Sequence record: MG748548
From: Escherichia phage EP335
Strand: one strand, 5' to 3'
DNA length: 64,000 nt
In this document: positions 1-64,000 of the stretch, piece after piece
Layout of the letters: every line of letters starts with the position of its first letter
How positions within the stretch are numbered: the stretch's first letter is position 1
Position numbers and translations under genes: made by a program
The notes under the pieces: generated by a model
Databases searched by the model: none
What the model was told of the DNA's origin: nothing
What the model saw: the letters and a program-made list of their open reading frames with translations, nothing else

Positions 1-144
1 ATAACCCTTAAGACTTACCACAGAGTTCACAGTGGGGTTCCTTCTTTTGCTAGTAATGAAAAAGAAGGGGTTGTTGATGGAGAACCTGTTGACATTCCAG
101 AGGGCCGTTGGGTAGATCTTCGTGTAGAGATGCCAACCGAGTAA
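1..144 (+). CDS. 3' end of an upstream gene (partial, product unknown)
   Basis: Frame 1 is open from the window edge to TAA at 142-144; a hairpin follows immediately. Confidence 0.35.
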   Translation: MTLKTYHRVHSGVPSFASNEKEGVVDGEPVDIPEGRWVDLRVEMPTE

Positions 145-153
145 ATAATATAT

Positions 154-174
154 GCTCCCTTCGGGGAGCTTTAA
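154..174 (+). terminator. Hairpin terminator (GCTCCC-TTCG-GGGAGC then TTTAA)
   Basis: Perfect 6-bp stem with TTCG tetraloop directly after the upstream stop codon; T-run is weak. Confidence 0.45.
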
Positions 175-184
175 GGAGATTTTA

Positions 185-2374
185 ATGTCTAGAGAATTAA
201 TGCCCAAATCTGGCATAATGATGCCTCATGTTGTTATTAACCGAGATGCTGCGGTGGTGGGTGTCTCAACTGTTGATGGTGTTGCTGGTGCGGTTAATCT
301 GACTGATAAATATTTACAGAAAACAGATGCAGCTTCTACTTATTTAACTAGAGCCGAAGGTGCTACTAAAACTTTTGTAACAGATGCAATTGGACCTATC
401 ATGTCTGGTGCACTGTTTAAAGATGACCCTGTTGTTGCAAATGATGTAGCTTTCCGTTCAGGTGGAGCTAATGGTGTAGAATCTGTGGATATGATTAAAG
501 TCACTCCAGAGAATACTATCAAACTTGGTAGTTATGCATCTTCTGTTCAGGGAGTAGAGATTCACTCAGCTGGTCGTCTTCAGGTTGTTGATCAGAATGA
601 CAGTGGTGTAGAAACTAAATACCCTGTTTATTCTAAACGGTATCGTCCTGAGATTGAAGATTTACCTTTTGCTGCAATTGGGTCTTATGTTAAGGATTCT
701 AAAGGTCGTACTATTGGTGTTACTCGTACTGGTATCAACTCTGATATCAAACAGCTTACACAGAAAGTCACATTTACTCAGCCTGTAACTGTAGCAGATG
801 GTGTTGGGGACTACGATGCTGTAACAATGAGGCAGCTGCGTAATAGTGGTGGTGGCTCTGGTGGTCCTACCATGAGTGGTATTTCTAACTTTGGTATTGG
901 TGATTTTCACCTACGTGACAGTCGTGCTTTCATCCCCGCTTTTGAGGTAGTCTCTGACGGGCAGCTTTTGAATCGCGCTGACTACCCTGATTTATGGGCT
1001 TATGCTCAACTCTTAACTCCAATCAGTGACGCTGCTTGGTTGGCGGATGCACAGCAGAGAGGTAAATACTCTACTGGTGATGGTACAACCACTTTCAGGG
1101 TTCCGGATAGAAACGGCGTACAAGCAGGATCTCTTAAAGAACTGTTTGCCCGTGGTGACGGTGGTAATTCTTCTAATAACGGTATGATGTATGATGCAGC
1201 TCTTCCTAATATCGTGGGCTATACCGCACATACTCTGCTAACAGCGTCTAGCTCTCAAGGACAGGTGGCAACTGATGGAGCTTTCACTTCAACCACATCA
1301 ACCCAAGGTGTATGGCCTGTTAGTGGGGGGGGTGGTCTTTATACTAACATTCGTTTTGATGCTAATCAATCTGATCCTACCTATGGTAGATATGGAATTA
1401 CATCAAACGTAATACCTCGTAACTTTATAGGTGTTTGGACTATTCGTGCGCATGGTGGTTTTACTGCTGCTAATACTTCTTGGTCTGTTATTGATAGTGA
1501 CTCGACAGAGCCTGCATCCGGAACAGTTGTTAGGGGCGGTAGTGTCAAATCTGAATACAAGATTGGTACAAGCCCAAAATATCAAGCATATCTTCAGGCA
1601 TATGGGAAAATTGGTGGGTTAGCAATTGACCGAGGTGCAGTTCTATCAAACGGGGTACAGGAGTGGTTCTTTAATCAAGATGGGACTTTGTATTTCCCAG
1701 ACGCAGAGACGCAAATTGGTACATTAAGGTCTGATGGCGCGTTACATATTAGCGCATACGTCAGGCCAAAGGATGTCGTTGTAAATCCATTAAACTCTGT
1801 TGGGGTTGCAGCTTCAGAAAGAAACGCCGTCAGAATGATCAACTACGCAAATGTACCAGAAGGGGGTTATATTAACTCAGTTGGTGGCGACTGGTATGAT
1901 GGGAATTGGATGCTCGGCGGAGTCAGAAGTGGCACAACAGCATTGGACCGTGCGCAACTTAACATTTTGAATGGCATTGGCAGCAGCGCCTCGTATATAT
2001 TTGGCTCTGATGGTATAGCAAGATGTCAAGAATGGAGAAGTACATCTGATGAACGGATTAAAAGCAATATTGAGCGTATCAGTGATCCACTCTCCAAGAT
2101 GAAAAACATCAAGGGGGTTACGTGGGTTCTGGAAACCAACGGCTCGGTAGGGTACGGATTCATCGCACAGGACGTAGAGAAGGATTTTCCTGAAGCTGTA
2201 TCAGAAATAAAGGCTTCACCAGTCACTCTGCGAGACGGGTCTGTGTTGGACAATGTAAAGTCAGTTAACACCTCGGGAGTTGCTGCTGCGTTGCACCATG
2301 AAGCTATTCTTGAACTTATGAAGCAGGTTGAAGATCTTAAGAAAGAGGTGTCAGAGCTTAAGTCTAGTAAGTAA
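185..2374 (+). CDS. Tail fibre protein with phage tail-collar domain and C-terminal intramolecular chaperone (peptidase S74-like) domain
   Basis: AAGGAG at 174-179 then ATG at 185 (the track start at 152 lies inside the hairpin). Collar-like motif DYPDLWAYAQ...GDGTTTFRVPDRNG; C-terminal TSDERIKSNIERI...GVTWVLETNG...GFIAQDVEKDFPEAV typical of self-cleaving tail-fibre chaperone domains. Confidence 0.85.
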   Translation: MSRELMPKSGIMMPHVVINRDAAVVGVSTVDGVAGAVNLTDKYLQKTDAASTYLTRAEGATKTFVTDAIGPIMSGALFKDDPVVANDVAFRSGGANGVESVDMIKVTPENTIKLGSYASSVQGVEIHSAGRLQVVDQNDSGVETKYPVYSKRYRPEIEDLPFAAIGSYVKDSKGRTIGVTRTGINSDIKQLTQKVTFTQPVTVADGVGDYDAVTMRQLRNSGGGSGGPTMSGISNFGIGDFHLRDSRAFIPAFEVVSDGQLLNRADYPDLWAYAQLLTPISDAAWLADAQQRGKYSTGDGTTTFRVPDRNGVQAGSLKELFARGDGGNSSNNGMMYDAALPNIVGYTAHTLLTASSSQGQVATDGAFTSTTSTQGVWPVSGGGGLYTNIRFDANQSDPTYGRYGITSNVIPRNFIGVWTIRAHGGFTAANTSWSVIDSDSTEPASGTVVRGGSVKSEYKIGTSPKYQAYLQAYGKIGGLAIDRGAVLSNGVQEWFFNQDGTLYFPDAETQIGTLRSDGALHISAYVRPKDVVVNPLNSVGVAASERNAVRMINYANVPEGGYINSVGGDWYDGNWMLGGVRSGTTALDRAQLNILNGIGSSASYIFGSDGIARCQEWRSTSDERIKSNIERISDPLSKMKNIKGVTWVLETNGSVGYGFIAQDVEKDFPEAVSEIKASPVTLRDGSVLDNVKSVNTSGVAAALHHEAILELMKQVEDLKKEVSELKSSK
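2048..2371 (+). other. Intramolecular chaperone / autoproteolytic domain of the tail fibre (predicted cleavage before DERIK)
   Basis: Last ~108 codons carry the S/DERxK motif and conserved downstream block seen in T5 pb1 and K1F endosialidase C-terminal chaperone domains. Confidence 0.65.
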
Positions 2375-2380
2375 TCTAGT

Positions 2381-2400
2381 AGCCCCTTCGGGGGCTTTAG
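2381..2400 (+). terminator. Hairpin terminator (AGCCCC-TTCG-GGGGCT)
   Basis: Perfect stem with TTCG tetraloop 7 nt after the tail-fibre stop; short T tract. Confidence 0.5.
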
Positions 2401-2468
2401 TAGTAAGTATGTTCAAGAAGTAATGAAACTACTATATCACAAAAGGAATACACATAGGAGATACGAAG

Positions 2469-2687
2469 ATGAAAATGATGAAACAAATCAGTTATGGGTT
2501 AGCTTGTGTTGCTACCGGTTTTGCTGTGTCAGTGGCTGTTCCTGTTAACGCAGTGCATCCTCTGGTAACACACCCTGCACCAATTGAGAAGTTAAGTGCA
2601 TCTTGTAAGCAGCGTACAATTCAGAATAATCTTGTGGTTATTTGTCCAGACTCTGATTCTAGTGCTCTGAGAAACATGCTTCAGTAA
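2469..2687 (+). CDS. Small protein with N-terminal signal peptide / TM segment (possible holin, antiholin or lipoprotein)
   Basis: AGGAGA RBS; 20-residue hydrophobic N-terminus with L-A-C lipobox-like triplet; sits immediately upstream of the endolysin. Confidence 0.5.
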   Translation: MKMMKQISYGLACVATGFAVSVAVPVNAVHPLVTHPAPIEKLSASCKQRTIQNNLVVICPDSDSSALRNMLQ

Positions 2688-2718
2688 TTTAGGGCTAACT
2701 GGGAAGGGAGGTGAAAAA

Positions 2719-3210
2719 ATGGATAATGTCGCATTGCCACCGATACAGCTGAGCTTAAGCCCAGACGGGATGGAATTCATCATGAAGCATGAAGGTATGA
2801 GAACTCGTGCTTACCAAGATTCCGCAGGTATCTGGACGATATGTGTTGGGGCTACGCGCGATATGAATGGGTATCCAGTTAGACAGGGATTAACGTATTC
2901 TATAGAGGATTGTCTAGCTCTGCTAGATAGAGACACACAAGACTCTGTTCGTGCCACTCAGAAAAATATTAGGGTTCCTTTGTTAACCCACGAGTTTGAT
3001 GCTCTCACCTCTTTCAACTTCAACGTTGGTGGTGGGGCTTTATCAACTTCTAAACTTAGGAAAGTTATTAACGGAGATGTAAAGGGTGATGTTTATTCTG
3101 AGTTCCTCCGTTGGGATAAAATTACAGTTAAAGGTAAGAAGATTAGCAGTCCGGGATTGAAGAATCGTAGAACTGCTGAAGCTGACCTTTACACTGAAGG
3201 TAAATACTAA
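2719..3210 (+). CDS. Endolysin, glycoside hydrolase family 24 lysozyme
   Basis: GGAGG RBS; motif HEGMRTRAYQDSAGIWTICVGAT matches the E-x8-D-x5-T catalytic region of P22 gp19 / lambda R-type lysozymes. Confidence 0.85.
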   Translation: MDNVALPPIQLSLSPDGMEFIMKHEGMRTRAYQDSAGIWTICVGATRDMNGYPVRQGLTYSIEDCLALLDRDTQDSVRATQKNIRVPLLTHEFDALTSFNFNVGGGALSTSKLRKVINGDVKGDVYSEFLRWDKITVKGKKISSPGLKNRRTAEADLYTEGKY

Positions 3211-3221
3211 AAGGAGTTGTC

Positions 3222-4025
3222 ATGGCAGTAGAAACTAATGCTAACACAATTAATGACCTCAACCCCCTGTACCCTCGTGACAGGGATTATCTTTACGAAG
3301 GGGCGGCTCAGATTCGCCTCGTTAAACAAGTATTGCAGAACACTTTTCCAAACGTAACAGAACCAGTTCAATTGGACTCAGACTCTCTCAATATTCTGGC
3401 TAGCAAAGTTACTTTTACTGGTGACTCTATGGATGTTGGTGGGTTGATGATCAAGAATGCAACTCCGGGTACAGGTGATAGAGATGTTGTCACTAAAGGC
3501 CAGATGGAAGCTTTCATGCAGAACTGGATGGCTAACAAAGTATTCAGGATTGGTTCTTACTATATCACTGAAGAAGATATTAACCCCGGTGATAGTTCTT
3601 CTCTTGGTTTTGGCTCTTGGGCTAAAGTGACTGGTGTTATTATGGGTTCTGGTGTAGTAAACCCTGACGGTTCTGTTCCTAATGCTCAGCGTGTTGAATT
3701 CCAAGCAGGTGGTACAGGTGGTCGTGTGTTTAACACTATCCGTGCTGATAACCTACCTCTTGTAACTATCAATGGCTCAAGCTTCTCTGTATCTAGTAAC
3801 ACTCACGGTCACAACATGGTGTTTGGTCGTGGTGACGCAAGTGGTCATAACAGCTCCCCTAACTGGTATAGTCCGGGTGGTGGTTATAGTCAGAGAACTG
3901 AAAATGATACACACTCTCACACAATCTCTGGTTCTGTATCTTTTGGTCGTGATGATGTTTCTCGTCAGCCAATTAATACTTTACCACCTTTCCGATCTGC
4001 ACACATCTGGAGACGTATTAGCTAA
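3222..4025 (+). CDS. Tail fibre / receptor-binding-like protein with His-x-His motifs
   Basis: Position in the tail module; C-terminal THGHN, SGHN, THSHT motifs resemble metal-binding HxH repeats of fibre tips. Confidence 0.55.
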   Translation: MAVETNANTINDLNPLYPRDRDYLYEGAAQIRLVKQVLQNTFPNVTEPVQLDSDSLNILASKVTFTGDSMDVGGLMIKNATPGTGDRDVVTKGQMEAFMQNWMANKVFRIGSYYITEEDINPGDSSSLGFGSWAKVTGVIMGSGVVNPDGSVPNAQRVEFQAGGTGGRVFNTIRADNLPLVTINGSSFSVSSNTHGHNMVFGRGDASGHNSSPNWYSPGGGYSQRTENDTHSHTISGSVSFGRDDVSRQPINTLPPFRSAHIWRRIS

Positions 4026-4034
4026 GGAGGAATT

Positions 4035-7000
4035 ATGGCGTTATACCCTATAAAATCACTTGGGGCTGTCGGTGTTATCGCTGATCAGGCACCAACTGAT
4101 TTAGCACCTAACGCTTTCACCAACGCTATGAACGCTCGGTTTGTTGAGCAGAGAGTTTTTAAGACGGGGGGCAATGCCCCTCTTTCTTACGTGGAAGAAG
4201 ACAAAGATCTGACTCCACTCTCTTTTGTCTCCATGCCTTTCGATTATTATAGCGCAGGAAATAGCTTCCTTGTAGTAGGTACAGATAAGAAGTTATATAA
4301 ACTGACAGATGAAAGCTTAACTGATATCAGTCGTAAAGTTGCTACGGTAACTAAGAAAGCTTCTGCTATCATAAAGATTTATCCAGTGGTCTCAAGGATT
4401 GTTCCTAAAGAGAGTACTATCACAATGAACTTTAACCAGACAAAAGAGTTAGAAGTTCAGGTTTTTCCAGAGGATGCTAATAATGCTAATCTGACTTGGG
4501 AAGTAAGTAACCCTTCTTATGCCAGTATTGCAGTAAATCCTACAGATTCTAAAAAAGCCACCCTCACTACATTATCTACAGAAGGAACACTGTCCATTAC
4601 TGTTTCCATTGAAGATGAATCTGTGACAGCTCAAATCTCCGTTAACATTGTTGATGGGGATACGGGTATCTTCTTGAGTCAAGACACAATCACAATTCGA
4701 AGAGGTGGTACAACAACTCTTACTGCTATCTCAGGTAAGACTCCTATCACTTGGATTAGTAGCAATGGTGGTGCTTTGTCTGTGACACCCAATGCCAATA
4801 CACTAACTGCTGTTCTCAATGCCATGGGAGAAGGAACTTTTACTGTTACAGCTGATAATGGCTCTAAGTCTGCTACCTGTACAGTTAATGTGATACCTCA
4901 GATTGATTCTATTTCTCTGAGTCAGACAGATGTTCAGATGGATAGAGGGACTCAGTATGTTCTAACTGCAACAGTCAACCCTGCTGATGCTCCTAATAAA
5001 GCAATCACTTGGACTTCTTCCAATCCTAATATTGCTACAGTATCAGGGACAAGCACAGAGGCTACAATTACTGGACTTCTGGCTGGGTTTACAGAGATTA
5101 CAGCAGTAACAGAGGAAGGTAGTCGTTCAGCTGTTTGTACTGTTCGTGTCAACCTAGCAGGTAGAATGCTAAATACCAGAAGCCTAGCGATGGCTGCTAG
5201 TGCACCTCTAGTGGAAGAGTTCAAAGAGGAAGAAGAACCAGTTGTGCAGAATGAAGAAGTTGTTTACTTCATGTCTGACTCTATGGGAATTGATACCTCT
5301 GGCATGGCTGAAGGCAATAACTTCTTTGACTACTCTAACGTATTTGATATGGAAGGTTTTGCTCGTGCTGCGGAGAACTCAAGAGCTGCTCCTCTGACAA
5401 ATGTGACACTAGATATTGTTGAAGCTTCTCTAGATGTAGGTGAAGAAATTGTCATAACTGCTACAGCAGCTCCAGAAGGGGATTACTCCTATCAGTGGGT
5501 TGTTGACAAGAGTGGTTATGTTTCTACTACCTCAACAACTGGAAGATCTTTGAAACTTACAGCTGTTCGTAAAGGCGAGATTAAAGTTACATGTACGGCG
5601 AGTCAGATGACTCAAAGAGACTACGATGCTTTTGATGATTACCCTTGGTATCATGCAGTAATCTCTAACTGTGCAGTAGCGACAACTCACTATGAAACTC
5701 CTCAGGTTAAAGAATTCGAATCTGAATACTTTACAGACCTTCCGGGCTGGGGTGAACAAACAATTGTTGATGGTGATGGGAACCCTTCTGTTCGTAAGTT
5801 TAACTGGAAGTGCGAAAGGGTTAGAGCTTTTAACAACAGATTGTTTGCTCTGAATATGAGGGAATCTAATGCCTCTGGTGTTACCACTCACTATCCTTTA
5901 CGTCTTCGCTGGTCTAACTTTGCGAACGAGAACAAGGCTCCTACTTTGTGGGATGATTATGCTTACGATCGACTGACAACTTCTGATCTTTCAGCGAACA
6001 TTGTTGGGCAGACTGAAGCTCTTGAGAATGGTTATGCAGGGTATATTGATCTGGCTGACTCTAACGGTAGTTTGATTGATGTTCTCCCTTTGAAAGATTA
6101 CTTATTTGTTTACACCGAGTTTGAAACCTACATCGGTTCTCCTACTAACAACACATACCAGCCTCTGATGTTTAAGAAGCTGTTTAACGATTCAGGTATT
6201 CTTGCTCCTGAGTGTGTGGTTGAAGTAGAGGGTGGTCACTTTGTTGTAACACAGAACGATGTGATTCTTCATAACGGTGCATCTAAGAAATCTATTGCAT
6301 CTAACCGTGTCAAGAACATGCTTATTAATGAAGTGTGTTTGGTAAACCCTCTAGCTACTAGAGTTCACTTGCACCAAGATAAGAAAGAAGTTTGGGTCAT
6401 GTATGTTGGGCCGGGAGAGCCGAAAGAAAGTTTTGCTTGTACGAAGGCTGCGGTCTGGAATTACGAGTTTGATACTTGGTCTTTCCGTACTATCCCGTAT
6501 GCTCAATGTATTGGTCTTGTTGATCCTCCTGTTCTCGAAAGAGGTCCAGTGTGGACTGACTTCCAAACTATCACTTGGGACGACCCTGCTATTGATAAAC
6601 TGGTGTGGAGAAAGGATGCAACTAACTTCCGTCAGAGAATTACTATCGTAGGCTCTTTCTTAAGGGGTTTCTATCAAGTAGATGTTGGTGCTTTGGATTA
6701 TTTCTATGACAGAGCGAATGACAAAATAATAGAGCGCCCTCTGGAAATGAGGTTAGAGAGAACAGGGATTGATTTTGATAACGTCACTAACGAATGGAAT
6801 CAAAAACACATCAACCGGTTCAGACCTCAGACTACAGGTTCTGGTACGTATATCTTTGAAGCTGGAGGTAGTCAATTCTCTAACGAGTATGGTCACAACC
6901 ACACAACTAAGAGTTATACGATTGGAGTTGATAGGCACGTAGCTGTGAGACTGAACCATCCATACCTATTCTATAATGTTATAGATAATGATGTTAACAG

Positions 7001-7055
7001 TAACGCAGCCATAAATGGGCTGACAATAGAGTTTAATGTTGGCGGTCGAAGATAA
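4035..7055 (+). CDS. Large virion protein with tandem bacterial Ig-like (Big_2) domains
   Basis: Several ~80-aa repeats of the form ITWxSSNxxxATV...TxTxxxxG (Big_2-like) in the N-terminal half; 1006 aa; RBS AAGGAGG. Confidence 0.7.
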   Translation: MALYPIKSLGAVGVIADQAPTDLAPNAFTNAMNARFVEQRVFKTGGNAPLSYVEEDKDLTPLSFVSMPFDYYSAGNSFLVVGTDKKLYKLTDESLTDISRKVATVTKKASAIIKIYPVVSRIVPKESTITMNFNQTKELEVQVFPEDANNANLTWEVSNPSYASIAVNPTDSKKATLTTLSTEGTLSITVSIEDESVTAQISVNIVDGDTGIFLSQDTITIRRGGTTTLTAISGKTPITWISSNGGALSVTPNANTLTAVLNAMGEGTFTVTADNGSKSATCTVNVIPQIDSISLSQTDVQMDRGTQYVLTATVNPADAPNKAITWTSSNPNIATVSGTSTEATITGLLAGFTEITAVTEEGSRSAVCTVRVNLAGRMLNTRSLAMAASAPLVEEFKEEEEPVVQNEEVVYFMSDSMGIDTSGMAEGNNFFDYSNVFDMEGFARAAENSRAAPLTNVTLDIVEASLDVGEEIVITATAAPEGDYSYQWVVDKSGYVSTTSTTGRSLKLTAVRKGEIKVTCTASQMTQRDYDAFDDYPWYHAVISNCAVATTHYETPQVKEFESEYFTDLPGWGEQTIVDGDGNPSVRKFNWKCERVRAFNNRLFALNMRESNASGVTTHYPLRLRWSNFANENKAPTLWDDYAYDRLTTSDLSANIVGQTEALENGYAGYIDLADSNGSLIDVLPLKDYLFVYTEFETYIGSPTNNTYQPLMFKKLFNDSGILAPECVVEVEGGHFVVTQNDVILHNGASKKSIASNRVKNMLINEVCLVNPLATRVHLHQDKKEVWVMYVGPGEPKESFACTKAAVWNYEFDTWSFRTIPYAQCIGLVDPPVLERGPVWTDFQTITWDDPAIDKLVWRKDATNFRQRITIVGSFLRGFYQVDVGALDYFYDRANDKIIERPLEMRLERTGIDFDNVTNEWNQKHINRFRPQTTGSGTYIFEAGGSQFSNEYGHNHTTKSYTIGVDRHVAVRLNHPYLFYNVIDNDVNSNAAINGLTIEFNVGGRR

Positions 7056-7060
7056 CAACT

Positions 7061-7090
7061 AAGGGGCTTCGGCCCCTTTTCTTGTTTTTA
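7061..7090 (+). terminator. Rho-independent terminator (AAGGGGC-TTCG-GCCCCTT then T-run)
   Basis: GC-rich 7-bp stem, TTCG loop, TTTTCTTGTTTTT tail directly after the 1006-aa gene stop. Confidence 0.65.
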
Positions 7091-7106
7091 AACTTTGGAG
7101 GTACTT

Positions 7107-8117
7107 ATGGGTGCTGGAGGTTTTCGTAAGAATACTGGACGTAACAACACCACACTTCCCTACAACGTTGGGTTTCTCAACAGGGTAGAGGATACAGAAA
7201 CGTATAACACTGCTGTCTATGATGAATTACAGAAAGTCAGTACAGCGACTAACCAAATGTTCCAAGCAATCGACGAGATTCATGATGAGATTGATGTTCG
7301 TATCAAAGCTCTTAACGCAATGAATCTCCAGTTCGATGAGCTTGAGAATCGAATTACTACAGAGATTGAAACAGCTATTGCAGACATTCAAACTCAAATG
7401 GGCAATCTATCTACGGATGATATTTGGGATAACTCAACGAATCCTCCTACTAAATTGAACGGTACGGTAGCTGGTATTAAAACTAGCATTGAAGGTAATG
7501 ATTTAAAGATTCAAACTGTTCAAGGCATTGTGAATGAGCAAGGACAAGAGATTGCTTTAGTTCAAACAGAACTTACAACTCAAGGTCAGAAGATTGTGGA
7601 TGTTGATGGAAGGGTTACAACTGTACAGAACTCTCTTTCTCAATATATGAAGCTTACCGAATATGAAGCTACTTGGGGTGTGAACTCAAGTGTTAACGGT
7701 CGGTATGCAGGAGTTAAGTTAACTAACAACGGAACGAACAGTGCTTTCCAAGTAACTGCTCAGAAGTTTATTGTCGGTGATGGTAGCTCTGGTAACACCC
7801 CTTTCGTCTTTGAGAATGGTAGGGCTAGAATGGAGTTCGCTGATATAAAGAATGTCAACATCACAACTGCCATGATTGCTAATGCTCGTATCCAGTTTGC
7901 TCAGATTGATAATGTATGGATTCAAGATGGTCAGATTGCTAACCTAACAGCTAACAAGATTACTGCTGGTAGTATGTCCGGCTCTAACTGGAGACTTACA
8001 GTAGGTGGGGATTTTGTAATGGGCGGAACAGGTGGGGCACAGCTTTGGATGAATGGAAACAGAATTGATTTCTATGATGGGAGTGGTGCTTTGAGAATTA
8101 GAATAGGGAGTTGGTGA
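7107..8117 (+). CDS. Coiled-coil tail fibre-like structural protein
   Basis: GGAGG RBS then ATG at 7107 (track start at 7095 is TTG); heptad-rich central region; Gly-rich C-terminus. Confidence 0.55.
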   Translation: MGAGGFRKNTGRNNTTLPYNVGFLNRVEDTETYNTAVYDELQKVSTATNQMFQAIDEIHDEIDVRIKALNAMNLQFDELENRITTEIETAIADIQTQMGNLSTDDIWDNSTNPPTKLNGTVAGIKTSIEGNDLKIQTVQGIVNEQGQEIALVQTELTTQGQKIVDVDGRVTTVQNSLSQYMKLTEYEATWGVNSSVNGRYAGVKLTNNGTNSAFQVTAQKFIVGDGSSGNTPFVFENGRARMEFADIKNVNITTAMIANARIQFAQIDNVWIQDGQIANLTANKITAGSMSGSNWRLTVGGDFVMGGTGGAQLWMNGNRIDFYDGSGALRIRIGSW

Positions 8118-8118
8118 T

Positions 8119-9150
8119 ATGGCATATGGAATTTGGGCACAACCTGTAGGGCCGGGGCCAGCTGCCCCTGCTCCTCTCTTTATAGATAGCGGGAGTACTT
8201 TCCCTCAGATAAAGAATACCATAAGTGGTAGTTTCAACTTTAACGGCGGTGGGAGATCTTTCCCTATTAGTGGGTGGGATGGTTCAGGTCAGATTGTTAT
8301 TGTCCCAACAGGATCTCTTTGTTGGCAATGGGAAGTCCCACCTAACCTAGTACCAGATGTTTATTGTGTAAACAATATCTACGTAGAGAACACCACATCA
8401 TTTCGTGTCAACCTTAACCAGAACCCCGGAAGCAACCCTCTTTTCGATTGTGGTTTTAACGTTTACCAAATCTGGCCCAGAGCTGATAGGAACTACGGTA
8501 TAACCTTTTCTAACACAGCGGATTACTTCTCTATCTCTGATGCTGGAGTTGTTGGTCAGTGTGTTTGGGCTTGGCAAGGAACAATAAACAATGCTTTACA
8601 AATTCCAGATATCGGTGGATTCTACATGCCTAACGCTGTGGTTTTTGCTAACTGGTCTGATGGTGGTTTAGGTCTATCTTACACTTCTGGTGACAGGGTT
8701 ATACGTGTTTATCAAAACCGTCCATATATTAATGGAAACACTAACGAAGGTGGTTCTGTCTTTGCTAGGGTTGCTGTGTTTTGTAATGGTGCTGGAGTTC
8801 CTGAGCACAATGGTGGTTTGAATATTTACTCACCGGGAACTGCACAGTGTGTATTCTCGACAAATAGGACACCTTTTACCATCGACAATTTTATAGGCTC
8901 TGGTGGGGGTAACACTGGAATGGCTTACCCTATGATACCTCTTTCCTCTGGTATTGGGGCTATAAAGGGTCAAGGAAGTGGTTGGAGATATCAGCAGATG
9001 AGATCTCATACAATGTCCGGTTCTAGTGTAGGAACGGGTTATGGGAGATATCTTTTCCAGTGGGATCAGAATTATGATTTAGGGTCTGATACTGTGGTCA
9101 ATTTATCTATACCTGTAATTAATGCAGCTAAAGTTTTTGCTGGTTTATAA
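8119..9150 (+). CDS. Virion structural protein (function unknown)
   Basis: Start tightly coupled to the upstream stop; 343-aa Gly/Asn-rich protein within the structural operon. Confidence 0.5.
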   Translation: MAYGIWAQPVGPGPAAPAPLFIDSGSTFPQIKNTISGSFNFNGGGRSFPISGWDGSGQIVIVPTGSLCWQWEVPPNLVPDVYCVNNIYVENTTSFRVNLNQNPGSNPLFDCGFNVYQIWPRADRNYGITFSNTADYFSISDAGVVGQCVWAWQGTINNALQIPDIGGFYMPNAVVFANWSDGGLGLSYTSGDRVIRVYQNRPYINGNTNEGGSVFARVAVFCNGAGVPEHNGGLNIYSPGTAQCVFSTNRTPFTIDNFIGSGGGNTGMAYPMIPLSSGIGAIKGQGSGWRYQQMRSHTMSGSSVGTGYGRYLFQWDQNYDLGSDTVVNLSIPVINAAKVFAGL

Positions 9151-9162
9151 CAAGGAGAGATT

Positions 9163-9957
9163 ATGGATAGGATTTTAGGAGTTTCAGAACTAGACCCACT
9201 GGTTCAACAAGCTGCTAAGAAGTATGGTATTCCTGCTGCTCTTGTTCATGCGGTCATTCAGAGGGAATCTAGTGGTAAGCCCTCTGCCGCTTCAGGAACA
9301 GGGCCAGTAGGGCTAATGCAGATTAGTAAAAGTTTGGCTAAAGATTATGGTTACAAACTAGAAGACCGTCTAGACCCAGCTAAGAATATTGACATGGGTG
9401 CTAGATATATCAAGGACAACTTAAAAGCATTTAATGGTGATGTAAGAAAGGCAATGGTAGGTTATTCAGAAGGGACTGGTGGTGCTAAGCAAATGTTTGC
9501 TGGTAAGAAAGGGTTCACCCCTCAAGCACTAGACTCCATGAACAACAAACACTTCCTCCCTTTCTTCAACCCTAATGATGCAGCAAGACAGACAGCAAAC
9601 CCTGTAGGAGCTTTACAGGAGGCTCAAGTTGTAGATCAATACAATCCATCAACACTAACTCGTGAGGGTGCTGCAAACGCTCCTACACAGGCTGAGGTGA
9701 TGGCTAGTAAGACAGGCGCTCTTGGTGGGAAACCTGCCGAGTTCTACGCTGAAGAAGTACAAGGTCAAGATCAACAAAGACCTCAGAACTTTGGGAATGC
9801 TGCACTTGCTGCTGCTGCAATGTTGGCTGGTAAAGTTCCTAACTCACAGACTGTTCAAAGAGCACATGCACCTACTGGAGCTTCCTCTAATTACAGTTCT
9901 CAAACTCAAGCGGTGCTCAGACGTTTAGCAAGCATCGGTACAGACATTTACAGGTAA
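9163..9957 (+). CDS. Lytic transglycosylase (SLT domain), probably virion-associated
   Basis: Motif VIQRESSGKPSAASGTGPVGLMQIS (catalytic Glu in the E-S motif plus GLMQ) typical of soluble lytic transglycosylases; RBS AAGGAGAG. Confidence 0.8.
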   Translation: MDRILGVSELDPLVQQAAKKYGIPAALVHAVIQRESSGKPSAASGTGPVGLMQISKSLAKDYGYKLEDRLDPAKNIDMGARYIKDNLKAFNGDVRKAMVGYSEGTGGAKQMFAGKKGFTPQALDSMNNKHFLPFFNPNDAARQTANPVGALQEAQVVDQYNPSTLTREGAANAPTQAEVMASKTGALGGKPAEFYAEEVQGQDQQRPQNFGNAALAAAAMLAGKVPNSQTVQRAHAPTGASSNYSSQTQAVLRRLASIGTDIYR

Positions 9958-9966
9958 GGAGGTTCT

Positions 9967-11013
9967 ATGTCTCTCTTCGGTTCTTCGGCTAAATCTAAAG
10001 TTACAGTATCGCCTTCTTCTCAAGTGGATGCTCTGTTACGTCAGATTGTTTCCAACGCTCAAGGAATGAATAAAGGTCAATTTGTTGGTCGTGAAATGGC
10101 AGGATTCAATCAGAATCAAAGTGCTGCTCTCTCAGGTTTGGCTAACTCTGATGTACAGAAACAATTGGCTGCTCTTTATACGCCTCGTACTCAGCAAGGC
10201 TTAGACCAGATGAATACTCTGGCCCAGCGATATCAGAGTATGGCAAACGGTGGTGGTGTTACTGGTCAAGCTGTTAATGATTATAGCAAATCCCTGAATA
10301 ACTCGGCTCTTGCACAAGCCACAGGTAAAGCAGCTTCTAATGTATCTCTTGGCAATGGCTCTGATTCTGGTTCACTCCGTCGTGCTAGTGCTCAAGGTGC
10401 TGCTCTGGCTAGTGCAAACACTAACCTCTCTCGTAGTATAGATGGTAAGAACATGGGGATTAATAACCTCCAGAACAATGAAGCTTTCCAACGTGGTATC
10501 CTAGGTGCTCAGACAGGTCTGGCTGGTCAGAATCTTAACTTGGGTGCACAAGGTGTTCAGGCTACTCAGCAAGCCATTCAGAATCAGCTCTTGGCTGGTA
10601 ATCTGCAACAGCAGCAAGATCAGACTCAGGCTAACCTTAATTGGGAGAATGCTATTGGTAATCAACAGTTCGGTTGGAATCAACTCAACAACCAGCTTAA
10701 TGTACTTAACTCAGTAAGTCCTATGGCTGGGTACACAATCAAGAATGCACAACCCGGTGTTAGTCAAGGGCAGCAACTGCTTGGTGCAGGTATGACTGGA
10801 CTAGGTATTGCAGGTCGCTTAGGTGCTTTCACTCCTAATGCTCAGACTCAGAATGCTTGGAACTCTTACAACGCTTCTGGTGGACAATCCGGTATGGCTG
10901 GTCCTATGATTGGTGGGTCTAACCTTTCTAATCAACAGAGTCAAAACAACTGGCTATCTACCGCAGGTAATAATATTTTAGGTGGTGTTCTTGGAGCATT
11001 CGGGGCTAACTAA
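9967..11013 (+). CDS. Gln/Asn/Gly-rich virion protein
   Basis: RBS AAGGAGG; low-complexity Q/N/G-rich composition; adjacent to the transglycosylase. Confidence 0.5.
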   Translation: MSLFGSSAKSKVTVSPSSQVDALLRQIVSNAQGMNKGQFVGREMAGFNQNQSAALSGLANSDVQKQLAALYTPRTQQGLDQMNTLAQRYQSMANGGGVTGQAVNDYSKSLNNSALAQATGKAASNVSLGNGSDSGSLRRASAQGAALASANTNLSRSIDGKNMGINNLQNNEAFQRGILGAQTGLAGQNLNLGAQGVQATQQAIQNQLLAGNLQQQQDQTQANLNWENAIGNQQFGWNQLNNQLNVLNSVSPMAGYTIKNAQPGVSQGQQLLGAGMTGLGIAGRLGAFTPNAQTQNAWNSYNASGGQSGMAGPMIGGSNLSNQQSQNNWLSTAGNNILGGVLGAFGAN

Positions 11014-11025
11014 GGAGAAAACTTT

Positions 11026-11994
11026 ATGGCTTTATTCGGTGGTGGGGGTGGTTCTACTACCTCCAAAATGACAAGACCTGACTATATTCAGAGTTACATT
11101 GATCAATTAGTTAATCAAGTAAACAACACAAGTTCAGGCGATTATGTTTATCGAGAGAATGTAGGGTTTAATAATAACCAGAACCAAGCTCTTAACGATC
11201 TTGCTCAATCTGGTGCCCTAGGTGCTCTCTCTTCTCAATATATGGATGCAGCTGGTCAAGGGTTAGGTTATATGGATAATGCCTACCAAGGCTTTAATAA
11301 CCTCTCCGGACAGGGGCCTATCTCAGCAGAACAGATTGGTGCTCTTGCTGGTGAACTCTACGACGATTCTGCTGTACAAGCAGCTATTACTGCTAACAAC
11401 GAACAAACTCAACAGAGTCTGGCACGTAATGCTCTTCCTCAACTGGCTCAGCAATATGCTGGTCAACAAGGTTCTGGTGCTCGTATGGCTAAATCTTTTG
11501 CTCAGGGTGATGCTCTGAATCAGATGCAGAATACAGCAACCAACATTACTAACAGTGCTTATGACTCTGCTTTAGGACAAGCTCAGAACATCCTCTCTGG
11601 AAACAGACAGAACCAAGCAGCTGCTCTTAGTGGACTCTCTAACATTGGTGGTAACTTGGCAGGCCTTGGTCAGCAAGGTGCTCAGTTGTCACAACAGCAA
11701 TTAACTAATCAATGGGGTGCTGGTTTGCAGCAACAGCAACAGCAACAAGCCGGTTTGGATAATGCTTATCAGAATGCTCAGAACGCAGCTAATTGGGGAT
11801 GGCAAGATATTAATAATCAACTAGGTGCAGCAGGCGTCCTTAATGGTGCTCTCGGAACGACTACAACTACTAAAACAACTGGTGGCGGCGGTGGTTTCCT
11901 TGGTGGGGCAGCAAGTGGTGCAGCAGCTGGTTCAGCGTTTGGACCTTGGGGTGCATTAGCTGGTGGTGTTATTGGTGGCTTATCCTCTACCTAA
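11026..11994 (+). CDS. Gln/Gly-rich virion protein with C-terminal glycine-zipper hydrophobic segment
   Basis: RBS AAGGAGA; C-terminus GGGGGFLGGAASGAAAGSAFGPWGALAGGVIGG resembles a membrane-inserting glycine zipper. Confidence 0.5.
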   Translation: MALFGGGGGSTTSKMTRPDYIQSYIDQLVNQVNNTSSGDYVYRENVGFNNNQNQALNDLAQSGALGALSSQYMDAAGQGLGYMDNAYQGFNNLSGQGPISAEQIGALAGELYDDSAVQAAITANNEQTQQSLARNALPQLAQQYAGQQGSGARMAKSFAQGDALNQMQNTATNITNSAYDSALGQAQNILSGNRQNQAAALSGLSNIGGNLAGLGQQGAQLSQQQLTNQWGAGLQQQQQQQAGLDNAYQNAQNAANWGWQDINNQLGAAGVLNGALGTTTTTKTTGGGGGFLGGAASGAAAGSAFGPWGALAGGVIGGLSST

Positions 11995-12008
11995 CTAGGA
12001 GATTAATT

Positions 12009-13673
12009 ATGCAACAAACTTCATATGCGTACCTCCGTAGTCGAGACCCACGCAATCAGATTTATGGTGTAAGTCAGGGAGGGGCACAAGCCTCTCCTTA
12101 TGTTCCTCGTCCTGCTTACCCACAAGCAGATATGTCTGTTTATACCCGTCCTAATATGGCTCCTGCTGGATTAGCTGGATTGGTTTCTCAGGCTAATGAA
12201 GATCAAGAAGCAATGCTTGGTCCAAACAAACAAGTTGTTCAGGGTGCTAATATCCAACCTGATATTCCTAACGAAACTCCTGTAGCAGCCTCTCAGTCAG
12301 CTTCTCCGTTTGCTAACGATGAAAGCATGGTTGCTGCTGGCCTTTCTCCAGAAACTGCTTCTCAAGAGTTCTCAGACCCTCTACCGGTAAGTGTTCCTCC
12401 TAAACCGTTGGAACCTACTGATACAGAGTTTACTCAAGACCAAGTTAAACAGGCACAACAGGTTATGTCAACCCTTTCTTCCGGCTTACCTGAAGCTGAA
12501 GGTATGGCAGGTGCTTCTCGTAGCGCTGATCAAGAACGTGTTAACAAGGATTTAATGGAAGTGGCTAAGGCTAAGAACCCGATGGAAGAGTGGGGTAAGT
12601 TACAGAAACAACCTTTCTATCAGAACTCTAGCTTCTATACAGGTTTGATGGGTGTAGGTCTTTCTATTATGTCAGGTAAGTCTCCTATTGAAGCTTTCCA
12701 GATTGGTTCTGGTATGGCTGCACAGGATGAGACTAAGAACCAACTTGAAGCTAACCGCGAATCTCTTATTGAACAGGGTTACTCTCCAGACTCAGTTGCT
12801 GCTGCAATTGCTACTGGTGACCCTTCTGCTCTGAAGATGCGTCAGATTAGTCCTCAAGAGAAACTTGCTTTGTCTGCTATCGAAGATGAGAGAGCTAACC
12901 GTGAATGGGACAGACGCCAACAGGTTAGTGAGCAGTCTATGAGTCGTAGGATGGATGCAACTCGCCAAGCTGCTGAACAACGTGCACAAGAACAGTTTGC
13001 TCGTCAGAAAGAGTTGATTGGGTATCGTGATCAAGTGAAAGCTGATCGTGCTGAACAAGCTGCTAAGAGTTTTAATTTTAACCCGAAAGAAGTTCGTCTT
13101 GCTCAGAACACAGCTGAAGGTACAGTTGCTAAGCAGTGGGCAGAGAAAGGTGGTCTGTTTAACCAGTCCCATAAAGACTTGGACTTGGCAGATCAGGCAG
13201 TTAAAGATAAAGACTACCAGACAGCTCGTTCTGCTTACATGCAGGCTATCATGAACTCCGCAAGGGCTGAAATCGGTGCTACTCGTTCTCTGACTGAAGA
13301 AGACTTACGTCACTTTGCAGAAGACCCCTCAATCTTTGTTAAGGTTGGTAATACTTGGTCTCTGAAAGGTGGGTATCGTCCTACTGATGCTGCTCTTGCT
13401 TATGCTCGTAAGCAGGCAACCGTTGGTGCTACTTCAGCAATGAAGGGTGTTAAGGATGCTAAGAAAGCAACCATTGAAGCTTACGTTGGTTCTGGTATGG
13501 ATAAGAAACGTGCTACTGCACTTGTTAACCGTGCGATACCTTCTGGTGGTTTCTATGACCCGTTAGGTACTTTTGAATCACAGGCTGAGGAAGAGGTTGG
13601 TGGTGCTGCTACTAATCCACGCCTGAATGGTGCTCTTTCAGCTTCTGAAGATACTAGCTGGTTCACTCAATAA
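12009..13673 (+). CDS. Virion protein (function unknown)
   Basis: AGGAG RBS then ATG at 12009 (track start at 11946 lies inside the upstream gene); 554 aa. Confidence 0.5.
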   Translation: MQQTSYAYLRSRDPRNQIYGVSQGGAQASPYVPRPAYPQADMSVYTRPNMAPAGLAGLVSQANEDQEAMLGPNKQVVQGANIQPDIPNETPVAASQSASPFANDESMVAAGLSPETASQEFSDPLPVSVPPKPLEPTDTEFTQDQVKQAQQVMSTLSSGLPEAEGMAGASRSADQERVNKDLMEVAKAKNPMEEWGKLQKQPFYQNSSFYTGLMGVGLSIMSGKSPIEAFQIGSGMAAQDETKNQLEANRESLIEQGYSPDSVAAAIATGDPSALKMRQISPQEKLALSAIEDERANREWDRRQQVSEQSMSRRMDATRQAAEQRAQEQFARQKELIGYRDQVKADRAEQAAKSFNFNPKEVRLAQNTAEGTVAKQWAEKGGLFNQSHKDLDLADQAVKDKDYQTARSAYMQAIMNSARAEIGATRSLTEEDLRHFAEDPSIFVKVGNTWSLKGGYRPTDAALAYARKQATVGATSAMKGVKDAKKATIEAYVGSGMDKKRATALVNRAIPSGGFYDPLGTFESQAEEEVGGAATNPRLNGALSASEDTSWFTQ

Positions 13674-13693
13674 GACCTAAGTCCTGCCTTCTA

Positions 13694-13702
13694 TAATGTA
13701 TA
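13694..13702 (+). promoter_or_regulatory. TAATGTATA promoter-like element upstream of the 1473-aa gene
   Basis: Exact TAATGTATA about 37 nt before ATG 13739, in the loop of a hairpin (13681-13716); the same 9-mer recurs upstream of other genes. Confidence 0.4.
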
Positions 13703-13738
13703 TAGGGGGTAGGACATTTTTATTTATAAGGAGACGTT

Positions 13739-16700
13739 ATGGCTAACATTAAATCTTGGGAAGAAGCATCGAAAAGCCCCAAGTATATGAACGCAACTCC
13801 TGAGCAACAAGCTCAGTTGAGAGAGCAATACAAAGCGGCAGGTGGTACAATCCCTGAAGATAAGCCAGTACAACCACAACAAGAAGAGCGTGGCTTAGTT
13901 GGTGAGTTCGCTCAGGGCGTATCTAATGCTATCGAATCTGGTGGAGCTAATATTGCAGCTAGTACCGCTCGTGGTTTAGGTGGTCTGGTTGAAATGGGTG
14001 AGAACGTTCTCGGTTCCCAAACAAGTTATGGTAAAAGAATTCAAGATAACGCAAAACAAGTATTAGAAAAGCGTATGGCTGGTATCGAGGATGGCTTTGG
14101 TAAGACTGCTGGGCAGTATGCTGGAGTGGCTGCTGATATTGGTTTGACGGTTGCTAACCCAGCTTTGGCTGCTGGTGTTATTGCGGGACGTGAAGCAGGT
14201 CGAGCTTATGCAGACCAGACCCCAGAAGAGGGAGAAGACAAGTCAGTGTTAGATGCTGCTCTTGTTGGTGGTGCTAACTTTGCAGCTCAGAAGATTCTTC
14301 CGGGTTTTACAGGAACAGCTGAATCTACTTTAGGTCGTATTGGTCAGAGTGCTGCTTCTAACGCCGTGGCTGGCGCTAAGGGTGGTGCTCTCGTAGGTGC
14401 TGCTGAAGCTCAGAATAAGTATGGTGATGACACTACACTTGCCAATGTACTAGAAGGTGCAATTGATGAAGGTGTTGCTGGTGCTGCTTATGGTGGAGCT
14501 ATCGGTGGTGTTCATGGTGCAATTAGTCGCCCTAGTCCTCAAGTGTTTGATAAGACTCCTGAGAATGTTAAGACTGATATCTCCGCTGAAGATGAAGCAA
14601 TTCGTAGTGCGAAGAATGCTGATGAACTCCGTGAAGCTTACTCTCAAGCCGATACTGCTAACACAGCTTCCGCTCTTAACCTGCTAGACCAGAACGATTT
14701 CCGTATTACAGATGCTGTGGCTATGGATTCTCCTGCTGCCCAACGTATCCTTAATACTGACCAGACTCGTGCTGAGAAAGCTGCTTCCTCTCTTACAGAG
14801 CGTTCTAATATTCCGGGTCTTAATCCTCTTGTTTCTCCAAGTAAGGTCAAGGGTAAAGCTTTTGCGGATAACGAACATAACCAGAAGCAAGCCGTAGCAA
14901 TGAAAGATGCAATGGCTGACTACACTAAAGACAACACCAAGGCTCTTAATGATGTTCTTGATAACCTAGACCGAGAGTTGAACGACCTTCGTGTTCGTGG
15001 TGACTTTACTGGTAGTGCTATTGACATTAAGAATCAGACTCGTAACGATCGTGATTTCATTGATGCTTACAAGAACTTCTATACTGAAGCAAACAGATTC
15101 AAAGCTCGTGATGGCGAAGACTTTAATAACTTTGTAGAGAAAGCTACTGAACTACAGAAACTTGCTGACAATGTTTCTCCAGAGATGAAGCAAGCTATTG
15201 GCGGTTTGAAGAAACTCAAAGGTATGCCTGAAGGTTTCAACCCTATCCAAGATGCCTTTACTCTGAACAACACAGCTAAACTAATGAGTAATCAAGACCG
15301 TGGTTGGACGACACTGACAGATGATGGTTTCCGTGAAGCCTCTTCTCCAAGCTTTGTTATGAACACCCTAGGTGCTGCTAAGTATGCTCTGAACCGCTTC
15401 TCTTCAGAGAGGGCTAGATCTCAACGTGCTCGACAGCAGGACTCAAACAGTGAAGCAATTCGCTCTTTGGCTCGTGGTGATTTAGAGGTTGCTCGTGCTC
15501 GAAGAGCAGCAGCAAAAGCACGCGAAGAAATGGAAGCCGAACCGGTTGTTGATGACGTCCAATTTAAGACGCAAGCTGATGACCAAAATCAGGCTGGTTC
15601 TGAACCTTCTTCTCCAGCTACTGTGACGGAAGATTTCTCTCCTTCTCCAGCTCCTTTAACTGCTCGTGATTTGGTTGCTCAAAGACGTGCCATCCGACAG
15701 GCGGAACAACGCCGTGCAGAGGAAGAAGCGCAAGCTGCTCAGAATGCTCCAGTTGAACCAGAAGCTCCAGCAGAAACTTTACCTACGCGTAACCCTCTTG
15801 AGGAACGTAGAGTGCAAGAAGCTGAGATGGAACAACAGCGTGCAGCAGAAGAGGCTGCTAAAGCTCCTGAGACGCCCGTAGAAGAGTCTACAGCTAAAGC
15901 TGAGCCATTACCTGCTCGTGCTCCTAAAGCTCCTAAGGAAGCTGCTCCTGAGGTTAAACCGGCTACTGGTGTAGAACGTCTTGCTGCTATGTCAACAGCT
16001 GCTCGTCAGGCTACTAAAAACCGTGCTGAACGTTTTGCTCGTTCTCTGTATACTGCTGGTGCTAAAGCTAAAGCTACTGCGGAAAACTTCTTGGCTTACA
16101 AAGGGGACCCGAAAGAGTTAATGCGTCGTATCCGTCAGGAAGACCAAGCGAACAATGCTGCTCGTCATGAAGAGATGGCTCGCAACCAATTAACTTCTCA
16201 GCAAGGTATTGCAGCTGCTAAGTCTAACCGAGTTCGTTCTGCATTCTCCGATTGGGTTAAAGAACGTGGACTACCTTCTGAAATCGCCTCTAAAGCCCTG
16301 CGTGCTGAAGAACGTGGATTGGATGGTAACGTGTCAAGTCTAGACTCTCTGAAGCGTAGAGCTGAGCGTATGTATCAGAAAGAACGTGATGATGAGTTTG
16401 ATAGAATGTATCGTGAAGCTCTGGAAGAAAACAAAGCTTTCGATAAGAACGATGCACCTAAGCTGAAAGACCAGAAGGCTGAGTTCCAGTCAGAGATTGA
16501 TTCTCTGCTTGAGAGCGAACCTCTTCGTCCTGCTCAGAAAGATGCAATGCGTAAGATGATGAGTGATTTTGTTGATGGGAAGTTTAAAGCGGCTGAGAAA
16601 GCTGGAAGGGAAGAAGCTTTAGAGGTTGGTCAAATGAAGGATTTGTGGGATGGGTTTATTAATACCTACAATCGTGAAGTTGGCATGTTCAATAAAGCTA

Positions 16701-18160
16701 ACAAGAACTCTCAGTATGAAGCAGCAGCTAAACATCTACAGGCTCGTGAAGAACGTCTTACCTCTTTACGTAACAGAGCAGAAGCTCGTGCTCAAGCGAA
16801 AGCTACAGCAGAAGCTGAACGTCAGTCACTCGAAGCGATTGCTGGTCAGAAGACTGAGATAGAGAAGATGTTTGATGAGTTACCTAAACCTGTCCGCGAG
16901 GCTCAGGAAAGTCGTACTCTGAAACAGCTTGCAGCTCACCATGATAAGAACTCCCCTGTTCCTCCAGAACGTTTCCGTAGTATTATCGAACGTATCCATA
17001 ACGCAGAGTCAGACTACCTTGATCGTAAGCGTCGTCTCACTGATGCAGAGGAAGATGCTCGTGAAGCTAAGTGGAACAAGATGTATGAACAAGCAGAGGA
17101 GATGAACCGTAAGTTCGATATAGATGCTCGTGTATCCCGTGATAAGAGCCTCAAAGAAGCTCAGGAGCGACAGAATGATCTCATGGCAGTACAACGCCAA
17201 CGTGATGACATTCATAGCCGTCTGGTGCGTTCTATCGAAGATAAGGGCATCCCTAAAGCTGATGCTGAAGCATTTGCTGGTTCTTATATGGATAACCGTT
17301 ATGCTCTTCTTGAAAAACCTATGACCCCTACCGAACACCAGAATGCTCGTGCACGTATTGAGTCCGATGTAGAGAAGTTTGCTAAGAAGTATGAAAGCTT
17401 GTCTCCTATTGAGAAAGACGTGGTTAAGATTACTGGTGATGTGGAAGGTAAACTGGATGGGTTGGATGCTGAGACTGTGAAGGCAGTTGAGGAAGCTAGG
17501 AAGGTTGACTCTGATATTAAGAAACTTCAGGACGAAGAGTTGGAAATGGAGAAAATCCGTTCAGCTTTACCTGATGATGAAAAGTCTCAGGCAAATTCCG
17601 ACATTCTGGAAAGCATCAAAAAGCAAGAAGATGAGTTTGCAGGGAAGGTTGAGAAGGCATTCTTGGAAGGCAAGGACTTGAAGGAACTGGCTAGTGTTGC
17701 AGAGGTTCTGGATAGGGTTCATGGTGCTGACAAGGCTGGGAACAACCGTAGATTTGTTCGTGCTCTACAGACTGCTGCTGACAACAAGAAGAAGTATGGG
17801 GATAATCCGGTAGCTTGGTTTAGTGCTGATGATTACTCTGCTATTGCTAAACTTGGTGCTGCATCAGCGGGCGGTAACAAATCGAGAGCGTTGGAGAAGA
17901 TCTTTGGTTCTACAGCAGATCAAGCTAAGGCTAAGCTTTTGGGGAGAGATGATGTAGCGAAGATGAGACGTGTGATTGAAGCGAATCCTGAAGTCAAGAT
18001 TCCTTCTTACAAGACTACTACTCGTCAAGAGTATTTACAGTTCTTGGAGAAGTATAATGATGAGGGAGTGTTGAAAGTCAAACGTGGTTCTCTGTCTGAC
18101 AAATTAGAAAGGAATAAGCGTCAAGCTAAACTCCGTGTTAGAGTTCGCTCGAAAGAGTAA
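13739..18160 (+). CDS. Very large coiled-coil/charged virion protein (candidate internal ejection protein)
   Basis: RBS AAGGAGA; 1473 aa; Gly/Ala-rich hydrophobic N-terminal segments followed by an A/E/K/R-rich helical region; last gene of the + block. Confidence 0.6.
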   Translation: MANIKSWEEASKSPKYMNATPEQQAQLREQYKAAGGTIPEDKPVQPQQEERGLVGEFAQGVSNAIESGGANIAASTARGLGGLVEMGENVLGSQTSYGKRIQDNAKQVLEKRMAGIEDGFGKTAGQYAGVAADIGLTVANPALAAGVIAGREAGRAYADQTPEEGEDKSVLDAALVGGANFAAQKILPGFTGTAESTLGRIGQSAASNAVAGAKGGALVGAAEAQNKYGDDTTLANVLEGAIDEGVAGAAYGGAIGGVHGAISRPSPQVFDKTPENVKTDISAEDEAIRSAKNADELREAYSQADTANTASALNLLDQNDFRITDAVAMDSPAAQRILNTDQTRAEKAASSLTERSNIPGLNPLVSPSKVKGKAFADNEHNQKQAVAMKDAMADYTKDNTKALNDVLDNLDRELNDLRVRGDFTGSAIDIKNQTRNDRDFIDAYKNFYTEANRFKARDGEDFNNFVEKATELQKLADNVSPEMKQAIGGLKKLKGMPEGFNPIQDAFTLNNTAKLMSNQDRGWTTLTDDGFREASSPSFVMNTLGAAKYALNRFSSERARSQRARQQDSNSEAIRSLARGDLEVARARRAAAKAREEMEAEPVVDDVQFKTQADDQNQAGSEPSSPATVTEDFSPSPAPLTARDLVAQRRAIRQAEQRRAEEEAQAAQNAPVEPEAPAETLPTRNPLEERRVQEAEMEQQRAAEEAAKAPETPVEESTAKAEPLPARAPKAPKEAAPEVKPATGVERLAAMSTAARQATKNRAERFARSLYTAGAKAKATAENFLAYKGDPKELMRRIRQEDQANNAARHEEMARNQLTSQQGIAAAKSNRVRSAFSDWVKERGLPSEIASKALRAEERGLDGNVSSLDSLKRRAERMYQKERDDEFDRMYREALEENKAFDKNDAPKLKDQKAEFQSEIDSLLESEPLRPAQKDAMRKMMSDFVDGKFKAAEKAGREEALEVGQMKDLWDGFINTYNREVGMFNKANKNSQYEAAAKHLQAREERLTSLRNRAEARAQAKATAEAERQSLEAIAGQKTEIEKMFDELPKPVREAQESRTLKQLAAHHDKNSPVPPERFRSIIERIHNAESDYLDRKRRLTDAEEDAREAKWNKMYEQAEEMNRKFDIDARVSRDKSLKEAQERQNDLMAVQRQRDDIHSRLVRSIEDKGIPKADAEAFAGSYMDNRYALLEKPMTPTEHQNARARIESDVEKFAKKYESLSPIEKDVVKITGDVEGKLDGLDAETVKAVEEARKVDSDIKKLQDEELEMEKIRSALPDDEKSQANSDILESIKKQEDEFAGKVEKAFLEGKDLKELASVAEVLDRVHGADKAGNNRRFVRALQTAADNKKKYGDNPVAWFSADDYSAIAKLGAASAGGNKSRALEKIFGSTADQAKAKLLGRDDVAKMRRVIEANPEVKIPSYKTTTRQEYLQFLEKYNDEGVLKVKRGSLSDKLERNKRQAKLRVRVRSKE

Positions 18161-18165
18161 ACAAG

Positions 18166-18202
18166 AAAAGCCCCAACCGAAAGGAAGGGGCTTTATTTTT
18201 AT
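18166..18202 (+). terminator. Rho-independent terminator (AAAGCCCC ... GGGGCTTT then T-run)
   Basis: 8-bp stem followed by ATTTTTA, 6 nt after the stop; lies in the convergent junction between the + and - blocks. Confidence 0.65.
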
Positions 18203-18263
18203 CTAAATTTTAGAAACCATCAAATTCGTCATACATCCCAATTTTCTTCATTCATACAACCTC

Positions 18264-18518
18264 CTAGATTAAGTCGTAATATTGAATAATATCTTTCAGA
18301 GCAAAGTCACGAATCTGATCTTTCTCTGTATCATAGGCTGTCATAATCCAGCAAGGATTCCCGTCATTGTGATAAACGGAAACACCAACTGAAGTTCGGA
18401 TAGGAATAACGGCGCGGTCTGCAACCTCACCTCTCCAATTACGATAGCGAAAGCGAAGAATTTGTTTCGTAGAGACTGGAGCATCAGTTGTTTCCTTTTT
18501 TAAATTGTTTTCTAGCAT
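18264..18518 (-). CDS. Hypothetical protein (start uncertain; overlaps 3' end of the HNH gene)
   Basis: Track ORF 18264..18632 overlaps the HNH gene by 149 nt; the most internal Met gives 18518, still overlapping by 35 nt. Confidence 0.35.
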   Translation of the reverse strand: MLENNLKKETTDAPVSTKQILRFRYRNWRGEVADRAVIPIRTSVGVSVYHNDGNPCWIMTAYDTEKDQIRDFALKDIIQYYDLI

Positions 18519-18885
18519 TATTTTCTTCTTGAGTTTTAGTCTTGTGACAAGGTTCTTTACAAAGCACTTGGAATCCGTGTTTCTCAACAAGTGCTCTCTG
18601 AATAATTTCATCCCAAGTAGCTTCATGGTCAATAGGGACCAGAGGTTCTATATGGTCAATAGCCATTTCTTTAACAGGGTGATCGTTGCCACACATAGCA
18701 CATTGATAGTGCATTGCCAGCTTCCCTGTCTTGGGGTTTATCTTGCGTTCTGTTTGAGCATCTTTAAGAGCATCGAACATAGGCTTCCACTTCCTAGTCA
18801 GAGAACGAATCCCTGACTTGATGAAGGAATTGTATCGAGCTTCTGTCCAAGTGCCACTACAGCGAGTCTTCTCAACCTTCGCCAT
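18484..18885 (-). CDS. HNH endonuclease
   Basis: Cys/His motif CAMCGNDHPVKEMAIDHIEPL...LCKEPCHKTK matches the HNH zinc-binding nuclease core. Confidence 0.75.
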   Translation of the reverse strand: MAKVEKTRCSGTWTEARYNSFIKSGIRSLTRKWKPMFDALKDAQTERKINPKTGKLAMHYQCAMCGNDHPVKEMAIDHIEPLVPIDHEATWDEIIQRALVEKHGFQVLCKEPCHKTKTQEENNARKQFKKGNN

Positions 18886-19066
18886 AACCTACATCCATAT
18901 CATCCTCCTGCCAGACTCGTTTGTTAACACGGTGACTAACCTTGTCAGCTTTAGGGATACGACCAGTACGTTGATCAAACAGTTGGTGTTTAATCTTCTG
19001 ATCTTTACGAGTTTCACGGTTAGGTGAAGTTTCATCATAAGTACGGTAGTTGAATTTATTACCCAT
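18872..19066 (-). CDS. Small basic protein
   Basis: AAGGA RBS before internal ATG at 19066; Lys/Arg-rich 64 aa. Confidence 0.4.
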   Translation of the reverse strand: MGNKFNYRTYDETSPNRETRKDQKIKHQLFDQRTGRIPKADKVSHRVNKRVWQEDDMDVGYGEG

Positions 19067-19898
19067 TATCAATATCCTTATTCCAAATTTTATCAAGCCA
19101 TGACCACTCGAAGAGGTCTTCTGGTGTTTGACCTACGAATAGGAGACGAGCATTCTCAAGCATCTTCTCTTCCCATTCTGTATCAAACTTCTTATAATAT
19201 TCCATTCGCACTATATGATAAAGAGTCCACTTATCACTTACACCTTGTAAAAGGTTGATAGCGGCTTTCTTTCCAACCCCTTGACGACGGAGTTGTAACT
19301 TACCTCCCCACATAACTTCCTCACGTTCGCCACAACCGGGAATGTTATCTGTTCCATCACCAATGAGCATTTGATAAAAGAAGTTTTGCCAAGCAACCTC
19401 ATCTGATACATAGTGAGGAGGAACCTCTTTCTGCCTTTCTCCACATGCCCACCGATAATGCCAACCGGGAGTTATCAGTAAATCTTTGTCTCGTGTACAG
19501 ATGATGGTGTTCTTGTCAGTTCGCTGCCTTTCTGCTAATGCGTCATCAGCCTCTCTTCCGTAAACATCTATATACTCATAATTGTTTTTAATGTAATCAC
19601 CAACGTTCTGCCAGTGGAAAGGTCTTTCTCCCGGAGGTCGGTTGGCTTTGTATCCTTGCTGCTTTGCTACATCAAAACGGAAGTTACCGCCTTCACTGAA
19701 ATAGAAGACTGTCTTTCGACAGCCAGCGCGAGCAATGATTGTATCAAGTTTGTTTTGAAGTCGTTCAATTAGAAATCCATAATCTACTGGTGTACGTCCT
19801 GTATCTAGGAAAGGATGCTCCTGAGTCAGAGCACCCACTTCGTATCGGAGAACATCAGCATCCACTAAAGCTACTTCAGGATACTTAACGTCTTCCAT
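19059..19898 (-). CDS. 5'-3' exonuclease / flap endonuclease (FEN family)
   Basis: Motifs GYKANR, GREADDALA, CTRDKDLL and GDGTDNIPG match the metal-binding motifs of T5 D15 / Pol I 5' nuclease family; RBS GGGGAG. Confidence 0.85.
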   Translation of the reverse strand: MEDVKYPEVALVDADVLRYEVGALTQEHPFLDTGRTPVDYGFLIERLQNKLDTIIARAGCRKTVFYFSEGGNFRFDVAKQQGYKANRPPGERPFHWQNVGDYIKNNYEYIDVYGREADDALAERQRTDKNTIICTRDKDLLITPGWHYRWACGERQKEVPPHYVSDEVAWQNFFYQMLIGDGTDNIPGCGEREEVMWGGKLQLRRQGVGKKAAINLLQGVSDKWTLYHIVRMEYYKKFDTEWEEKMLENARLLFVGQTPEDLFEWSWLDKIWNKDIDNG

Positions 19899-19899
19899 A

Positions 19900-20491
19900 T
19901 TACTCCCCTAAAAGTTTACGAACTTCTTTCTTGAATGTTTCATACTCTTCAGGGTATTCAAACCCACACTCTAGCATTGCGTAGTGAACAACCTTAAGCA
20001 AGTCTTGAACCTTGTTCTTATCTTTGTGACGATAAGCATACTTAATCATGTTGCATTGCTGGAAATTGAGCTGAGGGTTATTTGCATAGAACATACTTAA
20101 TCATGTTGCATTGCTGGAAATTGAGCTGAGGGTTATTTGCATAGAACTCAATAGGTTGAATTTTCTTAGAGTCAGGGTCGTAGTGAGCACCACCAACCAT
20201 AACATCTAGTGCTGGACTTCTTTTGCTGGTTTGTTCAGTTGTATTCTTAAAACTGACCACAGGAACAGAAGAGTAAACTATATACTCTTCCCCTACTGGT
20301 GGTTTTACTCTTAGTCCACGCATGGCATATTCAATCTTTATGTCAGCGGAACCTGAAGCGACCTCTTCAATAGATTTTCGATAGCTGTCAATAACTGCTC
20401 TTAGCATAGAGATTGTTTTGGTCATATCTTTTACTTTCTCATTCAGTACAACAATCTCTGATTCTTTGAAATCGAACAAATTCATTTCCAC
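19900..20491 (-). pseudogene. DUF3310-like gene interrupted by a 55-bp tandem duplication (two ORFs 19900..20094 and 20078..20491)
   Basis: Both ORFs contain FYANNPQLNFQQCNMIKY; removing one repeat copy restores a single ~178-aa frame with an HY...NxIKY...R..K DUF3310-like core. Confidence 0.6.
20037..20146. repeat. Perfect 55-bp direct tandem duplication (2 copies)
   Basis: 20037-20091 and 20092-20146 are identical: catacttaatcatgttgcattgctggaaattgagctgagggttatttgcatagaa. Confidence 0.9.
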
Positions 20492-20874
20492 TCTCCAATG
20501 ATTTCCATATCAAATTTATCTCCTTTCTTCGTAAGGAGTATTGCCGGTTTATCTTTACTTTTCATGTACTCAAACATATGCAGAGAGCCTCTTGACTCTC
20601 CATCCCAGAAGACTATCGCTGAGTCAGCATACTCTCCCATGTCTACGTTTCGAAGGATACCAGCTTTCTTTCCTAAGGTTGTCCAAGAAGGGATAAACCT
20701 TTTAATACCAAGGCCGTTATGCTTAGCAATAACCTCTCCATGAGAGTCTGGCCCTTTTGCTCCCCCTGATACAACTTCAGTGAAGAGCTTAGGTATCTCT
20801 TTCGGGAGTAAATCCCACATCTGAATAAAAGAAGGCCAGTCAATAGACCGGCTTCCTGCTATAATCACTTTCAT
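20482..20874 (-). CDS. DUF2493 / SLOG-family protein
   Basis: Pattern IIAGSR...VVSGGAKGPDSHGE...GKKAGILRN...IVFWDGESRGS matches the DUF2493 (LOG/Smf-like Rossmann) family. Confidence 0.65.
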   Translation of the reverse strand: MKVIIAGSRSIDWPSFIQMWDLLPKEIPKLFTEVVSGGAKGPDSHGEVIAKHNGLGIKRFIPSWTTLGKKAGILRNVDMGEYADSAIVFWDGESRGSLHMFEYMKSKDKPAILLTKKGDKFDMEIIGEWK

Positions 20875-20875
20875 A

Positions 20876-21517
20876 TTAAGACCCTTGGAATTCTTCCTTG
20901 TCGAAGTGCTTCTCTACCACATACTCATACAGATCTTTATACTCTGCATAACGCCGATAGAAAGTCCCGTGTGAGATGCCTAGCTCTTTCTGAATAGAAT
21001 CATGAGGGATACCTAAGAAGAGCATTGAGAACATGCTTGCGAGCTTCTGTGTGTCCATTGTATCACTCAAATCTTGGAAGAAGTAGAAGATACGAGATTC
21101 CATGAAAGGGTCCCCAACTGAATCATGCTTATTAACTGCATATTCCAGAGGACCTTCTGAGTAAATGTCAGGGTTGTTAAACATATCTGCTTCTGGAATA
21201 GCATAGATACGTCGATCACCAACTGTCTGTCGATTAGAACGGATAGACCAGATGATATTCTTCACACGATAGGTCATGTGCTCAATCTCTACTTCACCTT
21301 CCAGTAGAAGCTCTTCTTGCTTGGAATAGATAAAACGCCAAACATTAAGCAACACCTCTTGAGCTACATCCTCTGCTTCATGATAGTCACGAATGTCATA
21401 CATAAAGAATTTGTGAACCACTTTCCAGTTCACCTTATAGAACTCATCGAAGGTTGGGAAGTATTTGATTGGAATACCGTGAATACGATATCGAGTAGGT
21501 GTTGTTTTCTTAGCCAC
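20876..21517 (-). CDS. Phage sigma factor (ECF-like, sigma-70 regions 2 and 4)
   Basis: Region-2-like [15 protein letters not shown] and C-terminal [19 protein letters not shown]; no phage RNA polymerase gene is seen in the window. Confidence 0.6.
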
Positions 21518-21547
21518 AAGTTATCCTTAACTTTGTTGGTTTTAAAT

Positions 21548-21754
21548 TTATACGCTGATCAAGTAAATAGCTGTTTCTGGGTTTGGTGTGTGTTGTTGTG
21601 GTGTTCCGGGGATACGAATCCACTCATCGTTTTCTGGTTCGTAATACAACCAAGCATCTGTGAATTTGAAAGTTCTTCCAAACACTTTATTATCATGTTC
21701 CCAAATTACGTGAACATTCCTAGTATCAGGTAATACTGTTTGCGCTCTAATCAT
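21548..21754 (-). CDS. Hypothetical protein
   Basis: 68-aa ORF in the - strand gene chain. Confidence 0.4.
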   Translation of the reverse strand: MIRAQTVLPDTRNVHVIWEHDNKVFGRTFKFTDAWLYYEPENDEWIRIPGTPQQHTPNPETAIYLISV

Positions 21755-22011
21755 TGGATACCTCTTTCTTTTAGAGCCTCTATTAACCCGTTGTGGTTAG
21801 CAGCACACTCTGTATATTGGTCTTGATACCACTCTAGTGTCGTTGATAGTGCAACACCTTGTGGGCCTTCTAGCATCGGTAAATCTACCCTACACTCAGC
21901 TTTTAGGTTTGCTGGTAAGGGCATTAATTGCCTGCTGTTGTCGCTCATTGAACAGCTTGACGTACTTATCACTAGCGCAAACATTATAAAAAACTGGCTT
22001 AGTCTTTTCAT
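21751..22011 (-). CDS. o-spanin-like outer-membrane lipoprotein (Rz1-like)
   Basis: Signal peptide plus lipobox-like ISTSSC, Pro-rich mature region; overlaps the 3' end of the i-spanin-like gene in another frame. Confidence 0.55.
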   Translation of the reverse strand: MKRLSQFFIMFALVISTSSCSMSDNSRQLMPLPANLKAECRVDLPMLEGPQGVALSTTLEWYQDQYTECAANHNGLIEALKERGIQ

Positions 22012-22246
22012 AGTGCATCTCTTTGTAAACTGTCTCAGTGTTCTTCTTCCAATCTGATAGACCGTTGAGAACTCTCATAGCAACCTCATCAGCTGCTTTG
22101 TTTCTCTCTATCTCTAATTCTTGCTGATGTTTCTCTTTGTCCAGATTATTACTATCTGTTTGATATTCGTTAAACTTCATACCACCAAAGAACACAAGAG
22201 CTGAAAAGACGATGAACCCTAAGTTATCACTTAACGTGTTTTGCAT
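21896..22246 (-). CDS. i-spanin-like protein (Rz-like; N-terminal TM, periplasmic coiled coil)
   Basis: ATG at 22246 with GGAGATAAT RBS; N-terminal TM LGFIVFSALVFFGG then charged helical region. Confidence 0.55.
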   Translation of the reverse strand: MQNTLSDNLGFIVFSALVFFGGMKFNEYQTDSNNLDKEKHQQELEIERNKAADEVAMRVLNGLSDWKKNTETVYKEMHYEKTKPVFYNVCASDKYVKLFNERQQQAINALTSKPKS

Positions 22247-22257
22247 ATTATCTCCAA

Positions 22258-22282
22258 CGAAAAAAGCCACCCGAAGGTGGCT
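22258..22282 (-). terminator. Rho-independent terminator (AGCCACC-UUCG-GGUGGCU then U-run) downstream of the SSB-like gene
   Basis: Perfect 7-bp stem with tetraloop; A6 on the + strand gives a U-tract on the - strand transcript. Confidence 0.6.
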
Positions 22283-22304
22283 AAACTATTACAAGGAGAG
22301 ATAC

Positions 22305-23045
22305 TTAGAATGGAGATTCGTCTTCTTCAAAAGTAGACTCAGGCTCACGATCGATAGTAGGGATAGAAGCAACCGGCTCTTTCTGCTCGTTCTCAGAAGC
22401 CTTAGTGACTTCACGACCAGCGAGAGGAATGTTCTTAGCGTCATTAGCTTGGGTAAGCAGGTTACGCTGGAATGGGAAGATTACCTGATAAGCAGCTACG
22501 TTATCATCTGTTTCAGCATACGGTTCGAAGAAGACCAGAGGACTGCGAGCAGCAGCAACAGCTTCACGATACTTGGTAGGAATCGGAGTAATCTGTTTGA
22601 TAGAGTTCTTAACTTCACCAGCTTTGTTGGTGTAAGAGTTGATTAGAACGTTTACAGGCTGACCTAACAGCATTTCTTTAAACCAAGCCAAATCACCTTT
22701 CAGTGCTTGGATGCTAGGGTCAACCATCTTAATTAGGTTGAGAATACCAGAGTTCTTAGCTCGTGGGTTTACATCGAAGCTCTTAAACTGACATGCAGGG
22801 CGCGGGTCAAGAGCATTGCCTTCAGAGTCCTTACCGGTTGCATCAACACCAATCAGCTCAAACGCCAAGTCCATACGGAAAGCTGGGTTCTTAGGAGTAA
22901 CTGCTTTAGTCTTAGGGTCAACCCAAGGGTCACGATTGTGAACACCAAGACCAACAACACGAACGATACGAGCTTCGTACTCACCATCAGGGATTACGTC
23001 GTAGTTGGATTTACGGGAAACGGACATAGTTGGGATAGAAGACAT
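22305..23045 (-). CDS. Putative single-stranded DNA-binding protein
   Basis: 246-aa protein ending in acidic tail EEDESPF (terminal Phe, as in SSB C-termini); weakly supported. Confidence 0.45.
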   Translation of the reverse strand: MSSIPTMSVSRKSNYDVIPDGEYEARIVRVVGLGVHNRDPWVDPKTKAVTPKNPAFRMDLAFELIGVDATGKDSEGNALDPRPACQFKSFDVNPRAKNSGILNLIKMVDPSIQALKGDLAWFKEMLLGQPVNVLINSYTNKAGEVKNSIKQITPIPTKYREAVAAARSPLVFFEPYAETDDNVAAYQVIFPFQRNLLTQANDAKNIPLAGREVTKASENEQKEPVASIPTIDREPESTFEEDESPF

Positions 23046-23102
23046 ATTTTAATTTCCTTATTTAATTTAAGATTGTTGCTCACTTTGAGCGGTTATGTAT
23101 AG

Positions 23103-23111
23103 TATACATTA
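23103..23111 (-). promoter_or_regulatory. TAATGTATA promoter-like element upstream of the SSB-like gene
   Basis: Reverse complement of 23103-23111 is TAATGTATA, about 60 nt upstream of the start at 23045; a second copy in + orientation lies at 23175-23183. Confidence 0.4.
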
Positions 23112-23590
23112 CACCTATACCGATAAGGGTGCTATATAGTATAAGCAGTAGTGGTAGTAGATATTGACTACTAGTAATGTATATATTGTATAGATGATAA
23201 TTCTATTGCAGGCTTGTATATTGGGCAATTCTCAGAATCCCTTGCAAGTACCGAAGGGCAGGAGACACCTGCGAGATAAAAATAGAGAATTAAGGAATCC
23301 TTGATTTAGGTTGTAGGGACTCCTAGGGACTTTGATTCTCTATTTAAAAGAAATATTAATTACTTACTACCTAAATAGTTAACTAACTTACTTAAAACCT
23401 TTTCAATAAGAATTGCTAAAAGGATAATTCCTAAGAAAGCTAATAAGAGAAAGGCATAAGTTACCATTCCATCATTCCTTTTAATCTAGATTCTTCTACT
23501 ATTCGCTGATAGAGTAAGTTAGACTCAGCTTGATCTTTTAACATTTTACTGTATTGATCTCTGAGACTATCTTTATAAACAACAGGTGGT

Positions 23591-24097
23591 TTAAATAGTG
23601 ATGATACTTTGTTCTTTTCTTCTTTCATCAAAAGTCTTCCTAATCTCTTGCAGAGATACAGCTTTAAAGTTGATTTGTTCCATCGAGGTACAGAAGTATC
23701 TCCAATCATCAATCACATGATTGTGAGTATGAGCATAGATGTTGAACTTCCCTCTCATTTCATCAGCGTGAATGGGAATGTGAGTCACCCAAAACTCTTT
23801 GTACTTGAAGTCACCTGATACAGTTCTGAACACTTTCATAATCTGTGGTAACAAATCCAGTCTGTCATGATTCCCTAAGACAAGATGCTTCTCGCCTTTA
23901 ATCTCATAGATGATATCCAGTGCATATGGTTCAAACACCCAATCACCAGTGAAGAAAGTCTTATCTCGTTTAGTCACATGGTCAAACGCTGAAAGAACTG
24001 CTTTATCGTGCTCTTCAATACTACCAAACTGTTTACGAAACTTGCAGATATTACGATGACCTAAGTGACCATCTCCTGCGAAATATACTTCAGCCAT
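23591..24097 (-). CDS. Metallophosphoesterase (calcineurin-like phosphatase)
   Basis: Motifs GDGHLGH, GDWVF, GNHD and HTH match the MPP signature D-x-H...GD...GNH[DE]. Confidence 0.8.
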   Translation of the reverse strand: MAEVYFAGDGHLGHRNICKFRKQFGSIEEHDKAVLSAFDHVTKRDKTFFTGDWVFEPYALDIIYEIKGEKHLVLGNHDRLDLLPQIMKVFRTVSGDFKYKEFWVTHIPIHADEMRGKFNIYAHTHNHVIDDWRYFCTSMEQINFKAVSLQEIRKTFDERRKEQSIITI

Positions 24098-24106
24098 AAA
24101 GACCTC

Positions 24107-24328
24107 TTAGATTGTGCAACCATCACACACGAAATCCCCACTCAGGGATTCTTGTAATAAACGACTTTGTTCATCAGAGACTAACTGATTAACAACTTTC
24201 TGTAACTCTAACAGTTGATCAAAATCTATATATCCCCCTTCCTCAAGAACGTTAGTTTCAATCCCCCATAAAGGTGATGGCATGTTTCTGCTTGCATTAA
24301 AAATCATCGTATGTTTCCTTATGTCCAA
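24107..24328 (-). CDS. Hypothetical protein
   Basis: 73-aa ORF directly downstream of the phosphatase gene. Confidence 0.4.
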   Translation of the reverse strand: MDIRKHTMIFNASRNMPSPLWGIETNVLEEGGYIDFDQLLELQKVVNQLVSDEQSRLLQESLSGDFVCDGCTI

Positions 24329-24458
24329 GATTTAGCTTTTACTTCAACGTAGGTTTTAACTTCACCTTTCAGAACCTCTTGAGAAGCGATAGCGCTTTCT
24401 TCAGAGTGGTGTACAACAGTAATTACTTTCTTCCCAATCTTATAAGTATGAACCCAAA

Positions 24459-24665
24459 TCATTTAACTTCCTCAATATCAACTAGTTCAAAACTTCCTAT
24501 TTCTTCAAGCTGGATAATCTCTTTAACCTTCTCAACAGCTTTAATAGGGTTTTCTTCTTCTACAACTTTACACCCTGACACTTCGAGACTGCCTGTTCCA
24601 CGAAGGTATAGATTTAACTTATAGATCACTTTGTAATATTTCATCGTATTCCCAATTTCTTTCAT
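24459..24665 (-). CDS. Hypothetical protein
   Basis: 68-aa ORF; start uncertain. Confidence 0.35.
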   Translation of the reverse strand: MKEIGNTMKYYKVIYKLNLYLRGTGSLEVSGCKVVEEENPIKAVEKVKEIIQLEEIGSFELVDIEEVK

Positions 24666-24798
24666 AATATCCAGAGTTGTAGTTTAGGGCGCATTTCTCA
24701 GCCTCTTCTATGTCATCTGTGTTTAGGATATTAACCCAACCACCAACTTCATCAAAACCCTCTTCTTCTTCATTAAACCATACGCTGTATTTCTTCAT
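24619..24798 (-). CDS. Hypothetical acidic protein
   Basis: Internal Met of track ORF 24619..24819, coupled to the stop of an upstream small gene. Confidence 0.35.
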   Translation of the reverse strand: MKKYSVWFNEEEEGFDEVGGWVNILNTDDIEEAEKCALNYNSGYYERNWEYDEILQSDL

Positions 24799-24974
24799 CT
24801 TGATAAGACTCTTCCCCAATCCTTGATGTAACAGCGACCATCAACCCACTTGGTCTCTGATTTAAACTCTTGAGAGATTCTTGTTTCACAGTCTTCTTTA
24901 CTGTAATCACCAAGCATCTCCATCACACAAATAAACAGAGCTATACCAATGGCCCACAGAATTAATTTCTTCAT
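24798..24974 (-). CDS. Small membrane protein (59 aa, not in ORF track)
   Basis: My own translation MKKLILWAIGIALFICVMEML...; stop overlaps the next start (ATGA). Confidence 0.35.
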
Positions 24975-25363
24975 CGAATCACCAAAGGCTCATCAGAATA
25001 CACAGGAGCTGCTATTTCTACAGGAGGTGCTGCTCTGAGGTCATTAAGTCTTACACCTTTTAGCATTCCATCTAGATGGTCCATTTTAGGAATTCCAACA
25101 GGGAAGTCGTCAATCCAAATATCTACAAAGAAACCAAGCTGACGACACACATCATCCTTCTGTACGCCGTTACAAAAGATAATAGGAATCTGCAAGCACT
25201 CTGCATCAATCTTAATGTCGTGGTTGTCGTACCCATTAGGCTCTGCAAAGCGATAAGTTACGAATCGTACATCATAACCCTTCGACTGCATTAATGCTAC
25301 CACAGAACGCCACAACTCTTTATCAGAGGTGTAGGTATCATCGTAATCTAAACCAATGTTCAT
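24971..25363 (-). CDS. HAD-like hydrolase (possible nucleotidase)
   Basis: N-terminal IGLDYDDTYT resembles HAD motif I (DxDxT); later IWIDDFP resembles motif IV. Confidence 0.5.
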   Translation of the reverse strand: MNIGLDYDDTYTSDKELWRSVVALMQSKGYDVRFVTYRFAEPNGYDNHDIKIDAECLQIPIIFCNGVQKDDVCRQLGFFVDIWIDDFPVGIPKMDHLDGMLKGVRLNDLRAAPPVEIAAPVYSDEPLVIR

Positions 25364-25379
25364 ATCTAATCCTTAGACA

Positions 25380-25406
25380 AGAAAAGCCGCCCGAAGGCAG
25401 CTTTTT
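25380..25406 (-). terminator. Terminator-like hairpin (AGCCGCC-CGAA-GGCAGCT) with flanking A/T runs
   Basis: 6/7-bp stem, tetraloop, T5 on one side and A4 on the other. Confidence 0.45.
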
Positions 25407-25409
25407 AGT

Positions 25410-25607
25410 TTATGCTTCTTGTTCTTCTGGCTCTTCAGCATTCAGCTGTTCCAGCCGATCATTCTCAATACTCAGATCGATAACTACACCAGTAAGCTCT
25501 ACTACAGCCTGACGCAGTGCATCTTTACCCATCGAGTTAACTTGGGTCAGGAAGAATGCTTTACCTTCTTCGGTGGATAGGGTTTCTTTAAGTTCAATAG
25601 GGGTCAT
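25410..25607 (-). CDS. Hypothetical acidic protein
   Basis: 65-aa ORF; start coupled to the stop of an upstream small ORF. Confidence 0.4.
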   Translation of the reverse strand: MTPIELKETLSTEEGKAFFLTQVNSMGKDALRQAVVELTGVVIDLSIENDRLEQLNAEEPEEQEA

Positions 25608-25954
25608 TTATTATCTCTCATAAATTCGGGTTACTGTACCACCCGCAGCTTCTACTTGAGCTACGAATGAATCACGCTCTTCGTCTGTATAAACCAGCTC
25701 ATTCAGGAACGTCCCTTCAGAGTCTTGGTACAGGATGTTCCACTTAGGCAGGGGCTTACGAATCAAGTCCATCATTCTTTATCCTCCCGTTCTTTCCACA
25801 GTTGGGCTAGTTCTAAATAATACTCAGCTTCTTCAGTGCGTCCTTGTTCTTTACAGACACTGTACTGACGGAAGCACCAATCTGAAGGTTGCTCTTCCAC
25901 TTCCTTGTCTCCTTGAGAAGTAATCAATAAGACTACTTCATTTGTTTTTCCAAT

Positions 25955-26146
25955 TCACTCTGCCATTTGAGGAATCTCTAGATGCTTTATAGAGAAACTT
26001 TTATTTGGGAAAGTCTTTATTAGCCAAGCTGCTTCTTGGATAGCTTTGTTTTCTTTCTCGTAAATACAAAGCCTAGCATCCAAGGAAACAATTCTCCCGG
26101 TTTCACTGACGACTACCCATGTTTTATATGTGTAAGTAGGTGTCAT
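25955..26146 (-). CDS. Hypothetical protein
   Basis: 63-aa ORF. Confidence 0.4.
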   Translation of the reverse strand: MTPTYTYKTWVVVSETGRIVSLDARLCIYEKENKAIQEAAWLIKTFPNKSFSIKHLEIPQMAE

Positions 26147-26518
26147 TTATTTCTCCAACACTGAGATACTGTACCAATTGTGTAAGGTTTTTCTAACCCA
26201 AGCAATGCGTTTAGGGTTTTTGTGATGAGAGCCTGTGTAACGTTCTCTGTGGTATGTGTCACAACCGAAAGGGTATACCGGGTCCTCAAACCCTTCGTGT
26301 TCAAACATATACGTCAGGTCATTAAAGTCTATATGTTTTGTGAAGAAGTAATAGCTTTTATAACAACGGTAGTTGAAACACAAACCGTGCTCAGGACTGA
26401 ACCATTTTGGGTATTCGTCTGTCTGAGAGATGTTATAATACTGGAGGAGGAAATCCTCCATCCCCCTTTCTTTGGCAATACATCTTAGTGTTCGGTACAT
26501 AATGTTACTCTGCTTCAT
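26147..26518 (-). CDS. Hypothetical protein
   Basis: 123-aa ORF immediately downstream of the polymerase gene. Confidence 0.45.
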   Translation of the reverse strand: MKQSNIMYRTLRCIAKERGMEDFLLQYYNISQTDEYPKWFSPEHGLCFNYRCYKSYYFFTKHIDFNDLTYMFEHEGFEDPVYPFGCDTYHRERYTGSHHKNPKRIAWVRKTLHNWYSISVLEK

Positions 26519-26527
26519 TGTGAATTC

Positions 26528-28375
26528 TCAGTGTGTGTGATTCCAGTTTAATCCAATCTGACAATCAGATGCCAGAGGGCATTCCATCTTGAGATACTCA
26601 CCAGCTTTCTTAACACAAAGCTCTGTAAGTTCTTTTAGTTTTTGTGCATCATTACGGTGAACAGAGAACTGCCCTTCATCGTGCATGTCAATAACCTTCG
26701 CACAACGAACACTATCACGCTCAATCCACTTGTTAAGGAAAAGCATGGCATACTTCATAACAATCGCACCAGCACTCTGTAAGAGTGTATTCAGTGCTTT
26801 ATGAACCATAACCTTACCTGTTGCGTCACGTCTCATTGTAATACGACGACCATCAACACCCAAGATATAACCTTGAGCTGCTTTCTCTGTCATACGCTCA
26901 ATAAGAATTGCAATACAAGGATTCTCTGCCAAGAAACGTGTTCTCATTACTGAACCTTCTTCAGAGCCTCCACCAACAATAGAACCAAGCTTAGCATCAC
27001 CTGCTCCGTAGTTGAACGCATAGATAAACGTCTTAGCGTTGTCACGAGTAGGAAGACCAGCAAGTCTCTGGTTGTGGGAGTGGATATCACCTTCTAATAG
27101 AATGTCACGATACATAACAGCAGAAGCTAAACCACGTTCAGCTAATGCTTTCTTACCAGCGTTACCTTCTGCAATTGCTTCAGCAAGCATGTCTCTACAC
27201 TCTTTAATGAGGTAGTGAGCAAGCATACGAAGTTCTAATCCAGAACCATCATAACCTAGGAAGAGTTCTCTACCAGCTGGTACATAATACTTATACAGCC
27301 CTACTGGTTTGTCTTTCTTTCCGGGTTTTCCACGTTCGTAGATAACGTTTGTATTTTTTCGTAAGTAACACCCATCAGGGATATTGTTGGTAATGATGAA
27401 AGGATAGTTATGACTATCATCTGTGGAGTAGTTAGATTGAAATAAACTCCTACACTCGTGACCAAACAGACCGCGAGAAGGAATATTAACAACAATGCGA
27501 TGTTTAAAACGAAATGTCGGAGTAGCGCAGCTATTAGCTTCCGCTGAGAGTTTACCATCTGGACGTTCCTTATCAATCAGTCCATTAATCAAGCCTAGTC
27601 TGTGAGCCGCTACAACACGTCTCTTAAGCAGACTTCCCACTTTACCTAGATCACCCTCAAGACCTTCTTCAAGAGTCTCTTCGAGGTTTGTAGGAGCTGT
27701 GGGCCACTTGTTCGAAGTAGCTAATGCTCTCTTAATTTCATCAAAGGTTACAGGTTTCTTCCTGTTAGGGTTTAAACCTAAACCAAAGACATAAGCCTTC
27801 ATGTAGTTGACAGTTTTGTGACGAAAGTGCTTATCCAAGAACTTCTTGATATCAGCATCAACCATCTGAGCTGTCTGTCGCTCTTTCTCATTGCCACGCA
27901 TCCAAGAGTTGTACCATTCTTGATACGTTCCACACTTACGCATGGCTCGCTTAATCTCAAATGTGTTCCAAGGCTTCTTAGATGTATTAAATTCTGGAGG
28001 AAGAAAACCTTCATCCATCAGTGCTTCTTTAACTCGTGCATCCTTTGATGGGTCAAAGTCAACATACTCAACACAAGTAAAAGCTCCACCAATATCTTCT
28101 CTCTTTAACCCCACTCTGTCGCAATATAATTGAGGCCACTTCTGAAGAGCACCAGTCTTCTTAAAGGGTTTCATGTAAGTAGAACCATCAACCCTCATCT
28201 TAGGTAACAGAGGAATCAGCTCTCTGTCGATGTTAACGATAATCTCTCTGAGAAGGTGAACATACCACCGTGCATTCCTCCGATTAAAGTTGACACCACT
28301 CTTCGCTTGCTTTGAAATTATATCAGCGACAGTCATCTCCGTTAAGAACGGAAGTACATCAGGGTTCTCCATCAC
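26528..28375 (-). CDS. DNA polymerase, family A (T7 gp5-like), polymerase domain only
   Basis: Motif A DGSGLELRMLAHY, motif B RDNAKTFIYAFNYGAG, motif C VIDMHDE; C-terminal half aligns by eye with the T7 gp5 C-terminus; no 3'-5' exonuclease motifs in this ORF. Confidence 0.9.
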   Translation of the reverse strand: MMENPDVLPFLTEMTVADIISKQAKSGVNFNRRNARWYVHLLREIIVNIDRELIPLLPKMRVDGSTYMKPFKKTGALQKWPQLYCDRVGLKREDIGGAFTCVEYVDFDPSKDARVKEALMDEGFLPPEFNTSKKPWNTFEIKRAMRKCGTYQEWYNSWMRGNEKERQTAQMVDADIKKFLDKHFRHKTVNYMKAYVFGLGLNPNRKKPVTFDEIKRALATSNKWPTAPTNLEETLEEGLEGDLGKVGSLLKRRVVAAHRLGLINGLIDKERPDGKLSAEANSCATPTFRFKHRIVVNIPSRGLFGHECRSLFQSNYSTDDSHNYPFIITNNIPDGCYLRKNTNVIYERGKPGKKDKPVGLYKYYVPAGRELFLGYDGSGLELRMLAHYLIKECRDMLAEAIAEGNAGKKALAERGLASAVMYRDILLEGDIHSHNQRLAGLPTRDNAKTFIYAFNYGAGDAKLGSIVGGGSEEGSVMRTRFLAENPCIAILIERMTEKAAQGYILGVDGRRITMRRDATGKVMVHKALNTLLQSAGAIVMKYAMLFLNKWIERDSVRCAKVIDMHDEGQFSVHRNDAQKLKELTELCVKKAGEYLKMECPLASDCQIGLNWNHTH

Positions 28376-28387
28376 CCTCTCCTTTTA

Positions 28388-28765
28388 TTATCGGTATAGT
28401 AAATCTGTAAACGCTTGGTTGTCTGCTATTACGTCCAAAGCCTCATCCGTGCTAGGAACTTCAGTTTCTTCCACTTGGTACGCAACCTCACGTACACGGA
28501 AAGCTCTTGCAGGAACCCTAAAGCCAGCATGTCTCTCCATAACATCTTTCTGAACCTGTGCAAGCTTCATACCCCACACTTCTTCATAAAGCTCTGGATG
28601 TTTATTACTAATAACTACATACTGACGATGTACGGACTTCGACTCTCTGACCTTAGCTAATAACTCATTAAACAAGTCTAACTCTTCTTCAGAGAGCGCA
28701 TCTACAACGTCTTCCCACTTCTCTACACAGAAGCGGTGGGCATGTCTGATAGGAAGTGACATCAT
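28388..28765 (-). CDS. Hypothetical protein
   Basis: 125-aa ORF immediately upstream of the polymerase-domain gene. Confidence 0.45.
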   Translation of the reverse strand: MMSLPIRHAHRFCVEKWEDVVDALSEEELDLFNELLAKVRESKSVHRQYVVISNKHPELYEEVWGMKLAQVQKDVMERHAGFRVPARAFRVREVAYQVEETEVPSTDEALDVIADNQAFTDLLYR

Positions 28766-29020
28766 TTACCCCTTAGGAAAAGGAAGAAGATTCTCTACTG
28801 CAACACGATAAACCTTTTCTACGTTTTTGTTTTTATAGGAGATGAACTTGCCATCAGCACCACGAAGGATTACATTAGTGCGAGCAGTCTTCGGGTTCTG
28901 GGAAATCTGACCAGCAATGATAGATGCATTAAGTGCGTTCTCAGCGTAGTTAGTAAACTTCCACTTAACAAGTTTATTGGCAATTGAATCGATAATGGTT
29001 ACAGTTTTTACGATAGACAT
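28766..29020 (-). CDS. Hypothetical protein
   Basis: 84-aa ORF. Confidence 0.45.
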   Translation of the reverse strand: MSIVKTVTIIDSIANKLVKWKFTNYAENALNASIIAGQISQNPKTARTNVILRGADGKFISYKNKNVEKVYRVAVENLLPFPKG

Positions 29021-29049
29021 AATTTCTTACCTAAGAAGTTTAATTTGGT

Positions 29050-29085
29050 TTATATAAAAGAAAAGGCCACCCAAACGGGTAGCCT
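29050..29085 (-). terminator. Rho-independent terminator (AGGCUACCC-GUUU-GGGUGGCCU then U-run)
   Basis: 9-bp stem with one G-U pair followed by UUUCUUUUAU on the - strand, just downstream of the stop at 29090. Confidence 0.6.
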
Positions 29086-29089
29086 CTGA

Positions 29090-29404
29090 TTAACTAGAGC
29101 TTAAAGCTCCTTTGCGACCGCCAGCTGATTTTCCAGCGCGATCTCCACTTTTGCCGCCAGCTGAACGATTTCCGCTGACTGTCTCAACACGTAAATTGCT
29201 TGACGCATTAGAGCCTCCTGATTTAATGGCTCGTTTGTGTCCGACATCTTTACCTTTGAGTGCAGATTTTCCAACGCGTTTTTCAACGATGCGACGTGCA
29301 CGGTGGCGCTGAGCATCTCCGCTCTTACTTCCAATTCCCGTTTCACCTCTTGCGATGGCTGTACGTCTTTCTTGTGCATAATCTCTTTTAGCCTTATCAG
29401 TCAT
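29090..29404 (-). CDS. Highly basic Gly/Ser/Arg/Lys-rich protein
   Basis: Strong RBS AAGGAG 7 nt before ATG 29404 and an upstream TAATGTATA motif; an alternative-frame ORF (29101..29379) is embedded. Confidence 0.45.
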   Translation of the reverse strand: MTDKAKRDYAQERRTAIARGETGIGSKSGDAQRHRARRIVEKRVGKSALKGKDVGHKRAIKSGGSNASSNLRVETVSGNRSAGGKSGDRAGKSAGGRKGALSSS

Positions 29405-29440
29405 TTACAACTCCTTAATATATCAGTGTACACTAAGGAG

Positions 29441-29449
29441 TATACATTA
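29441..29449 (-). promoter_or_regulatory. TAATGTATA promoter-like element upstream of the basic-protein gene
   Basis: Reverse complement of 29441-29449 is TAATGTATA, about 40 nt upstream of ATG 29404. Confidence 0.4.
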
Positions 29450-29462
29450 TGAGAGGGTAGCT

Positions 29463-30203
29463 TTAGTTGCCATCCTTCTCCATAGCTTTAACGATTGCTT
29501 TACAGAAACCAGAACGAACAATATCATCCGAGTCACCATCAACAATATCAGCGAACTCATACAGATCGTGCTCGTCAATGAACTCGGTAGCCCAAGTAAG
29601 ACCACTCTCTCGACCTTTCATATCGTGCTGGTTAGTGTCACCCATGCAGAACAGCTGGGATGTTTCACCCAAGCGAGTCATAATAGAGAATGCTTCATCT
29701 TTGGTTGTATTCTGGAACTCATCCACAATAACAATGGCATCATTGAAAGAGCGACCACGGAGATATTCCAGAGGTACGAACTCAATATTACCGTTACCAA
29801 GCTGGCATTCATAGAAACCTTTACCATACCGCTGAGTGATTACATCAACAATAGGCATTAGGTACGGTTCGAACTTATCACGAAGCCCACCCGGAAGTAG
29901 TCCAAGAGAGTTACCCATGCCAACAGAAGGTCGGCTAATGATAATCTTTTGAATCTTACCGCTCTTCAGTGCATCAATGACAGTAGAGGTGATGACGAAC
30001 GTCTTACCACAGCCCGCAGGAGCGTCTGTGAACACCACTTGTTTAGTCTTGATAGCATTGAGCAGCTCAGATTGAAACTGATTCTGAGGGACCACTGGCT
30101 TCGCTAAAACAACCTCTTCATATTCACGCTTACCCTTCTTGGTGACTAAGGCTTCACGACGTAAATCTTTACGAGACTCTCTACGGGACTGTCTACGGCT
30201 CAT
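29463..30203 (-). CDS. phoH: PhoH-like ATPase
   Basis: Walker A DAPAGCGKTF, Walker B IVIVDEFQN and overall PhoH-like layout. Confidence 0.8.
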   Translation of the reverse strand: MSRRQSRRESRKDLRREALVTKKGKREYEEVVLAKPVVPQNQFQSELLNAIKTKQVVFTDAPAGCGKTFVITSTVIDALKSGKIQKIIISRPSVGMGNSLGLLPGGLRDKFEPYLMPIVDVITQRYGKGFYECQLGNGNIEFVPLEYLRGRSFNDAIVIVDEFQNTTKDEAFSIMTRLGETSQLFCMGDTNQHDMKGRESGLTWATEFIDEHDLYEFADIVDGDSDDIVRSGFCKAIVKAMEKDGN

Positions 30204-30385
30204 TTGCGCTCTCCTAGCTCTTCGTAATTAAATACAGAGGTTCGACAATCTTTACATGTTGTTGTATAGACCCGAACATTAATGAACTTCTTGTTCTTCC
30301 CTTTGGTGGGTGAGCCTTTAGCAAGCTCACTAATAACCTTAGAACTCAGGTTTAGGTTTGTGCCCTCGCATTTAGAGCACTTCAC
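30200..30385 (-). CDS. Small zinc-ribbon protein
   Basis: Two CxxC pairs (CSKC...CKDC); GTG start overlapping the upstream stop (GTGA). Confidence 0.45.
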   Translation of the reverse strand: MKCSKCEGTNLNLSSKVISELAKGSPTKGKNKKFINVRVYTTTCKDCRTSVFNYEELGERK

Positions 30386-30548
30386 TCAGGCTCACCAACA
30401 GTAACTTCCCATACAACTTGAGAGATGATATTGTTGATCTGTTTGATTTGCTCGTGAGTCAGTTGCATGCCTTTCATTTTCCGAGAGGCATTACTTCGTG
30501 CTCTTCGCTGACGGTAGAAGTTATTCTTCTTAACAGAGTGTAAGCTAC

Positions 30549-30794
30549 TCATTTCACAAGCTCCACTTCTTCAATGCTGTACCCTTCATAATCCCACTCA
30601 TCTCCCCAATAACTCTCCTTACCTTCGAGAAGTGATTCAATAACTCGCTCACGGTGTTTATCTGGAATAGGAAGACTTTCTAAATCCTTGCGTTCAGGGG
30701 GTGATAGAAAAACTTTGACAGCATAGGAGTAATCAGAACTCCCTTCCATCTCTCCTGCAAGTTTTGTTAAGACGAAACATTTAGATGCAGTCAT
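30549..30794 (-). CDS. Hypothetical acidic protein
   Basis: 81-aa ORF. Confidence 0.4.
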   Translation of the reverse strand: MTASKCFVLTKLAGEMEGSSDYSYAVKVFLSPPERKDLESLPIPDKHRERVIESLLEGKESYWGDEWDYEGYSIEEVELVK

Positions 30795-30976
30795 TTCACA
30801 ACCTTAAACTTAAATGTTGTTGGGTGGTAGTAGTGTAACCTGTTTATTGTATGCTTAGTCTCATGATACAGGATACAAGAGTGGCACATTGAATGGTGCA
30901 AACAGGTTACTGGATTACGTTTGAAATTGGCAATAAGCTTCCGCTTGTTACAGAAGCTACATGTTTTGTGTAAGTC
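30791..30976 (-). CDS. Cys/His-rich small protein (zinc-finger-like)
   Basis: Internal ATG immediately after the ThyX-like stop; CSFC...CLHHSMCHSC. Confidence 0.4.
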   Translation of the reverse strand, partial: DLHKTCSFCNKRKLIANFKRNPVTCLHHSMCHSCILYHETKHTINRLHYYHPTTFKFKVVK

Positions 30977-30978
30977 CA

Positions 30979-31635
30979 TTAACTCTCCAGAGTTTTCCTT
31001 AGAGCTGACCAAGAAATTGGGTAGAGTTTAGCCATCTCTTCATCTAATGACTGAGCAAACAGTCGAACTTCATACTGAGCATGGGATGATAGTCGTTGAC
31101 GACACAATTCAAACCAGCCATACAAACTACCAGTCCATACCCACTCAGTAATCATCCCCTGAGGAAGAACAAAGCGAGCTTGCTCTGGTGCAACAAATTC
31201 AATTAATTTGTCATAGGCTGCCAGTGAAGCCTCATACGCATTATTGATTAGCATTAATGCTTCGGCTCGTTCTCCGTTGACAAGCTGTGTCCCTGAACCT
31301 GCATGGAGGTCCGAAGGTCTCGCAAAAATCTCTTTAGGGATGAAGACTTCAACTGCTCCATCTTTATACCGCCGGGACATTTCGTTCCACGAGAATCCAA
31401 CCTGATGTTTTTGTAGTTGACGAGCTATTGCAATTGGAGCTTTACATCGAAAAGATACTTGAGGGTGTCTGAACGGAGTACAGTGTTTCTCTCTGGCAAG
31501 AAAGTTGATTAATCGAGTATCACGATCATTCAAATCACCCTCTCGCACAACACCGAAAGAAACTCTTGCAGCATTAACAACTGTTTTATCACTACCCATA
31601 GCTTCAATCAATGTTGCCTTCAATTGTTCATTCAT
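30979..31635 (-). CDS. thyX: ThyX-like protein (flavin-dependent thymidylate synthase family; RHR motif replaced by KHQ)
   Basis: FRHPQVSFRC and QLQKHQVGFSWNEMSRRY align with ThyX FEHVSF and QLVRHRxxSxxxxSxRY blocks. Confidence 0.65.
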   Translation of the reverse strand: MNEQLKATLIEAMGSDKTVVNAARVSFGVVREGDLNDRDTRLINFLAREKHCTPFRHPQVSFRCKAPIAIARQLQKHQVGFSWNEMSRRYKDGAVEVFIPKEIFARPSDLHAGSGTQLVNGERAEALMLINNAYEASLAAYDKLIEFVAPEQARFVLPQGMITEWVWTGSLYGWFELCRQRLSSHAQYEVRLFAQSLDEEMAKLYPISWSALRKTLES

Positions 31636-32110
31636 ACTTCAACTTCTCCTTGTTATAAGCAATCTCTGCTTCCTCTGGAGTGTGGAAAGTTCCCAAATGT
31701 TTAGTCTTTCCGCCAACTCCGATGATAGCTCTGAATTTTGTACCACTCGCCGTCTCTCTGATATAGACACCCATTGGGAGCTTTCCAGCTTTTCCGGCTC
31801 TGTTATATTGTTTCCTGTTATGACAGTTTGTAGATGGGTCAACATCTCTTAGGTTTTTAAGAGAGTCATCCAGTTTAATCTGGTTGATATGATCAATCTC
31901 AAACTCAGGCATCTTTCCATAAGAGAAAAACCAAGCTAAACGACAAGCTCTGTAAGATTTTCCTTCGTAATAAATATACCTGTAACCTAGTGTAGAGATA
32001 CACCCAGCAATATTCCCAGCCACCCGTCTACCTTTGGTATTCTTCCACCGAAAGATTCCAGTTTCAGGGTCATAAGACAGGTCTTCTTTTATCTTGTCAG
32101 TTAATATCAA
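31628..32110 (-). CDS. HNH homing endonuclease with AP2-type DNA-binding domain
   Basis: HNH core EIDHINQIKLDDSLKNLR plus AP2-like GVYIRETASGTKFRAIIGVGGKTKHLGTFHTPEEAEIAYN. Confidence 0.75.
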   Translation of the reverse strand: MILTDKIKEDLSYDPETGIFRWKNTKGRRVAGNIAGCISTLGYRYIYYEGKSYRACRLAWFFSYGKMPEFEIDHINQIKLDDSLKNLRDVDPSTNCHNRKQYNRAGKAGKLPMGVYIRETASGTKFRAIIGVGGKTKHLGTFHTPEEAEIAYNKEKLKYE

Positions 32111-32372
32111 AAGCTGTTACCAAGAAAGATTTCAGGTTTGCTTCAGTCTGCATACCAGATAAGCTATAATGTGCACCGCTGTTACGGTTAGGTACGATGA
32201 AAGCAGGAATACTTCGTACACCGTATTCGATAGCTCGATCACGACCATTGCCTTCGAGGATGTTAACCTCTTCAACTTCTAGGTTAAGCTCTTCAGCTAA
32301 TTTGTTGAGGGTAGGGGCCATTGCTTTGCAAGGAGCACACTGATTACTATAAAACTTAATAACTTTATTCAT
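32097..32372 (-). CDS. Thioredoxin
   Basis: Active-site CAPC in the expected position of an ~90-aa thioredoxin fold. Confidence 0.7.
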   Translation of the reverse strand: MNKVIKFYSNQCAPCKAMAPTLNKLAEELNLEVEEVNILEGNGRDRAIEYGVRSIPAFIVPNRNSGAHYSLSGMQTEANLKSFLVTAFDIN

Positions 32373-32552
32373 TCACTCTTCCCATTTACAAACAGCTCAA
32401 GATGTCGCTTGGTAGTGGGGACTACGATATAGTCCTTGTAGCCATGAGACTTAGCAAGCTCTTCTGCTATCTTTTTGGTAGCACCTAATGCTACTACACA
32501 TCGGCACACGATGATTGTGTGCGCTTTGTATTCATCTTTGTTCATAAAAACC

Positions 32553-32738
32553 TTAAGCAGTGATCAGGTGGAGGATAAACGGGATGACTACAGAGATGAT
32601 AACCCAAGCAACAGATGCGATTTGAATTTCAGCTTTCTTGTCAGGAGTTTCTTCAATAAGTTTCTTGCTACCATAATAAACACCTCCGCCAATGAGAAGT
32701 GCCCAAATACTCCAAATGATTGCTGATAACATATTCAA
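32553..32738 (-). CDS. Small membrane protein with two TM segments (holin-like topology)
   Basis: Two hydrophobic helices separated by a charged loop. Confidence 0.4.
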   Translation of the reverse strand: MNMLSAIIWSIWALLIGGGVYYGSKKLIEETPDKKAEIQIASVAWVIISVVIPFILHLITA

Positions 32739-32790
32739 TTCCTTATAAATAAGTTCGCCCTACCTCGGATTAGGAGACAGGGCGGAGGTT

Positions 32791-33378
32791 TTAGTATGAG
32801 ACGTCACTAGAGTGTGACATGTTACTTTTAACGAAGTAGCAATACTTGCCTAACCCTTCGTTGATTTCTTGGAGCATGCTCTGGTCAACTGGATACTCGC
32901 TCAAACATCCATCGAACTCATCCATTTTGTCAATCATGCACATTAAAGACATGCACATATCAGAGAGCATACCATCCATATCTAGGTCTGCATTTCCTTC
33001 AGAGAACCAAGAGTGTGATAGGTAGTTAGAAGCAGTTGCATCCACCTTAATACAGTGGAAACGCATACGTTCAGCTATCCGATCACCTGTCTCACGAGCA
33101 TAATCTTCAAGCTCATCAAACATTCCATGAACACCCTGAAATCCTGCACCAGATACGTTCCAGTGATAATTCTTAGCTTTGATATGCAAGAGTTCTAAAT
33201 TAGCTTGAATACCGCATAGAATGTGTTCTAGGCTGTTTCCACTAATCATCCCTTGCATACGCTCTAAACGGGAGATAGAAGAGTCTGTTTCACGTAATAC
33301 ATCACGGAAAGAAGTCTCTTTTGTTAGAGTTGGTAGGTCGAAAACATTGTGATTAGGCATTAGGATTCTCTCCATCAA
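32791..33378 (-). CDS. Dps/ferritin-like protein
   Basis: NYHWNVSGAGFQGVHGMFDELEDYARETGDRIAERM matches the Dps ferroxidase-centre region (HWN..G..F...H..F.E...........AER). Confidence 0.6.
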   Translation of the reverse strand: MMERILMPNHNVFDLPTLTKETSFRDVLRETDSSISRLERMQGMISGNSLEHILCGIQANLELLHIKAKNYHWNVSGAGFQGVHGMFDELEDYARETGDRIAERMRFHCIKVDATASNYLSHSWFSEGNADLDMDGMLSDMCMSLMCMIDKMDEFDGCLSEYPVDQSMLQEINEGLGKYCYFVKSNMSHSSDVSY

Positions 33379-33682
33379 GTTCTACTGAGTTCGCAACATT
33401 GCGTGTAATGTTATCCATTACCTGTTGGGTGATAACGATGCAGTTCTGTGGGTCAACCGACTTAGAACGTCCCATCTCAGGGTCATACACTTTAACGCGC
33501 TTTGCTGTAGAACCAGTTACCTGTAACACCTTGAGAAGATAACCCTGATTCCCGATAGACCATGCAACAACATCACGATTCTTGATGAATCGACCAAGCA
33601 TATCACGATGATAGAACTGCTGCATAACCTTTGATTTATTAATCTCTTCGGCTGGCGGAGCCACTTTACTCAAATCTAACAT
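33353..33682 (-). CDS. Hypothetical protein
   Basis: 109-aa ORF; AAATGTATATA motif 40 nt upstream. Confidence 0.45.
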   Translation of the reverse strand: MLDLSKVAPPAEEINKSKVMQQFYHRDMLGRFIKNRDVVAWSIGNQGYLLKVLQVTGSTAKRVKVYDPEMGRSKSVDPQNCIVITQQVMDNITRNVANSVELDGENPNA

Positions 33683-33754
33683 TTCACTCTCTCCTGTTCA
33701 ATACAATATTCTTATACTGTATATACATTTGAGAGTGATCATATCTACTACCAA

Positions 33755-33961
33755 CTAGTAGAAAACTGCTTTGGATATAAAAGAGCCAGTATTAGGGTCC
33801 TCATGCCATCGATGCATAGTGACTTTTGAGATAACCTTGCAAGCTTTCAAGTTTTTCTTGGTGAGACGAGCTTCTTCTCTGGTGTTGAATAACTTGATGG
33901 TATCTTTACCCACACGCTCTTCTACTCTCCACACTATTCGTATAGCCCACATCTTTTTCAT
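33755..33961 (-). CDS. Small protein, member 1 of a tandem paralog triplet
   Basis: MKKMWAIRIVWRVEE..., similar in length and pattern to the next two genes. Confidence 0.45.
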   Translation of the reverse strand: MKKMWAIRIVWRVEERVGKDTIKLFNTREEARLTKKNLKACKVISKVTMHRWHEDPNTGSFISKAVFY

Positions 33962-34176
33962 TAGTAATGTACCTTTCCGCTGATATAAATACGGCCTGAG
34001 GTATACTCATAGCCCTTGAGGATTTTGACAGAGGAAACACTATTCATCCCACTGAGAGATTTCTTAAGATTACGTGAACCCTCTCGTGTTTTCTGATAGG
34101 TCATGGTTGTATTACCATTATCCCACTCTATCTTAACTATCCAAATTCTTTTCATAAGACCTGCTCTCTTTACCAT
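33961..34176 (-). CDS. Small protein, member 2 of the tandem paralog triplet
   Basis: MVKRAGLMKRIWIVKIEWDNG...; stop/start coupled to neighbours. Confidence 0.45.
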   Translation of the reverse strand: MVKRAGLMKRIWIVKIEWDNGNTTMTYQKTREGSRNLKKSLSGMNSVSSVKILKGYEYTSGRIYISGKVHY

Positions 34177-34373
34177 TAGTAGTACACCTTGCTATTGGCG
34201 AAAAAAGCACCTTCGCTATTCACAATAGCTTTTCCTAATGTAACCTTGTTAAGTCTAAAAGTAGACTTGTATTGATTTTTGACCCTACGTGCGTGATCTC
34301 GAGTCTTAACAAAATCTACAGCTACCAAGTCTCCAGTCATGTTATCATGTACACGAACAATCCACTTTTTCAT
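34176..34373 (-). CDS. Small protein, member 3 of the tandem paralog triplet
   Basis: MKKWIVRVHDNMTGDLVAVDF...; ends in YY like member 1. Confidence 0.45.
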   Translation of the reverse strand: MKKWIVRVHDNMTGDLVAVDFVKTRDHARRVKNQYKSTFRLNKVTLGKAIVNSEGAFFANSKVYY

Positions 34374-34907
34374 TTACACACCCTTAGAAGCAACAACACC
34401 TTCGCTACCATTGTAGCGACCTTTAACTGCATAGGAATGCTCACCAGCATGTGAATGCTCAAACATCACCATCTGACCGACACGCATACCAGCACGAACC
34501 CGTAAGCTGTGGTGCTTGGTTACGTTATGGAACTCAAATGTCAGCTTGCTATTGTTAAACCCAGCGTCTGCCCAACCAGCGTGCAAGTGGTTCAAGCCAC
34601 AACGAGCCATTGAAGATCGTAGAACAAACAAGCTGGAGATGTTATCTGGGAGGTTGAACTCTTCCATTGAGTGAGCCAAGAAGAATTGTCCCGGAGTGAT
34701 GATAATGCCATCTTCAGGGATTTTTACTTCTTTCCACTTGAGGTTTTCTTTCGCATCAATGTCAACAATCCCATCAGCCTGTTCTTCAATAAGGATAGTA
34801 TCACCAACACGGATATCCACACTAGCAGCGTTAACATACTTATGCTCCGCATCCAGAAAACCGTTGTCGATAACGTCGTGTAATTCCATGCTTCCTAATA
34901 AACTCAT
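34374..34907 (-). CDS. dcd: dCTP deaminase (dUTPase-fold)
   Basis: SVDIRVGD, PGQFFLAHSMEEFNLPDN, RSSMARCGL and AGWADAGF align with E. coli Dcd TVDVRLG, PGELALAVTLESVTLPAD, RSSLARLGL, PGWSG. Confidence 0.8.
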   Translation of the reverse strand: MSLLGSMELHDVIDNGFLDAEHKYVNAASVDIRVGDTILIEEQADGIVDIDAKENLKWKEVKIPEDGIIITPGQFFLAHSMEEFNLPDNISSLFVLRSSMARCGLNHLHAGWADAGFNNSKLTFEFHNVTKHHSLRVRAGMRVGQMVMFEHSHAGEHSYAVKGRYNGSEGVVASKGV

Positions 34908-34921
34908 TCTTATTCCTTATG

Positions 34922-36202
34922 TTAATCTGCGATACTGTCGCTTTCGTCCATCCAGACTGGACTGTTAACCTGTCCTAGACGACGAGCTGATGTTTCGTTA
35001 ATAGAGTTAACCCCTGCTGTGCGAGGGTTTGTGTACCACGGTCGAGCTATGGTGCCCTCTCGAATCACTTGGTTCGTTTCGACATGCCATCTGTTTGATA
35101 CCGTGTTGGCTCCGAAGTTACCACCCGCCCCACCACTAACAGGTACAGCTTGAGCTGGTTGGTTTACTCGGTTAGTTCCTGCCCCAAAGGCTGCTGCAAA
35201 TTCAGACACACGTGCATCAAATGAAGAACGAACACGCTGAGTAGGTGATATATCATTTCGTGTATCTACTGCACGAGGCATAGCCCAAGTATCATCTGTT
35301 GAGATATCAGGGGTAGGCTCTTGCTCTAGAGGTTGAAGATTAGCTGTCCATTGACTATTCAGTATACGATAGAAATCTGCACCATAACCACTTCGGATAA
35401 CATCCTCTCTGACACCAAAGAAGCGACTGATATCCCCACCGATTCGGGCTAGTTTGTCATTGTATGCAGGTATGATTATTCCACCCTCTGTCACTAAATC
35501 AGAGACACGACTTGTTGTAAGTGGTGAAGTGATCCAACAATAATAATCAGTAATGTGACCATCGTATCCGAAGAATGCAATCTCTGCATCAGGCCATTTC
35601 TTGTGGACATATGCCACTTCACGGTTAGAACAAACAGGGATTGCACCTGTTTCAGTCATTGCATAGAAGCCGTCAGAAGAGAACCAAAGTGAATCTAGTG
35701 CTAAGAATCCACGACACACGCTCGGGAAAGTAGCAGCCAGCGCCCCAAGTGAGGTAGGTTCATTGAACATTAACTGAATCTTTGCACCCTGATAATTAAT
35801 CTCTAGGATATCTACAAAATTCAAAGAAGACCCAGGGGCATATTGATTATTACTTCGTCCAATATCCTGCTCAATGAGAAGAGATCTTGTTTCAACACCA
35901 TGAGCCTCTGCCCACTCTTTGAAATCTTCAAGGAACAAGCGAGCCTTAGCTCGCCACATCGACCGATCAATTACAGACTGTCTCGGCAATCCACCCTCTG
36001 TAGTGATGAGAAAGATATCAATGTCGTGAGGTTCACGCGTCTGAAAGATTGCATCCCTAACAGCACCACCTGCAATGATAGGGTACACACCATCAGGGAT
36101 TAAACGGTTTGCAATCAACTCGTTAATTAACGTAAGACCAGACACAAGCTGCGGACTATCATCAATCCGTCGACGAATTAGTGCATTAGGGATATTATAC
36201 AT
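34922..36202 (-). CDS. Pol-beta superfamily nucleotidyltransferase (CCA-adding-enzyme-like head domain) with long Gly/Asn-rich C-terminal region
   Basis: IIAGGAVRDAIFQTREPHDIDIFLI matches the GG-x-R-D ... D-x-D nucleotidyltransferase motif of class II CCA-adding / poly(A) polymerase enzymes. Confidence 0.55.
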   Translation of the reverse strand: MYNIPNALIRRRIDDSPQLVSGLTLINELIANRLIPDGVYPIIAGGAVRDAIFQTREPHDIDIFLITTEGGLPRQSVIDRSMWRAKARLFLEDFKEWAEAHGVETRSLLIEQDIGRSNNQYAPGSSLNFVDILEINYQGAKIQLMFNEPTSLGALAATFPSVCRGFLALDSLWFSSDGFYAMTETGAIPVCSNREVAYVHKKWPDAEIAFFGYDGHITDYYCWITSPLTTSRVSDLVTEGGIIIPAYNDKLARIGGDISRFFGVREDVIRSGYGADFYRILNSQWTANLQPLEQEPTPDISTDDTWAMPRAVDTRNDISPTQRVRSSFDARVSEFAAAFGAGTNRVNQPAQAVPVSGGAGGNFGANTVSNRWHVETNQVIREGTIARPWYTNPRTAGVNSINETSARRLGQVNSPVWMDESDSIAD

Positions 36203-36751
36203 TTACATTTTCCAATATAAAGATGGGGGGTCATTTGGGTCAAAGTTTGCAATATGACAAAGATATTTATAAACCTTAACCGTTAAGTTTACGTCCTGTT
36301 CACAATAAGTAAACATGTCCTCTGTAAAGGCATCCCATGCTTCTTCCTGTTCACCGTAATCGCCCTTAAGCTCTTCTAAGAACTCACCCCATTGCTTTAA
36401 GCCATGACCTCTTGGGCCATGTCTAGGGTCGCCTTTCGGATACTCAGGACTGTCACCAATACGGTCAGGTTTAAGATACCGACTCAGACATAAAGTGTCT
36501 AGGACGTTGAATTTGTATTTGATTAATTTCGGATATACTTTCTTCAGAGCTGGAAGGTCGAAGTCAATAATATTATGACCTACAACAATATCAGCCTCTG
36601 TAAGTTTCTTGATACCCTCTTCAATCTGGTGAGGACGAAATCCCCACCGTTCACCAGTTGCTATATCGAAGATAAAGATACACCATACGTTTGTGATATT
36701 GTCGTACAGTGCATCACTCTCAATATCAAATGCGTAGACTTTCTTTACCAC
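36203..36751 (-). CDS. DNA polymerase family A, 3'-5' exonuclease domain (T7 gp5 N-terminal-like), separate gene
   Basis: Exo I AFDIESD, Exo [13 protein letters not shown], Exo [12 protein letters not shown]; [11 protein letters not shown] and [19 protein letters not shown] resemble T7 gp5 N-terminal blocks; stop after ~182 aa. Confidence 0.85.
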
Positions 36752-38535
36752 GGGCTTTTCTCTCCATCTTGAGCAAGAAGTGATGCTGCATCCTCTCCAT
36801 TTGTCAGCGAGAATGGATTTTCTTCATCAATTTCATGATCTTCACGCTCAAGCAACCGTCCCGTCTCTCCTACATACTTCGTATAGCACACCCCTGTTTG
36901 TCCATAGTTACGCTCTTTGAGGAGTCGTATAATGGATAGGTTCTTAGCCAGACCATCTGCTTGTTTGTCACGTTCAAAACCGATGATACATTGACACCAA
37001 CGCATAAGAGAACGAGAACCAGTAAACTGTACCTCTCGAACCTGACCACCTTCTTCATGAGGTGCACCACCTGCCGGAGCATTAAGATGAGATAGCACGA
37101 ATGCTGTGAAGTTTAATTCTTGACACATACCAGCAAGCTCTGAAGCAATCTTACTGATTTCAGTGTTAATCTCTGAAGGTGTTAAATGGGATACCAGAGC
37201 GGTAATGTTATCAAGGATGATAAACTTACACTGGTTTTCAACAACCCAGAAACGGATACACTGTTTAATGTCGGCCCATTCATTCTGACCAAAGTTATCA
37301 TAGAGGAAGAATTTATCTGCATATCGAAGAGCTTCGTTACGCAATGTATCTTCATCATACTCAACATCAGGTCTGTGGAAAGGAATAGATGCTGACTTAC
37401 CTGCAATATTCTTAACGGACATTCCGACCTTCTCTTCCAAGAAGAATCCACCACCATTAAAACCATGCTCAAGACAAAGCCAAGCAACCAGTTCATGTGC
37501 AATCAATGTTTTACCAGAGCCTACACCTCCACCAATTGCTACCATCTCTCCCCAACGAATACCGTAGGTCATCTCATTAAGAGTCTTCCACGGATATGGG
37601 ATACCCCACTCTGCTTTCTTCAGAGCATCATCTAAGCAATCAAAAACAGTTACAGCACCAGCTGGGGATTCCCGCTTCGCTGAATATTTAAGAATGTTAA
37701 ACAACTCCTGACCACGACCAGAGAGGAGCATATCATTCGCATCTTTAAGCTCTTTCTCAACACCGTTGTACTGGAAAGAACCTTTAGGAATACGAGCAAA
37801 CTTCACATGGGGGAACAGAGCACGCCCTTTGGTAAGAGCAATCTCACCAGCATCATCGTTGTCCATACAGAGAACAACCTCTTCAAAACCATTCAAGAAC
37901 TCACGGTTGCGAGATAAAACGGAAGAGATTGACCCTGCACCGAAGGGTAAAGAGACGCACGCTGGTTTAATATTTGTTGCATTTGTAAAAGCTGTAAGAA
38001 CATGGAAACCAGACATGCAAGACAAAGGGTCTTCAAAGATGAAGAGCTTCTTATTGTACACATCTCCACGTTTAGCCTGTGCCATACCAAACAAATCAGC
38101 TTCTTTCACACTACCGATGTAATAAAACTTTTTACTATCAAGTAGTTTAACCTCATAACCAACAATGTTTCCATCACGTTCACGAGGGAAGAAGTAACTG
38201 TCTGGTGTCTGACCATCAGTTTGACTGAGACCGATACGACATTCAAAACGCTCTGATACAGCTTTAGGGATTAATCGACGAGTGAGTTCTCCTTGAGGTA
38301 ACTCCAAGCAATCATCCAAGACTTCTCGAAGTTCTTCAGGGGACAGCTCTTTCTTTTCGTTTGGTGTAGGTGTCGTGCCTTTCTCAAAGACTTCGTAATT
38401 ACCACACCGGTTACAACTACCCCACTCTTCACCGGATTCCTCATTACGGAAGAGAATCATGTGATTGTGGGTTTTATCACGACCATGAGAGATGCACTCT
38501 TTACAGCCTGTATCTCCCAAAATGATCTTTGACAT
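36745..38535 (-). CDS. Primase-helicase (T7 gp4-like)
   Basis: N-terminal zinc-binding Cys cluster, [15 protein letters not shown], DnaB-family Walker [10 protein letters not shown]. Confidence 0.9.
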
Positions 38536-38572
38536 GCTCTATCCTCCTTGGATTCTCCTTGAGCAAACTACC

Positions 38573-38782
38573 TTACTTATAAAAACTTCGAATCATGTCC
38601 CAGATTTCTTCCTGCTGGACCCTAAAGAAAGCTAAACGTGTCGATGTACGTTCAATAAATTCTTCACTATGCTTTTCTCTATCTAGCATACTGACAAGCT
38701 TTTCATATTTATTGATCTTCCATCGCATTTTTAAATAGTCTGATTCCAGTGTCCTTAACCTCTGACACTCAATCAAACCCAT
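38573..38782 (-). CDS. Hypothetical protein
   Basis: 69-aa ORF. Confidence 0.4.
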   Translation of the reverse strand: MGLIECQRLRTLESDYLKMRWKINKYEKLVSMLDREKHSEEFIERTSTRLAFFRVQQEEIWDMIRSFYK

Positions 38783-39201
38783 TAGTTATCCTCTGACAGA
38801 TAAAGAGACCAGTCACCAGATTCAACCAGCTCATCCTGCTCTTCATCGATGTGATAAATCCAAGCAGTGATAGTTTCACCACTATCCATTACAACTTCGA
38901 TAGGAGTACGCTTATAGAAAGTGTGTGGGTTGTCATTACCGCGATGCCCTTCCAGCATATCATAAGCACCCTCAACACCATCCATATCCGTCTTAAATAC
39001 TTCAACACGAACAGGTTTACCGTTGCTGTTGTGTTCCAGAGAAACACTTGGGAAGTATGAACCACCGTAGCGGTACAAGTTGTAGTTTTCTTTAGTGAAG
39101 CCTTCACCAATTGATTCAGCACCTGCACGAGCATTCACTCGGAAGTTGGCCTGACCAGTGCGAAGAGAACCGTAAGTTGCTACATAAATTACTTCTGACA
39201 T
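38782..39201 (-). CDS. Gamma-glutamyl cyclotransferase-like (AIG2/GGCT family) protein
   Basis: N-terminal VATYGSLRTGQ (YGSL motif) and downstream AYDMLEG with conserved Glu. Confidence 0.6.
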   Translation of the reverse strand: MSEVIYVATYGSLRTGQANFRVNARAGAESIGEGFTKENYNLYRYGGSYFPSVSLEHNSNGKPVRVEVFKTDMDGVEGAYDMLEGHRGNDNPHTFYKRTPIEVVMDSGETITAWIYHIDEEQDELVESGDWSLYLSEDN

Positions 39202-39202
39202 T

Positions 39203-39412
39203 TTAAATACCTTTCCAATCGTTCATGATTTTTTCAATATAAGCACACTGTTGATCAGTGGCACCTGTTACAAATATTTCACACCCTAACTGTTCACAGA
39301 AAGGATTGAGTATTAAGATTTGAGATTTACCATATGAGTGATGCTCTCTGTAAATAACACAACCAGCATCCCAAACTGAATCTAATGCCTTACTTAACCT
39401 TTTGTGTTTCAT
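39203..39412 (-). CDS. Hypothetical protein
   Basis: 69-aa ORF. Confidence 0.4.
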   Translation of the reverse strand: MKHKRLSKALDSVWDAGCVIYREHHSYGKSQILILNPFCEQLGCEIFVTGATDQQCAYIEKIMNDWKGI

Positions 39413-39468
39413 ACAGTCTCCAGTTAATCCGAACTAGCCTCCTCTTTCGAAGAAGCTAGAGCAGATTG

Positions 39469-39651
39469 CTATGCTGTGAAGTTTTTGATTACACCGCAAA
39501 TAACATCTGTTTCAAACGTACCCACCAGAACATCGTCTCGGTAGAAATTAATCGCTTTACCATCTCGGTTAAAGTGATCTGCTTCAATGAGCATAGATTG
39601 TACCTGACCATCTGGGGTGGAGGTTCGAAAGATGACGTTATACTGACTCAT
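39469..39651 (-). CDS. Hypothetical protein
   Basis: 60-aa ORF. Confidence 0.35.
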   Translation of the reverse strand: MSQYNVIFRTSTPDGQVQSMLIEADHFNRDGKAINFYRDDVLVGTFETDVICGVIKNFTA

Positions 39652-39890
39652 AAAGAAGTTACTCCCTTATCTTCTTGAGCGATAGAGATGATACGACTCA
39701 CACACTGCATTGAGTACTCATCACCACGCTTTAGGAACGTTACGATAGCAGAGAATTGATTACCAATCATCCGCTCATTTGTAATACCGAACTCTTTGCA
39801 GAGTTCTTTCAGTTTGCTACGAGAACCAATAATCAGAGGTTCTTTTTCTTCAGTCATTCCACGACTAATCAAATCTTCAATAGACAACAT
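39648..39890 (-). CDS. Hypothetical protein
   Basis: 80-aa ORF; start coupled to neighbours. Confidence 0.4.
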   Translation of the reverse strand: MLSIEDLISRGMTEEKEPLIIGSRSKLKELCKEFGITNERMIGNQFSAIVTFLKRGDEYSMQCVSRIISIAQEDKGVTSL

Positions 39891-39913
39891 AATTCCATTC
39901 CTTGGGGGTTTAA

Positions 39914-41131
39914 TTAAAAGTTTACTGCTTCACCATCAACGGTAGTTACTGATGCAAGACGACGAACACGGCCAATCTGTTCACGACTGATTGGAGTATT
40001 CCAACCAGAGCGATAGAAGTTGCGACCACAGAAGAACACAACAACATTAGAAGCAATCCGTCCGTAGTTACGATCAGGGTGATTGATGTTAGCAAGATAA
40101 TAACCACGGGTCAAGTTTGCATTTTCGTTGATATGCCGAGCATTTGGTGCAGTTGTTTCAGCTTGCATCATTTCAGGAACATCTTCTACGATAGGCTCAA
40201 CCGTAGGTTCATCACCAGCTAAAGCAAAGTTCTCATCAGCAGCCTCTTCTGCATCATCTTCCAGCTCCACAGTTTCCTGAATAACTGGCAGAGGGTATGC
40301 TACACGATACTCAGGGTTTTGACCACGGAGAGATTCAACATACTGCAAGAAGTTGTGCTGGTAAGTTTCCAGAGTTGTACCAGTCAGGCCCGGAGCGGTA
40401 TTAACTTCTAACACCCACGCTTCCTCACCTTTACTGATAAGATCAACAGCACCAAAGTTAAGACCGAGTGCTTGTACTGCTTTGTGCGCTTGAATTAGAA
40501 CCTGATCAGGTGGTGAATCATTAAAAGAGTTGGAATAAACCCAACCAGTGTGGTGATTACGAACATCTTCACGATAGTCAGGGTTATCACGATACCCATT
40601 ACGACGAATCTTCTTCTGGACGTAAGTAATAACACCTTCAAAAACATGCACACGCCATTCACGACGTGGACCAGTGATTGCTTTTGTATACAGAGGAGCC
40701 TCAGCAACACCCTCACGAGGAAGACGAACAGTGATGCCTTCACCAGAGTGACCATTAAGTACACCACGTTCGTAAACAATACTGTTTTGGTTCCAGTTAA
40801 GTGCTTCATCTCGGTTAGTGGTATACTCAACAGTCTTGACTTCCGCAAGACGCATGGCATTGAAAGCTGCAACCTTGTTAGCCGCACGATTCAATGCTGC
40901 TACGTTGTTCAGAACCGTTGCACCTTCGAAGAAGGATTCTTGATAACGACGGTTTCCATAGTTGATAATCACGTCACCAGAACGAGCACGGAATCGGCTG
41001 GTTCCATCAGACAGAAGAGCCATTGCGTTGGCATTGATTCGGTTGTCACGGAGATGTTGATTCAAGCTGGATACCAGAGCATTAACAGAATCAGAAGGGC
41101 CATAAGGGAGAACACGGATACGAGTAGTCAT
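39914..41131 (-). CDS. ATP-grasp domain ligase
   Basis: WVLEVNTAPGL matches the ATP-grasp E-x-N-x-x-PG loop; 405 aa. Confidence 0.7.
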   Translation of the reverse strand: MTTRIRVLPYGPSDSVNALVSSLNQHLRDNRINANAMALLSDGTSRFRARSGDVIINYGNRRYQESFFEGATVLNNVAALNRAANKVAAFNAMRLAEVKTVEYTTNRDEALNWNQNSIVYERGVLNGHSGEGITVRLPREGVAEAPLYTKAITGPRREWRVHVFEGVITYVQKKIRRNGYRDNPDYREDVRNHHTGWVYSNSFNDSPPDQVLIQAHKAVQALGLNFGAVDLISKGEEAWVLEVNTAPGLTGTTLETYQHNFLQYVESLRGQNPEYRVAYPLPVIQETVELEDDAEEAADENFALAGDEPTVEPIVEDVPEMMQAETTAPNARHINENANLTRGYYLANINHPDRNYGRIASNVVVFFCGRNFYRSGWNTPISREQIGRVRRLASVTTVDGEAVNF

Positions 41132-41133
41132 TT

Positions 41134-41367
41134 TTAGATACCTTTAAGTTTAAGAATTTCGTTGCGAGTACGTTGGATACGTTCTTCAAGAGTATGATAA
41201 TCAAAGATGCACATCTCTTCTGCTTCATCAGAAGGTGCATCCATTAAACCCATAGCAATCGGATACACCTTTCGCTGTTCCGTTGTCATGTCCTGTAGCC
41301 GGAGTCGTTGATACTCCAGCAGGGTAATTTTCGGCTTGTTAGTTTCCTTGCTTGACATGAGGCTCAA
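41134..41367 (-). CDS. Hypothetical protein
   Basis: 77-aa ORF. Confidence 0.4.
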   Translation of the reverse strand: MSLMSSKETNKPKITLLEYQRLRLQDMTTEQRKVYPIAMGLMDAPSDEAEEMCIFDYHTLEERIQRTRNEILKLKGI

Positions 41368-41572
41368 CCTTGATACCTTTCAGTTTCACATAGTCAGCCA
41401 GCACGTTGTTAATAACTGTTGGGAAAGGAATCTCAACAGGTGCATTAACTAACCCACCAATACCCTCTTGCATCCACTTCTGGATTGCACGAAGGTTATC
41501 ACATCCTGTGCTTGTCATTGGAATACGGCGAGTGGTTACAACGTTATCCAACATCATCTTACGAATTTCCAT
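41339..41572 (-). CDS. Hypothetical protein
   Basis: 77-aa ORF. Confidence 0.4.
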   Translation of the reverse strand: MEIRKMMLDNVVTTRRIPMTSTGCDNLRAIQKWMQEGIGGLVNAPVEIPFPTVINNVLADYVKLKGIKVEPHVKQGN

Positions 41573-41582
41573 AATACACCTC

Positions 41583-43601
41583 TTAATTATGACCTTTACA
41601 GTGCACTGAATCGCACACCACTTGATTGGTATTGTTTAGTGTGCAGAGTTCTGCATCACGCCACGGAATCTTTTTAAAACAGACTGCACAAAACCCAAGA
41701 GTAGACCAGAGGGCTTTTGTGAAGGTTGCTGATCGGTTTCCATCGAAGGACGCAACTGTTCTGGTAATTGAGACTTTTGACTCACGAAAGGTTTCCGCTG
41801 CTGGAGCGGGTTCCTCCTTTGGGGTAGTCACTGCAATAGCATAAACACCACCCCAACGCTTCTCAATGTAAGCACCGAACACATCTTCCAGAGTGATTTC
41901 ACTCTTACGTTTGGTTGAGGATTCCATGACAATCATGTTGTCCAGAATCTTTTGATCAACACGAAGAGCTACTTCAGGACGTCGAGCACTTGTTGTATCA
42001 ACATACTTGGTCCAAACATAACCCTCTTTCAGAGTGACTTGAGTTGCTTGCTTCTTTGCTTTATTAGCACAGATTTTACAAACATCGTCACCACGAAGTT
42101 TACTGAACTCTTCATCAAATTCAAAGTCAGACTTCACTTCGCCGCACACTGAACAAACGCCGATAGGAATCTCATCCTCTTCAACGTCTTCCACTTGCTT
42201 CTGGATAGAATCAAAACAAGCTTTATGCCAATATGCTTGGTATGCGAAGATCGCACTTGGTGCTTCTTTCCAGTCAATGTGCTTATCACATCCACCACAA
42301 TCACCGTGGGAATGGGCTTCCCAGAACTTACGAGTGATAGTCACCCCATTCTTGCTGACAAAACTATCCTCTGCATCAAAAGGGATATCATCATCGAAAT
42401 CAGCTGTAGTGCTTTCCGGCTCCTTTTTCGACAAGTCAAAGAAGTGACCAGAGATCAACACCAAACGAATCATGCTATTAACTTCAGAGATACAGCCAAC
42501 CGTACCACGGTAAACCATATGCTTGTTCTTAAGAGCAGCTTCGTAATCAGTTTGCAGGATGTTATGAACATCACCCTCAATATACTCTTGAGCTTTGTCA
42601 TCATAAATATAACCAACCATCTTACCGCGATCGGTATCTTTATAACAAACAAACTCGTGAGGAATAATATCAACCTGCATATCACGACGGACATCAACAC
42701 CTTTGTCAGAGGCGATCTTGTTTTGTTTCAAGATTGCTTCACGACGACGTACATCACCTGCGGTTACGCCGGGCTTTCTTTGCTCGTCGCTGTTCCCGTT
42801 TACGTAACTTTTTGTCACGCTTGAGTGATTGTTGCTGTAGCTGTTCGAGTAATAACTTCCCCAACGCGTTGCTACCGTAAAAACCGGGAGTTCATGTACG
42901 ACCTCCTCTACCAAAGTCATCTTGTTGTCAGAAACATCAAAGATGTACTCTGTACCGACTTTACACTCAAAGTGCTCATCAATTCGGTTCTTGTGGCTCT
43001 TAGAACGCTGAAGAATCCACATTAGCATCGCTTCTTCTGAAGCACCAAACCATGAAGTTCCCAGACGGGCCAGATGGAAAGGACGTTCATCGTTACGAAT
43101 GATGTGAAGACGGTTATCACTTGCATCATGCCAGATTAGAGTGAATGCACCATCCAACTTCTGAATAGTCTCTGCTGCACCAATCTTGTTAATAGAGTGG
43201 CAGATGTTCTCACTATCAACCTCAAAAGCCTTACTGTCAGGCAGAAGGTCTTGATCAACTAAGGTTCCGTTATGAACCAGAGTAATATTTCCGTGAGAGA
43301 ATGGGTGAGCGTTACGTGAGTTAATAGCGCCTTTCGTAGCATGTCGGCTGTGACCAACAATCCATGAAGGAGGCACTGTGTAATTAGTAAGGCCAGTTGT
43401 CAGCTCGGTGTACTCTTTCTGTAACATGAAAGCATAGGAAGGCAGTGCTTCTTTGTAAGAGAACACAGATCTTTCGCTTTTACGCTGACCGAAAATACCA
43501 GTTGAGTGTTGACCACGAAATACACCAGCATAAAGAAGCTGGTTGTAAATATCTAAGTCATAACTTGAGAGGCTTCCACCTGCTAATACGATACCACAAA
43601 T
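41583..43601 (-). CDS. Class II (Ntn-hydrolase) glutamine amidotransferase domain protein with Cys-rich C-terminal extension; probable non-canonical ATT start
   Basis: Frame stays open 45 codons above the track start; first codons after the in-frame TAG are AAA ATT TGT GGT ATC (K-I-CGIV..., classic Ntn Cys1 context); AGGTGG sits 8 nt upstream of ATT; GHSRHATKG...NAHPF...LVHNG follows. Confidence 0.65.
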   Translation of the reverse strand: MCGIVLAGGSLSSYDLDIYNQLLYAGVFRGQHSTGIFGQRKSERSVFSYKEALPSYAFMLQKEYTELTTGLTNYTVPPSWIVGHSRHATKGAINSRNAHPFSHGNITLVHNGTLVDQDLLPDSKAFEVDSENICHSINKIGAAETIQKLDGAFTLIWHDASDNRLHIIRNDERPFHLARLGTSWFGASEEAMLMWILQRSKSHKNRIDEHFECKVGTEYIFDVSDNKMTLVEEVVHELPVFTVATRWGSYYSNSYSNNHSSVTKSYVNGNSDEQRKPGVTAGDVRRREAILKQNKIASDKGVDVRRDMQVDIIPHEFVCYKDTDRGKMVGYIYDDKAQEYIEGDVHNILQTDYEAALKNKHMVYRGTVGCISEVNSMIRLVLISGHFFDLSKKEPESTTADFDDDIPFDAEDSFVSKNGVTITRKFWEAHSHGDCGGCDKHIDWKEAPSAIFAYQAYWHKACFDSIQKQVEDVEEDEIPIGVCSVCGEVKSDFEFDEEFSKLRGDDVCKICANKAKKQATQVTLKEGYVWTKYVDTTSARRPEVALRVDQKILDNMIVMESSTKRKSEITLEDVFGAYIEKRWGGVYAIAVTTPKEEPAPAAETFRESKVSITRTVASFDGNRSATFTKALWSTLGFCAVCFKKIPWRDAELCTLNNTNQVVCDSVHCKGHN

Positions 43602-43675
43602 TTTCTAATCCACCTGAAGGGTAAACCCTTTCATCTAATTAACCTTTAGTTGTGCCCCTTTCGAGGCACCCATTG

Positions 43676-44776
43676 TTACAGCAGTCGTTCTAACTGAATT
43701 TCCAAGTGATCTGGAATATATTCAGTGACGTTGTTATCGGAGACGCCAGATTCACGCATCATGTTGAGCATGCTACGAATCTGTCCTTCTGTTGCTTCAC
43801 GAGTTTCACTAATCTCTGTTTCATACAGAGCCATGATCTCGTTATGAACATCTTGAGCATTACCACGGACATATCCGAGGAAGCCATAGAAGTCAGACAT
43901 ATCACGAAGGGATACAACTACCGACCCACTATTATCAAGAGTTTGTAAACGAATACGCCCAACCTGACGGACAGAACGATTACGACAGAACAGGATATCA
44001 CGAGCCAGACGATAACCACTATCAAGATCTTCGTGTCTTGGGGTGTAGTCTAGAGGTAGGTGAGGGAGCATAGGGTCAAAACGAACCCTGTTAAGCATCT
44101 CAACAAACTCTTCATTGTCCATCTCTGCATTTTCAACTGCTAATTTCTTAAGAACCAAGAAGCGGTTTACCAGATTTAACAGCTGACCTTTCTTCCACTT
44201 AGGCTCTGAGATACGGAACTCAACAGAACCGAACTGAGCCAGAGGAAGTAGGTTAAGTGATGTGTACTTATCCCAACGATCAACAATGTGTCGGAAGAAG
44301 TTCTCACCTTCGTAGTTAAATGCTTCAGAAGCATTCATTACTTGAGCCTGCACTACCGCAAAAGCAGGACAGAAATTACTACGGTAACGGTGATAACCAG
44401 AGCACTTAAACATCAATGCTTCATAGAAAGTCCACCCAAGGATAACTTTCTTAACGATATTGCTATCAGCATCTCGCATATCCATATGAACGTGAGTGGA
44501 ACAGCGCCAAGTCCCTTCTGCTTCGGACTCCATCACTGCCTCACTCAGATTGTTGATAGCGTCAAACAGTTCTACACCATTGTAAGGGCGAGAACAGACC
44601 ATTTCACATCCGTTGCGAAGCGAGCCATCCTCTGTACATTCCCACATATCTGCTTCGATATGATCGTCACCTTCAAGCTCCAGCTCAATACCAATACCGC
44701 ATTGGAATGCGATACTCGGATGTGCTTCACTCAGACGATTACTACGGTATCCAAAAGCTTGCGCTACAGTTGTCAT
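43676..44776 (-). CDS. Amidoligase (GCS2/YbdK-like carboxylate-amine ligase family)
   Basis: N-terminal GIGIELELEG and later STHVHMD resemble GCS2-type amidoligase blocks. Confidence 0.55.
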   Translation of the reverse strand: MTTVAQAFGYRSNRLSEAHPSIAFQCGIGIELELEGDDHIEADMWECTEDGSLRNGCEMVCSRPYNGVELFDAINNLSEAVMESEAEGTWRCSTHVHMDMRDADSNIVKKVILGWTFYEALMFKCSGYHRYRSNFCPAFAVVQAQVMNASEAFNYEGENFFRHIVDRWDKYTSLNLLPLAQFGSVEFRISEPKWKKGQLLNLVNRFLVLKKLAVENAEMDNEEFVEMLNRVRFDPMLPHLPLDYTPRHEDLDSGYRLARDILFCRNRSVRQVGRIRLQTLDNSGSVVVSLRDMSDFYGFLGYVRGNAQDVHNEIMALYETEISETREATEGQIRSMLNMMRESGVSDNNVTEYIPDHLEIQLERLL

Positions 44777-45387
44777 AACGACTCCACTAACTCCACAGTG
44801 TATTGGTTAAAATCACTTTGAATATGCTTGAACACATCAAGCAGTTGTACGGTCTGACGACCACGGCTGTCATGTCCAGCACCGAGAAGCACGCGACCAA
44901 CGTGTGCTCCTTTATAATAAACAAGACCATCGGAAGGGTTGATGAAGATAAAGCGAGTCAACAAACCTTCAAAAGATGGATTAAACAGGTTATAAACCAT
45001 CTCACCGGAGATGTTACGACCAAGAGAAGTTACGCCACGGAGTTTGTTACCCATCAACCCCTTAGCTCGCTGACGAACTGGATTGATATGGGTCCAACTT
45101 ACCATGTTACGACCATGTTGAAGATAACCAACATCAGGGGATTCCAGAATCAGGTTAGGGTTGAACACTCCAATCTGAACTGTTGTACGGTTAAACCCTG
45201 AGTCTGTTTTAACCCAACGCTCTGCTTCGAACATCAAAGCCATCTCTGCTTCGTGAGAGAAGTCATCACGAGAGAACTCGCCTTGTTGGAATACGTTCAT
45301 AACAAACAATGGGATGTTTAAGTTCCCACGTCTTTCAGCAATCCATGTCCCACAATAGTAATGAGAGAAGTCAGTTACTAAGCTCAC
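44773..45387 (-). CDS. Hypothetical protein inside the amidoligase cluster
   Basis: 204-aa ORF coupled to both neighbours. Confidence 0.45.
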   Translation of the reverse strand: MSLVTDFSHYYCGTWIAERRGNLNIPLFVMNVFQQGEFSRDDFSHEAEMALMFEAERWVKTDSGFNRTTVQIGVFNPNLILESPDVGYLQHGRNMVSWTHINPVRQRAKGLMGNKLRGVTSLGRNISGEMVYNLFNPSFEGLLTRFIFINPSDGLVYYKGAHVGRVLLGAGHDSRGRQTVQLLDVFKHIQSDFNQYTVELVESL

Positions 45388-45396
45388 GATAACCCC

Positions 45397-46284
45397 TTAC
45401 GCTACCTGTAAACGTTTCAAGAACACATCTGCTTCACGAACATCGTTGGTGTTGATGATCTGGTGCAGCTTTTCAATCGGAAGGCGAGAGTGGAGGCCCA
45501 TCAAGAACTCCATGTCGCTGTTTTGTACAACCTTGTCAACTTGATCATACACAAATTGACGATCTTCTTTCTTGCCAATCCAGAAGTTTGACAGAGAGCG
45601 ATACTCAATGCCATAAGGTTTGTAACGGATTGCGGATGCTTTACCGTATAGCTCTTTACGACGAGCATCACCGTCCATCAGAACAGCAGGCAATGACAGG
45701 AAGTAATCACACAGAACGCCCAGCATCATCTGAACCTTCTTATTCACATCCAGAGAGCCAGTGACACCGATATGCACATGACCGCCTGCTGTACGCAAGC
45801 CCTTGTTCTCTGAAGTTGGGGAAGCATTCTTTTGACCAGTGAATGCGTTGAAGTCTGGAGTACAACCAAACACGAAAGCGGACGGATGGAATGATTCCAA
45901 TTCTTCTTTAGAGAAGATATGAGAACTTACACCCAGAGCCGCTTCCATGTCCTGTTTCTTCAGAACTTCGTTGGTAAGATCAATACCACGCTGAACGTTG
46001 TCATTAAACGCTTCAAAACCTTGTTGTGGGTTGATATCAAATTCAGCAAGAACGTTGTCTTCTTGGAGACGAACATCCTTAGCCAGATCGATTTTATTTT
46101 CTTTAGAACAGCCCAGCTTTCCAGCAACAGAGGTGATGATGCCAGAAGAAGTACGAACAAACATTTCAGGGTCAGTGCCGATTAAAAAGATGCGCTTAGT
46201 CATTGTAGTATTCCACCAATTCTTTAAAGAGGGATGTGATTGTTTCTTTGTTGCTCTCTGTACTAGAGTCACAACGACTTTCAA
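45397..46284 (-). CDS. Second amidoligase-like protein (GCS2-like)
   Basis: IGTDPEMFV and GGHVHIGV in positions analogous to the first amidoligase. Confidence 0.5.
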   Translation of the reverse strand: MKVVVTLVQRATKKQSHPSLKNWWNTTMTKRIFLIGTDPEMFVRTSSGIITSVAGKLGCSKENKIDLAKDVRLQEDNVLAEFDINPQQGFEAFNDNVQRGIDLTNEVLKKQDMEAALGVSSHIFSKEELESFHPSAFVFGCTPDFNAFTGQKNASPTSENKGLRTAGGHVHIGVTGSLDVNKKVQMMLGVLCDYFLSLPAVLMDGDARRKELYGKASAIRYKPYGIEYRSLSNFWIGKKEDRQFVYDQVDKVVQNSDMEFLMGLHSRLPIEKLHQIINTNDVREADVFLKRLQVA

Positions 46285-47125
46285 TACGTTCTAAGAAACC
46301 ATTTACACTGATGTTAGAAATCTTTTCATCAAGAGATGAACGTTTCCAACCAGTGCTCATAGACCAAACTCTCAAAAAGGTACTCATTGAAGAGTACATC
46401 TCTGCGTTTTGGTTTCGACGACGAGCAATACGACGAAGGGCTGCACGGTCATGGTTTCGGATATACCCTGATGTGTTATCACCTTCTCCAACTTTGTTTT
46501 GCAACCAAACATCGGTTGAAAACTCATCTGTATTGCAAATGATCGGAAGAAATGCAAATGCTGGTAAGTCGTGCGGTAAGTAGATAGATGTTGATTCATC
46601 AGTGGAATCATTAACTCTATCAAAGTTAAGCTCCCCAAAGAAATCCTTACTTACCCCAGCAAGAGCTAGAGCTAATCCAACACGACGACGGAATAGCCAT
46701 TCTTCTCTATCATCAACTCCCTCTGAAAGAAAATCCATAGATTCATACTCGCAATCGAGATAACTACGGAAAGTCATTAGTCCTGTAAAAACTTTATCTG
46801 CTGCGTGTTCACGAAGATCAACCTCTACACTATTAGCAGAAGTGATTGTGAACATATCTTTGTACATAGAACAGGAGTTTAGTACATCAGCAGTATCCAA
46901 CAAATGAGACTCAATCTCATCCATGTTGCAGTGAGGCCAGTAGTTAATCTTACCCATGTGTGCTGTGAAGTTATCTAAGCTGGTTCGATTACTCAGGCCA
47001 TTAATATCACGAGTGCTGAAGTTGTGCATAGAGTTGTGGATACCGAAACAGACTCGGCTCGTAAAACTCTGCTCACCCACCATATCACTAACTTCTACAG
47101 GAGCTAATGTTGTGGAAATTGCCAT
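46196..47125 (-). CDS. Hypothetical protein
   Basis: 309-aa ORF; 5' end overlaps the preceding gene, start uncertain. Confidence 0.45.
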   Translation of the reverse strand: MAISTTLAPVEVSDMVGEQSFTSRVCFGIHNSMHNFSTRDINGLSNRTSLDNFTAHMGKINYWPHCNMDEIESHLLDTADVLNSCSMYKDMFTITSANSVEVDLREHAADKVFTGLMTFRSYLDCEYESMDFLSEGVDDREEWLFRRRVGLALALAGVSKDFFGELNFDRVNDSTDESTSIYLPHDLPAFAFLPIICNTDEFSTDVWLQNKVGEGDNTSGYIRNHDRAALRRIARRRNQNAEMYSSMSTFLRVWSMSTGWKRSSLDEKISNISVNGFLERIESRCDSSTESNKETITSLFKELVEYYND

Positions 47126-47137
47126 TGTCTTTAACCT

Positions 47138-48331
47138 TTAATTTCCTAAGAAAAGTTTCGTGAGAATTGAATCCCACTCCGTACTAGGCAGTACATCAAA
47201 ACTGCTATTATTTGACAGATTCGACTGTTGAAAGTGGCGAATCATTGTGTAAGTATTAACACGGTCATTGCCAAATCGAGTATACAACAACTCATTTCGA
47301 GTCTTGTCTGATAGGGAAATAGCTTTGGCAAAAGCTACAATCAGCATAGGCTCTTTGAGGGCACGATCTTGAAGGGCTTCCGGTTGAAGAATAGGTAAGA
47401 ACATTGAGTTGTTTACATACAGCTCATGCTCTTCGTGTCCGGGAACGTCATACCAAACACTCGAATAGTCTTCATCACGGAAATGTCCTTCACCAGCCAT
47501 ATATGACGGTTGACGCCACGCAGTCTGGCGAGGTTCTGCCATATTAGCTCCGATGCCCACTGTGTACAGTGTTACAGGGAACAGGCAGTTATCGTATTCA
47601 TTACCAGTAAAGGCAACTCGTACTTCGCCAAACAGATTCTCTTTTGCGTTAATCAATCGAGAATAGGCAAGAGCTTGTAACGGAGACCAATCGTCCATAA
47701 AGAGCTTATCAAGGAAAGTCCACACATTTGCTTGCTCATCTTCTTGATAAAACAGACGATTAACCATAAGATAGAACAGGCAACGATCAGCAGGCACTGG
47801 TTCAGATACATCTTCTGTTACCACACCCATAAAACCTTTTTCATGCCAAACAAGACATGAAGGACGATCTTTATCCATGAAAGCTTCAAGTGCTTCCATA
47901 ACTGACTTGACAGTTACATCAGGTCGTTCACGATATTCAGCCCAAAGCTCAACTGCGTTCTTAGGCTTTTCATCCCCTACATCAGCGTGATAGAAAGCAT
48001 ATTGGAAGGAGATGATGTTGTTGCTCCCATCCTTTCCACGCATAGGGATATGGGTTCCAGAGTTCCAGATAATACGAATATCTTCCATTGACATTAAACT
48101 GCTTAGGAGTTCATCGCTGCCAGAGCTTTGCATCAAGCTATAGCTGCTATCCCAAACATGGACATACTGCGTCCAGCCTTCATTGGCTTCGTAGGTAATG
48201 GGGTCGTAATAATCACTATCTTCGTCACAATCATCACCACCGTGGTAGTTGCTGTGCTGAAGAAAGCCATAGCAAGGAGGCCAGACTGTTACTACATTGT
48301 CCTGCTTATCCTGCAATGTTACTGGAAACAT
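47138..48331 (-). CDS. Hypothetical protein
   Basis: 397-aa ORF. Confidence 0.5.
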   Translation of the reverse strand: MFPVTLQDKQDNVVTVWPPCYGFLQHSNYHGGDDCDEDSDYYDPITYEANEGWTQYVHVWDSSYSLMQSSGSDELLSSLMSMEDIRIIWNSGTHIPMRGKDGSNNIISFQYAFYHADVGDEKPKNAVELWAEYRERPDVTVKSVMEALEAFMDKDRPSCLVWHEKGFMGVVTEDVSEPVPADRCLFYLMVNRLFYQEDEQANVWTFLDKLFMDDWSPLQALAYSRLINAKENLFGEVRVAFTGNEYDNCLFPVTLYTVGIGANMAEPRQTAWRQPSYMAGEGHFRDEDYSSVWYDVPGHEEHELYVNNSMFLPILQPEALQDRALKEPMLIVAFAKAISLSDKTRNELLYTRFGNDRVNTYTMIRHFQQSNLSNNSSFDVLPSTEWDSILTKLFLGN

Positions 48332-48342
48332 TTTGAAACCTC

Positions 48343-48705
48343 TTATTGTTGTTTGATCAACTCAACGGACTTACGGATGTAAAGAATATCACGGAAGTTA
48401 CGGTAGTTGTTCATGAATTGATGCTTCTGGAACTCCGCTTCAAGCAGAGATTCTTTGGCACTTTCATAACTCTTACGGGCAAGATACACAACCCGCTCTG
48501 GTAATACGTTTGCACGACGGATGATATACTTGTGAGCTTTCATATTGCTCTGCTCACGAGATATCTTACTTTTCGCTACCGTAATGCCATTTGCAAGCCA
48601 AACAAGCTCTTGCTCAAGCTCTTCGTTGGACATTCCACCGAGGTTTGATGCAACCTTGTTCAGAGTTTCAATGTTAACGTTGCCCTTGATGGGACGTGTA
48701 TTCAT
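48343..48705 (-). CDS. Hypothetical protein
   Basis: 120-aa ORF. Confidence 0.45.
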   Translation of the reverse strand: MNTRPIKGNVNIETLNKVASNLGGMSNEELEQELVWLANGITVAKSKISREQSNMKAHKYIIRRANVLPERVVYLARKSYESAKESLLEAEFQKHQFMNNYRNFRDILYIRKSVELIKQQ

Positions 48706-49096
48706 ACCTACTCCTGTTGTTTACACTCACCAATAACCCACTGATAAGAAGTGGATTGACCTGAAAAGAAACACTGAATAAATCCAGACGTTCTCTGCGT
48801 TACCAGTGCTAGTGCACATATCACTACCGCTGCTGCTAGCAGTTTCATATCTAATTTAGACATATTTCCTCTCTTTGAATTTAAAAAAGGACTCTCCGAA
48901 AAGAGCCAAGCTTTAAATACAAAAAGATATTACCCAATATCTGTGGATAACCTGCTCTTAAAATATCTATCCGACGGATGTTCGAGGATTGTTCCTCTCC
49001 CTAGCATCGGCCCCATACGGGAAATATATTAAGATTAGGTTAGTTGAGTCAGAATGACTCACATAGCCCTCCGAAGGGAAGGCTATAAATGTCACT

Positions 49097-49339
49097 CTAT
49101 TTATCCCCACCAAAGGCGAGGTAGGCATCTCTGATTTCAGTAACCTGTGAATCAGGTTTGAATGCAGACAAATGTCCTGTGTTCAGGTTAACTGCGTTGG
49201 CAGGGATGATGCAACCCTCTACTTTAGTATCAGGGATTTTCATGTAGTAACTTGAAAAGTGCTCTGCTGAGAAAACTTCTCCAACAGTGATATCACTAAT
49301 CTTCGCTAGAACATCCTTAGCTGGTTGCCCTATTTTCAT
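49097..49339 (-). CDS. Small-paralog-family protein A
   Basis: Family motif ISDITVGEVF...YYMKI...AVNLNTG shared with ten other small genes. Confidence 0.55.
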   Translation of the reverse strand: MKIGQPAKDVLAKISDITVGEVFSAEHFSSYYMKIPDTKVEGCIIPANAVNLNTGHLSAFKPDSQVTEIRDAYLAFGGDK

Positions 49340-49572
49340 TACTCACCTTTCTTAGCACGGTCTTTGGCAGTTTTACCAGTGCGGATACGATGGGAAACGT
49401 TAACCAGAGTGCCACCTTCAATAATGGTAACGCTCTTGTTCTTGGCAATGTCAAACACAGACTTCTCTGTGCCACCCAAGCGAATCTGCTTAGGCTCGCT
49501 GAAGGTTTGAGTGGACTTGGATTGGATGTTGAACGGCTGACGGATTGCATCGATTGCGCTTACTTTACTCAT
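49339..49572 (-). CDS. Hypothetical basic protein
   Basis: Internal ATG at 49572 with AGGAG upstream; alternative-frame ORF 49317..49550 considered less likely. Confidence 0.4.
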   Translation of the reverse strand: MSKVSAIDAIRQPFNIQSKSTQTFSEPKQIRLGGTEKSVFDIAKNKSVTIIEGGTLVNVSHRIRTGKTAKDRAKKGE

Positions 49573-49805
49573 AGGGGAATAGCTCCTAAAAATCATGACT
49601 GCGCAGAGGGAATTCCCTACGCAAAAACGACGCTAAAAGAAGCGTCACAGTAGTTGAAAAGAGGTACAGAAACAGGGGTTATTTAGCTACCTTTTTCTGA
49701 CCGTTTACGAACCAGATAATTGAACCGTCAGGCTGTCGTTGACCGAAGCCTTTCATGGTTAGCATGTCTTCCGAAAACTCTTTAAAAGTAATCACTTACT
49801 TACCC

Positions 49806-50051
49806 TTACATTGGAGTTAATATAATCTCTGCTTTGGCATACTTAACACCGACTTCAAGATTGTCAGCAACAGGACGAGGTTTGCCTGTACCCAAATTAA
49901 CTGCTCTGCGATATCCTCCGGATACAGTCATCATCAAATAGATGGTGCTGCTGTCATCTTCTTTTAAAGTGAAGATATCAGCGGTTGACAGATCTTTAAC
50001 AAAGAGTTTCTTTTCTTCTTCGTGACGAACCTTGATATGTATTGTGCTCAT
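49806..50051 (-). CDS. Small-paralog-family protein B
   Basis: VKDLSTADIF...YLMMTV...AVNLGTG. Confidence 0.5.
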   Translation of the reverse strand: MSTIHIKVRHEEEKKLFVKDLSTADIFTLKEDDSSTIYLMMTVSGGYRRAVNLGTGKPRPVADNLEVGVKYAKAEIILTPM

Positions 50052-50053
50052 AC

Positions 50054-50305
50054 CTACTCCTGAACCACGGACATACGAATCATTTCTACCGGAGTGTCAC
50101 CCTTCATAACACCCAGCACGCCAGTCAGAAGGTTAACTGTAGTAATCCAGTCTTTTTCTACAGAGATTTTGCTGGATACATTGGCAACACGCATATGATA
50201 CTGAGGTGATGCTGAACCTCGCTGAATTACGAAAGGGTTTCCGGGGATGATAGTATCCAGTGGATAAGTGTTATCTTTAACCTTGGGGATAATTTTCATT
50301 AGCAA
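50054..50305 (-). CDS. Small-paralog-family protein C (divergent)
   Basis: PLDTIIPGNPF...YHMRV...TVNLLTG. Confidence 0.45.
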   Translation of the reverse strand: MLMKIIPKVKDNTYPLDTIIPGNPFVIQRGSASPQYHMRVANVSSKISVEKDWITTVNLLTGVLGVMKGDTPVEMIRMSVVQE

Positions 50306-50568
50306 CCACTCACTAAAAGTTCAGCTGATACAGGGACAACATGGCACGTAGAATCTGGTGCTGTTACCAATCCATCACACAGACGAAGGGCTAAGGTACG
50401 TCCACTTTTTACGGACACATTAGGAGTATTGTGAACAAAGCCTTTAACATAGAGGGTGTCGCTGTCTGGGTGCTTGAACACCGCTCCATTTTCTAAGGAC
50501 TCGAGTCGGACACGATCTGTTCTGTTGGTAATTTTCACATTAACCCTTAACAACCTTAGCTTCAACAT
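50299..50568 (-). CDS. Small-paralog-family protein D
   Basis: LESLENGAVF...LYVKG...NVSVKSG. Confidence 0.5.
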   Translation of the reverse strand: MLKLRLLRVNVKITNRTDRVRLESLENGAVFKHPDSDTLYVKGFVHNTPNVSVKSGRTLALRLCDGLVTAPDSTCHVVPVSAELLVSGC

Positions 50569-50785
50569 TGACAGGATAAACCTTCATGCCATCAACAGGG
50601 GCACTCAGTTCGCCATTTTCCAGTTTAACACACACAATACGACCGAGAGGTGGCTCAATCCAAGACGTCTTATCTGTTGTACATACCATGTGAATAGGTC
50701 CACATGACTCTTTTCTGAAGGTGTCTCCGCTTTTTAACTCGGACAGCTTTACAGTTTTAGTAGGACTAACATCATTAACTTTCAT
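50540..50785 (-). CDS. Small-paralog-family protein E
   Basis: Internal start MKVNDV...; LSELKSGDTF...IHMVCT...VKLENG. Confidence 0.5.
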   Translation of the reverse strand: MKVNDVSPTKTVKLSELKSGDTFRKESCGPIHMVCTTDKTSWIEPPLGRIVCVKLENGELSAPVDGMKVYPVNVEAKVVKG

Positions 50786-50786
50786 A

Positions 50787-51017
50787 TTATTTACCCTGAA
50801 TAATAAGTTTAGACTCGAACATCTCAACAGTATTGGATTGAGGGACTGGATAGAAAATTTCTTTGGAGTTCTGAACACCCATTGCAGAGTGGTCTCCTAT
50901 TTTCATCCAGAACTTAGGGGCTATGCTGTCACCAGTAAAACGGAAAACATCTCCATTCTCTAAGTCAGAGAAGGTCTTGGAGGGTTCTTTGCTTTTTGGT
51001 ACTTGCTCAAAGTTCAT
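50787..51017 (-). CDS. Small-paralog-family protein F
   Basis: FSDLENGDVF...FWMKI...GVQNSKE. Confidence 0.55.
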   Translation of the reverse strand: MNFEQVPKSKEPSKTFSDLENGDVFRFTGDSIAPKFWMKIGDHSAMGVQNSKEIFYPVPQSNTVEMFESKLIIQGK

Positions 51018-51025
51018 CTTGATTC

Positions 51026-51349
51026 CTATTTAAGTTTAAGGCTGATATTAAGGTGCATACACGCCCTGTTCTGTACAGCGGCATAACTTCTACCGAGCAT
51101 GTCTGCCATTCTCTGAATAGGCATGAATCCAGCATTACGAATAACAAACTGATCTTCTTCTTCCGTCCACTTGACACGTAGAGTAGCTCTGGAAATTTTG
51201 AATTTAGTACAAGCTGTGTTAACAGCATTCTCTGTAACATTCATAATCAAAGCTATCTCAGGGATAGAGTATTCTTTGATCAACCGTCTAAGATTCTCGA
51301 TTTGCATCGGAGTCCATATGGTTCTTCTGGCTTTCATCTCACCACCCAT
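51026..51349 (-). CDS. DNA-binding protein with two Myb/SANT-like helix-turn-helix repeats
   Basis: Two ~45-aa repeats each beginning W-T and containing a basic recognition-helix-like segment. Confidence 0.45.
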   Translation of the reverse strand: MGGEMKARRTIWTPMQIENLRRLIKEYSIPEIALIMNVTENAVNTACTKFKISRATLRVKWTEEEDQFVIRNAGFMPIQRMADMLGRSYAAVQNRACMHLNISLKLK

Positions 51350-51560
51350 GTCTACTTTTAACTAGGATGCCATCAATTATTAGATAGTGGGAATGGTTAA
51401 TCATATCCGAAGACAAATCTCCGTGAGAGCTATTCCATTTAAGGAAGTTCATATTTTCCCAATCGGTGTAGTGCTTCTTGGCCTCTTCCTCTACCTGACT
51501 AAGAGTTACCCTTCTGAAAGGATAAGGACTGTACTTGATAAGCATTTCACATTTTGTCAT
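51339..51560 (-). CDS. Hypothetical protein
   Basis: Internal ATG with GGAGGA RBS; the track start at 51641 lies in a hairpin. Confidence 0.4.
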   Translation of the reverse strand: MTKCEMLIKYSPYPFRRVTLSQVEEEAKKHYTDWENMNFLKWNSSHGDLSSDMINHSHYLIIDGILVKSRHGW

Positions 51561-51989
51561 ACATCCTCCAATTAAACATTTATGTAAGACTTGCTTAGAT
51601 AAAGATTCAATAAAATAGGGGGAGGGGACGAATCCTCCCATATCCTATTAATTAATTTTGCATGTAAGATCTAACAATCGGCTGCCTTTGTAGGATAAGC
51701 GTTATGCTTTTCCAGCACTAAACTCCCGCCCCCTTAGTGGGCTGGGTTATTAAAGGGTAACGCCCTTGTAGGCTAGTTACGTGAATGTTAGTTTGATAGG
51801 AGATCTGAAGTCCTATCTCAAAGGACTCTCGTAAGAATCCTTCACGATATTACTTATTCATTTTTCGTCGGCTATCTCTCCAAGCCAACCAAGTGTAGGT
51901 TTTCAACTCTTCAAAATCTTCTGGAGAGAATAGATATTCTTTGAAGGTGTCACCAAACCACTCTAAAAACTCTTTAGTCATAAATACCC

Positions 51990-52238
51990 CTACTCCTTTT
52001 TAGGGAGAATGAAACCCCACAGCCCTGCCCACAAGCAAAGGGATATAAACATCACAGCAACAATGGGCCATAGAAAAACCATAATTGCTATCTTTGATAG
52101 GTTTGGTTCGTTACCCCATCCTCTGAACTCGACACTACCTTTTACGTCAAGGATTTTTATCAGGGCTGAAGATAACACCATACCTATCAGATAAACGATT
52201 AACACACTAACAAGACTCATCGCAAGGTTGGTCTCCAC
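51990..52238 (-). CDS. Small membrane protein (two TM segments)
   Basis: Two hydrophobic helices; start uncertain. Confidence 0.4.
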   Translation of the reverse strand: METNLAMSLVSVLIVYLIGMVLSSALIKILDVKGSVEFRGWGNEPNLSKIAIMVFLWPIVAVMFISLCLWAGLWGFILPKKE

Positions 52239-52389
52239 ATGTTTTACAAATCACTGGCGAATAACTACAGGCAGGATATACTGACACACCATCCCACGTC
52301 TCACATCCACAGTCAGGGCATTCACCGTTGGATTCCATGTCATCATCGTCACACACTTCACCGCCACCATAACAGCTCATGTGAACTCC

Positions 52390-52611
52390 TTAGTAAACTA
52401 AACCTACAACCTTTGCATCAGGCTGAGGTACTACTTGTGCATTAGGGCGATAACCATCTACTGAACCATTCCAAATATTGATGCAGGTTATATACCCGTC
52501 ATTTACAGTATCTGTTTTAATCCAGAAATGTTTATCGTGCCCAAAAACATCCCCGTTAGAGAGGGAGGACAGTTCAACAGTTTTAAGGCACTGTTTAGAA
52601 TTCAGTTTCAT
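52390..52611 (-). CDS. Small-paralog-family protein G
   Basis: LSSLSNGDVF...FWIKT...CINIWNG. Confidence 0.55.
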   Translation of the reverse strand: MKLNSKQCLKTVELSSLSNGDVFGHDKHFWIKTDTVNDGYITCINIWNGSVDGYRPNAQVVPQPDAKVVGLVY

Positions 52612-52623
52612 GATAACCTCTGA

Positions 52624-52845
52624 TTAATAAGTGACACCAGTTAATGTAGCTTCAGGCATATGGACCACTTTAACTCCTGCTGCGAACCCATCCATATCAC
52701 CGTTGTGCAGGTTGACTGCTTTATAGTAACCGGACAAGAAACTAGAGGTCTTTACCCAAAAGCCATTATTCCATTTGAATACAGACCCACCTTTGAGAGT
52801 GGAAATCTCAACTGTAGTCTCACTGTTTGTTGCATCAATAATCAT
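52624..52845 (-). CDS. Small-paralog-family protein H
   Basis: ISTLKGGSVF...FWVKT...AVNLHNG; internal start assumed. Confidence 0.5.
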   Translation of the reverse strand: MIIDATNSETTVEISTLKGGSVFKWNNGFWVKTSSFLSGYYKAVNLHNGDMDGFAAGVKVVHMPEATLTGVTY

Positions 52846-53080
52846 AATCAGTGTTCCAATGTTCGTAGTTAATATGACTTCTAGGACGACCATACATAAT
52901 GAAGTGGGTCTTATTAATCCTTTCTTTCAAGGTATAATAAAGATCGCTATCGAAATTACCAATCTTTACTTGCCATCTAAGAGAGCGGGCATCCATTCGA
53001 AGCATTGATATCATCTGATTATGACTCTGACTACTCATTGCTTCCAGAAGCTTCTTCGTATTCCAATAATGAGTTGTCAT
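52835..53080 (-). CDS. Hypothetical protein
   Basis: 81-aa ORF. Confidence 0.4.
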   Translation of the reverse strand: MTTHYWNTKKLLEAMSSQSHNQMISMLRMDARSLRWQVKIGNFDSDLYYTLKERINKTHFIMYGRPRSHINYEHWNTDYDY

Positions 53081-53081
53081 A

Positions 53082-53369
53082 TTACCACTCCTTACCAGAT
53101 GTTGTTACAGAACCACTGCACCACTGTGCATTCGACAGTGTTTTAGTTTCTTCATCAACAGATGCACCATTAAGGCAAGAGATTCCATTATAGCGCATAT
53201 CAATCTCACCACTAGGAACCTTGTTCCCTGAATGCCAGCGAGATACGCACACACCTTCAACAGACACTGCACACCATCCATCAGGACGGCTCTGTACACA
53301 GCCTGTAAGGACCACACAAGCGATGAAGATACAGATTAAGGATATTACACCACCCCAACTCATAGGCAC
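53082..53369 (-). CDS. Cys-rich lipoprotein
   Basis: Signal peptide with lipobox VLTGC and five further Cys in the mature part. Confidence 0.5.
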   Translation of the reverse strand: MPMSWGGVISLICIFIACVVLTGCVQSRPDGWCAVSVEGVCVSRWHSGNKVPSGEIDMRYNGISCLNGASVDEETKTLSNAQWCSGSVTTSGKEW

Positions 53370-53503
53370 CTCCTAATTAAAGTGGTGGACTATCTGGAAT
53401 CGAACCAGAAGCTCACTAAGAAAGCAATTCCCACTGTTATAAAAGCACTTGCCTCAACAGGGATACACTAACTTTGGTGCCGTACCCATACTAGCCCTAA
53501 ATG

Positions 53504-53579
53504 TGGTGCGCCCTACAGGATTCGAACCTGTAACCAATAGCTTAGAAGGCTACTGCTCTATCCGTTGAGCTAAGAGCGC
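53504..53579 (-). tRNA. tRNA-Arg (anticodon UCU), CCA encoded
   Basis: Reverse complement folds as a canonical cloverleaf: acceptor GCGCTCT/AGGGCGC, D-arm GCTC-AACGGATA-GAGC, anticodon arm GTAGC-CTTCTAA-GCTAT, T-arm ACAGG-TTCGAAT-CCTGT, then A-CCA. Confidence 0.9.
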
Positions 53580-53938
53580 AGAATTATTTAAATCATGTCA
53601 CGCTTGGTAACATGACCACACACTTTACACTGCATAACATAGCGAAGACCTTTGTGCTTTGTCTCACCGTAATCGTCAGTAATCCTCAGTGTATATTTTT
53701 CAAGGATTACCCAATCATGCAGATGCACAAGACGTTTAAACCATTTGAACATAGTCAGGAACCTTTAACAGAAAAGGATATAGCTTCATTTAGAGAACGA
53801 AACCGTCCAACATACTGACCTGCGGCAGAAGTTACAACAAACCACTGACCTACAAAAGAGATTCCAGCAATCCGTCGGTTGTCATCATCAGCTACTCTCC
53901 AGTAGTCTTTATGAATTTGTTTTACTTTCACATCAACC

Positions 53939-54190
53939 TCAAGCACATGCAGGGAGTGTAACGATCTCAGGTTTACCTTCGAACTCTTCAAACAAACCCA
54001 AGAACGTCGGGCTATACGTACCAGTACAAACAAACTCATCAAAGAGTTCATTGTACGAAGGCTTAATCTTCCAAGCCCACACATAGCCCATCTTATCAAT
54101 CGCAATGTGACGAGTGTTCAGAGGAACAGCCATCATCACATCACCTACTGCAATAACTTTGGTTATCGGTGCAGCTTGGAAGTTTTTCAT
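53939..54190 (-). CDS. Hypothetical protein (possible distant member of the small-paralog family)
   Basis: 83-aa ORF; VIAVGDVMM...YVWAWKIK loosely resembles the family motif. Confidence 0.4.
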   Translation of the reverse strand: MKNFQAAPITKVIAVGDVMMAVPLNTRHIAIDKMGYVWAWKIKPSYNELFDEFVCTGTYSPTFLGLFEEFEGKPEIVTLPACA

Positions 54191-54362
54191 ACTTTACCTT
54201 TGATTCGCACGTTGTTGATGTAACAGGAAGGACAAGGACGAACAACTTCCCCGCCTTCTTTGATTATCTTAATCTCACTACGAGTGATATTCACACGAGC
54301 ACCACAACAAGGAGAATTAACGTAAGAGTAACCAGATTGGGTATGTTTGATGATTTGCTTGT

Positions 54363-54626
54363 TCATATTACACCTCTTTCGGAGATTTCAGCAACAAACC
54401 AGACTTGTGGAGTGTGTTGATAAACTTCATACGACTTGACTACGGATAAGCAGTATTCTAAGAAACCTTTCACAAGAATTGTTGTTTTCTCTACAGGGAT
54501 TTCTGAAATGTCAACACCAAAGATTTCCATAACAACCTCACCCTTTTGGATGATGCGAACATTCATATCAGTACCTCTTGTTAGTTTAAGTAAGAGTTGG
54601 CCCTTAATTAAAACAACAAAGGCCAC
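54363..54626 (-). CDS. Hypothetical protein
   Basis: 87-aa track ORF; start uncertain. Confidence 0.35.
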   Translation of the reverse strand: MAFVVLIKGQLLLKLTRGTDMNVRIIQKGEVVMEIFGVDISEIPVEKTTILVKGFLEYCLSVVKSYEVYQHTPQVWFVAEISERGVI

Positions 54627-54639
54627 CCGAAGGTAGCCT
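54605..54639 (-). terminator. Rho-independent terminator (AGGCUACC-UUCG-GGUGGCCU then U-run)
   Basis: 8-bp stem, UUCG tetraloop, then UUUGUUGUUUUAAUU on the - strand just downstream of the stop at 54647. Confidence 0.65.
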
Positions 54640-54646
54640 TATTTGA

Positions 54647-54868
54647 TCAGTTTTGCTTTAAGCCGAGCAGTCTGTTCTGTAAGAACTCATCCTCTGCATT
54701 GTACAGGAAAGCGAACAACAACTCTTTAGCCATATCTCGTGAGCAGTTAAGGCACTTAGAGATTTGAGTCAGTTGGAGATTTCGATCATCGTGTTCAACT
54801 ACAGCAATGCGAATGATCTCTCGCATACCGAACACATGAGTTGACTTAGCCGCCATAAGACCAATCAC
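54647..54868 (-). CDS. Hypothetical protein
   Basis: 73-aa ORF followed by a strong terminator. Confidence 0.45.
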   Translation of the reverse strand: MIGLMAAKSTHVFGMREIIRIAVVEHDDRNLQLTQISKCLNCSRDMAKELLFAFLYNAEDEFLQNRLLGLKQN

Positions 54869-55344
54869 CTTGACGTTTACGGATGTTACCAGTCAGACGC
54901 AGCATGGCAGACTCAATCTTCAGAGCACCATTTGCTACTGCATCCATACGCTCAGGACGGTTCATACGCTTGGTTGACTTCTTCATAACGTTCTCTCTTT
55001 GTTAGTGGAGGCATTATTGCCAGTTGATATAAGGGATAGCCCTAGTCAGGAGGCTAATTCTGACCGCGTACTCATTGCCGACCTTCTCTGCCTAAGAGTT
55101 CAGGTTCTAGAGCTATCTCTTATTCCAACTGGTGAAGACCTCCTACCCCTAGGAGATCTCCCAAATCCCAAACCAATACGTACCCCTACGTAGTGGAAAG
55201 TCTACCGAAATTGAACAGGTTTTAGTCTAACACCGGATGTTCGAGCAAGCTCTCCCTAGCGGTGCGGCATATGCCTGATTGATATATTTAATGAGGAACA
55301 CCCTCACATAGCCCTCTGATAAACACAAGGGCTATAAGTCGGTG

Positions 55345-55563
55345 TTACTTTTGGGATAAACACAGATCAGGACGTGGCATAACAGTGGTTGATAGACCGA
55401 AGACTTCAACAGAACCGCTGTTCAGATCGGCGGCCTTACACAAACCATCAGGAGTTTTATCTTCTAACATCAGCCAGAAACGTCTATCGTAAGAGAAAAC
55501 ATCACCACCTTTAACATCTTCTGCATTTGCATATTTAGGATAATCCACTACTTTAATTTCCAT
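55345..55563 (-). CDS. Small-paralog-family protein I
   Basis: AEDVKGGDVF...FWLML...AADLNSG. Confidence 0.55.
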   Translation of the reverse strand: MEIKVVDYPKYANAEDVKGGDVFSYDRRFWLMLEDKTPDGLCKAADLNSGSVEVFGLSTTVMPRPDLCLSQK

Positions 55564-55818
55564 CTACTTACCTTTATTAGTAACTACTGCATCAGGAATA
55601 AGGACTACAGGAATATCTGAAGCGAGCTTCATGACCTGATTGATGTTTAAATTGATCACCACACAACCCGCACTAGGCTTAACTTCGGCTACGTGTGGAG
55701 TGAAGAGTTGAACAACCATGTAATAACTTATACCGGTGTTTTTAACTTGGAACACATCGCCTAGTTTCAGATCACTCAACTTAAGTTCTGGATTCTTCCA
55801 CTCAAGATCAATCTTCAT
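55564..55818 (-). CDS. Small-paralog-family protein J
   Basis: LSDLKLGDVF...YYMVV...VINLNIN. Confidence 0.55.
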   Translation of the reverse strand: MKIDLEWKNPELKLSDLKLGDVFQVKNTGISYYMVVQLFTPHVAEVKPSAGCVVINLNINQVMKLASDIPVVLIPDAVVTNKGK

Positions 55819-56065
55819 CTTTAACCTCTATATTGGTTATGTGGAGATCATTGCGCACTTGGCAGATTTCATTTCTACTGATAGCGACAAGCACCCCTGA
55901 TACTACACTAACACAGTTTACGTGATAGTCAGTTGTTGAACCTGTTCTGATAAAAAGTTTATCTCGGAAAGAAAATAAAACCCCTGGCTTCATATTGCCC
56001 AAACGGAGTATCGTACCATCAGATTTAATATTAACCTTCACTGTTGATCTCCTGTTGCTTGGCAA
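55808..56065 (-). CDS. Small-paralog-family protein K (divergent)
   Basis: ILRLGNMKPGVLF...LFIRTG...VSVVSG. Confidence 0.45.
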   Translation of the reverse strand: MPSNRRSTVKVNIKSDGTILRLGNMKPGVLFSFRDKLFIRTGSTTDYHVNCVSVVSGVLVAISRNEICQVRNDLHITNIEVKDED

Positions 56066-56336
56066 TAGCTACTCGCAAGTCTTCATTAGCACGAGCAAGG
56101 CGTTTAACTTCATGATCAAGGCTGATAAGGCGCTTATTTCTATCTTCAACCTGTTCAACCAGATCAAAAAGCTCAACTCTCACCTTTTCTGTATACATCT
56201 CCTCTACTTTAACCAGACTGTTATAGCGACGTTCCCAGCTGGCTGCTTTATTGCGTAGCATAATAAAACCTAACACAGCAACAGTTAACAGCAATACAAG
56301 TAAGAATTTATATACTTCAATACTCATCTTATTCAC
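56031..56336 (-). CDS. Membrane-anchored coiled-coil protein
   Basis: N-terminal TM FLLVLLLTVAVLGFIM followed by a charged heptad region. Confidence 0.45.
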   Translation of the reverse strand: MNKMSIEVYKFLLVLLLTVAVLGFIMLRNKAASWERRYNSLVKVEEMYTEKVRVELFDLVEQVEDRNKRLISLDHEVKRLARANEDLRVAIAKQQEINSEG

Positions 56337-56525
56337 CTTTAAAGTAAGTTATTATAAGAAATATTATTTAGAATTATTATTTTCTAAACATAATTTCTAT
56401 AATCTTTTTCAGAGGTCTATATACAGTCATTACCCCTAGTTCCAAATTGCTTCCACTTTTCAGCGACTATTTTCTAAGTGGTTGGTTTATAAGGGAATTT
56501 AGTTTGTCAATTCTGGCACCTATGA

Positions 56526-56912
56526 TTATTCATGAGCATCATTATTGAACACTAAATCACCACAATACATCGGATTGGTATACCACTTTGGCACCCCCTC
56601 GCTCTTACTCTGAAAGTAGGTTCCACTATACAGAGGAACATAATTCTTCTTGAGAGCACGTCTAGCAAGCTGTTCGCTTTCCCTTATGGCTTGTTTAGTC
56701 ATAGGATTATCATCACGAATCAACTTTACATAACGCTTAAAAGGTTTCTCCTTTCTAAGTAATACAGGAATCCACTCAAACTGGTTCTTTTGTCTTATCA
56801 CCTGTTCAGCGGTCAGTTTTCGTTGTGACATTCTGTTTATTACGGTATCCGCAACTAGTGCTTTACATGCGGTTGGCTGATTCCCTGCCTCATAATAAAT
56901 AGTCAATGTCAA
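56526..56912 (-). CDS. Cell-wall hydrolase (SleB-like, Hydrolase_2 family)
   Basis: TIYYEAGNQP...ACKALVADTVINRM resembles the SleB-type motif AR.IYAEARGE...AVA.VVLNRV. Confidence 0.55.
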   Translation of the reverse strand: MTLTIYYEAGNQPTACKALVADTVINRMSQRKLTAEQVIRQKNQFEWIPVLLRKEKPFKRYVKLIRDDNPMTKQAIRESEQLARRALKKNYVPLYSGTYFQSKSEGVPKWYTNPMYCGDLVFNNDAHE

Positions 56913-57301
56913 AAGTAGCTGGGCCGTTGTTATCAGAACTTACTACCCCCTATTCTATGGGTACAAAAAAGCCCCAGCCGTAGCCGGGGCAAACCTGAAA
57001 GCAATACATGACTATTGCAGTAAATGCACTCGTAAATGCGCTTACGGCAACGACAAAAGCCGCTCAAAGGCGGCTATGTGGAAGCTTCAAATGGGGAGAG
57101 GGCACGACGCTACAGAAAGAGCGTCATAGTACTAAAAAGAGAGGCTATTGGAGAGGTTACTTATTGCCTTCCTTAATGCCTTGTTTTCTTGTTTAACCAA
57201 TTCGTTTTCTTCTTGCAAGGATGCTACCAGATGGACCAGAACATCAACTACTGCATCACCTTGCCGCATCTCTCTGACTTTATTTAGAATCTCTGAATAA
57301 A

Positions 57302-57745
57302 TCATTTTACCCTCGCCTCTTTGATGGGGTCAATGTATTTTTCAACTCCCCATTTGTGTTTACTATCTGCGTAGAAAACATCAGGTGCACACTGGCTTGT
57401 CTTAGGAAAGGCTTGCGGGTCTTTTGTGCTACCTTTAAACTTCTGCTTACCGCGAGTGCGACCGTTACAAAAGATTTCTAACTTCTTCTCGTCTTCTGTT
57501 TTAGCGCCCCCGCTCTGTAACAAAGAACGCTTATGATCAGCTAACAGCAAGGCATCAGCACGATGGGTACGATGGCCTACACGCTTAGGCACACTAGAAG
57601 GAATATGAGATTCAGCTTCAGCCTTTGCAGCACGACGTTTTAAACTACGCTTGCTGACGTGATTGGTTGCTTTTGGTTTCTCTTTTTCCAGTTCAGAGAT
57701 AGAGAAACAGCGCCCGCCCTTCATGCTGATTTTAGATTTAGCCAT
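57302..57745 (-). CDS. Basic protein (function unknown)
   Basis: 147-aa Lys/Arg-rich ORF. Confidence 0.45.
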   Translation of the reverse strand: MAKSKISMKGGRCFSISELEKEKPKATNHVSKRSLKRRAAKAEAESHIPSSVPKRVGHRTHRADALLLADHKRSLLQSGGAKTEDEKKLEIFCNGRTRGKQKFKGSTKDPQAFPKTSQCAPDVFYADSKHKWGVEKYIDPIKEARVK

Positions 57746-58020
57746 TATCTTATTCCTTTCAGTGATAAGTTATATCGGGCAAGCCCATCAAGGTGACAGG
57801 CTTGAACAAACAACTCAATCAAGTAAACTAAATGATTTCCAACTACGCAACAAAACTGTTCCGTCATCCATCGCTACGCTTAACTGTAGTAGCTTCTTAT
57901 TAATACTACTTACCGTTAAAATCCGTCCAGTTGTAGCTTTACCTTTATTACTATAAAGATACACTACACGACGACTCAATAAACGAGATGGCGCTTTCTT
58001 AAATTCAGATATATTAGTTA

Positions 58021-58245
58021 TCATGATGCTTGATACCTTTGAATATGTTCGATACGGGTGGATTGAGCAAAAGACGCTTTAACAGCCATTTCTTTAACTT
58101 CTTCTTTACGCTGATTAGCGTGTACAGTATCCCAATGTTTATGGTCACGACGTCGCTGTAATATCTTACTACATTTGCGATGGTTTCCACTGCTTCGATG
58201 TTTCTCACAAATAGGACACTTACCAAAATTACTACTAAAGATCAT
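58021..58245 (-). CDS. Small Cys/His-rich basic protein
   Basis: CPICEKHRSSGNHRKC...H...H; zinc-binding-like. Confidence 0.4.
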   Translation of the reverse strand: MIFSSNFGKCPICEKHRSSGNHRKCSKILQRRRDHKHWDTVHANQRKEEVKEMAVKASFAQSTRIEHIQRYQAS

Positions 58246-58469
58246 TTTCTCAATCCCAGCTTGCGTAATACACGGCCTAACATTGTTTCTTGTGTTATGG
58301 TGTAGCTAATTGCTTCACGTTCTAGCATCTCAATTTTCATTGGCGACGGATACCATTCACCGGTAAGCATACATTTGCACTCGACACCATATTTTTTAGA
58401 TAGGCGGTAATGTTGACCGTTGCGAAGGTTTCTATAAACCGTGGTATGTGTAGTTAACATAATCGTCAC
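58242..58469 (-). CDS. Hypothetical protein
   Basis: 75-aa ORF coupled to the downstream gene. Confidence 0.4.
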   Translation of the reverse strand: MTIMLTTHTTVYRNLRNGQHYRLSKKYGVECKCMLTGEWYPSPMKIEMLEREAISYTITQETMLGRVLRKLGLRK

Positions 58470-58569
58470 CTTTGATTAGATTCTTTGATTAGCACACTGA
58501 ATCAATGCACTGATAAAAGAAAAGGCGCTACCCGTTAAGATAGCGCCTTATGTTGTTTATATTGTGGTG

Positions 58570-59481
58570 TTATGCTGCATTTTGACGTGCTGCCATAATC
58601 TCAGCCGCTTTCCGCAAGATCTCTTCTTGCTCAGCCGCCGCCGCTTGTTCTGTACGGATTGCAACCGTTGAAGAGATACGACCGCGCAGATTATCTAACT
58701 TCTCCTGCATTTTTGTGATGGTTGATTCCATTTCATCGGCATAAGAATCCAGTGATTCCAATTCCTTGCTTGATGCGTTCATCAAGTAGTCATCAGAGAT
58801 CGCTACGGTTGAAGCCGTTACTTTCTTAATCAGTGAATCGAAGGACTTCTTAACCTTGCCCACTTCTTCACTAAGGGCAATAGTGTTATCACTGGTAGCG
58901 CCGTTACGTTCATCAGCCAATAATTTGGCTTCAATACGGATTGCATTTAAGCGTTCTACCAGATTGTAAATATCCTGATTAAAATCTTCTTTAACTTTCG
59001 CCGGGATTTGCAGGTGTGCCGCTACGTTATCGTTACAACCTTTGAAGAAGTTAGGATTATCTACTTCGATTTCATCACCTTTGGCGAATTTTTCGAAAGA
59101 GTTAGACCAACGAGCGCGGTTTTGTTCCATTTTCGCCTTAATTTGCGCTTCTTTCGCATCTTCTTTCGCTTTCGCTTCACCTTCCAGATTAATCCACTTT
59201 TTACGACCATTTGCCGCATCAGTGTTATATTTGATAGGAGTTAAGAAAGTAATTGCAGTGGCGATCACATCCATATCGCGGAAACGTTCGGTTAACAGGA
59301 AGTCAACCGCCGCCTGCAATACGTCCAACTTCTTACCGTTGCTACGGAAGTGCTGCAAATGTCCTAACAGGAAGTTAGAAACATCTTGTTTGATCGCCGC
59401 GTTGTTGCTACGAATGTTGTTAGCCAGTGCATTAAAACCAGATTCGTTAACCAGATTAAAGATTTTAGCCATGATATTCAC
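58570..59481 (-). CDS. Hypothetical protein (first gene leftward of the long non-coding region)
   Basis: 303-aa helical, Ala/Lys/Glu-rich ORF; its 5' third (GCCGCCGCCGC) is more GC-rich than the surroundings. Confidence 0.5.
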   Translation of the reverse strand: MNIMAKIFNLVNESGFNALANNIRSNNAAIKQDVSNFLLGHLQHFRSNGKKLDVLQAAVDFLLTERFRDMDVIATAITFLTPIKYNTDAANGRKKWINLEGEAKAKEDAKEAQIKAKMEQNRARWSNSFEKFAKGDEIEVDNPNFFKGCNDNVAAHLQIPAKVKEDFNQDIYNLVERLNAIRIEAKLLADERNGATSDNTIALSEEVGKVKKSFDSLIKKVTASTVAISDDYLMNASSKELESLDSYADEMESTITKMQEKLDNLRGRISSTVAIRTEQAAAAEQEEILRKAAEIMAARQNAA

Positions 59482-60391
59482 CTTTCAATTGTAAGGGCGC
59501 TATTGCCCCGCTCTCTATGAGCTTTTTTAAGTCACTATTGACTTATCGATAACCACTCATTTTTAAGTAGTTATTGATAAGTAAGGGAGTCTTATCAGGA
59601 ATTAACCTTGCTCCCTTATTATCTGCGATGTTTCATCCGGTATCTTTAATTAGTCGCTATAAACTAAGCCGACCTGATAGCGATGATCAATCATCACAAT
59701 AAGGCAGTGTGCCCGACTCTAATTAGTTACTTTATTGTAACCGTCGGTAATATCGTTTACTCTGTTTTCGCTCCCGCCTATCCTTTTGTACCGACTCTTA
59801 ATCGCTAACCATCGCCCACTACGGGAGGTTATTACGAGAAAGTCATCAGCCGTCTAATACATTGACGTTTTATATCTTTCAGCAGGTTTACTACATAAAC
59901 TGACTATGTACGCCATCAATAGTGACCTCAAATCATTCACTTCGTAAACGTTCACACTAAACCTTATTGTTAAATAGCAATTTGCTACTCTTTAACCACT
60001 CCCCGCCGCTCGCAATTGAGCTTGTATTCGTCGGAATTGCCTACCCTGATTAACTTCTTTCACCGTAGCGCCTTGTTAGCGATGACCGCCGCTACCCTTA
60101 ACCGTGGGCGATTAGCTTAAGTCTTTGCGTGCACTCGATGAATCTGCTTATCAGTGGTGACGTTTCCAGTAAGGGATTGTAAGATTGTTTACTCTGATAA
60201 CTTAGAGAATCTTACACCGTTTTATCTGGTATGCTATCCGATGGTTATTATCATCTAGCATATTCAACCGATATAGGAGAATGTTTAAATTGTTAAAGAG
60301 CGGTAAATCTATCAGTGTGCTTTCTCACACTATGCAACTGTTAGCCGTTGTTACGCTGTTCACTTCGCGGTGATTTGCTTAGTGAGTGCTC

Positions 60392-60420
60392 ATTATGAAT
60401 CATGTTGTTTTAGCTGTCAA
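60392..60420 (-). promoter_or_regulatory. Sigma-70-like promoter candidate (TTGACA-17 bp-CATAAT) directing leftward transcription
   Basis: Reverse complement of 60415-60420 is TTGACA and of 60392-60397 is CATAAT, with exactly 17 bp between. Confidence 0.4.
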
Positions 60421-61347
60421 CCGCTTTTTAATCTTTTTCGTCGTTCCCTTTATTGGGAGGAGATATCAATCAGCTATATTTGATTGAAGATTAAGCGGTA
60501 ATGCTTAACTTATGATTCATATTTTTAAAGAGCGGTTACTACACTTTCAGCTTAACACATCGTGTTAGCTTGTCAACCTCTTTTTTATCATCTTCTTTTA
60601 ATTCCGTTCCCTTATCTCGCGTGAATCTTTGCGAAAGGGCAAGACGATAAGTCTGATTTGTCTTTTAGGAATCTAGTGCGCTTTCAAGCATCGACCATTT
60701 GAAAGTATCGAACAAATGAGGCTTATTTTGTTGCTCATCGTCCGCCTGTTTCACGTATGAATCAGGAATCAATTCTAGCGGTCAACTAAGCGCCTTATAG
60801 TAATGACGTTACCGCCACCTGTAAGACAAATCATATTTTTAAAGAGCGTAGCACTTCGTTGTGCGTCTTACCATCGGTATTCCTACCGCTCCCCCGTTGA
60901 AGCCTTTTACCGTGATGCTAATCACCTATCAGGGAGTCTTGTTGCTTGTTGCTTACTGCTTACTACGGGATTCATATTAATATACAGGAAAATTATGTCA
61001 ATACCCTTTTTTCAAATTATTTTACATCTCATTGATTTATAAAGGTTTTTATTTTACTTCACTCTGGAACTAGCAACGATTTATAGGCTGGCAGTGTTAT
61101 AAAGTAACATAAAAAGTATCATAATCGTGACGTAATAGACCACGCGCGGGATAACATACGCAAAACAGGCTGTAAAGCAGTTTCTAACGTCCTGTAAGCC
61201 ATTCTAACGAGCTAAAAGGGGGCAAGGCATACAATCACCCTATAAATGAAAAAAGCCTCATAGAGAGGCTTATAGGAAGGATTTAAAGTATTAGATAGAT
61301 TATGACCATAGGCATGACTACGGCACAATACAGGAGAAAGATTAATC

Positions 61348-61725
61348 CTATGGATTTACACATTGACCGTTACCGGATGCCACTTCATTCATAGACTCAT
61401 CGAACAAGGTTAGGGATGAGCGTAACAGGTGATCAATCATGATTTGCTTGCCAGTGGTTTCATTTACCAGTTGAATAGTTTTATCGAATGATAATACCTG
61501 ATCGAAATCACCAACGTGTAAAATAATAACCTTCGGTGATTGTTTACCAGTATCATAATTTTCTATGAGATAGGTACATTGCAAGCCTTCGATAGTCTTA
61601 GGTGTGAATGTTGCAGCCTTAACACTACCCATAGACGATAGGAGAACACCCAGCAGGAGAACAACCAGAAAGAAGCCTACGAACACTTTTACCACAAATT
61701 TGATAATACCCATGATGATAATCAC
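61348..61725 (-). CDS. Membrane-anchored protein
   Basis: Strongly hydrophobic N-terminus FVVKVFVGFFLVVLLLGVLL followed by a soluble domain. Confidence 0.45.
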   Translation of the reverse strand: MIIIMGIIKFVVKVFVGFFLVVLLLGVLLSSMGSVKAATFTPKTIEGLQCTYLIENYDTGKQSPKVIILHVGDFDQVLSFDKTIQLVNETTGKQIMIDHLLRSSLTLFDESMNEVASGNGQCVNP

Positions 61726-61807
61726 CTATAGTTAGAGAATGTAAGAATAAAGCATATCAGCGACGAATAACGCCACTGTAGCAACGAACAAGCAACGCCA
61801 AAAATAA

Positions 61808-62089
61808 TCATGAATCATCGTTGCCATCCTCGCCAAAAAAGGATATACTGATTTGTTCCACTTCTTCCAGCGACAACAAAATCCCACGTTGGGCTAAATA
61901 CTTCCCAACAGTCAGATAGTCCTGCACTAAACAGACAACAGGAAAGCGGATAGTCTGTATCTCACCTTTAGAAAGAAAAGACAAATAACCAACGTCACTT
62001 GACTCATCAAAGGATAAAGTAACGCCACCGTAATTATGCGTATCAATTAACGCGATAGTTTCATTTCCCATAATGTTTCCAATCCTCAT
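61808..62089 (-). CDS. Hypothetical protein
   Basis: 93-aa ORF coupled to the upstream gene. Confidence 0.45.
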   Translation of the reverse strand: MRIGNIMGNETIALIDTHNYGGVTLSFDESSDVGYLSFLSKGEIQTIRFPVVCLVQDYLTVGKYLAQRGILLSLEEVEQISISFFGEDGNDDS

Positions 62090-62961
62090 TATTGTTTAGC
62101 ACTGATACAATCAGCCAGATTAAAATGAATGGTGTACATCGCATTATTTTCGCTATTGTAAACCGTGGTAGCGAGCATTGATTCATTCATCGGGCCATAG
62201 CTGACCAGATTAGTGACAGCTTTCGCATGGCTGTAACGTTGTACAGTACCAAATGTGACTAGTTCGGGATCATTATCAGTACGCTTTAATAACAGATCTT
62301 CATTGCCCTGATTATCTAGTGTTTTGGTACTAACGACCAGACCATCACGGGAAACATTACTAAATTTAACCTTTAAAACGACCTGATTGGTGTCACTATC
62401 CGCACCATTACAGACTAGCCATTGCTTAGGTGCAACCTTAACGAATAGATTAGCGGCATCACTAGCAACAGGAGCAGGACTAGCAATAGCGTTATCAGAG
62501 ATAGCACCAACGACAGCACTGACACCGATAGCTGCAACCAGTGCATAACTTGCAAGGTTGACAGACTTCATAATCTTACCTGCAATAGAAGGCTTGCTAT
62601 CTTTCTTCTTCATGTTCTGGATAGCTTCAACCATAGCAGACAAGCGGGATAATAATGCGTTAACATCACGGCAAGATTCAGGCCAATCGTTTTGAGTCCA
62701 ACTATCTAAGTTAGCCTGAATGTAACAGTTAATAGCGTCCTGCATATCGGTAAAACCATTCTCTTTGAATGACTCACTATCTTCACACTGTAAAGCGTTC
62801 GCAGCAGAATCGATGATAAGACAAGCCAGAATAATAGAGTTTTTAAAGCTGGTACGGGCTTGCTGGTTATCCATCCATTGAGTAGGCACACCAACGGAAA
62901 GACCTAACGGGGAAAGTTTTTCATTTGCTTGATTCAGATGTTTGATTGCTAACTTTGACAT
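62089..62961 (-). CDS. Hypothetical protein (most upstream gene of the leftward block in this window)
   Basis: 290-aa ORF directly left of the non-coding region 62962-63830. Confidence 0.5.
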   Translation of the reverse strand: MSKLAIKHLNQANEKLSPLGLSVGVPTQWMDNQQARTSFKNSIILACLIIDSAANALQCEDSESFKENGFTDMQDAINCYIQANLDSWTQNDWPESCRDVNALLSRLSAMVEAIQNMKKKDSKPSIAGKIMKSVNLASYALVAAIGVSAVVGAISDNAIASPAPVASDAANLFVKVAPKQWLVCNGADSDTNQVVLKVKFSNVSRDGLVVSTKTLDNQGNEDLLLKRTDNDPELVTFGTVQRYSHAKAVTNLVSYGPMNESMLATTVYNSENNAMYTIHFNLADCISAKQ

Positions 62962-63165
62962 TTTCGCTAATCCTTTCGGTTGATGTGAACTACAAACTAC
63001 ACTCGCAACTATATATTAAAGGAAAAAACTGTCAACTATTTATTTTCTAACTTTCTTATAACTCACTGAATCATAAAGGAATTTAATTTACTAAACTTTC
63101 TCATTCAGGGCATAGCTTACTACTCTTATTGTTACTTTATAACATAACGCCAGACCAACGGGGAG

Positions 63166-63236
63166 AACGTGCCGCATAAACAGATCTACGGGGCAACGGT
63201 ACAACGCAACCAGCACGGGGGAGTATAAACGGGTAA
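63166..63236. repeat. Cluster of four ACGGGG-type short repeats
   Basis: caACGGGGag, ctACGGGGca, gcACGGGGga, aaACGGGtaa at ~20-27-bp spacing. Confidence 0.5.
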
Positions 63237-63600
63237 CATATAATGTATGTTGTTACATGATGCTATTGTTAGCGGCTTGCGGAAGTAATATACCAATCAA
63301 ATATTTCGCTACTGACGTAGCTCATATGCTTCACTCATCAAACTATCACGCACTGCGTGCAACGCTGAAAAAGAAAAGATTAAAAGAATAACATAAAGAA
63401 ACAATTAAAAGAATAATAATAACATCAATTATTAAATCCAATCTAATTAATACATACATCATTAATCCACTCATAATCATCACACTAATCATTATTTACA
63501 TTCAAACTATGGGGCGATGTGATTGTTACTATCCGGTATTATTAGTCATGAAATGGTGTGCCCTGTACAGTGCTGGCCTCTCATACCCTCCCAATTAATG

Positions 63601-63707
63601 AATGAAATAAACGGGGCAAAAGTAATGGGTACTATATTACACGGGGTAATGATTGCACGGGATAGGACACGGGGGGAGGTTAGGCATTCAGGCACGTTCA
63701 CGGGGAA
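63601..63707. repeat. Cluster of five (C)ACGGGG-type short repeats
   Basis: ACGGGGc, acACGGGGt, gcACGGGat, acACGGGGgg, tcACGGGGaa at ~13-30-bp spacing. Confidence 0.5.
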
Positions 63708-63830
63708 GTAAGGAAGTGAGGGAATAGCCATAAAATAAATGAGGACTCCCCCTTTTTGGGAAACGCGCGCGAGGCGGCTAGGCACACTCGGTCAAATCAG
63801 AATTTTAAACTGTTATATATAAGGTTGAAT

Positions 63831-63977
63831 ATGAATCTCGATACTAAAGAGTTTATTAAAATTGCAATAGAAGATAACTTAAAGAAGATTGGTGATATTT
63901 CTTTATCAGATAGAGAACGGGTGGAATCAGCTCAGATGCTAGTGTTACTAACCAAAGCTTTACGGGAGGTGGAATGA
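63831..63977 (+). CDS. Small protein, first rightward gene after the strand switch (49 aa)
   Basis: Internal ATG of track ORF 63756..63977 (MNLDTKEF...); the stop overlaps the next start (GGAATGA). Confidence 0.4.
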   Translation: MNLDTKEFIKIAIEDNLKKIGDISLSDRERVESAQMLVLLTKALREVE

Positions 63978-64000
63978 ATCTAGTTAAAGTGTTTAGACGG

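What the first reader, a model, noticed from the sequence alone, without database searches (positions are those of the whole stretch)
23046..23460. 415-bp non-coding region with divergent TAATGTATA motifs and TATA-rich repeats upstream of the SSB-like gene
This region holds a leftward TAATGTATA (23103-23111) and a rightward one (23175-23183) 64 bp apart, plus TTATGTATAG, GCTATATAGTATAAG and CTTGTATATTG variants. The rightward motif points away from all annotated - strand genes, so it would produce an antisense or non-coding transcript, or the cluster is an origin-like AT-rich element. A 35-codon hydrophobic ORF (about 23359-23466, -) also lies here.
Basis: seen in the sequence. Interest (0 to 1): 0.45.

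Follow-up and report, generated by a model that had tools for sequence, protein, structure and literature searches.

The report
Unlisted phage promoter driving conserved RNA
This gap in a phiEco32-like coliphage holds the known promoter of the SSB-like gene plus an undescribed, almost invariant promoter facing the other way, which appears to make a conserved, folded, non-coding RNA of about 160 bases whose function is unknown.

Summary
The window is Escherichia phage KarlSchell_Bas89, a phiEco32-like phage. TAATGTATA is the published promoter motif of the phage sigma factor gp36. The leftward copy (23103-23111, -) is the known middle promoter P40 of the SSB-like gene.

The rightward copy (23175-23185, +) is not among the six published gp36 promoters. 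It is unchanged in 26 of 27 relatives aligned. It carries the same upstream box as the structurally characterised promoter P68 (GGTAGTAGATA, 23153-23163), at the same spacing and with every base shown to matter for P68.

It faces no gene. From the predicted start (about 23190) to 23347 lies a block found once in all 97 related GenBank phages, at 90% identity or more. The block varies far less than silent codon positions of the neighbouring gene and holds no conserved ORF. It can fold into four hairpins, but only the first has covariation.

Rearrangements in relatives stop exactly at the upstream promoter box and at the last hairpin. This fits a self-contained RNA gene, and I found no RNA family, host match or published description for it.

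Expression and function are untested. A replication-origin role is neither supported nor excluded. The other "TATA-rich variants" are incidental. The 35-codon ORF is a separate, dispensable small membrane-protein gene.

The parts
22305..23045 (-). Gene 40 homologue (246 aa, 'SSB-like'), the gene served by the leftward promoter.
   Evidence: ORF listed and translated. It matches phrog_6599 over its full length at E=1e-107, a family of unknown function. It has no Pfam hit and no match to solved structures, either alone or as a profile. The C-terminus is EEDESPF. D242, P245 and F246 are invariant in 7 homologues down to 40% identity, with consensus FDDDxPF. That resembles the acidic tail of E. 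coli SSB, DDDIPF (my own knowledge). One GenBank record names the homologue an ssDNA-binding protein. The single-sequence AlphaFold model was unusable, with mean pLDDT 36.
23096..23135 (-). P40, the known gp36-dependent middle promoter. The TAATGTATA element is at 23103-23111 (-) and the predicted start is about 23096.
   Evidence: The sequence matches the SU10 'middle promoter between CDS37 and CDS38'. P40 is listed as TAATGTATA among the six phiEco32 gp36 promoters. The start is placed 6-8 nt downstream of the motif, following. The -34A position is present, but -37 is A rather than G.
23153..23163 (+). Upstream (-35) box GGTAGTAGATA of the rightward promoter, spanning -37 to -27.
   Evidence: The exact 11-mer occurs only twice in the window, here and at 33742-33752 (-), which is the P68 homologue. 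In both cases it sits 12 nt upstream of AATGTATATA. It contains -37G and -34A, the two contacts of the gp36 C-terminal domain whose mutation abolishes transcription. GGTAGTA is invariant in all 25 distinct relatives aligned.
23175..23185 (+). -10-type element TAATGTATATA of the rightward promoter. The predicted start is A23190, give or take 1.
   Evidence: The position is confirmed. It carries -14A, -13A, -12T and -11G as in P68. The AATGTATA core is intact in 26 of 27 relatives. One metagenome contig, L033, has AATATATA. It is absent from the published list of six promoters and from promoter annotations in the SU7 and 4E8 records.
23190..23347 (+). Candidate non-coding RNA gene, about 158 nt here and about 184 nt in type-B relatives.
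   Evidence: The 99-nt 3' block (23250-23348) is present once in all 97 related phage records at 90% identity or more, and at 95% or more in 81 of them. It is unannotated in the 12 records listed. The flanking 3 kb is 80-90% identical in 94 of the 97. In the 3' block 21 of 108 alignment columns vary, against 103 of 165 third-codon positions of gene 40. There is no conserved ATG, and all codon positions are equally invariant. It has no credible Rfam match (best E=0.15, far below each family's threshold) and no E. coli match. An exact 26-nt pattern from the block found no copy in bacterial genomes. Local GC skew is positive, which is the sense-strand sign in this genome.
23188..23209 (+). H1, a hairpin at the 5' end of the predicted transcript.
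   Evidence: RNAalifold predicts it in both sequence types. Two pairs show compensatory changes: A-U, C-G and U-A at one pair, U-A and G-C at another. One pair is G-C or G-U. The G-U pair would be a C-A mismatch on the - strand. P68 shares sequence through this initially transcribed region.
23212..23249 (+). H2, the variable module. It is type A here and is replaced by a longer branched type-B module in ECBP2, MN05, myPSH2311 and several metagenome contigs.
   Evidence: The alignments are. Both types fold into a closed stem-loop domain at the same position. On the + strand it folds at -9.1 kcal/mol (z -1.4). On the - strand it folds at -4.3 kcal/mol (z +0.5). There is no covariation within type A.
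23258..23272 (+). H3, the hairpin GCAGG-AGACA-CCUGC.
   Evidence: It folds at -7.9 kcal/mol with z -3.1. The stem is invariant and the only polymorphism, A or C, is in the loop.
23280..23345 (.). H4, a long irregular hairpin that forms the 3' boundary of the conserved unit. It is a candidate two-way terminator or 3'-end stabiliser. It contains the direct repeat TAGGGACT at 23314-23321 and 23324-23331.
   Evidence: It shows as inverted repeat I2. It folds at -23.5 kcal/mol on the + strand (z -3.2) and -18.2 on the - strand (z -3.5), with 0 of 200 shuffles doing as well on either. The 16-bp lower stem on the + strand uses three G-U pairs. XT32 has an A-U to G-U change there. On the - strand it lies 13 nt after the gene 41 stop codon and is followed by UUUUUAU. 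The simple terminator scan did not flag it. Homology stops at about 23347 in relatives that lack genes 41 and 42.
23360..23467 (-). The 35-aa hydrophobic ORF (phiEco32 gp41 homologue). It is a separate small gene and not part of the element.
   Evidence: It translates to MVTYAFLLLAFLGIILLAILIEKVLSKLVNYLGSK and matches phrog_24970 at E=4e-15. The protein is conserved with amino-acid variation in 11 of 21 relatives. PAS59 and IME267 appear to keep it behind a GTG start, and EcoN5 carries a deletion in it. It is missing, together with gene 42, in Paul, XT32, Bas86, EK010, TH42, ECBP2, Bas92 and UViG45988.

Best explanation
The region holds two back-to-back promoters for the phage sigma factor gp36.

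- **P40 (leftward, already known).** It starts the mRNA of the SSB-like gene 40.
- **The rightward promoter (not previously listed).** It is a paralogue of the strong middle promoter P68. From about 23190 it should be transcribed in mid-infection by E. coli RNA polymerase core carrying gp36, probably helped by gp79.
- **The product.** It would be a non-coding RNA of about 158 nt that opens with a 5' hairpin (H1), carries an exchangeable middle module (H2) and a small hairpin (H3), and ends at a long hairpin (H4).
- **H4.** It most likely sets or protects the 3' end of this RNA. Read on the other strand, it also ends or processes the leftward operon before P40 restarts transcription.
- **Most likely role.** I think the RNA is a stable, trans-acting phage RNA that works through a conserved protein or RNA partner, not a cis-antisense RNA.

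What is shown:
- motif identity and near-invariance;
- paralogy to P68;
- presence of the matching sigma factor;
- conservation of the block and absence of coding signal;
- covariation in H1;
- rearrangement breakpoints that flank the unit.

What is inferred: that the promoter fires, where the RNA ends, and what the RNA does.
For: **The motif is the published gp36 promoter element.** Start sites lie 6-8 nt downstream of it.

**The rightward site matches P68 at every reported contact.**
- It has -14A, -13A, -12T, -11G, -37G and -34A.
- The two promoters are homologous from about -38 to +22.
- The -35 box occurs only at these two places in 64 kb.

**The cognate sigma factor is in the window.**
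- ORF 20876-21517 (-) matches PDB 9m7y chain F at E=4.5e-121.
- It keeps E79, H80, Y83, R84, W90, S91, S94, N95 and the Tyr-Arg pair that contacts the -35 region.

**Conservation.**
- The promoter core is unchanged in 26 of 27 relatives.
- The 3' block is in 97 of 97 records at 90% identity or more.
- It varies much less than silent sites of the adjacent gene.

**Non-coding.** ORF starts and frames are not conserved.

**Strand and structure.**
- H1 has compensatory changes and a G-U pair that only works on the + strand.
- H2 folds only on the + strand.
- 6 of the 52 pairs of the + strand fold would be non-canonical on the - strand.
- Local GC skew is positive.

**The unit behaves as one block.**
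- An insertion of about 140 nt in myPSH2311-type phages ends immediately upstream of the -35 box.
- The deletion of genes 41 and 42 in Paul-type phages ends immediately after H4.

**Lineage-specific.** It is absent upstream of the gene 40 homologue in more distant relatives.
Against: - There is no expression evidence. The two primary phiEco32 papers (2008, 2012) could not be read, so an earlier mention cannot be ruled out.
- H2, H3 and H4 are invariant, so covariation neither supports nor refutes them.
- With the single-sequence fold, which does not depend on the alignment, variable columns are not significantly enriched in unpaired positions (p=0.15).
- The whole-RNA fold is only marginally better than shuffles (z -1.8).
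- H4 has no U-tract on the + strand (UUUAAAA or UUAAAAU) and was not called a terminator, so the 3' end is uncertain.
- One TH42 change in H4 is compatible with the - strand only.
- No target or partner was found. Complementarity within the window and to translation start regions is at chance level.
Confidence: 0.55

Rival explanations
1. Transcription-activated replication origin. The orphan gp36 promoter makes an RNA that opens or primes the adjacent AT-rich DNA, as at the T4 origins ori(34) and ori(uvsY), the T7 origin promoters, or ColE1 RNA II. The conserved structure would serve hybrid formation or processing.
For: - The promoter is of the middle class, which is when replication genes are expressed, and it serves no gene.
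- It sits inside the replication gene region, next to the SSB-like gene and about 3 kb from the DNA polymerase gene.
- DNA just downstream of H4 is 24-29% G+C.
- The transcript is G-rich relative to C, with skew +0.14 to +0.33.
- In phiEco32 the site lies near the middle of the linear genome, at about 36.7 of 77.6 kb.
- No origin has been described for this family in the papers searched.
Against: - There is no iteron array or initiator gene nearby. The TATA-rich repeats are poorly conserved.
- Cumulative GC skew has its extreme near 18 kb and none at 23 kb, though skew here follows transcription direction.
- The AT-rich DNA after H4 is a dispensable coding region that is replaced in a third of relatives.
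- T4- and T7-type origins do not need a 150-nt invariant transcript (my own knowledge).
- The distance between the two promoters changes by about 140 bp in some relatives.
Confidence: 0.2
2. The conserved block works on the - strand as the 3' end of the upstream middle operon. H4 would be a terminator or an RNase III-type processing hairpin followed by U5. The rightward promoter would then only provide convergent transcription or antisense RNA that helps insulate or process that operon.
For: - H4 begins 13 nt after the gene 41 stop codon, and about 33 nt after the phosphatase stop in Paul-type phages. It is followed on the - strand by the invariant UUUUUAU.
- H4 folds significantly on the - strand too (z -3.5).
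- P40 restarts transcription directly downstream.
- Long irregular intergenic hairpins are the form of T7 RNase III sites (my own knowledge).
Against: - It explains H4 only. H1-H3 (23188-23272) would lie between a terminator and the next promoter, yet they are conserved.
- H1 covariation includes a G-U pair that is a mismatch on the - strand.
- H2 does not fold on the - strand.
- An antisense or interference role needs no sequence conservation beyond the promoter, because complementarity is automatic.
- H4 was not detected by the terminator scan.
Confidence: 0.15
3. The block is a DNA-level element, either a binding site for a phage or host protein (for example on the TAGGGACT direct repeat spaced 10 bp) or a recombination or homing hot spot kept uniform by gene conversion. 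The promoter match would be incidental.
For: - TAGGGACT occurs twice one helical turn apart. Both copies lose a G together in the six relatives that carry the shortened form (Paul, XT32, TH42, EK010, ECBP2, mgOERV).
- Variant modules of H1, H2, H4 and the tail occur in mixed combinations, which shows frequent recombination here.
- HNH endonuclease genes sit nearby in several relatives, and at the equivalent position in GAP52.
Against: - Gene conversion would make the coding flanks uniform too, yet they are 80-90% identical.
- The spacing of the two repeats changes from 10 to 9 bp in the variant.
- The conserved unit begins exactly at the -37 position of a full-consensus promoter and carries a covarying hairpin at the predicted +1. 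A DNA site would not need either.
Confidence: 0.06
4. The rightward transcript is a leaderless or short-leader mRNA for a small protein, for example the 36-codon ORF at 23194-23304.
For: An ATG ORF starts 4 nt after the predicted start in Bas89 and KBNP1711. One reading frame, ending ...KGRRHLRDKNRELRNP, stays open in most relatives.
Against: - The ATG is CTG or absent in all other relatives. The remaining starts are TTG without a ribosome-binding site.
- A 1-nt deletion or insertion shifts the frame in several lineages.
- All three codon positions are equally invariant, which is the opposite of the pattern in gene 40.
Confidence: 0.03

Closest known systems
phiEco32 middle promoter P68 (gp36- and gp79-dependent; open-complex structure, PDB 9m7y)
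   Same: - It has the same -35 box, GGTAGTAGATA, the same 12-nt spacer length and the same AATGTATATA element.
- The first ~20 transcribed bases are similar.
- All bases reported as critical are present.
   Different: P68 is followed by a ribosome-binding site and a protein gene (109-aa ORF 33353-33682). The rightward promoter is followed by an ORF-free conserved block and points against every neighbouring gene. It is not in the published set of six promoters.
phiEco32 middle promoter P40
   Same: The leftward motif is P40 itself, with the same sequence and position as in SU10 and phiEco32. The two promoters share a perfect 10-nt inverted repeat, GTAATGTATA.
   Different: P40 lacks the P68-type upstream box, with A at -37, and it serves a protein operon.
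T4 origins ori(34) and ori(uvsY), and the T7 orphan promoters phiOL and phiOR
   Same: These are phage-specific, replication-phase promoters that serve no protein gene and lie next to AT-rich DNA (my own knowledge, compared).
   Different: Those origins need no long, invariant, structured transcript. No origin activity or skew signal is seen here.
Phage-encoded stable non-coding RNAs (phi29 packaging RNA, T4 species 1 and 2 RNAs, P4 CI RNA, lambda OOP)
   Same: It is a discrete small RNA with its own promoter, conserved within a phage lineage and multi-hairpin in form.
   Different: It shares no sequence or structure family with any Rfam entry. It is driven by a phage sigma factor, and unlike OOP-type RNAs it overlaps no gene.
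Intergenic RNase III processing hairpins of T7, and two-way intrinsic terminators
   Same: H4 is a hairpin of about 65 nt with an internal loop. It lies between two transcription units, with an A-run before it and a T-run after it.
   Different: The stem is A+U-rich and the loop is large. It fails a simple terminator consensus. It is only the last quarter of the conserved unit.

Membership tests
gp36-dependent (phiEco32-type) middle/late promoter | The single consensus element tAATGTAtA, with the AATGTA core centred at -11.5. | tested here: met
   TAATGTATATA lies at 23175-23185 (+) and TAATGTATA at 23103-23111 (-).
gp36-dependent (phiEco32-type) middle/late promoter | The bases contacted by gp36 in the P68 open complex: -14A, -13A, -12T, -11G, -37G and -34A. 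| tested here: met
   All six are present in the rightward promoter at P68 spacing. P40 has the four -10 bases and -34A, but A at -37.
gp36-dependent (phiEco32-type) middle/late promoter | The cognate sigma factor is encoded by the same genome with its DNA-contact residues intact. | tested here: met
   ORF 20876-21517 (-) matches PDB 9m7y chain F at E=4.5e-121. The contact residues are present (one search read).
gp36-dependent (phiEco32-type) middle/late promoter | It is located upstream of a middle or late gene. The published promoters are named after the gene they precede. | tested here: not met
   This holds for P40. It does not hold for the rightward promoter: there is no conserved + strand ORF downstream, and all neighbouring genes are on the - strand.
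gp36-dependent (phiEco32-type) middle/late promoter | A start site mapped in vivo and transcription by the gp36 holoenzyme in vitro. | not testable with these tools
   The literature reports this for six promoters including P40. Nothing was found for the rightward one.
Any described RNA family (Rfam 15) | A covariance-model score at or near the family threshold. | tested here: not met
   The best hits in 22900-23700 score far below threshold (E 0.15 to 9), and none lies on the conserved block.
Structured non-coding RNA (generic) | Base pairs maintained by compensatory changes. | tested here: inconclusive
   H1 has 2 pairs with changes on both sides plus G-C/G-U variation. H2-H4 never vary. The loop-versus-stem test depends on which structure is used: p=0.0008 with the alignment-derived fold and p=0.15 with the single-sequence fold.
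Rho-independent terminator | A G+C-rich stem, a short loop, and a U-tract immediately after the stem. | tested here: not met
   No terminator-like site was found in 22800-23800 on either strand. H4 has an A+U-rich base and a large loop. A U5 run follows it on the - strand only.
Transcription-primed phage replication origin (T4 ori(34) or T7 type) | An orphan replication-phase promoter with easily unwound DNA downstream. | tested here: inconclusive
   The orphan promoter is present. DNA at 23350-23450 is 24-29% G+C, but it is coding and is replaced in a third of relatives.
Transcription-primed phage replication origin (T4 ori(34) or T7 type) | A mapped initiation site, or a compositional switch at the site. 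| tested here: not met
   The cumulative GC skew extreme is near 18 kb, at the switch in gene orientation, with no inflection at 23 kb. Initiation mapping is not possible with these tools.
Cis-antisense RNA | The conserved part of the RNA overlaps a gene on the opposite strand. | tested here: not met
   The conserved block 23190-23347 lies wholly between gene 40 and gene 41. Relatives lacking genes 41 and 42 keep it unchanged.
   It has no Pfam hit and no match to solved structures by sequence or profile. The single-sequence model had pLDDT 36 and was unusable. The only supporting signs are the invariant acidic ...D..PF tail and one record's product name.

The most novel reading that the evidence does not exclude
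The rightward gp36 promoter and its invariant transcript are the replication origin of the phiEco32-like phages, which has not been described. In this reading a sigma-factor-specific transcript forms a structured, G-rich RNA that stays hybridised to, or opens, the AT-rich DNA beyond H4 and primes the phage DNA polymerase. The SSB-like gene is transcribed divergently from the same spot.
Probability: 0.2. Interest if true: 0.7.

Novelty: new member of a known kind. Interest (0 to 1): 0.55.

Why it matters
phiEco32 is the model for how a phage swaps the host sigma factor for its own, and its promoter set has been treated as six sites, all in front of genes. A seventh, full-consensus and nearly invariant promoter that drives a non-coding RNA would add an RNA component to that programme. 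It is conserved as tightly as the amino-acid-determining codon positions of the neighbouring gene in all 97 sequenced relatives, many of them therapeutic candidates against pathogenic E. coli. It gives a precise object to delete or mutate (about 200 bp, one base for the promoter) and to map by RNA-seq. If it turns out to be the origin, it would answer where replication starts in this subfamily.

Tried and rejected
- **Known RNA family.** A permissive Rfam scan of 22900-23700 gave only chance-level hits off the block.
- **Host or other-phage homology.**
  - There was no E. coli match at E up to 10.
  - Nothing outside the same 97 phage records matched.
  - An exact 26-nt pattern from the block found no bacterial genome copy.
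  - IMG/VR and metagenome pattern scans returned only close relatives.
- **Second copy or target in the phage.** The longest shared or complementary words are 12 nt, at chance frequency. Duplex energies against 192 translation-start regions were no better than for shuffled RNA. That scan was crude.
- **Coding potential.** Rejected.
- **tRNA.** The only one in the window is at 53504-53579.
- **Sigma-70 promoters and terminators.** Matches were at chance level and there were no terminators.
- **Stems versus loops.** A test of whether variation avoids stems was significant only with the alignment-derived structure, which is circular. It was not significant with the single-sequence fold, so I do not rely on it.
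- **More distant relatives.** L011, GAP52, 7-11, Proteus J3S and Aeromonas LAh_8 have only a short gap upstream of the gene 40 homologue and lack the element. They gave no extra covariation.
- **CRISPR-repeat mimic.** I compared H3 by eye with E. coli type I-E and I-F repeats from memory. The arms do not correspond, so I rejected the idea.
- **Primary papers.** The 2008 and 2012 phiEco32 papers are not held.
- **Gene 40 fold.** Prediction from a single sequence failed.
Full report
**Identity of the window.** The 451 bases around the finding are 100% identical to Escherichia phage KarlSchell_Bas89 (PQ850613). They are 85-95% identical to 96 other phiEco32-like phages of E. coli and Shigella, in Gordonclarkvirinae (Kuravirus, Suseptimavirus). 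All genes around the region lie on the - strand. To the left is the 246-aa gene 40 homologue (22305-23045). To the right are the 35-aa gene 41 homologue (23360-23467), a 55-aa ORF and a phosphoesterase gene.

**The observation.**
- TAATGTATA occurs at 23103-23111 (-) and 23175-23183 (+). The window holds four copies against 0.69 expected.
- The three 'variants' exist, and two of them form a 16-nt direct repeat of 81% identity.
- The stretch without a gene is 314 bp (23046-23359), not 415 bp. The 35-codon ORF is an annotated, conserved small gene.

**What the motif is.** tAATGTAtA is the published promoter element of gp36, the sigma factor of phiEco32.
- gp36 directs E. coli RNA polymerase to middle and late genes, and starts lie 6-8 nt downstream of the motif.
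- Six such promoters are known: P6, P13, P26, P40, P58 and P68.
- The leftward copy is P40. Its sequence equals the SU10 'middle promoter between CDS37 and CDS38'.
- The other exact copies in the window are the P26 and P58 homologues. P68 (aAATGTATA) is at 33722-33729 (-).
- The window encodes the sigma factor itself at 20876-21517 (-). It matches PDB 9m7y chain F at E=4.5e-121 and keeps all the DNA-contact residues named in the structure paper.

**The rightward copy is a full promoter, not just a 9-mer.**
- Twelve bases upstream of AATGTATATA lies GGTAGTAGATA (23153-23163). That 11-mer occurs exactly twice in the window, here and at P68, at the same spacing.
- Aligned, the two promoters are homologous from about -38 to about +22.
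- In the P68 open complex, gp36 reads -14A, -13A, -12T, -11G, -37G and -34A. Mutating these bases reduces or abolishes transcription. All six are present here.
- P40, by contrast, has A at -37.
- Counting from the motif puts the start at A23190, give or take 1.
- This promoter is missing from the list of six and from the promoter annotations of the SU7 and 4E8 records.
- I could not read the 2008 and 2012 primary papers, so an older mention cannot be excluded.

**Conservation.** I aligned the gap from 21 GenBank and IMG/VR relatives, then added 6 metagenome contigs.
- The AATGTATA core is unchanged in 26 of 27. GGTAGTA of the upstream box is unchanged in all 25 distinct sequences aligned.
- One contig (L033) has AATATATA, which creates a perfect sigma-70 TATAAT.
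- Downstream, 23188-23347 is conserved far beyond its surroundings. The 99-nt block 23250-23348 is found once in all 97 records at 90% identity or more, and at 95% or more in 81. It is unannotated in the 12 records listed.
- The surrounding 3 kb is 80-90% identical in 94 of the 97.
- Among 25 sequences, 21 of 108 columns of the 3' block vary. This compares with 103 of 165 third-codon positions and about 13% of first and second positions in gene 40.

**The block behaves as a unit.**
- myPSH2311-type phages carry an extra ~140 nt with a small - strand ORF. It ends immediately upstream of the -35 box.
- Paul-type phages have lost genes 41 and 42. Homology ends immediately after the last hairpin, at about 23347.
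- More distant relatives keep the gene 40 homologue but have only a short gap upstream and no such element. These are a 67%-identical metagenome phage, GAP52, 7-11, Proteus J3S and Aeromonas LAh_8.

**It is not coding.**
- The 36-codon ATG ORF at 23194-23304 exists only in Bas89 and KBNP1711.
- Elsewhere the ATG is lost, only TTG starts remain, and single-base indels shift the frame.
- All three codon positions are equally invariant.

**Structure and strand.** RNAalifold gives the same architecture for the two sequence types.
- H1 (23188-23209) sits at the very 5' end. It has real support: two pairs with compensatory changes and a G-C/G-U pair. The G-U form, found in phiEco32 and many others, would be a C-A mismatch on the - strand.
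- H2 (23212-23249) is type A here. It is replaced wholesale by a longer branched type-B module in ECBP2, MN05, myPSH2311 and several contigs. It folds on the + strand only (-9.1 against -4.3 kcal/mol).
- H3 is GCAGG-AGACA-CCUGC (23258-23272).
- H4 is a long hairpin (23280-23345) that folds well on both strands, with z about -3.2 and -3.5. Its 16-bp lower stem on the + strand uses three G-U pairs.
- Six of the 52 + strand pairs are lost on the - strand.
- Local GC skew is positive, the sign of the sense strand in this genome.

**Limits of the structural evidence.**
- H2-H4 never vary, so covariation is silent on them.
- The whole-RNA fold is only marginally better than shuffles.
- The apparent excess of variation in loops vanishes when the structure is taken from one sequence instead of from the alignment.
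- H4 has no U-tract on the + strand and is not a canonical terminator. On the - strand it follows the gene 41 stop codon by 13 nt and is followed by UUUUUAU.

**Interpretation.** The simplest account of all this is a self-contained transcription unit: a P68-type promoter, an RNA of about 158 nt (about 184 nt in type B), and a terminal hairpin. H4 probably also ends or processes the leftward operon before P40 restarts it. Invariance well beyond what pairing requires suggests that the RNA, or just possibly the DNA, contacts a conserved partner.

**The search for a partner found nothing.**
- There was no credible Rfam family match.
- No similarity was found in E. coli genomes, and an exact-pattern scan found no copy in other bacterial genomes.
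- No phage outside this group matched.
- Complementarity within the phage was at chance level.

Function is therefore inferred. I favour a stable trans-acting RNA made in the middle period.

**Rivals.**
- **Origin.** A transcription-activated origin fits the orphan middle-class promoter, the position among replication genes next to the SSB-like gene, the AT-rich DNA beyond H4 and the G-rich transcript. It lacks iterons and any skew signal. The AT-rich DNA is dispensable coding sequence.
- **A - strand terminator or processing site.** This explains H4 but not the conserved, + strand-biased H1-H3.
- **A DNA-binding or recombination site.** This is suggested by the TAGGGACT repeat, whose two copies change together, and by the mix-and-match modules. 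It does not explain why the unit starts at -37 of a consensus promoter.

**The other items in the finding.**
- TTATGTATAG lies just downstream of the P40 motif, around the predicted P40 start. It has T where gp36 needs -14A, and it is replaced in Suseptimavirus-type phages.
- GCTATATAGTATAAG is P40 upstream DNA and is weakly conserved.
- CTTGTATATTG is one arm region of H2 type A.
- The 35-aa ORF is a plausible one-helix membrane peptide. It is conserved as protein but missing in about a third of relatives.
- 'SSB-like' for gene 40 rests on an invariant acidic ...D..PF tail and one record's product name. Sequence, profile and single-sequence structure searches gave nothing.

**Verdict.** The leftward motif is already known. 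The rightward motif marks an apparently undescribed gp36 promoter and a lineage-wide conserved non-coding RNA candidate. This is a new member of a known kind (a phage-encoded small RNA, or an orphan phage promoter), of moderate interest, and it awaits a simple transcript-mapping experiment.

Noticed in passing
window 33690-33770 (-) and 23150-23215 (+): The P68 homologue and the rightward promoter are paralogues from about -38 to +22, including the first transcribed bases (GTATA..ATT.TATTG). This suggests one arose by duplication of the other.
   Followed up: partly
L023 (myPSH2311) about 690-860; L009, L033-L037; equivalent to window 23119-23150: Some relatives carry an insertion of about 140 nt between P40 and the rightward promoter. 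It holds a small basic - strand ORF (MKFNHKYAATEKARAYV...) whose ATG abuts the -35 box. In these phages the box reads GGTAGTATATC.
   Followed up: no
L033 8935-8950 (metagenome contig ERZ1034915 NODE-75): This is the only relative with a changed promoter core. AATGTATA has become AATATATA, which loses the critical -11G but creates a perfect sigma-70 TATAAT.
   Followed up: no
window 22305-22325 (C-terminus of gene 40): The gene 40 product ends in EEDESPF. D, P and F are invariant in homologues down to 40% identity (consensus FDDDxPF). This is very like the C-terminal tip of E. coli SSB, which recruits partner proteins.
   Followed up: partly
window 23304-23315 and 23365-23376: The apical part of H4 (ATTTAGGTTGTA) shows 12-nt complementarity (11 of 12) with the last codons of the 35-aa gene (TACTACCTAAAT). 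It could be an alternative pairing or a duplication remnant, and it is about what chance allows.
   Followed up: no
window 23314-23331: The direct repeat TAGGGACT-CC-TAGGGACT becomes AGGACT-CCT-AGGACT in Paul, XT32, TH42, EK010, ECBP2 and mgOERV. Both copies lose a G together. The palindrome CCTAGG between them is kept in both forms.
   Followed up: partly
window 36196-36203 (-): This sixth AATGTATA match is embedded in TAAATGTATAAT at the junction of two - strand ORFs (36203-36751 and 34922-36202). It contains the stop and start codons, so it is probably not a promoter.
   Followed up: partly
L002 2566-2760 (phage 4E8, CDS g037c); equivalent to window about 23068-23262: The 4E8 record annotates a 64-aa - strand protein across P40, the rightward promoter and half of the RNA block. 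The ORF is not conserved in relatives and is probably spurious.
   Followed up: partly
L029 1088-1453 (Cronobacter phage GAP52): In GAP52 an HNH endonuclease gene sits directly upstream of the gene 40 homologue, where the RNA unit sits in the E. coli phages. HNH genes also lie close by in SU10 and Bas89. This gap seems to be an insertion hot spot.
   Followed up: no
window 23078-23090 (-): The predicted gene 40 mRNA carries a small hairpin, GCUCA-AAG-UGAGC, 6 nt after its predicted start. It reads GCUC-AAAGA-GAGC in most relatives.
   Followed up: no

Follow-up and report, generated by a model that had tools for sequence, protein, structure and literature searches.

Separately encoded exonuclease and polymerase parts of a T7 gp5-type family A DNA polymerase in Escherichia phage EP335

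The window analysed here, a 64,000-nt stretch of DNA from Escherichia phage EP335 (MG748548), belongs to a phiEco32-like (Kuravirus-group) podophage of E. coli, with 95–99% protein-level identity to the phages KBNP1711 and KarlSchell_Bas89 (Bas89). An ORF at 36203..36751 on the minus strand (182 amino acids, GTG start) encodes the 3'-5' proofreading exonuclease subunit of a phage family A DNA polymerase. The first-pass annotation had reported Exo I, II and III motifs and a T7 gp5-like N-terminus in this ORF, and Pfam, BLASTP and motif inspection agree that it is a complete T7 gp5-type 3'-5' exonuclease domain, corresponding to T7 gp5 residues 1 to ~200. It matches Pfam DNA_pol_A_exo1 (PF01612; E = 5e-7, 30.1 bits against a curated cut-off of 23.6), is 29% identical to T7 gp5 residues 5–193 (BLASTP, E = 4e-17) and has T7 gp5 as its only sequence match in the PDB (E = 1.8e-10). 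The PolA-type DEDDy signature (Exo I DxE; Exo II Nx2-3[FY]D; Exo III Yx3D) is complete: catalytic residues D9 and E11 (Exo I), D65 (Exo II), and Y149 and D153 (Exo III) line up with T7 D5, E7, D65, Y170 and D174 respectively, and D9/E11, N60...D65 and Y149/D153 are unchanged in 35 homologues. When its AlphaFold model (pLDDT 92) is compared with PDB folds, T7 gp5 takes the first 27 places (E from 4.5e-12); after these comes a match at E = 1.6e-5, and the first free DEDD nuclease appears only at rank 32 (E = 3.9e-5). Clustering with free DnaQ-like nucleases, which would have spoken against a gp5 origin, was checked for and not seen, T7 gp5 heading both the sequence and the fold matches in the PDB. 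A stand-alone DnaQ/epsilon-like or other free DEDD nuclease was rejected as an identity for this ORF, its sequence and fold both being nearest to T7 gp5.

The second ORF (26528..28375, minus strand; 615 amino acids) encodes a complete DNA polymerase subunit of family A, without an exonuclease domain. Translation most likely begins at ATG 28372 (614 amino acids) rather than at GTG 28375 (615 amino acids), judging from the sequence around the two codons; AAGGAG lies 6 nt upstream of this ATG. As the initial annotation had it, the ORF carries motifs A, B and C and a T7 gp5-like C-terminus without exonuclease motifs, on which Pfam, BLASTP and motif inspection again agree. It corresponds to T7 gp5 residues ~205 to 704, matches Pfam DNA_pol_A (PF00476, E = 1e-23), aligns with T7 gp5 217–704 (BLASTP, E = 5e-37) and has no Pfam match to PF01612. 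The patterns typical of T7 gp5 (motif A DxSxxELR; motif B RxxAKxxxYxxxYG; motif C HDE) are all present: DGSGLELR with D376 (T7 D475) in motif A, RDNAKTFIYAFNYG with R444, K448 and Y452 (T7 R518, K522 and Y526) in motif B, and H565-D566-E567 (T7 D654) in motif C, all of these and the C-terminal histidine being invariant in 62 homologues. The AlphaFold model (pLDDT 91.8) adopts the palm, fingers and thumb right-hand fold nearest to solved PolA structures, its best 27 fold matches being T7 gp5 (E from 2.7e-25, TM ~0.57), followed by Bst, Klenow and Taq. The thumb and the region preceding motif A contain lineage-specific insertions. None of the best 120 polymerase homologues contains an exonuclease domain, and the polymerase of the related phage SU10 was detected at 69.2 kDa against a predicted 69.1 kDa (PMC4281155), as expected of a separate polypeptide.

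The two ORFs are thus halves of a T7-type polymerase, as the first-pass annotation had proposed, and not a DnaQ-type nuclease with an unrelated polymerase. Aligned to T7 gp5, the break falls cleanly within the linker that joins the exonuclease domain to the polymerase domain (residues ~200–204) with no residues lost. T7 gp5 carries its exonuclease at the N-terminus of the same polypeptide, whereas here it is a separate ORF upstream. The spacer between the two genes (28376..36202, minus strand) measures 7,827 nt, in line with the ~7.8 kb first noted, and holds 20 ORFs of at least 50 amino acids where '14 or more' genes had been counted (ORF list, Pfam and PHROGs). They comprise a nucleotidyltransferase, a dCTP deaminase, three phrog_4939 paralogues, a Dps/ferritin-like DNA-binding protein, a thioredoxin, an HNH endonuclease, ThyX, a PhoH-like ATPase and small ORFs without an assigned function. 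The gene names given earlier were borne out by Pfam, and by PHROGs only in the case of the nucleotidyltransferase, except that there was no Pfam match at E < 0.01 for the AP2 portion of the HNH endonuclease. In phiEco32 the polymerase and the nucleotide-metabolism cluster are of the middle class (PMC8948821).

Counterparts of the pair occur in phiEco32, KBNP1711, Bas89, SU10, YF01, 7-11, Privateer, Vp_R1 and BUCT695, and ~90 further database records contain both halves at 80–90% identity; across E. coli phages the orthologues are 87–96% (exonuclease) and 88–99% (polymerase) identical. The phiEco32 orthologues are gp74, named 'DNA polymerase exonuclease subunit' in RefSeq (a label also found in the Bas89 annotation), and gp53, named 'DNA polymerase, lacks 5'-3' and 3'-5' exonuclease domains'. 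With this orthology the window shares the linker break and the phiEco32-type gene order of primase/helicase, exonuclease, nucleotide-metabolism block and polymerase; in the E. coli relatives, as here, the genes run primase/helicase, exonuclease, nucleotidyltransferase, dCTP deaminase ... thioredoxin, ThyX ... PhoH ... polymerase. Differences from the phiEco32-type relatives are minor overall: the set of homing endonuclease genes is not the same, the spacer is the shortest among the E. coli phages measured (others 8.0 to ~10 kb), and the polymerase gene has no intron, whereas those of Bas89 and KBNP1711 are interrupted within motif B, away from the break, by a group I intron of 782 nt that includes an endonuclease. 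The split itself is not new, being found in RefSeq annotation and in the literature: papers from 2012 and 2023 describe the separation as general in the whole phiEco32-like group and in LUZ24-like phages, with exonuclease and polymerase separate in all Kuravirus-group members (PMC9965538) and 3'-exonuclease and polymerase encoded separately in LUZ24-like phages (PMC3517423).

The LUZ24-like Pseudomonas phages (Bruynoghevirus: LUZ24, PaP3, tf and Ka1), in which the two genes are called 'DNA polymerase part I' and 'part II', share with the window both the break position and the order of primase/helicase, exonuclease, small genes and polymerase. Their polymerase aligns over its full length with that of the window (39% identity), including insertions absent in T7. 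However, it is 70 amino acids shorter and without two Kuravirus-type insertions, and the two genes are just 2.3 kb apart, with neither nucleotide-metabolism genes nor a thioredoxin between them. The exonuclease and the polymerase rank their relatives alike (APT65, then Ka1, then fused Autographiviridae enzymes), which fits joint vertical descent. The lineages with a common gene order and break are only 37–50% (exonuclease) and 39–46% (polymerase) identical, and similarity of the exonuclease domain alone does not decide whether the Kuravirus-type and LUZ24-type splits have a common origin. Cyanopodophages (e.g. S-SRP01) and uncultured marine cyanophages also have a T7-like PolA with exonuclease and polymerase in separate ORFs (bioRxiv 10.1101/325100), but there the two ORFs adjoin or overlap each other, and the polymerase is far shorter (423 amino acids). 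That split is probably an independent event, since the nearest neighbours of the cyanophage exonuclease domain are fused enzymes.

Immediately upstream of the exonuclease gene lies a T7 gp4-like primase/helicase gene (36745..38535, minus strand; Pfam DnaB_C and Toprim_2), the last codons of which overlap the GTG start of the exonuclease by 7 nt, as they also do in Bas89 and phiEco32; this overlap suggests translational coupling. Like its T7 counterpart, the primase/helicase has an acidic tail with a terminal aromatic residue. The thioredoxin in the spacer (32097..32372, minus strand; 91 amino acids, CAPC active site; PF00085, E = 2e-13) may serve the polymerase as an accessory protein or for processivity, a role hypothesized for phage Privateer (PMC7881722). 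No thioredoxin is annotated in the corresponding stretches of Ka1 and APT65, so that a three-part holoenzyme would not be general. T7 gp5, which works with E. coli thioredoxin and gp4, is the nearest solved structure for both halves and shares all exonuclease and polymerase catalytic motifs with them, the tyrosine of motif B and the histidine at the C-terminus included. It is, however, one polypeptide of 704 amino acids, whereas the window encodes two without a covalent linker; its thioredoxin comes from the host and not from the phage; and the window thumb lacks part of the T7 thioredoxin-binding segment and has an extra insertion of ~110 amino acids.

We consider it probable that EP335 has a Kuravirus-group two-gene family A replicase, produced by an old fission of a gp5-like gene at the linker, the subunits of which would reassemble. 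A T7 gp5-like gene would have been divided exactly at the linker between its exonuclease and polymerase domains, leaving two genes, the former of which is presumably translated in concert with that of the gp4-like primase/helicase. The two polypeptides, complete domains with all catalytic residues and inherited together, would most likely associate non-covalently to restore a proofreading enzyme like gp5. Within a single complex at the fork that also includes the primase/helicase, the polymerase site could then hand a mismatched primer end over to the exonuclease site, and the phage thioredoxin may join the exonuclease–polymerase complex. In the E. coli Pol III core the alpha polymerase and the epsilon (DnaQ) proofreader are likewise separate polypeptides that work as one complex. 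The analogy is functional only: Pol III is an unrelated family C polymerase, and the exonuclease of the window is of the PolA/gp5 and not of the DnaQ type.

Instead of binding the polymerase stably, the exonuclease might be a free-standing nuclease that acts in trans on mismatched or frayed 3' ends or serves in recombination, end processing or host DNA breakdown, a reading we regard as unlikely. The 7.8 kb between the genes contain two strong terminator-like hairpins (32784–32756 and 29087–29062), which may lead to unequal amounts of the two proteins, and it is with the primase/helicase gene, not with the polymerase gene, that the exonuclease gene appears to be coupled. Metagenomes frequently contain stand-alone relatives of the domain: 34 proteins among the best 150 library representatives have 240 amino acids or fewer and lie scattered among fused ones (88 of the 150 are proteins of at least 550 amino acids matched at their N-terminus). 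Neither this analysis nor the searchable literature yielded direct evidence for a physical exonuclease–polymerase complex, and neither interaction data nor biochemical work on a split PolA of the phiEco32 or LUZ24 type were found in that literature. Against a free nuclease, it is to the polymerase-attached exonuclease domains of gp5, and not to free DEDD nucleases, that the protein is most closely related in sequence and fold, and the exonuclease gene adjoins replisome genes in every examined lineage with an exonuclease-less polymerase. Moreover, the former linker is retained as a conserved C-terminal tail (F-D-P-x-N-P-P, aligning with T7 Y-F-P-P-E) in which P175 and P176 are invariant among 35 homologues; such a tail would be dispensable in a free nuclease and counts in favour of a partnership with the polymerase.

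It is more doubtful still that the exonuclease is an independent replisome module, produced in coupling with the primase/helicase and recruited through the helicase or the phage thioredoxin and not through the old gp5 interface, in which case the replicase would have three or four parts and proofreading could be dosed apart from polymerization.

The first-pass annotation saw the intervening block as an inserted module, i.e. a single, recent, mobile insertion of ~8 kb that cut an intact gp5-like gene in two, and this view, which we find very improbable, did not hold. The block does contain mobile homing endonuclease genes, of which even the closest relative of the window has a different set, and it is otherwise collinear with Bas89 and phiEco32. 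However, comparison with related phages showed that the gene order and the break recur in phiEco32, Bas89, APT65 and Ka1, at the identical position in the latter two, with gaps ranging from 2.3 kb in Ka1 (Bruynoghevirus) through 8.0 kb in phiEco32, 8.2 kb in Bas89 and 9.6 kb in APT65 (Aquaneticvirus) to ~10 kb in Ptacy1532, and with contents that differ partly to largely between the Aquaneticvirus and Bruynoghevirus lineages and the window. The dCTP deaminase and ThyX are also found in APT65, so that the block must be old at least in part, and its G+C content (0.41–0.44) and strand equal those of the flanks. No fused version was found among homologues above 47% (exonuclease) or 37% (polymerase) identity, all 36 exonuclease homologues with at least 47% identity being of 105–193 amino acids, too short for a polymerase fusion. 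The spacer is an old, slowly changing run of nucleotide-metabolism genes and homing endonucleases and not a single insertion.

Phage polymerase genes often carry inteins or introns. We nevertheless give almost no credence to joining of the products by a split intein, to an assembly error or to a decaying pseudogene, for none of which support was found: the ~10 exonuclease and ~12 polymerase residues outside the T7 alignment at the junction leave no room for an N-intein of ~100 amino acids ending the first ORF or a C-intein of ~35 (ending HN, then Cys/Ser/Thr) starting the second, and no such footprint is present at the break; the SU10 polymerase has the mass of an unfused product (PMC4281155); the identical layout in four independently deposited genomes, with the ~90 records containing both halves, rules out the assembly rearrangement that had been raised as a caveat; and neither ORF is disrupted, the catalytic residues of both being invariant.

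As a genome feature the split adds nothing new. A natural, anciently parted exonuclease and polymerase pair could, on the other hand, show how far proofreading needs a covalent linkage, and might find use in biotechnology as a T7-like polymerase free of exonuclease, with a proofreader that can be detached.

A third Pol I-type activity is predicted to have a gene of its own in the window, a 5'-3' exonuclease/flap endonuclease (19059..19898, minus strand; 279 amino acids) with a Pfam 5_3_exonuc_N score of 26.8 bits, under the cut-off of 34.3. Its Bas89 counterpart is annotated 'exonuclease', and the 5'-3' and 3'-5' exonuclease subunits are separate in the phiEco32-like group (PMC9965538).

All genes from about 18 kb to 64 kb of the window lie on the minus strand, including the two ORFs which the first-pass annotation had read as a divided T7-type DNA polymerase, and both were present as described. 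The first (36203..36751, minus strand; 182 aa, GTG start) matched the Pfam family DNA_pol_A_exo1 (E=5e-7, exceeding the curated cut-off) and T7 gp5 residues 5-193 with 29% identity (E=4e-17), and no solved structure other than T7 gp5 chains matched it in sequence; its predicted product is a polymerase A-type 3'-5' exonuclease. The second (26528..28375, minus strand; 615 aa) matched DNA_pol_A (E=1e-23) and T7 gp5 residues 217-704 (E=5e-37), no exonuclease domain was found in it, and it is accordingly classed by sequence as a family A polymerase without exonuclease. Its start is probably ATG 28372, 6 nt past an AAGGAG, rather than the GTG that precedes it by one codon. The polymerase gene is followed immediately by a 123-aa ORF (26147-26518, minus strand; PHROG 2510, function unassigned) that is missing in the relative KarlSchell_Bas89 (hereafter Bas89), while phiEco32 has the similar-sized phi32_52 at the same place.

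The exonuclease residues D9, E11, D65, Y149 and D153, which align with T7 D5, E7, D65, Y170 and D174, were invariant among 35 homologues of 47-87% identity, as were D376, R444, K448, Y452, H565-D566-E567 and the C-terminal His of the polymerase among 62 homologues. AlphaFold produced confident models of both the exonuclease and the polymerase (pLDDT 92.0 and 91.8, respectively). The best 27 PDB fold matches of the exonuclease model were all T7 gp5 (E 4.5e-12 to 2e-9, TM up to 0.73), the first match of any other kind was another family A polymerase (E=1.6e-5) and a free DEDD nuclease was first seen at rank 32; the best 27 matches of the polymerase model were likewise all T7 gp5. Clustering of the exonuclease with stand-alone DnaQ-like nucleases was tested with a negative outcome, in keeping with the polymerase-type domain originally proposed, and the two ORFs are thus halves of one gp5-like enzyme. 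Comparison with homologues shows both predicted polypeptides to be intact, catalytically complete in their residues and co-inherited.

The break was mapped by aligning both proteins of the window, of Aeromonas phage APT65 (Aquaneticvirus) and of Pseudomonas phage Ka1 (Bruynoghevirus, LUZ24-like) with T7 gp5. The exonuclease stops near T7 residue 200 and the polymerase begins near residue 203-205, i.e. in the linker that joins the two domains in T7 gp5, with nothing missing and nothing duplicated, and the place is identical in all three lineages. The two proteins would associate non-covalently and so rebuild a gp5-like proofreading replicase, and we consider assembly into one enzyme probable. 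In the exonuclease tail, the motif F-D-P-x-N-P-P, whose prolines P175 and P176 are invariant, lines up with Y-F-P-P-E of T7, and E13, Q23 and G27 at the N-terminus of the polymerase are also conserved; this former linker would be needless in a free nuclease, and its conservation is the main indirect support for assembly. It equally opposes the main rival reading, that proofreading is supplied in trans or that the exonuclease is a free nuclease with another role, which we regard as less likely even though a long distance and two strong terminator-like hairpins separate the two genes and a literature search turned up no study of an interaction between the two proteins. These intergenic hairpins (32784-32756 and 29087-29062, minus strand), each an 11-bp G+C-rich stem followed by a T-rich run, may act in transcription termination or RNA stability; the region as a whole holds 11 terminator-like sites against 8.4 by chance, and a sigma-70 promoter scan gave 24 sites against 27.3 expected from shuffled sequence, neither being an excess.

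The exonuclease gene starts at GTG 36751, with GGAGAG upstream, its first 7 nt (36745-36751) lying within the 3' end of the gp4-like primase/helicase gene, an overlap also found in Bas89 and phiEco32. The primase/helicase C-terminus (36748-36800) is an acidic tail ending in Trp, which we take to resemble the acidic, aromatic-ended tail of gp4; in T7 this tail binds gp5. Rejoining of the halves by a split intein or other trans-splicing is ruled out, since the residues extending beyond the T7 alignment at the junction (about 10 at the exonuclease end and about 12 at the polymerase start) leave no spare sequence to house it. The polymerase of the related phage SU10 was found at 69.2 kDa against 69.1 kDa predicted, the size of an unfused product (PMC4281155).

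The two-gene layout was already known, as RefSeq annotation and published statements make plain. By tblastn against phage genomes, the window belongs to a phiEco32-like E. coli podophage, with polymerase identities of 99% to Bas89 and KBNP1711 and 88% to phiEco32 and about 90 other records, and exonuclease identities of 95.6% to Bas89/KBNP1711 and about 87% to phiEco32 and other records. In phiEco32, phi32_74 is annotated as 'DNA polymerase exonuclease subunit; contains 3'-5' exonuclease domain' and phi32_53 as 'DNA polymerase; lacks 5'-3' and 3'-5' exonuclease domains'; in Bas89, where the intervening genes are the same, the names given are 'DNA polymerase exonuclease subunit' and 'DNA polymerase I'. 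All LUZ24-group phages carry polymerase and proofreading exonuclease in separate genes (PMC3517423, 2012), and split family A polymerases also occur in marine cyanophages and OM43 phages.

The spacer between the two ORFs (28376..36202; 7,827 nt, 20 ORFs) had been interpreted as an inserted module, and it is here that the earlier reading fails, its two-gene enzyme being upheld. The order primase/helicase, exonuclease, variable block, polymerase recurs in phiEco32 (8.0 kb gap), Bas89 (8.2 kb), Ptacy1532 (about 10 kb), APT65 (9.6 kb, 21 genes) and Ka1 (2.3 kb, about 10 small genes), G+C is 0.41-0.44 across spacer and flanks alike, and fused homologues are lacking: all 36 exonuclease homologues of at least 47% identity are 105-193 aa long and thus not fused to a polymerase, and no exonuclease domain was found among the best 120 polymerase homologues. 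From these comparisons we infer that the fission is old and that the gap was filled and remodelled gradually. The APT65 spacer shares with that of the window a dCTP deaminase, a DNA-binding protein and a thymidylate synthase, and adds anaerobic ribonucleotide reductase genes, whereas the Ka1 gap has none of the three shared genes.

Pfam confirmed the dCTP deaminase, ferritin/Dps-like protein, thioredoxin, HNH endonuclease, ThyX and PhoH noted in the spacer by the first-pass annotation. The nucleotidyltransferase directly after the exonuclease gene (34922-36202, minus strand; 426 aa) was confirmed by PHROGs (PHROG 12715, E=6e-161) and had no Pfam match at E<0.01; its C-terminal third is of low complexity, and a related gene lies elsewhere in Ka1. 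Three tandem paralogous small genes (33755-34373, minus strand; 68, 71 and 65 aa) match PHROG 4939 (function unassigned; E 4e-20 to 2e-26). Most of the visible short-range turnover consists of homing endonuclease genes, whose presence varies even among near-identical phages: an HNH gene that in the window separates thioredoxin from ThyX (31628-32110, minus strand) is absent from Bas89 and phiEco32, and four Bas89 HNH genes (positions 1989-2480, 6639-7148, 11802-12296 and 17527-18000 of the Bas89 stretch, L001) are absent from the window. Flanking identity ranges from 88% to 99.7% by segment, marking the genome as a mosaic.

Exonuclease and polymerase identities rank the relatives alike (APT65, 50%/46%; Ka1, 37.5%/39.5%; fused Autographiviridae, about 29-39%), and the polymerase of Ka1 can be aligned from end to end with that of the window, sharing with it insertions absent from T7. 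Upstream of the replication genes, a cluster encoding gamma-glutamyl cyclotransferase, ATP-grasp/S6-glutaminyl-transferase-like and glutamine amidotransferase proteins (38782-43466, minus strand) has a counterpart preceding the primase/helicase in both APT65 and Ka1, which adds to the evidence for deep synteny between these lineages. In the clade to which the window belongs, the enzyme is split throughout. A HMMER scan of 1.84 billion representatives with the exonuclease yielded 2,707 hits; of the top 150, 88 were at least 550 aa and matched at the N-terminus, 34 were at most 240 aa and 28 were intermediate, probably fragments. In a nearest-neighbour analysis of 157 exonuclease domains, 15 stand-alone forms were nearest to another stand-alone form and 12 to a fused one, a scatter that argues against one origin for all stand-alone exonucleases; it probably reflects repeated fission, or fragmentary gene calls, outside the window's clade. 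Fission of this enzyme probably happened more than once, and in S-SRP01 the split lies in adjacent genes.

The phage thioredoxin has a CAPC active site, and thioredoxin has been proposed as a processivity factor for phage Privateer (PMC7881722). Its candidacy as a general partner of split polymerases is weakened because none is annotated near the split genes in the Ka1 and APT65 stretches.

No intron or homing endonuclease footprint was found at the exonuclease/polymerase break, and an Rfam scan of the window at gathering thresholds returned nothing besides a single tRNA-Arg gene (anticodon TCT; 53504-53579, minus strand) in the early region. The polymerase gene of the closest relatives, Bas89 and KBNP1711, and also of SU7 and 1-6af/bf, carries an insertion of 782 nt that includes an endonuclease ORF (Bas89 stretch, 14367-15149), which Rfam scores as a group I intron just short of the 50-bit gathering threshold (48.1 and 34.7 bits). 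It interrupts motif B between codons 456 and 457 (FNY/GAG; window 27007-27009), about 1.4 kb away from the break, and the window holds the intron-less allele. Proteins of about 450 aa comprising exon 1 only are common in metagenomes (e.g. P0042, 100% identical).

What the first reader, a model, noticed from the sequence alone, without database searches (positions are those of the whole stretch)
32097..32372. Phage-encoded thioredoxin inside the split-polymerase region
T7 DNA polymerase uses host thioredoxin as its processivity factor. Here a T7-family polymerase coexists with a phage-encoded CAPC thioredoxin located between its two halves. This may be a dedicated processivity subunit, which would make replication independent of host trxA, or a redox partner for the ThyX-like and Dps-like proteins nearby.
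Basis: inference. Interest (0 to 1): 0.45.

Follow-up and report, generated by a model that had tools for sequence, protein, structure and literature searches.

The report
Phage mini-thioredoxin, already annotated
The gene is a real, conserved, shortened thioredoxin of phiEco32-type coliphages that has been annotated since 2008; the idea that it clamps the phage DNA polymerase was published in 2021 and stays possible, but the evidence here leans towards an ordinary redox role.

Summary
Window 32097-32372 (- strand) encodes a 91-aa thioredoxin with a CAPC motif (Pfam PF00085, E=2e-13). It lies between the exonuclease and polymerase genes of a split T7-clade DNA polymerase. The window is a phiEco32-like Kuravirus, and the gene is the ortholog of phi32_65, "thiol-disulfide isomerase and thioredoxin". 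The processivity idea was already proposed for these C3 podophages (PeerJ 2021). The polymerase has a 52-aa insert exactly where T7 has its 76-aa thioredoxin-binding loop; Klenow has none. However, the insert's similarity to the T7 loop is marginal (59 of 2000 shuffles score as well). It lacks the T7 basic loop, and AlphaFold2 predicts it ordered without a partner. It is equally conserved in LUZ24-like phages, which have no thioredoxin gene. Both cysteines and the cis-proline are kept in every homolog compared, and dN/dS is 0.09-0.20. The closest relatives outside this group sit in unrelated large phages, one beside a flavin reductase gene. The best reading is a redox-active mini-thioredoxin supporting nucleotide supply; a polymerase-subunit role has a probability of about 0.25. 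It is already known and of modest interest.

The parts
32097..32372 (-). Mini-thioredoxin gene (91 aa, ortholog of phiEco32 phi32_65). It lacks the N-terminal b1-a1 of E. coli TrxA.
32328..32339 (-). Codons for the CAPC active-site motif (residues 12-15); TGT GCT CCT TGC on the - strand.
   Evidence: read directly; both Cys and the Pro invariant, both Cys kept in every sequence
26528..28375 (-). DNA polymerase subunit (615 aa) of the T7 clade of family A, without an exonuclease domain.
28052..28207 (-). Thumb insert (Pol residues 57-108) between helix H (32-56) and helix H1 (112-121). It occupies the position of the T7 thioredoxin-binding loop.
36203..36751 (-). Separate 3'-5' exonuclease subunit of the polymerase (182 aa).
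36745..38535 (-). Primase-helicase (596 aa) with an acidic C-terminal tail ending ...DGEKSPW.
32791..33378 (-). Dps/ferritin-like protein (195 aa) in the same module as trx.
33353..33682 (-). orf109 (phrog_10984), directly upstream of the Dps-like gene in all five loci where that gene was found.
32369..32545 (-). orf58 (phrog_19504). Its stop overlaps the trx start codon (ATGA). It is absent from Bas89 and phiEco32.
31628..32110 (-). HNH endonuclease inserted between trx and thyX; it overlaps the trx 3' end by 14 nt.
30979..31635 (-). ThyX flavin-dependent thymidylate synthase.
34374..34907 (-). dCTP deaminase, at the upstream end of the nucleotide-metabolism block that contains trx.

Best explanation
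The gene encodes a redox-active, N-terminally shortened thioredoxin. It is expressed with the middle (replication and nucleotide-metabolism) genes of a phiEco32-like phage.

Shown:
- It has a thioredoxin fold, with a CAPC dithiol at the start of helix 1 and the cis-Pro loop (RSIP).
- It is under purifying selection and is a core gene of the C3 podophages.
- The SU10 ortholog is made as protein.

Inferred:
- It is kept reduced by a host reductase and passes electrons to a client disulfide.
- The most likely client is ribonucleotide reductase. That would be the host NrdAB in Kuravirus, which has no RNR of its own, and the phage RNR in relatives that carry one. The effect would be to raise dNTP supply for replication, as with T4 NrdC and as proposed for cyanophage Syn5 TrxA.

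A thiol-redox function of some kind has a probability of about 0.65. The specific RNR client has a probability of about 0.4.
For: - Both cysteines and the cis-Pro are kept in all 17 aligned homologs, where the CxPC proline is also invariant. The cysteines and cis-Pro are also kept in Privateer, 7-11, GAP52, ECO319P1, PKM.Hi.22.6, an IMG/VR relative, Aeromonas 4_4572 and TacPo2, down to about 33-40% identity. A purely structural phage-owned subunit would be free to lose the cysteines.
- dN/dS is 0.09-0.20.
- The gene always lies in the dCTP deaminase ... ThyX nucleotide block.
- In Aeromonas phage 4_4572 the mini-thioredoxin sits among the nrdA/nrdB genes. Privateer carries NrdAB.
- The closest relatives outside the C3 phages (P0009, P0013; 42-45% identity, same MNKVIKF start) are in large phages. 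The P0013 contigs carry a Gp23-type capsid gene, and there the thioredoxin lies next to a Flavodoxin_2/FMN reductase gene. No T7-type polymerase gene lies within the roughly 5-10 kb read on either side.
- Precedent: Syn5 TrxA is redox-active, raises phage DNA replication, and AlphaFold3 does not dock it onto the polymerase.
Against: - The window has no RNR (tblastn with Privateer NrdA/NrdB found nothing at E<=1), so the client would have to be a host enzyme. E. coli already has TrxA and glutaredoxins.
- The active-site region is atypical. Trp31 is lost in all C3-phage sequences, Asp26 is replaced by Lys throughout, and Gly33 becomes Ala.
- The protein scores 49.9 bits against the 96.8-bit cut-off of the TIGR01068 thioredoxin equivalog.
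- The thioredoxin is present whether the phage has an aerobic RNR or none, so it does not track a phage RNR.
- No redox assay exists for this protein.
Confidence: 0.4

Rival explanations
1. Dedicated processivity subunit. The phage thioredoxin binds the thumb insert of the phage polymerase, as E. coli TrxA binds the T7 gp5 loop. It would tether the polymerase to DNA independently of redox chemistry and free the phage from host trxA.
For: - The polymerase belongs to the T7 clade.
- A 52-aa insert lies exactly between helices H and H1, where T7 has its loop and Klenow has none.
- The C-terminal flank GGAFTCVEYVDFDPS aligns with T7 AGAPYTPVEHVVFNPS.
- The thioredoxin is a core gene of all C3 phages whether or not they own an RNR, and lies in the replication module. 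In TacPo2 it also lies between exo and pol.
- The model superposes on TrxA, including chain 1t7p_B.
- The hypothesis was published for this phage group.
Against: - The insert has the same length (49-58 aa, median 52) and the same invariant residues in 70 homologs, including LUZ24-like phages. The complete HMGUpa2 genome has no thioredoxin-fold ORF.
- The insert-only profile scores 3.3 bits on the T7 loop, and 59 of 2000 shuffles do as well.
- The 21-aa basic loop B of T7 is missing, and the net charge is +2 against +7.
- AlphaFold2 predicts the insert ordered (pLDDT about 88-92) without a partner.
- The cysteines are kept in every homolog compared.
- Relatives of the mini-thioredoxin occur in unrelated large phages.
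- For S-SBP1-type split polymerases with a half-size loop, AlphaFold2 did not dock thioredoxin.
Confidence: 0.25
2. Thiol and oxidative-stress module. The thioredoxin works with the Dps-like ferritin-fold protein and its partner orf109 to protect replicating phage DNA, or to control iron and peroxide. One possible source is peroxide from ThyX side reactions, or a shift in host thiol balance caused by the phage gamma-glutamyl cyclotransferase.
For: - Trx, orf109 and the Dps-like gene lie within about 1.6 kb in the window, Bas89, phiEco32 and Privateer, although their order differs.
- SU10 authors list Trx, the Dps-like protein and CDS68 among the few middle genes shared by all five C3 phages.
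- The Dps-like protein matches the Dps core HW..G..F..H..F.E...D.IAER (the ferroxidase residue assignment is from memory).
- The Privateer paper files the thioredoxin under stress response.
Against: - Adjacency is not conserved. In Aeromonas 4_4572 the orf109-Dps pair stays together while the thioredoxin lies 20 kb away beside RNR genes. The IMG/VR relative L012 has trx and orf109 but no detectable Dps-like gene within the locus read, and TacPo2 has trx but neither orf109 nor a Dps-like gene.
- No thioredoxin dependence of Dps proteins is established (background knowledge).
Confidence: 0.2
3. Reductant for ThyX.
For: trx and thyX are neighbours in Kuravirus. They are adjacent in Bas89 and phiEco32, and separated only by an inserted HNH gene in the window.
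Against: - ThyX is reduced by NAD(P)H through its own FAD and has no catalytic disulfide (established biochemistry, not tested here).
- In Privateer, 7-11 and GAP52 the annotated genes flanking trx are dCTP deaminase, PhoH or the orf109 homolog, not thyX.
Confidence: 0.03

Closest known systems
phiEco32 gp65 (phi32_65, YP_001671810, 'thiol-disulfide isomerase and thioredoxin') and its orthologs in Kuravirus and Grimontviridae
   Same: Ortholog: 76% identity, 91 aa, CAPC, and the same place between the Dps-like gene and thyX. The Bas89 ortholog is 95.6% identical.
   Different: The window carries an extra HNH gene and an extra orf58 flanking trx.
E. coli TrxA as processivity factor of T7 gp5 (PDB 1T7P)
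   Same: Same fold (TM 0.8, 31-33% identity). R73, I75, cis-P76 and G92 equivalents are kept. The polymerase is of the T7 clade, with an insert at the site of the thioredoxin-binding loop.
   Different: The thioredoxin is phage-encoded and lacks b1-a1. It has W31->Q, G33->A, D26->K and G74->S. The insert is 52 aa rather than 76, has no basic loop B, shows only marginal sequence similarity and is predicted ordered. Binding has not been tested.
Phage-encoded redoxins serving ribonucleotide reduction (T4 NrdC; cyanophage Syn5 TrxA)
   Same: A small phage CxxC protein in the nucleotide and replication module. Syn5 TrxA is redox-active and raises DNA replication.
   Different: Those phages encode their own RNR. 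This window has none.
S-SBP1-type split T7-like polymerases with a half-size thioredoxin-binding loop (Czernecki et al. 2023)
   Same: The exo and pol domains are on separate genes, and the loop at the thioredoxin-binding site is shortened by about 30 aa.
   Different: Here exo and pol are 7.8 kb apart rather than adjacent. The lineage is different, and it also carries a phage thioredoxin gene.
Archaeal mini-thioredoxins (MJ0307 and MTH895 families)
   Same: Length of about 80-90 aa and a thioredoxin core without the N-terminal extension. There are weak matches to TIGR00411 and TIGR00412.
   Different: Scores are far below the cut-offs (27.5 against 92.75; 24 against 62). The protein is closer to gamma-proteobacterial TrxA by sequence and fold.

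Membership tests
Thioredoxin domain family (Pfam PF00085) | Profile score above the curated cut-off | tested here: met
   50.5 bits against a cut-off of 23.5, E=2.2e-13
Thioredoxin domain family (Pfam PF00085) | CxxC at the N-terminus of the first core helix, plus the cis-Pro loop | tested here: met
   C12-A-P-C15 precedes helix 13-28. RSIP56 aligns with E. coli RGIP76. C12, P14, C15 and P56 are invariant in the 17-sequence alignment, and both cysteines and the cis-Pro are kept in all further homologs compared.
Thioredoxin domain family (Pfam PF00085) | Thioredoxin fold | tested here: met
   The AlphaFold2 model has pLDDT 93 and a b-a-b-a-b-b-a topology. Foldseek against TrxA structures gives TM 0.8 and rmsd 1.5-1.8 A.
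Canonical thioredoxin TrxA (NCBIfam TIGR01068 equivalog) | Score above the equivalog cut-off; WCGPC motif, buried Asp26 and the N-terminal b1-a1 | tested here: not met
   49.9 bits against a cut-off of 96.8. The motif is NQCAPC, Lys stands at the Asp26 position, and the protein starts at strand b2.
Canonical thioredoxin TrxA (NCBIfam TIGR01068 equivalog) | Disulfide reductase activity, recycled by thioredoxin reductase | not testable with these tools
   Needs an enzyme assay.
T7-type polymerase-thioredoxin processivity pair | Family A polymerase of the T7 clade | tested here: met
   phmmer against T7 gp5 gives E=2e-31. Foldseek gives E~1e-25, ahead of Bst/Klenow/Taq.
T7-type polymerase-thioredoxin processivity pair | Insertion between thumb helices H and H1 | tested here: met
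   The window has 52 aa (residues 57-108), T7 has about 70-76 aa and Klenow has none.
T7-type polymerase-thioredoxin processivity pair | The insertion is homologous to the T7 thioredoxin-binding loop | tested here: inconclusive
   Only the last 17 residues or so align. The insert-only profile scores 3.3 bits, and 59 of 2000 shuffles score as well.
T7-type polymerase-thioredoxin processivity pair | Basic loops that bind the helicase and SSB acidic tails | tested here: not met
   The 21-aa T7 loop B is absent, and the net charge is +2 against +7.
T7-type polymerase-thioredoxin processivity pair | The insert and the thioredoxin gene occur together across relatives | tested here: not met
   LUZ24-like HMGUpa2 has the insert but no thioredoxin ORF anywhere in its genome. 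Mini-thioredoxin relatives occur in large phages with no such polymerase gene nearby.
T7-type polymerase-thioredoxin processivity pair | Physical 1:1 complex and a gain in processivity | not testable with these tools
Phage redoxin partner of ribonucleotide reductase (T4 NrdC type) | The phage encodes an RNR, usually near the redoxin gene | tested here: not met
   The window has no RNR. The feature is met in relatives: 4_4572 has trx among the nrd genes, and Privateer carries NrdAB.

The most novel reading that the evidence does not exclude
The C3-podophage mini-thioredoxin (CAPC, without Trp31 or Asp26) is a phage-owned polymerase subunit. It would dock on the conserved 52-aa thumb insert of the split T7-clade polymerase and give processivity independently of host trxA. 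It would be the first virus-encoded thioredoxin clamp. In Kuravirus a natural cysteine (Pol C101, in FTCVEY) lies in the segment that aligns with T7 YTPVEH, and might allow a mixed disulfide with the thioredoxin. The proximity of the T7 residues to the thioredoxin active site is my recollection and is unverified.
Probability: 0.2. Interest if true: 0.6.

Novelty: already known. Interest (0 to 1): 0.25.

Why it matters
If the phage thioredoxin were a polymerase subunit, it would show that the T7 trick of using thioredoxin as a clamp has been taken into a phage genome. It would also give a compact, host-independent processive polymerase for biotechnology. If the protein is a redox enzyme, it is one more auxiliary gene that boosts nucleotide supply. 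That role is only now being tested for phage thioredoxins, in cyanophage Syn5. Either answer needs a simple experiment. The sequence evidence alone does not make the case surprising.

Tried and rejected
- Complex prediction. I built a fused Trx-(GGGGS)6-Pol(1-270) alignment with 7 genome-paired rows plus unpaired rows. The tool would in any case return no coordinates or PAE.
- IMG/VR scan with the polymerase alignment. Of the 80 loci kept, only 3 were full-length relatives, so it gave no useful co-occurrence table. One of them (L012) added a further Trx-Pol pair.
- Small ORFs directly upstream of pol in Aeromonas 4_4572 and TacPo2. I checked whether they were thioredoxins and they are not. The real mini-thioredoxins of those phages lie elsewhere.
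- Richardson-laboratory papers on the gp5-thioredoxin interface. They are not held in the library, so interface residues could not be checked against a source.
- Literature on Kuravirus growth on trxA mutants. None was found.
- Covariation between Trx active-site variants and the insert, across the 7 pairs. There is no visible pattern and there are too few pairs.
- Virion component. Rejected, because the SU10 proteomics used a lysate that was not CsCl-purified.

Full report
**What the window is.**
- Megablast of 26000-39000 finds 121 phage records. The best are Escherichia phages KBNP1711 (93% identity) and KarlSchell_Bas89 (94.6%), followed by phiEco32 and many other Kuravirus genomes at about 82%.
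- The annotated records show the same gene order as the window: primase-helicase, polymerase exonuclease subunit, nucleotidyltransferase, dCTP deaminase, small genes, Dps-like protein, small gene, thioredoxin, ThyX, PhoH, small genes, polymerase.

**The observation.**
- The ORF 32097..32372 (- strand) encodes 91 aa beginning MNKVIKFYSNQCAPCKAM.
- It matches Pfam Thioredoxin at E=2.2e-13, above the curated cut-off, and PHROG phrog_22 'thioredoxin domain'.
- It is the ortholog of phiEco32 phi32_65, annotated 'thiol-disulfide isomerase and thioredoxin' (76% identity).
- The AlphaFold2 model (pLDDT 93.1) is a minimal b-a-b-a-b-b-a thioredoxin core. Its best structural matches are gamma-proteobacterial and E. 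coli TrxA (TM 0.8, rmsd 1.5-1.8 A, 31-33% identity). They include the thioredoxin chain of the T7 polymerase complex, 1t7p_B.
- dN/dS against phiEco32 and Bas89 is 0.09-0.20.
- The SU10 ortholog was seen by mass spectrometry at 52.8% coverage, in a lysate that had not been CsCl-purified.
- The gene is therefore real and expressed. The split polymerase is also real, with pol at 26528..28375 and exo at 36203..36751.
- 'Between the halves' means only that trx is one of 20 ORFs in the 7.8 kb that separate them.

**Prior knowledge.**
- The SU10 paper lists the thioredoxin among the few middle genes shared by all five C3-morphotype phages.
- A 2026 preprint on cyanophage Syn5 tested a phage thioredoxin for the first time. 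It found redox activity and a replication benefit, and AlphaFold3 did not dock the protein on the polymerase. The authors favour activation of ribonucleotide reductase.
- I found no experiment on Kuravirus and trxA.

- T7 gp5 is the closest solved relative of the polymerase by sequence (E=2e-31) and by fold (E~1e-25, against ~1e-16 for Bst, Klenow and Taq).
- In alignments with T7 gp5 and E. coli Klenow, Klenow runs straight from helix H (...KKAHEIAGE) into EFNLSS. T7 carries its loop of about 70-76 aa there. The window polymerase carries 52 aa (residues 57-108).
- In the AlphaFold2 model (pLDDT 91.9) the insert lies between helix 32-56 and helix 112-121. It forms a strand (60-67), a helix (79-88) and a strand (99-105), with pLDDT of about 88-92.

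**Why the insertion does not decide the question.**
- Across 70 homologs (40-100% identity) the insert keeps a length of 49-58 aa. F71, G75, F99 and F107 are invariant, and P70, G97, P98 and D108 are nearly so. That set includes LUZ24-like Pseudomonas phages.
- A profile search of every stop-to-stop ORF of the complete HMGUpa2 genome found no thioredoxin-fold ORF; the best E-value was 3.1. The same search recovered the mini-thioredoxins of the window, Bas89, phiEco32, Privateer, Aeromonas 4_4572 and TacPo2. A repeat over all fetched loci also recovered that of an IMG/VR relative.
- A profile of the insert alone scores 3.3 bits on T7 residues 256-340, and 59 of 2000 shuffles score as well. Only REYVAGAPYTPVEHVVF aligns.
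- The 21-residue basic loop of T7 (GIFKKPKNKAQREGREPCELD) is absent. The net charge is +2 against +7.
- The helicase of this phage does end in an acidic tail with a terminal aromatic residue (...DGEKSPW), as T7 gp4 does (from memory). The conserved insert may therefore be a docking site for replisome partners rather than for thioredoxin; this is inference.
- Czernecki et al. reported that only about 29% of T7-like polymerases have a loop of 50 aa or more. They also reported that a split polymerase with a half-size loop was not docked to host thioredoxins by AlphaFold2.

**The thioredoxin itself.**
- tblastn finds it in 119 phage records. As far as the organism and host summary and the 60 listed records show, all are C3 podophages: Kuravirus at 72-96% identity, and the Proteus, Salmonella 7-11-like and Cronobacter groups at 33-40%.
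- All of them start at the strand equivalent to b2 of TrxA.
- All keep both cysteines, the cis-Pro and the Gly92 equivalent. All have Lys at the Asp26 position.
- All C3-phage sequences lack Trp31. The motif is CAPC, or CSPC in Privateer.
- The protein misses the TIGR01068 equivalog cut-off (49.9 against 96.8 bits).
- Keeping the dithiol over this depth of divergence is what a redox enzyme would show. [quoted passage not shown] A phage-owned clamp could therefore have lost the cysteines in some lineage.
- This argument is not conclusive, because the same surface binds gp5.

**Context in relatives.**
- In Privateer and the IMG/VR relative L012 the order is dCTP deaminase, trx, orf109 (followed by the Dps-like gene in Privateer). 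In Kuravirus it is orf109, Dps-like gene, small ORF(s), trx, thyX.
- In Aeromonas 4_4572 the orf109-Dps pair stays together, but the mini-thioredoxin (WCVNC) sits next to nrdA and nrdB.
- In TacPo2 it lies between exo and pol.
- Privateer has NrdAB. The window has no RNR, in line with the Privateer paper's remark that Kuravirus lacks most nucleotide-synthesis genes.
- The nearest relatives outside the C3 phages (P0009 and P0013; WCGPC, 42-45% identity) are on contigs of up to 113 kb from large phages. The P0013 contigs carry a Gp23-type capsid gene, and P0013 lies beside a Flavodoxin_2/FMN reductase gene. No T7-type polymerase gene lies within the roughly 5-10 kb read on either side.
- The mini-thioredoxin is thus a mobile phage gene found in redox and nucleotide contexts. 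It is not a companion of one polymerase type.

**Verdict.**
- Most likely, the gene is a redox-active mini-thioredoxin that supports DNA precursor supply. The electron acceptor is most plausibly the host NrdAB in this phage (about 0.4 for that client, about 0.65 for a redox role of some kind).
- The processivity-subunit model keeps a probability of about 0.25. The polymerase does have a conserved insert at the right place, and the gene is kept even where no phage RNR exists.
- A Dps-linked protective role has a probability of about 0.2.
- A ThyX partnership is unlikely from known ThyX chemistry.
- The gene and the hypothesis are both in the literature, so the finding is already known.
- A complex prediction could not be run. 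That prediction and the simple genetics listed under next steps would settle the matter.

Noticed in passing
window 31628-32110 (-): An HNH_3 endonuclease ORF (160 aa) is inserted between trx and thyX and overlaps the trx 3' end by 14 nt. Bas89 and phiEco32 have no gene at this spot. The ES17 and YW01 records also list an HNH or homing endonuclease beside trx, so this looks like a recurrent homing site.
   Followed up: partly
window 32369-32545 (-): orf58 (phrog_19504) has no counterpart in Bas89 or phiEco32. Its stop codon overlaps the trx ATG (ATGA), which suggests translational coupling.
   Followed up: partly
window 26528-28375 (-) against L001 1164-3788: The window polymerase gene is uninterrupted. 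The 99.3%-identical Bas89 gene is annotated as joined from two pieces around an endonuclease ORF, which is an intron or intein-like insertion.
   Followed up: no
window 32097-32372 against KBNP1711 and Bas89: KBNP1711 covers more of the 13-kb query than any other record (89% at 93.1% identity), but its thioredoxin is only 73% identical. The Bas89 thioredoxin is 95.6% identical. This indicates local mosaicism in the module.
   Followed up: no
window 33353-33682 and 32791-33378 (-): orf109 (phrog_10984, unknown function) lies immediately upstream of, and overlaps, the Dps-like gene in the window, Bas89, phiEco32, Privateer and Aeromonas 4_4572. The two are probably a functional pair.
   Followed up: partly
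window 36745-38535 (-), C-terminus: The primase-helicase ends in an acidic tail with a terminal tryptophan (...[16 protein letters not shown]). This resembles the T7 gp4 tail that docks on the polymerase; the T7 comparison is from memory.
   Followed up: no
L092 10001-11060; L095 5394-5678: The closest mini-thioredoxin relatives outside the C3 phages (WCGPC, same MNKVIKF start) lie in large phages. The P0013 contigs (L092-L094) carry a Gp23-type capsid gene, and there the thioredoxin is directly followed by a Flavodoxin_2/FMN reductase gene.
   Followed up: partly
L005 28041-28271: Aeromonas phage 4_4572 has an unannotated 76-aa mini-thioredoxin (WCVNC) between the nrdA/Dam genes and an NrdA.1-like gene. 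TacPo2 has one (MCGPC) at L006 15261-15497. Both are recorded as hypothetical proteins.
   Followed up: partly
window 38782-39201, 39914-41131, 41583-43466 (-): A gamma-glutamyl cyclotransferase, a RimK-like ATP-grasp enzyme and a glutamine amidotransferase form a conserved upstream block (annotated in Bas89, Privateer and Aeromonas 4_4572). If the cyclotransferase degrades glutathione, it could shift the cell towards dependence on thioredoxin. This is speculation.
   Followed up: no
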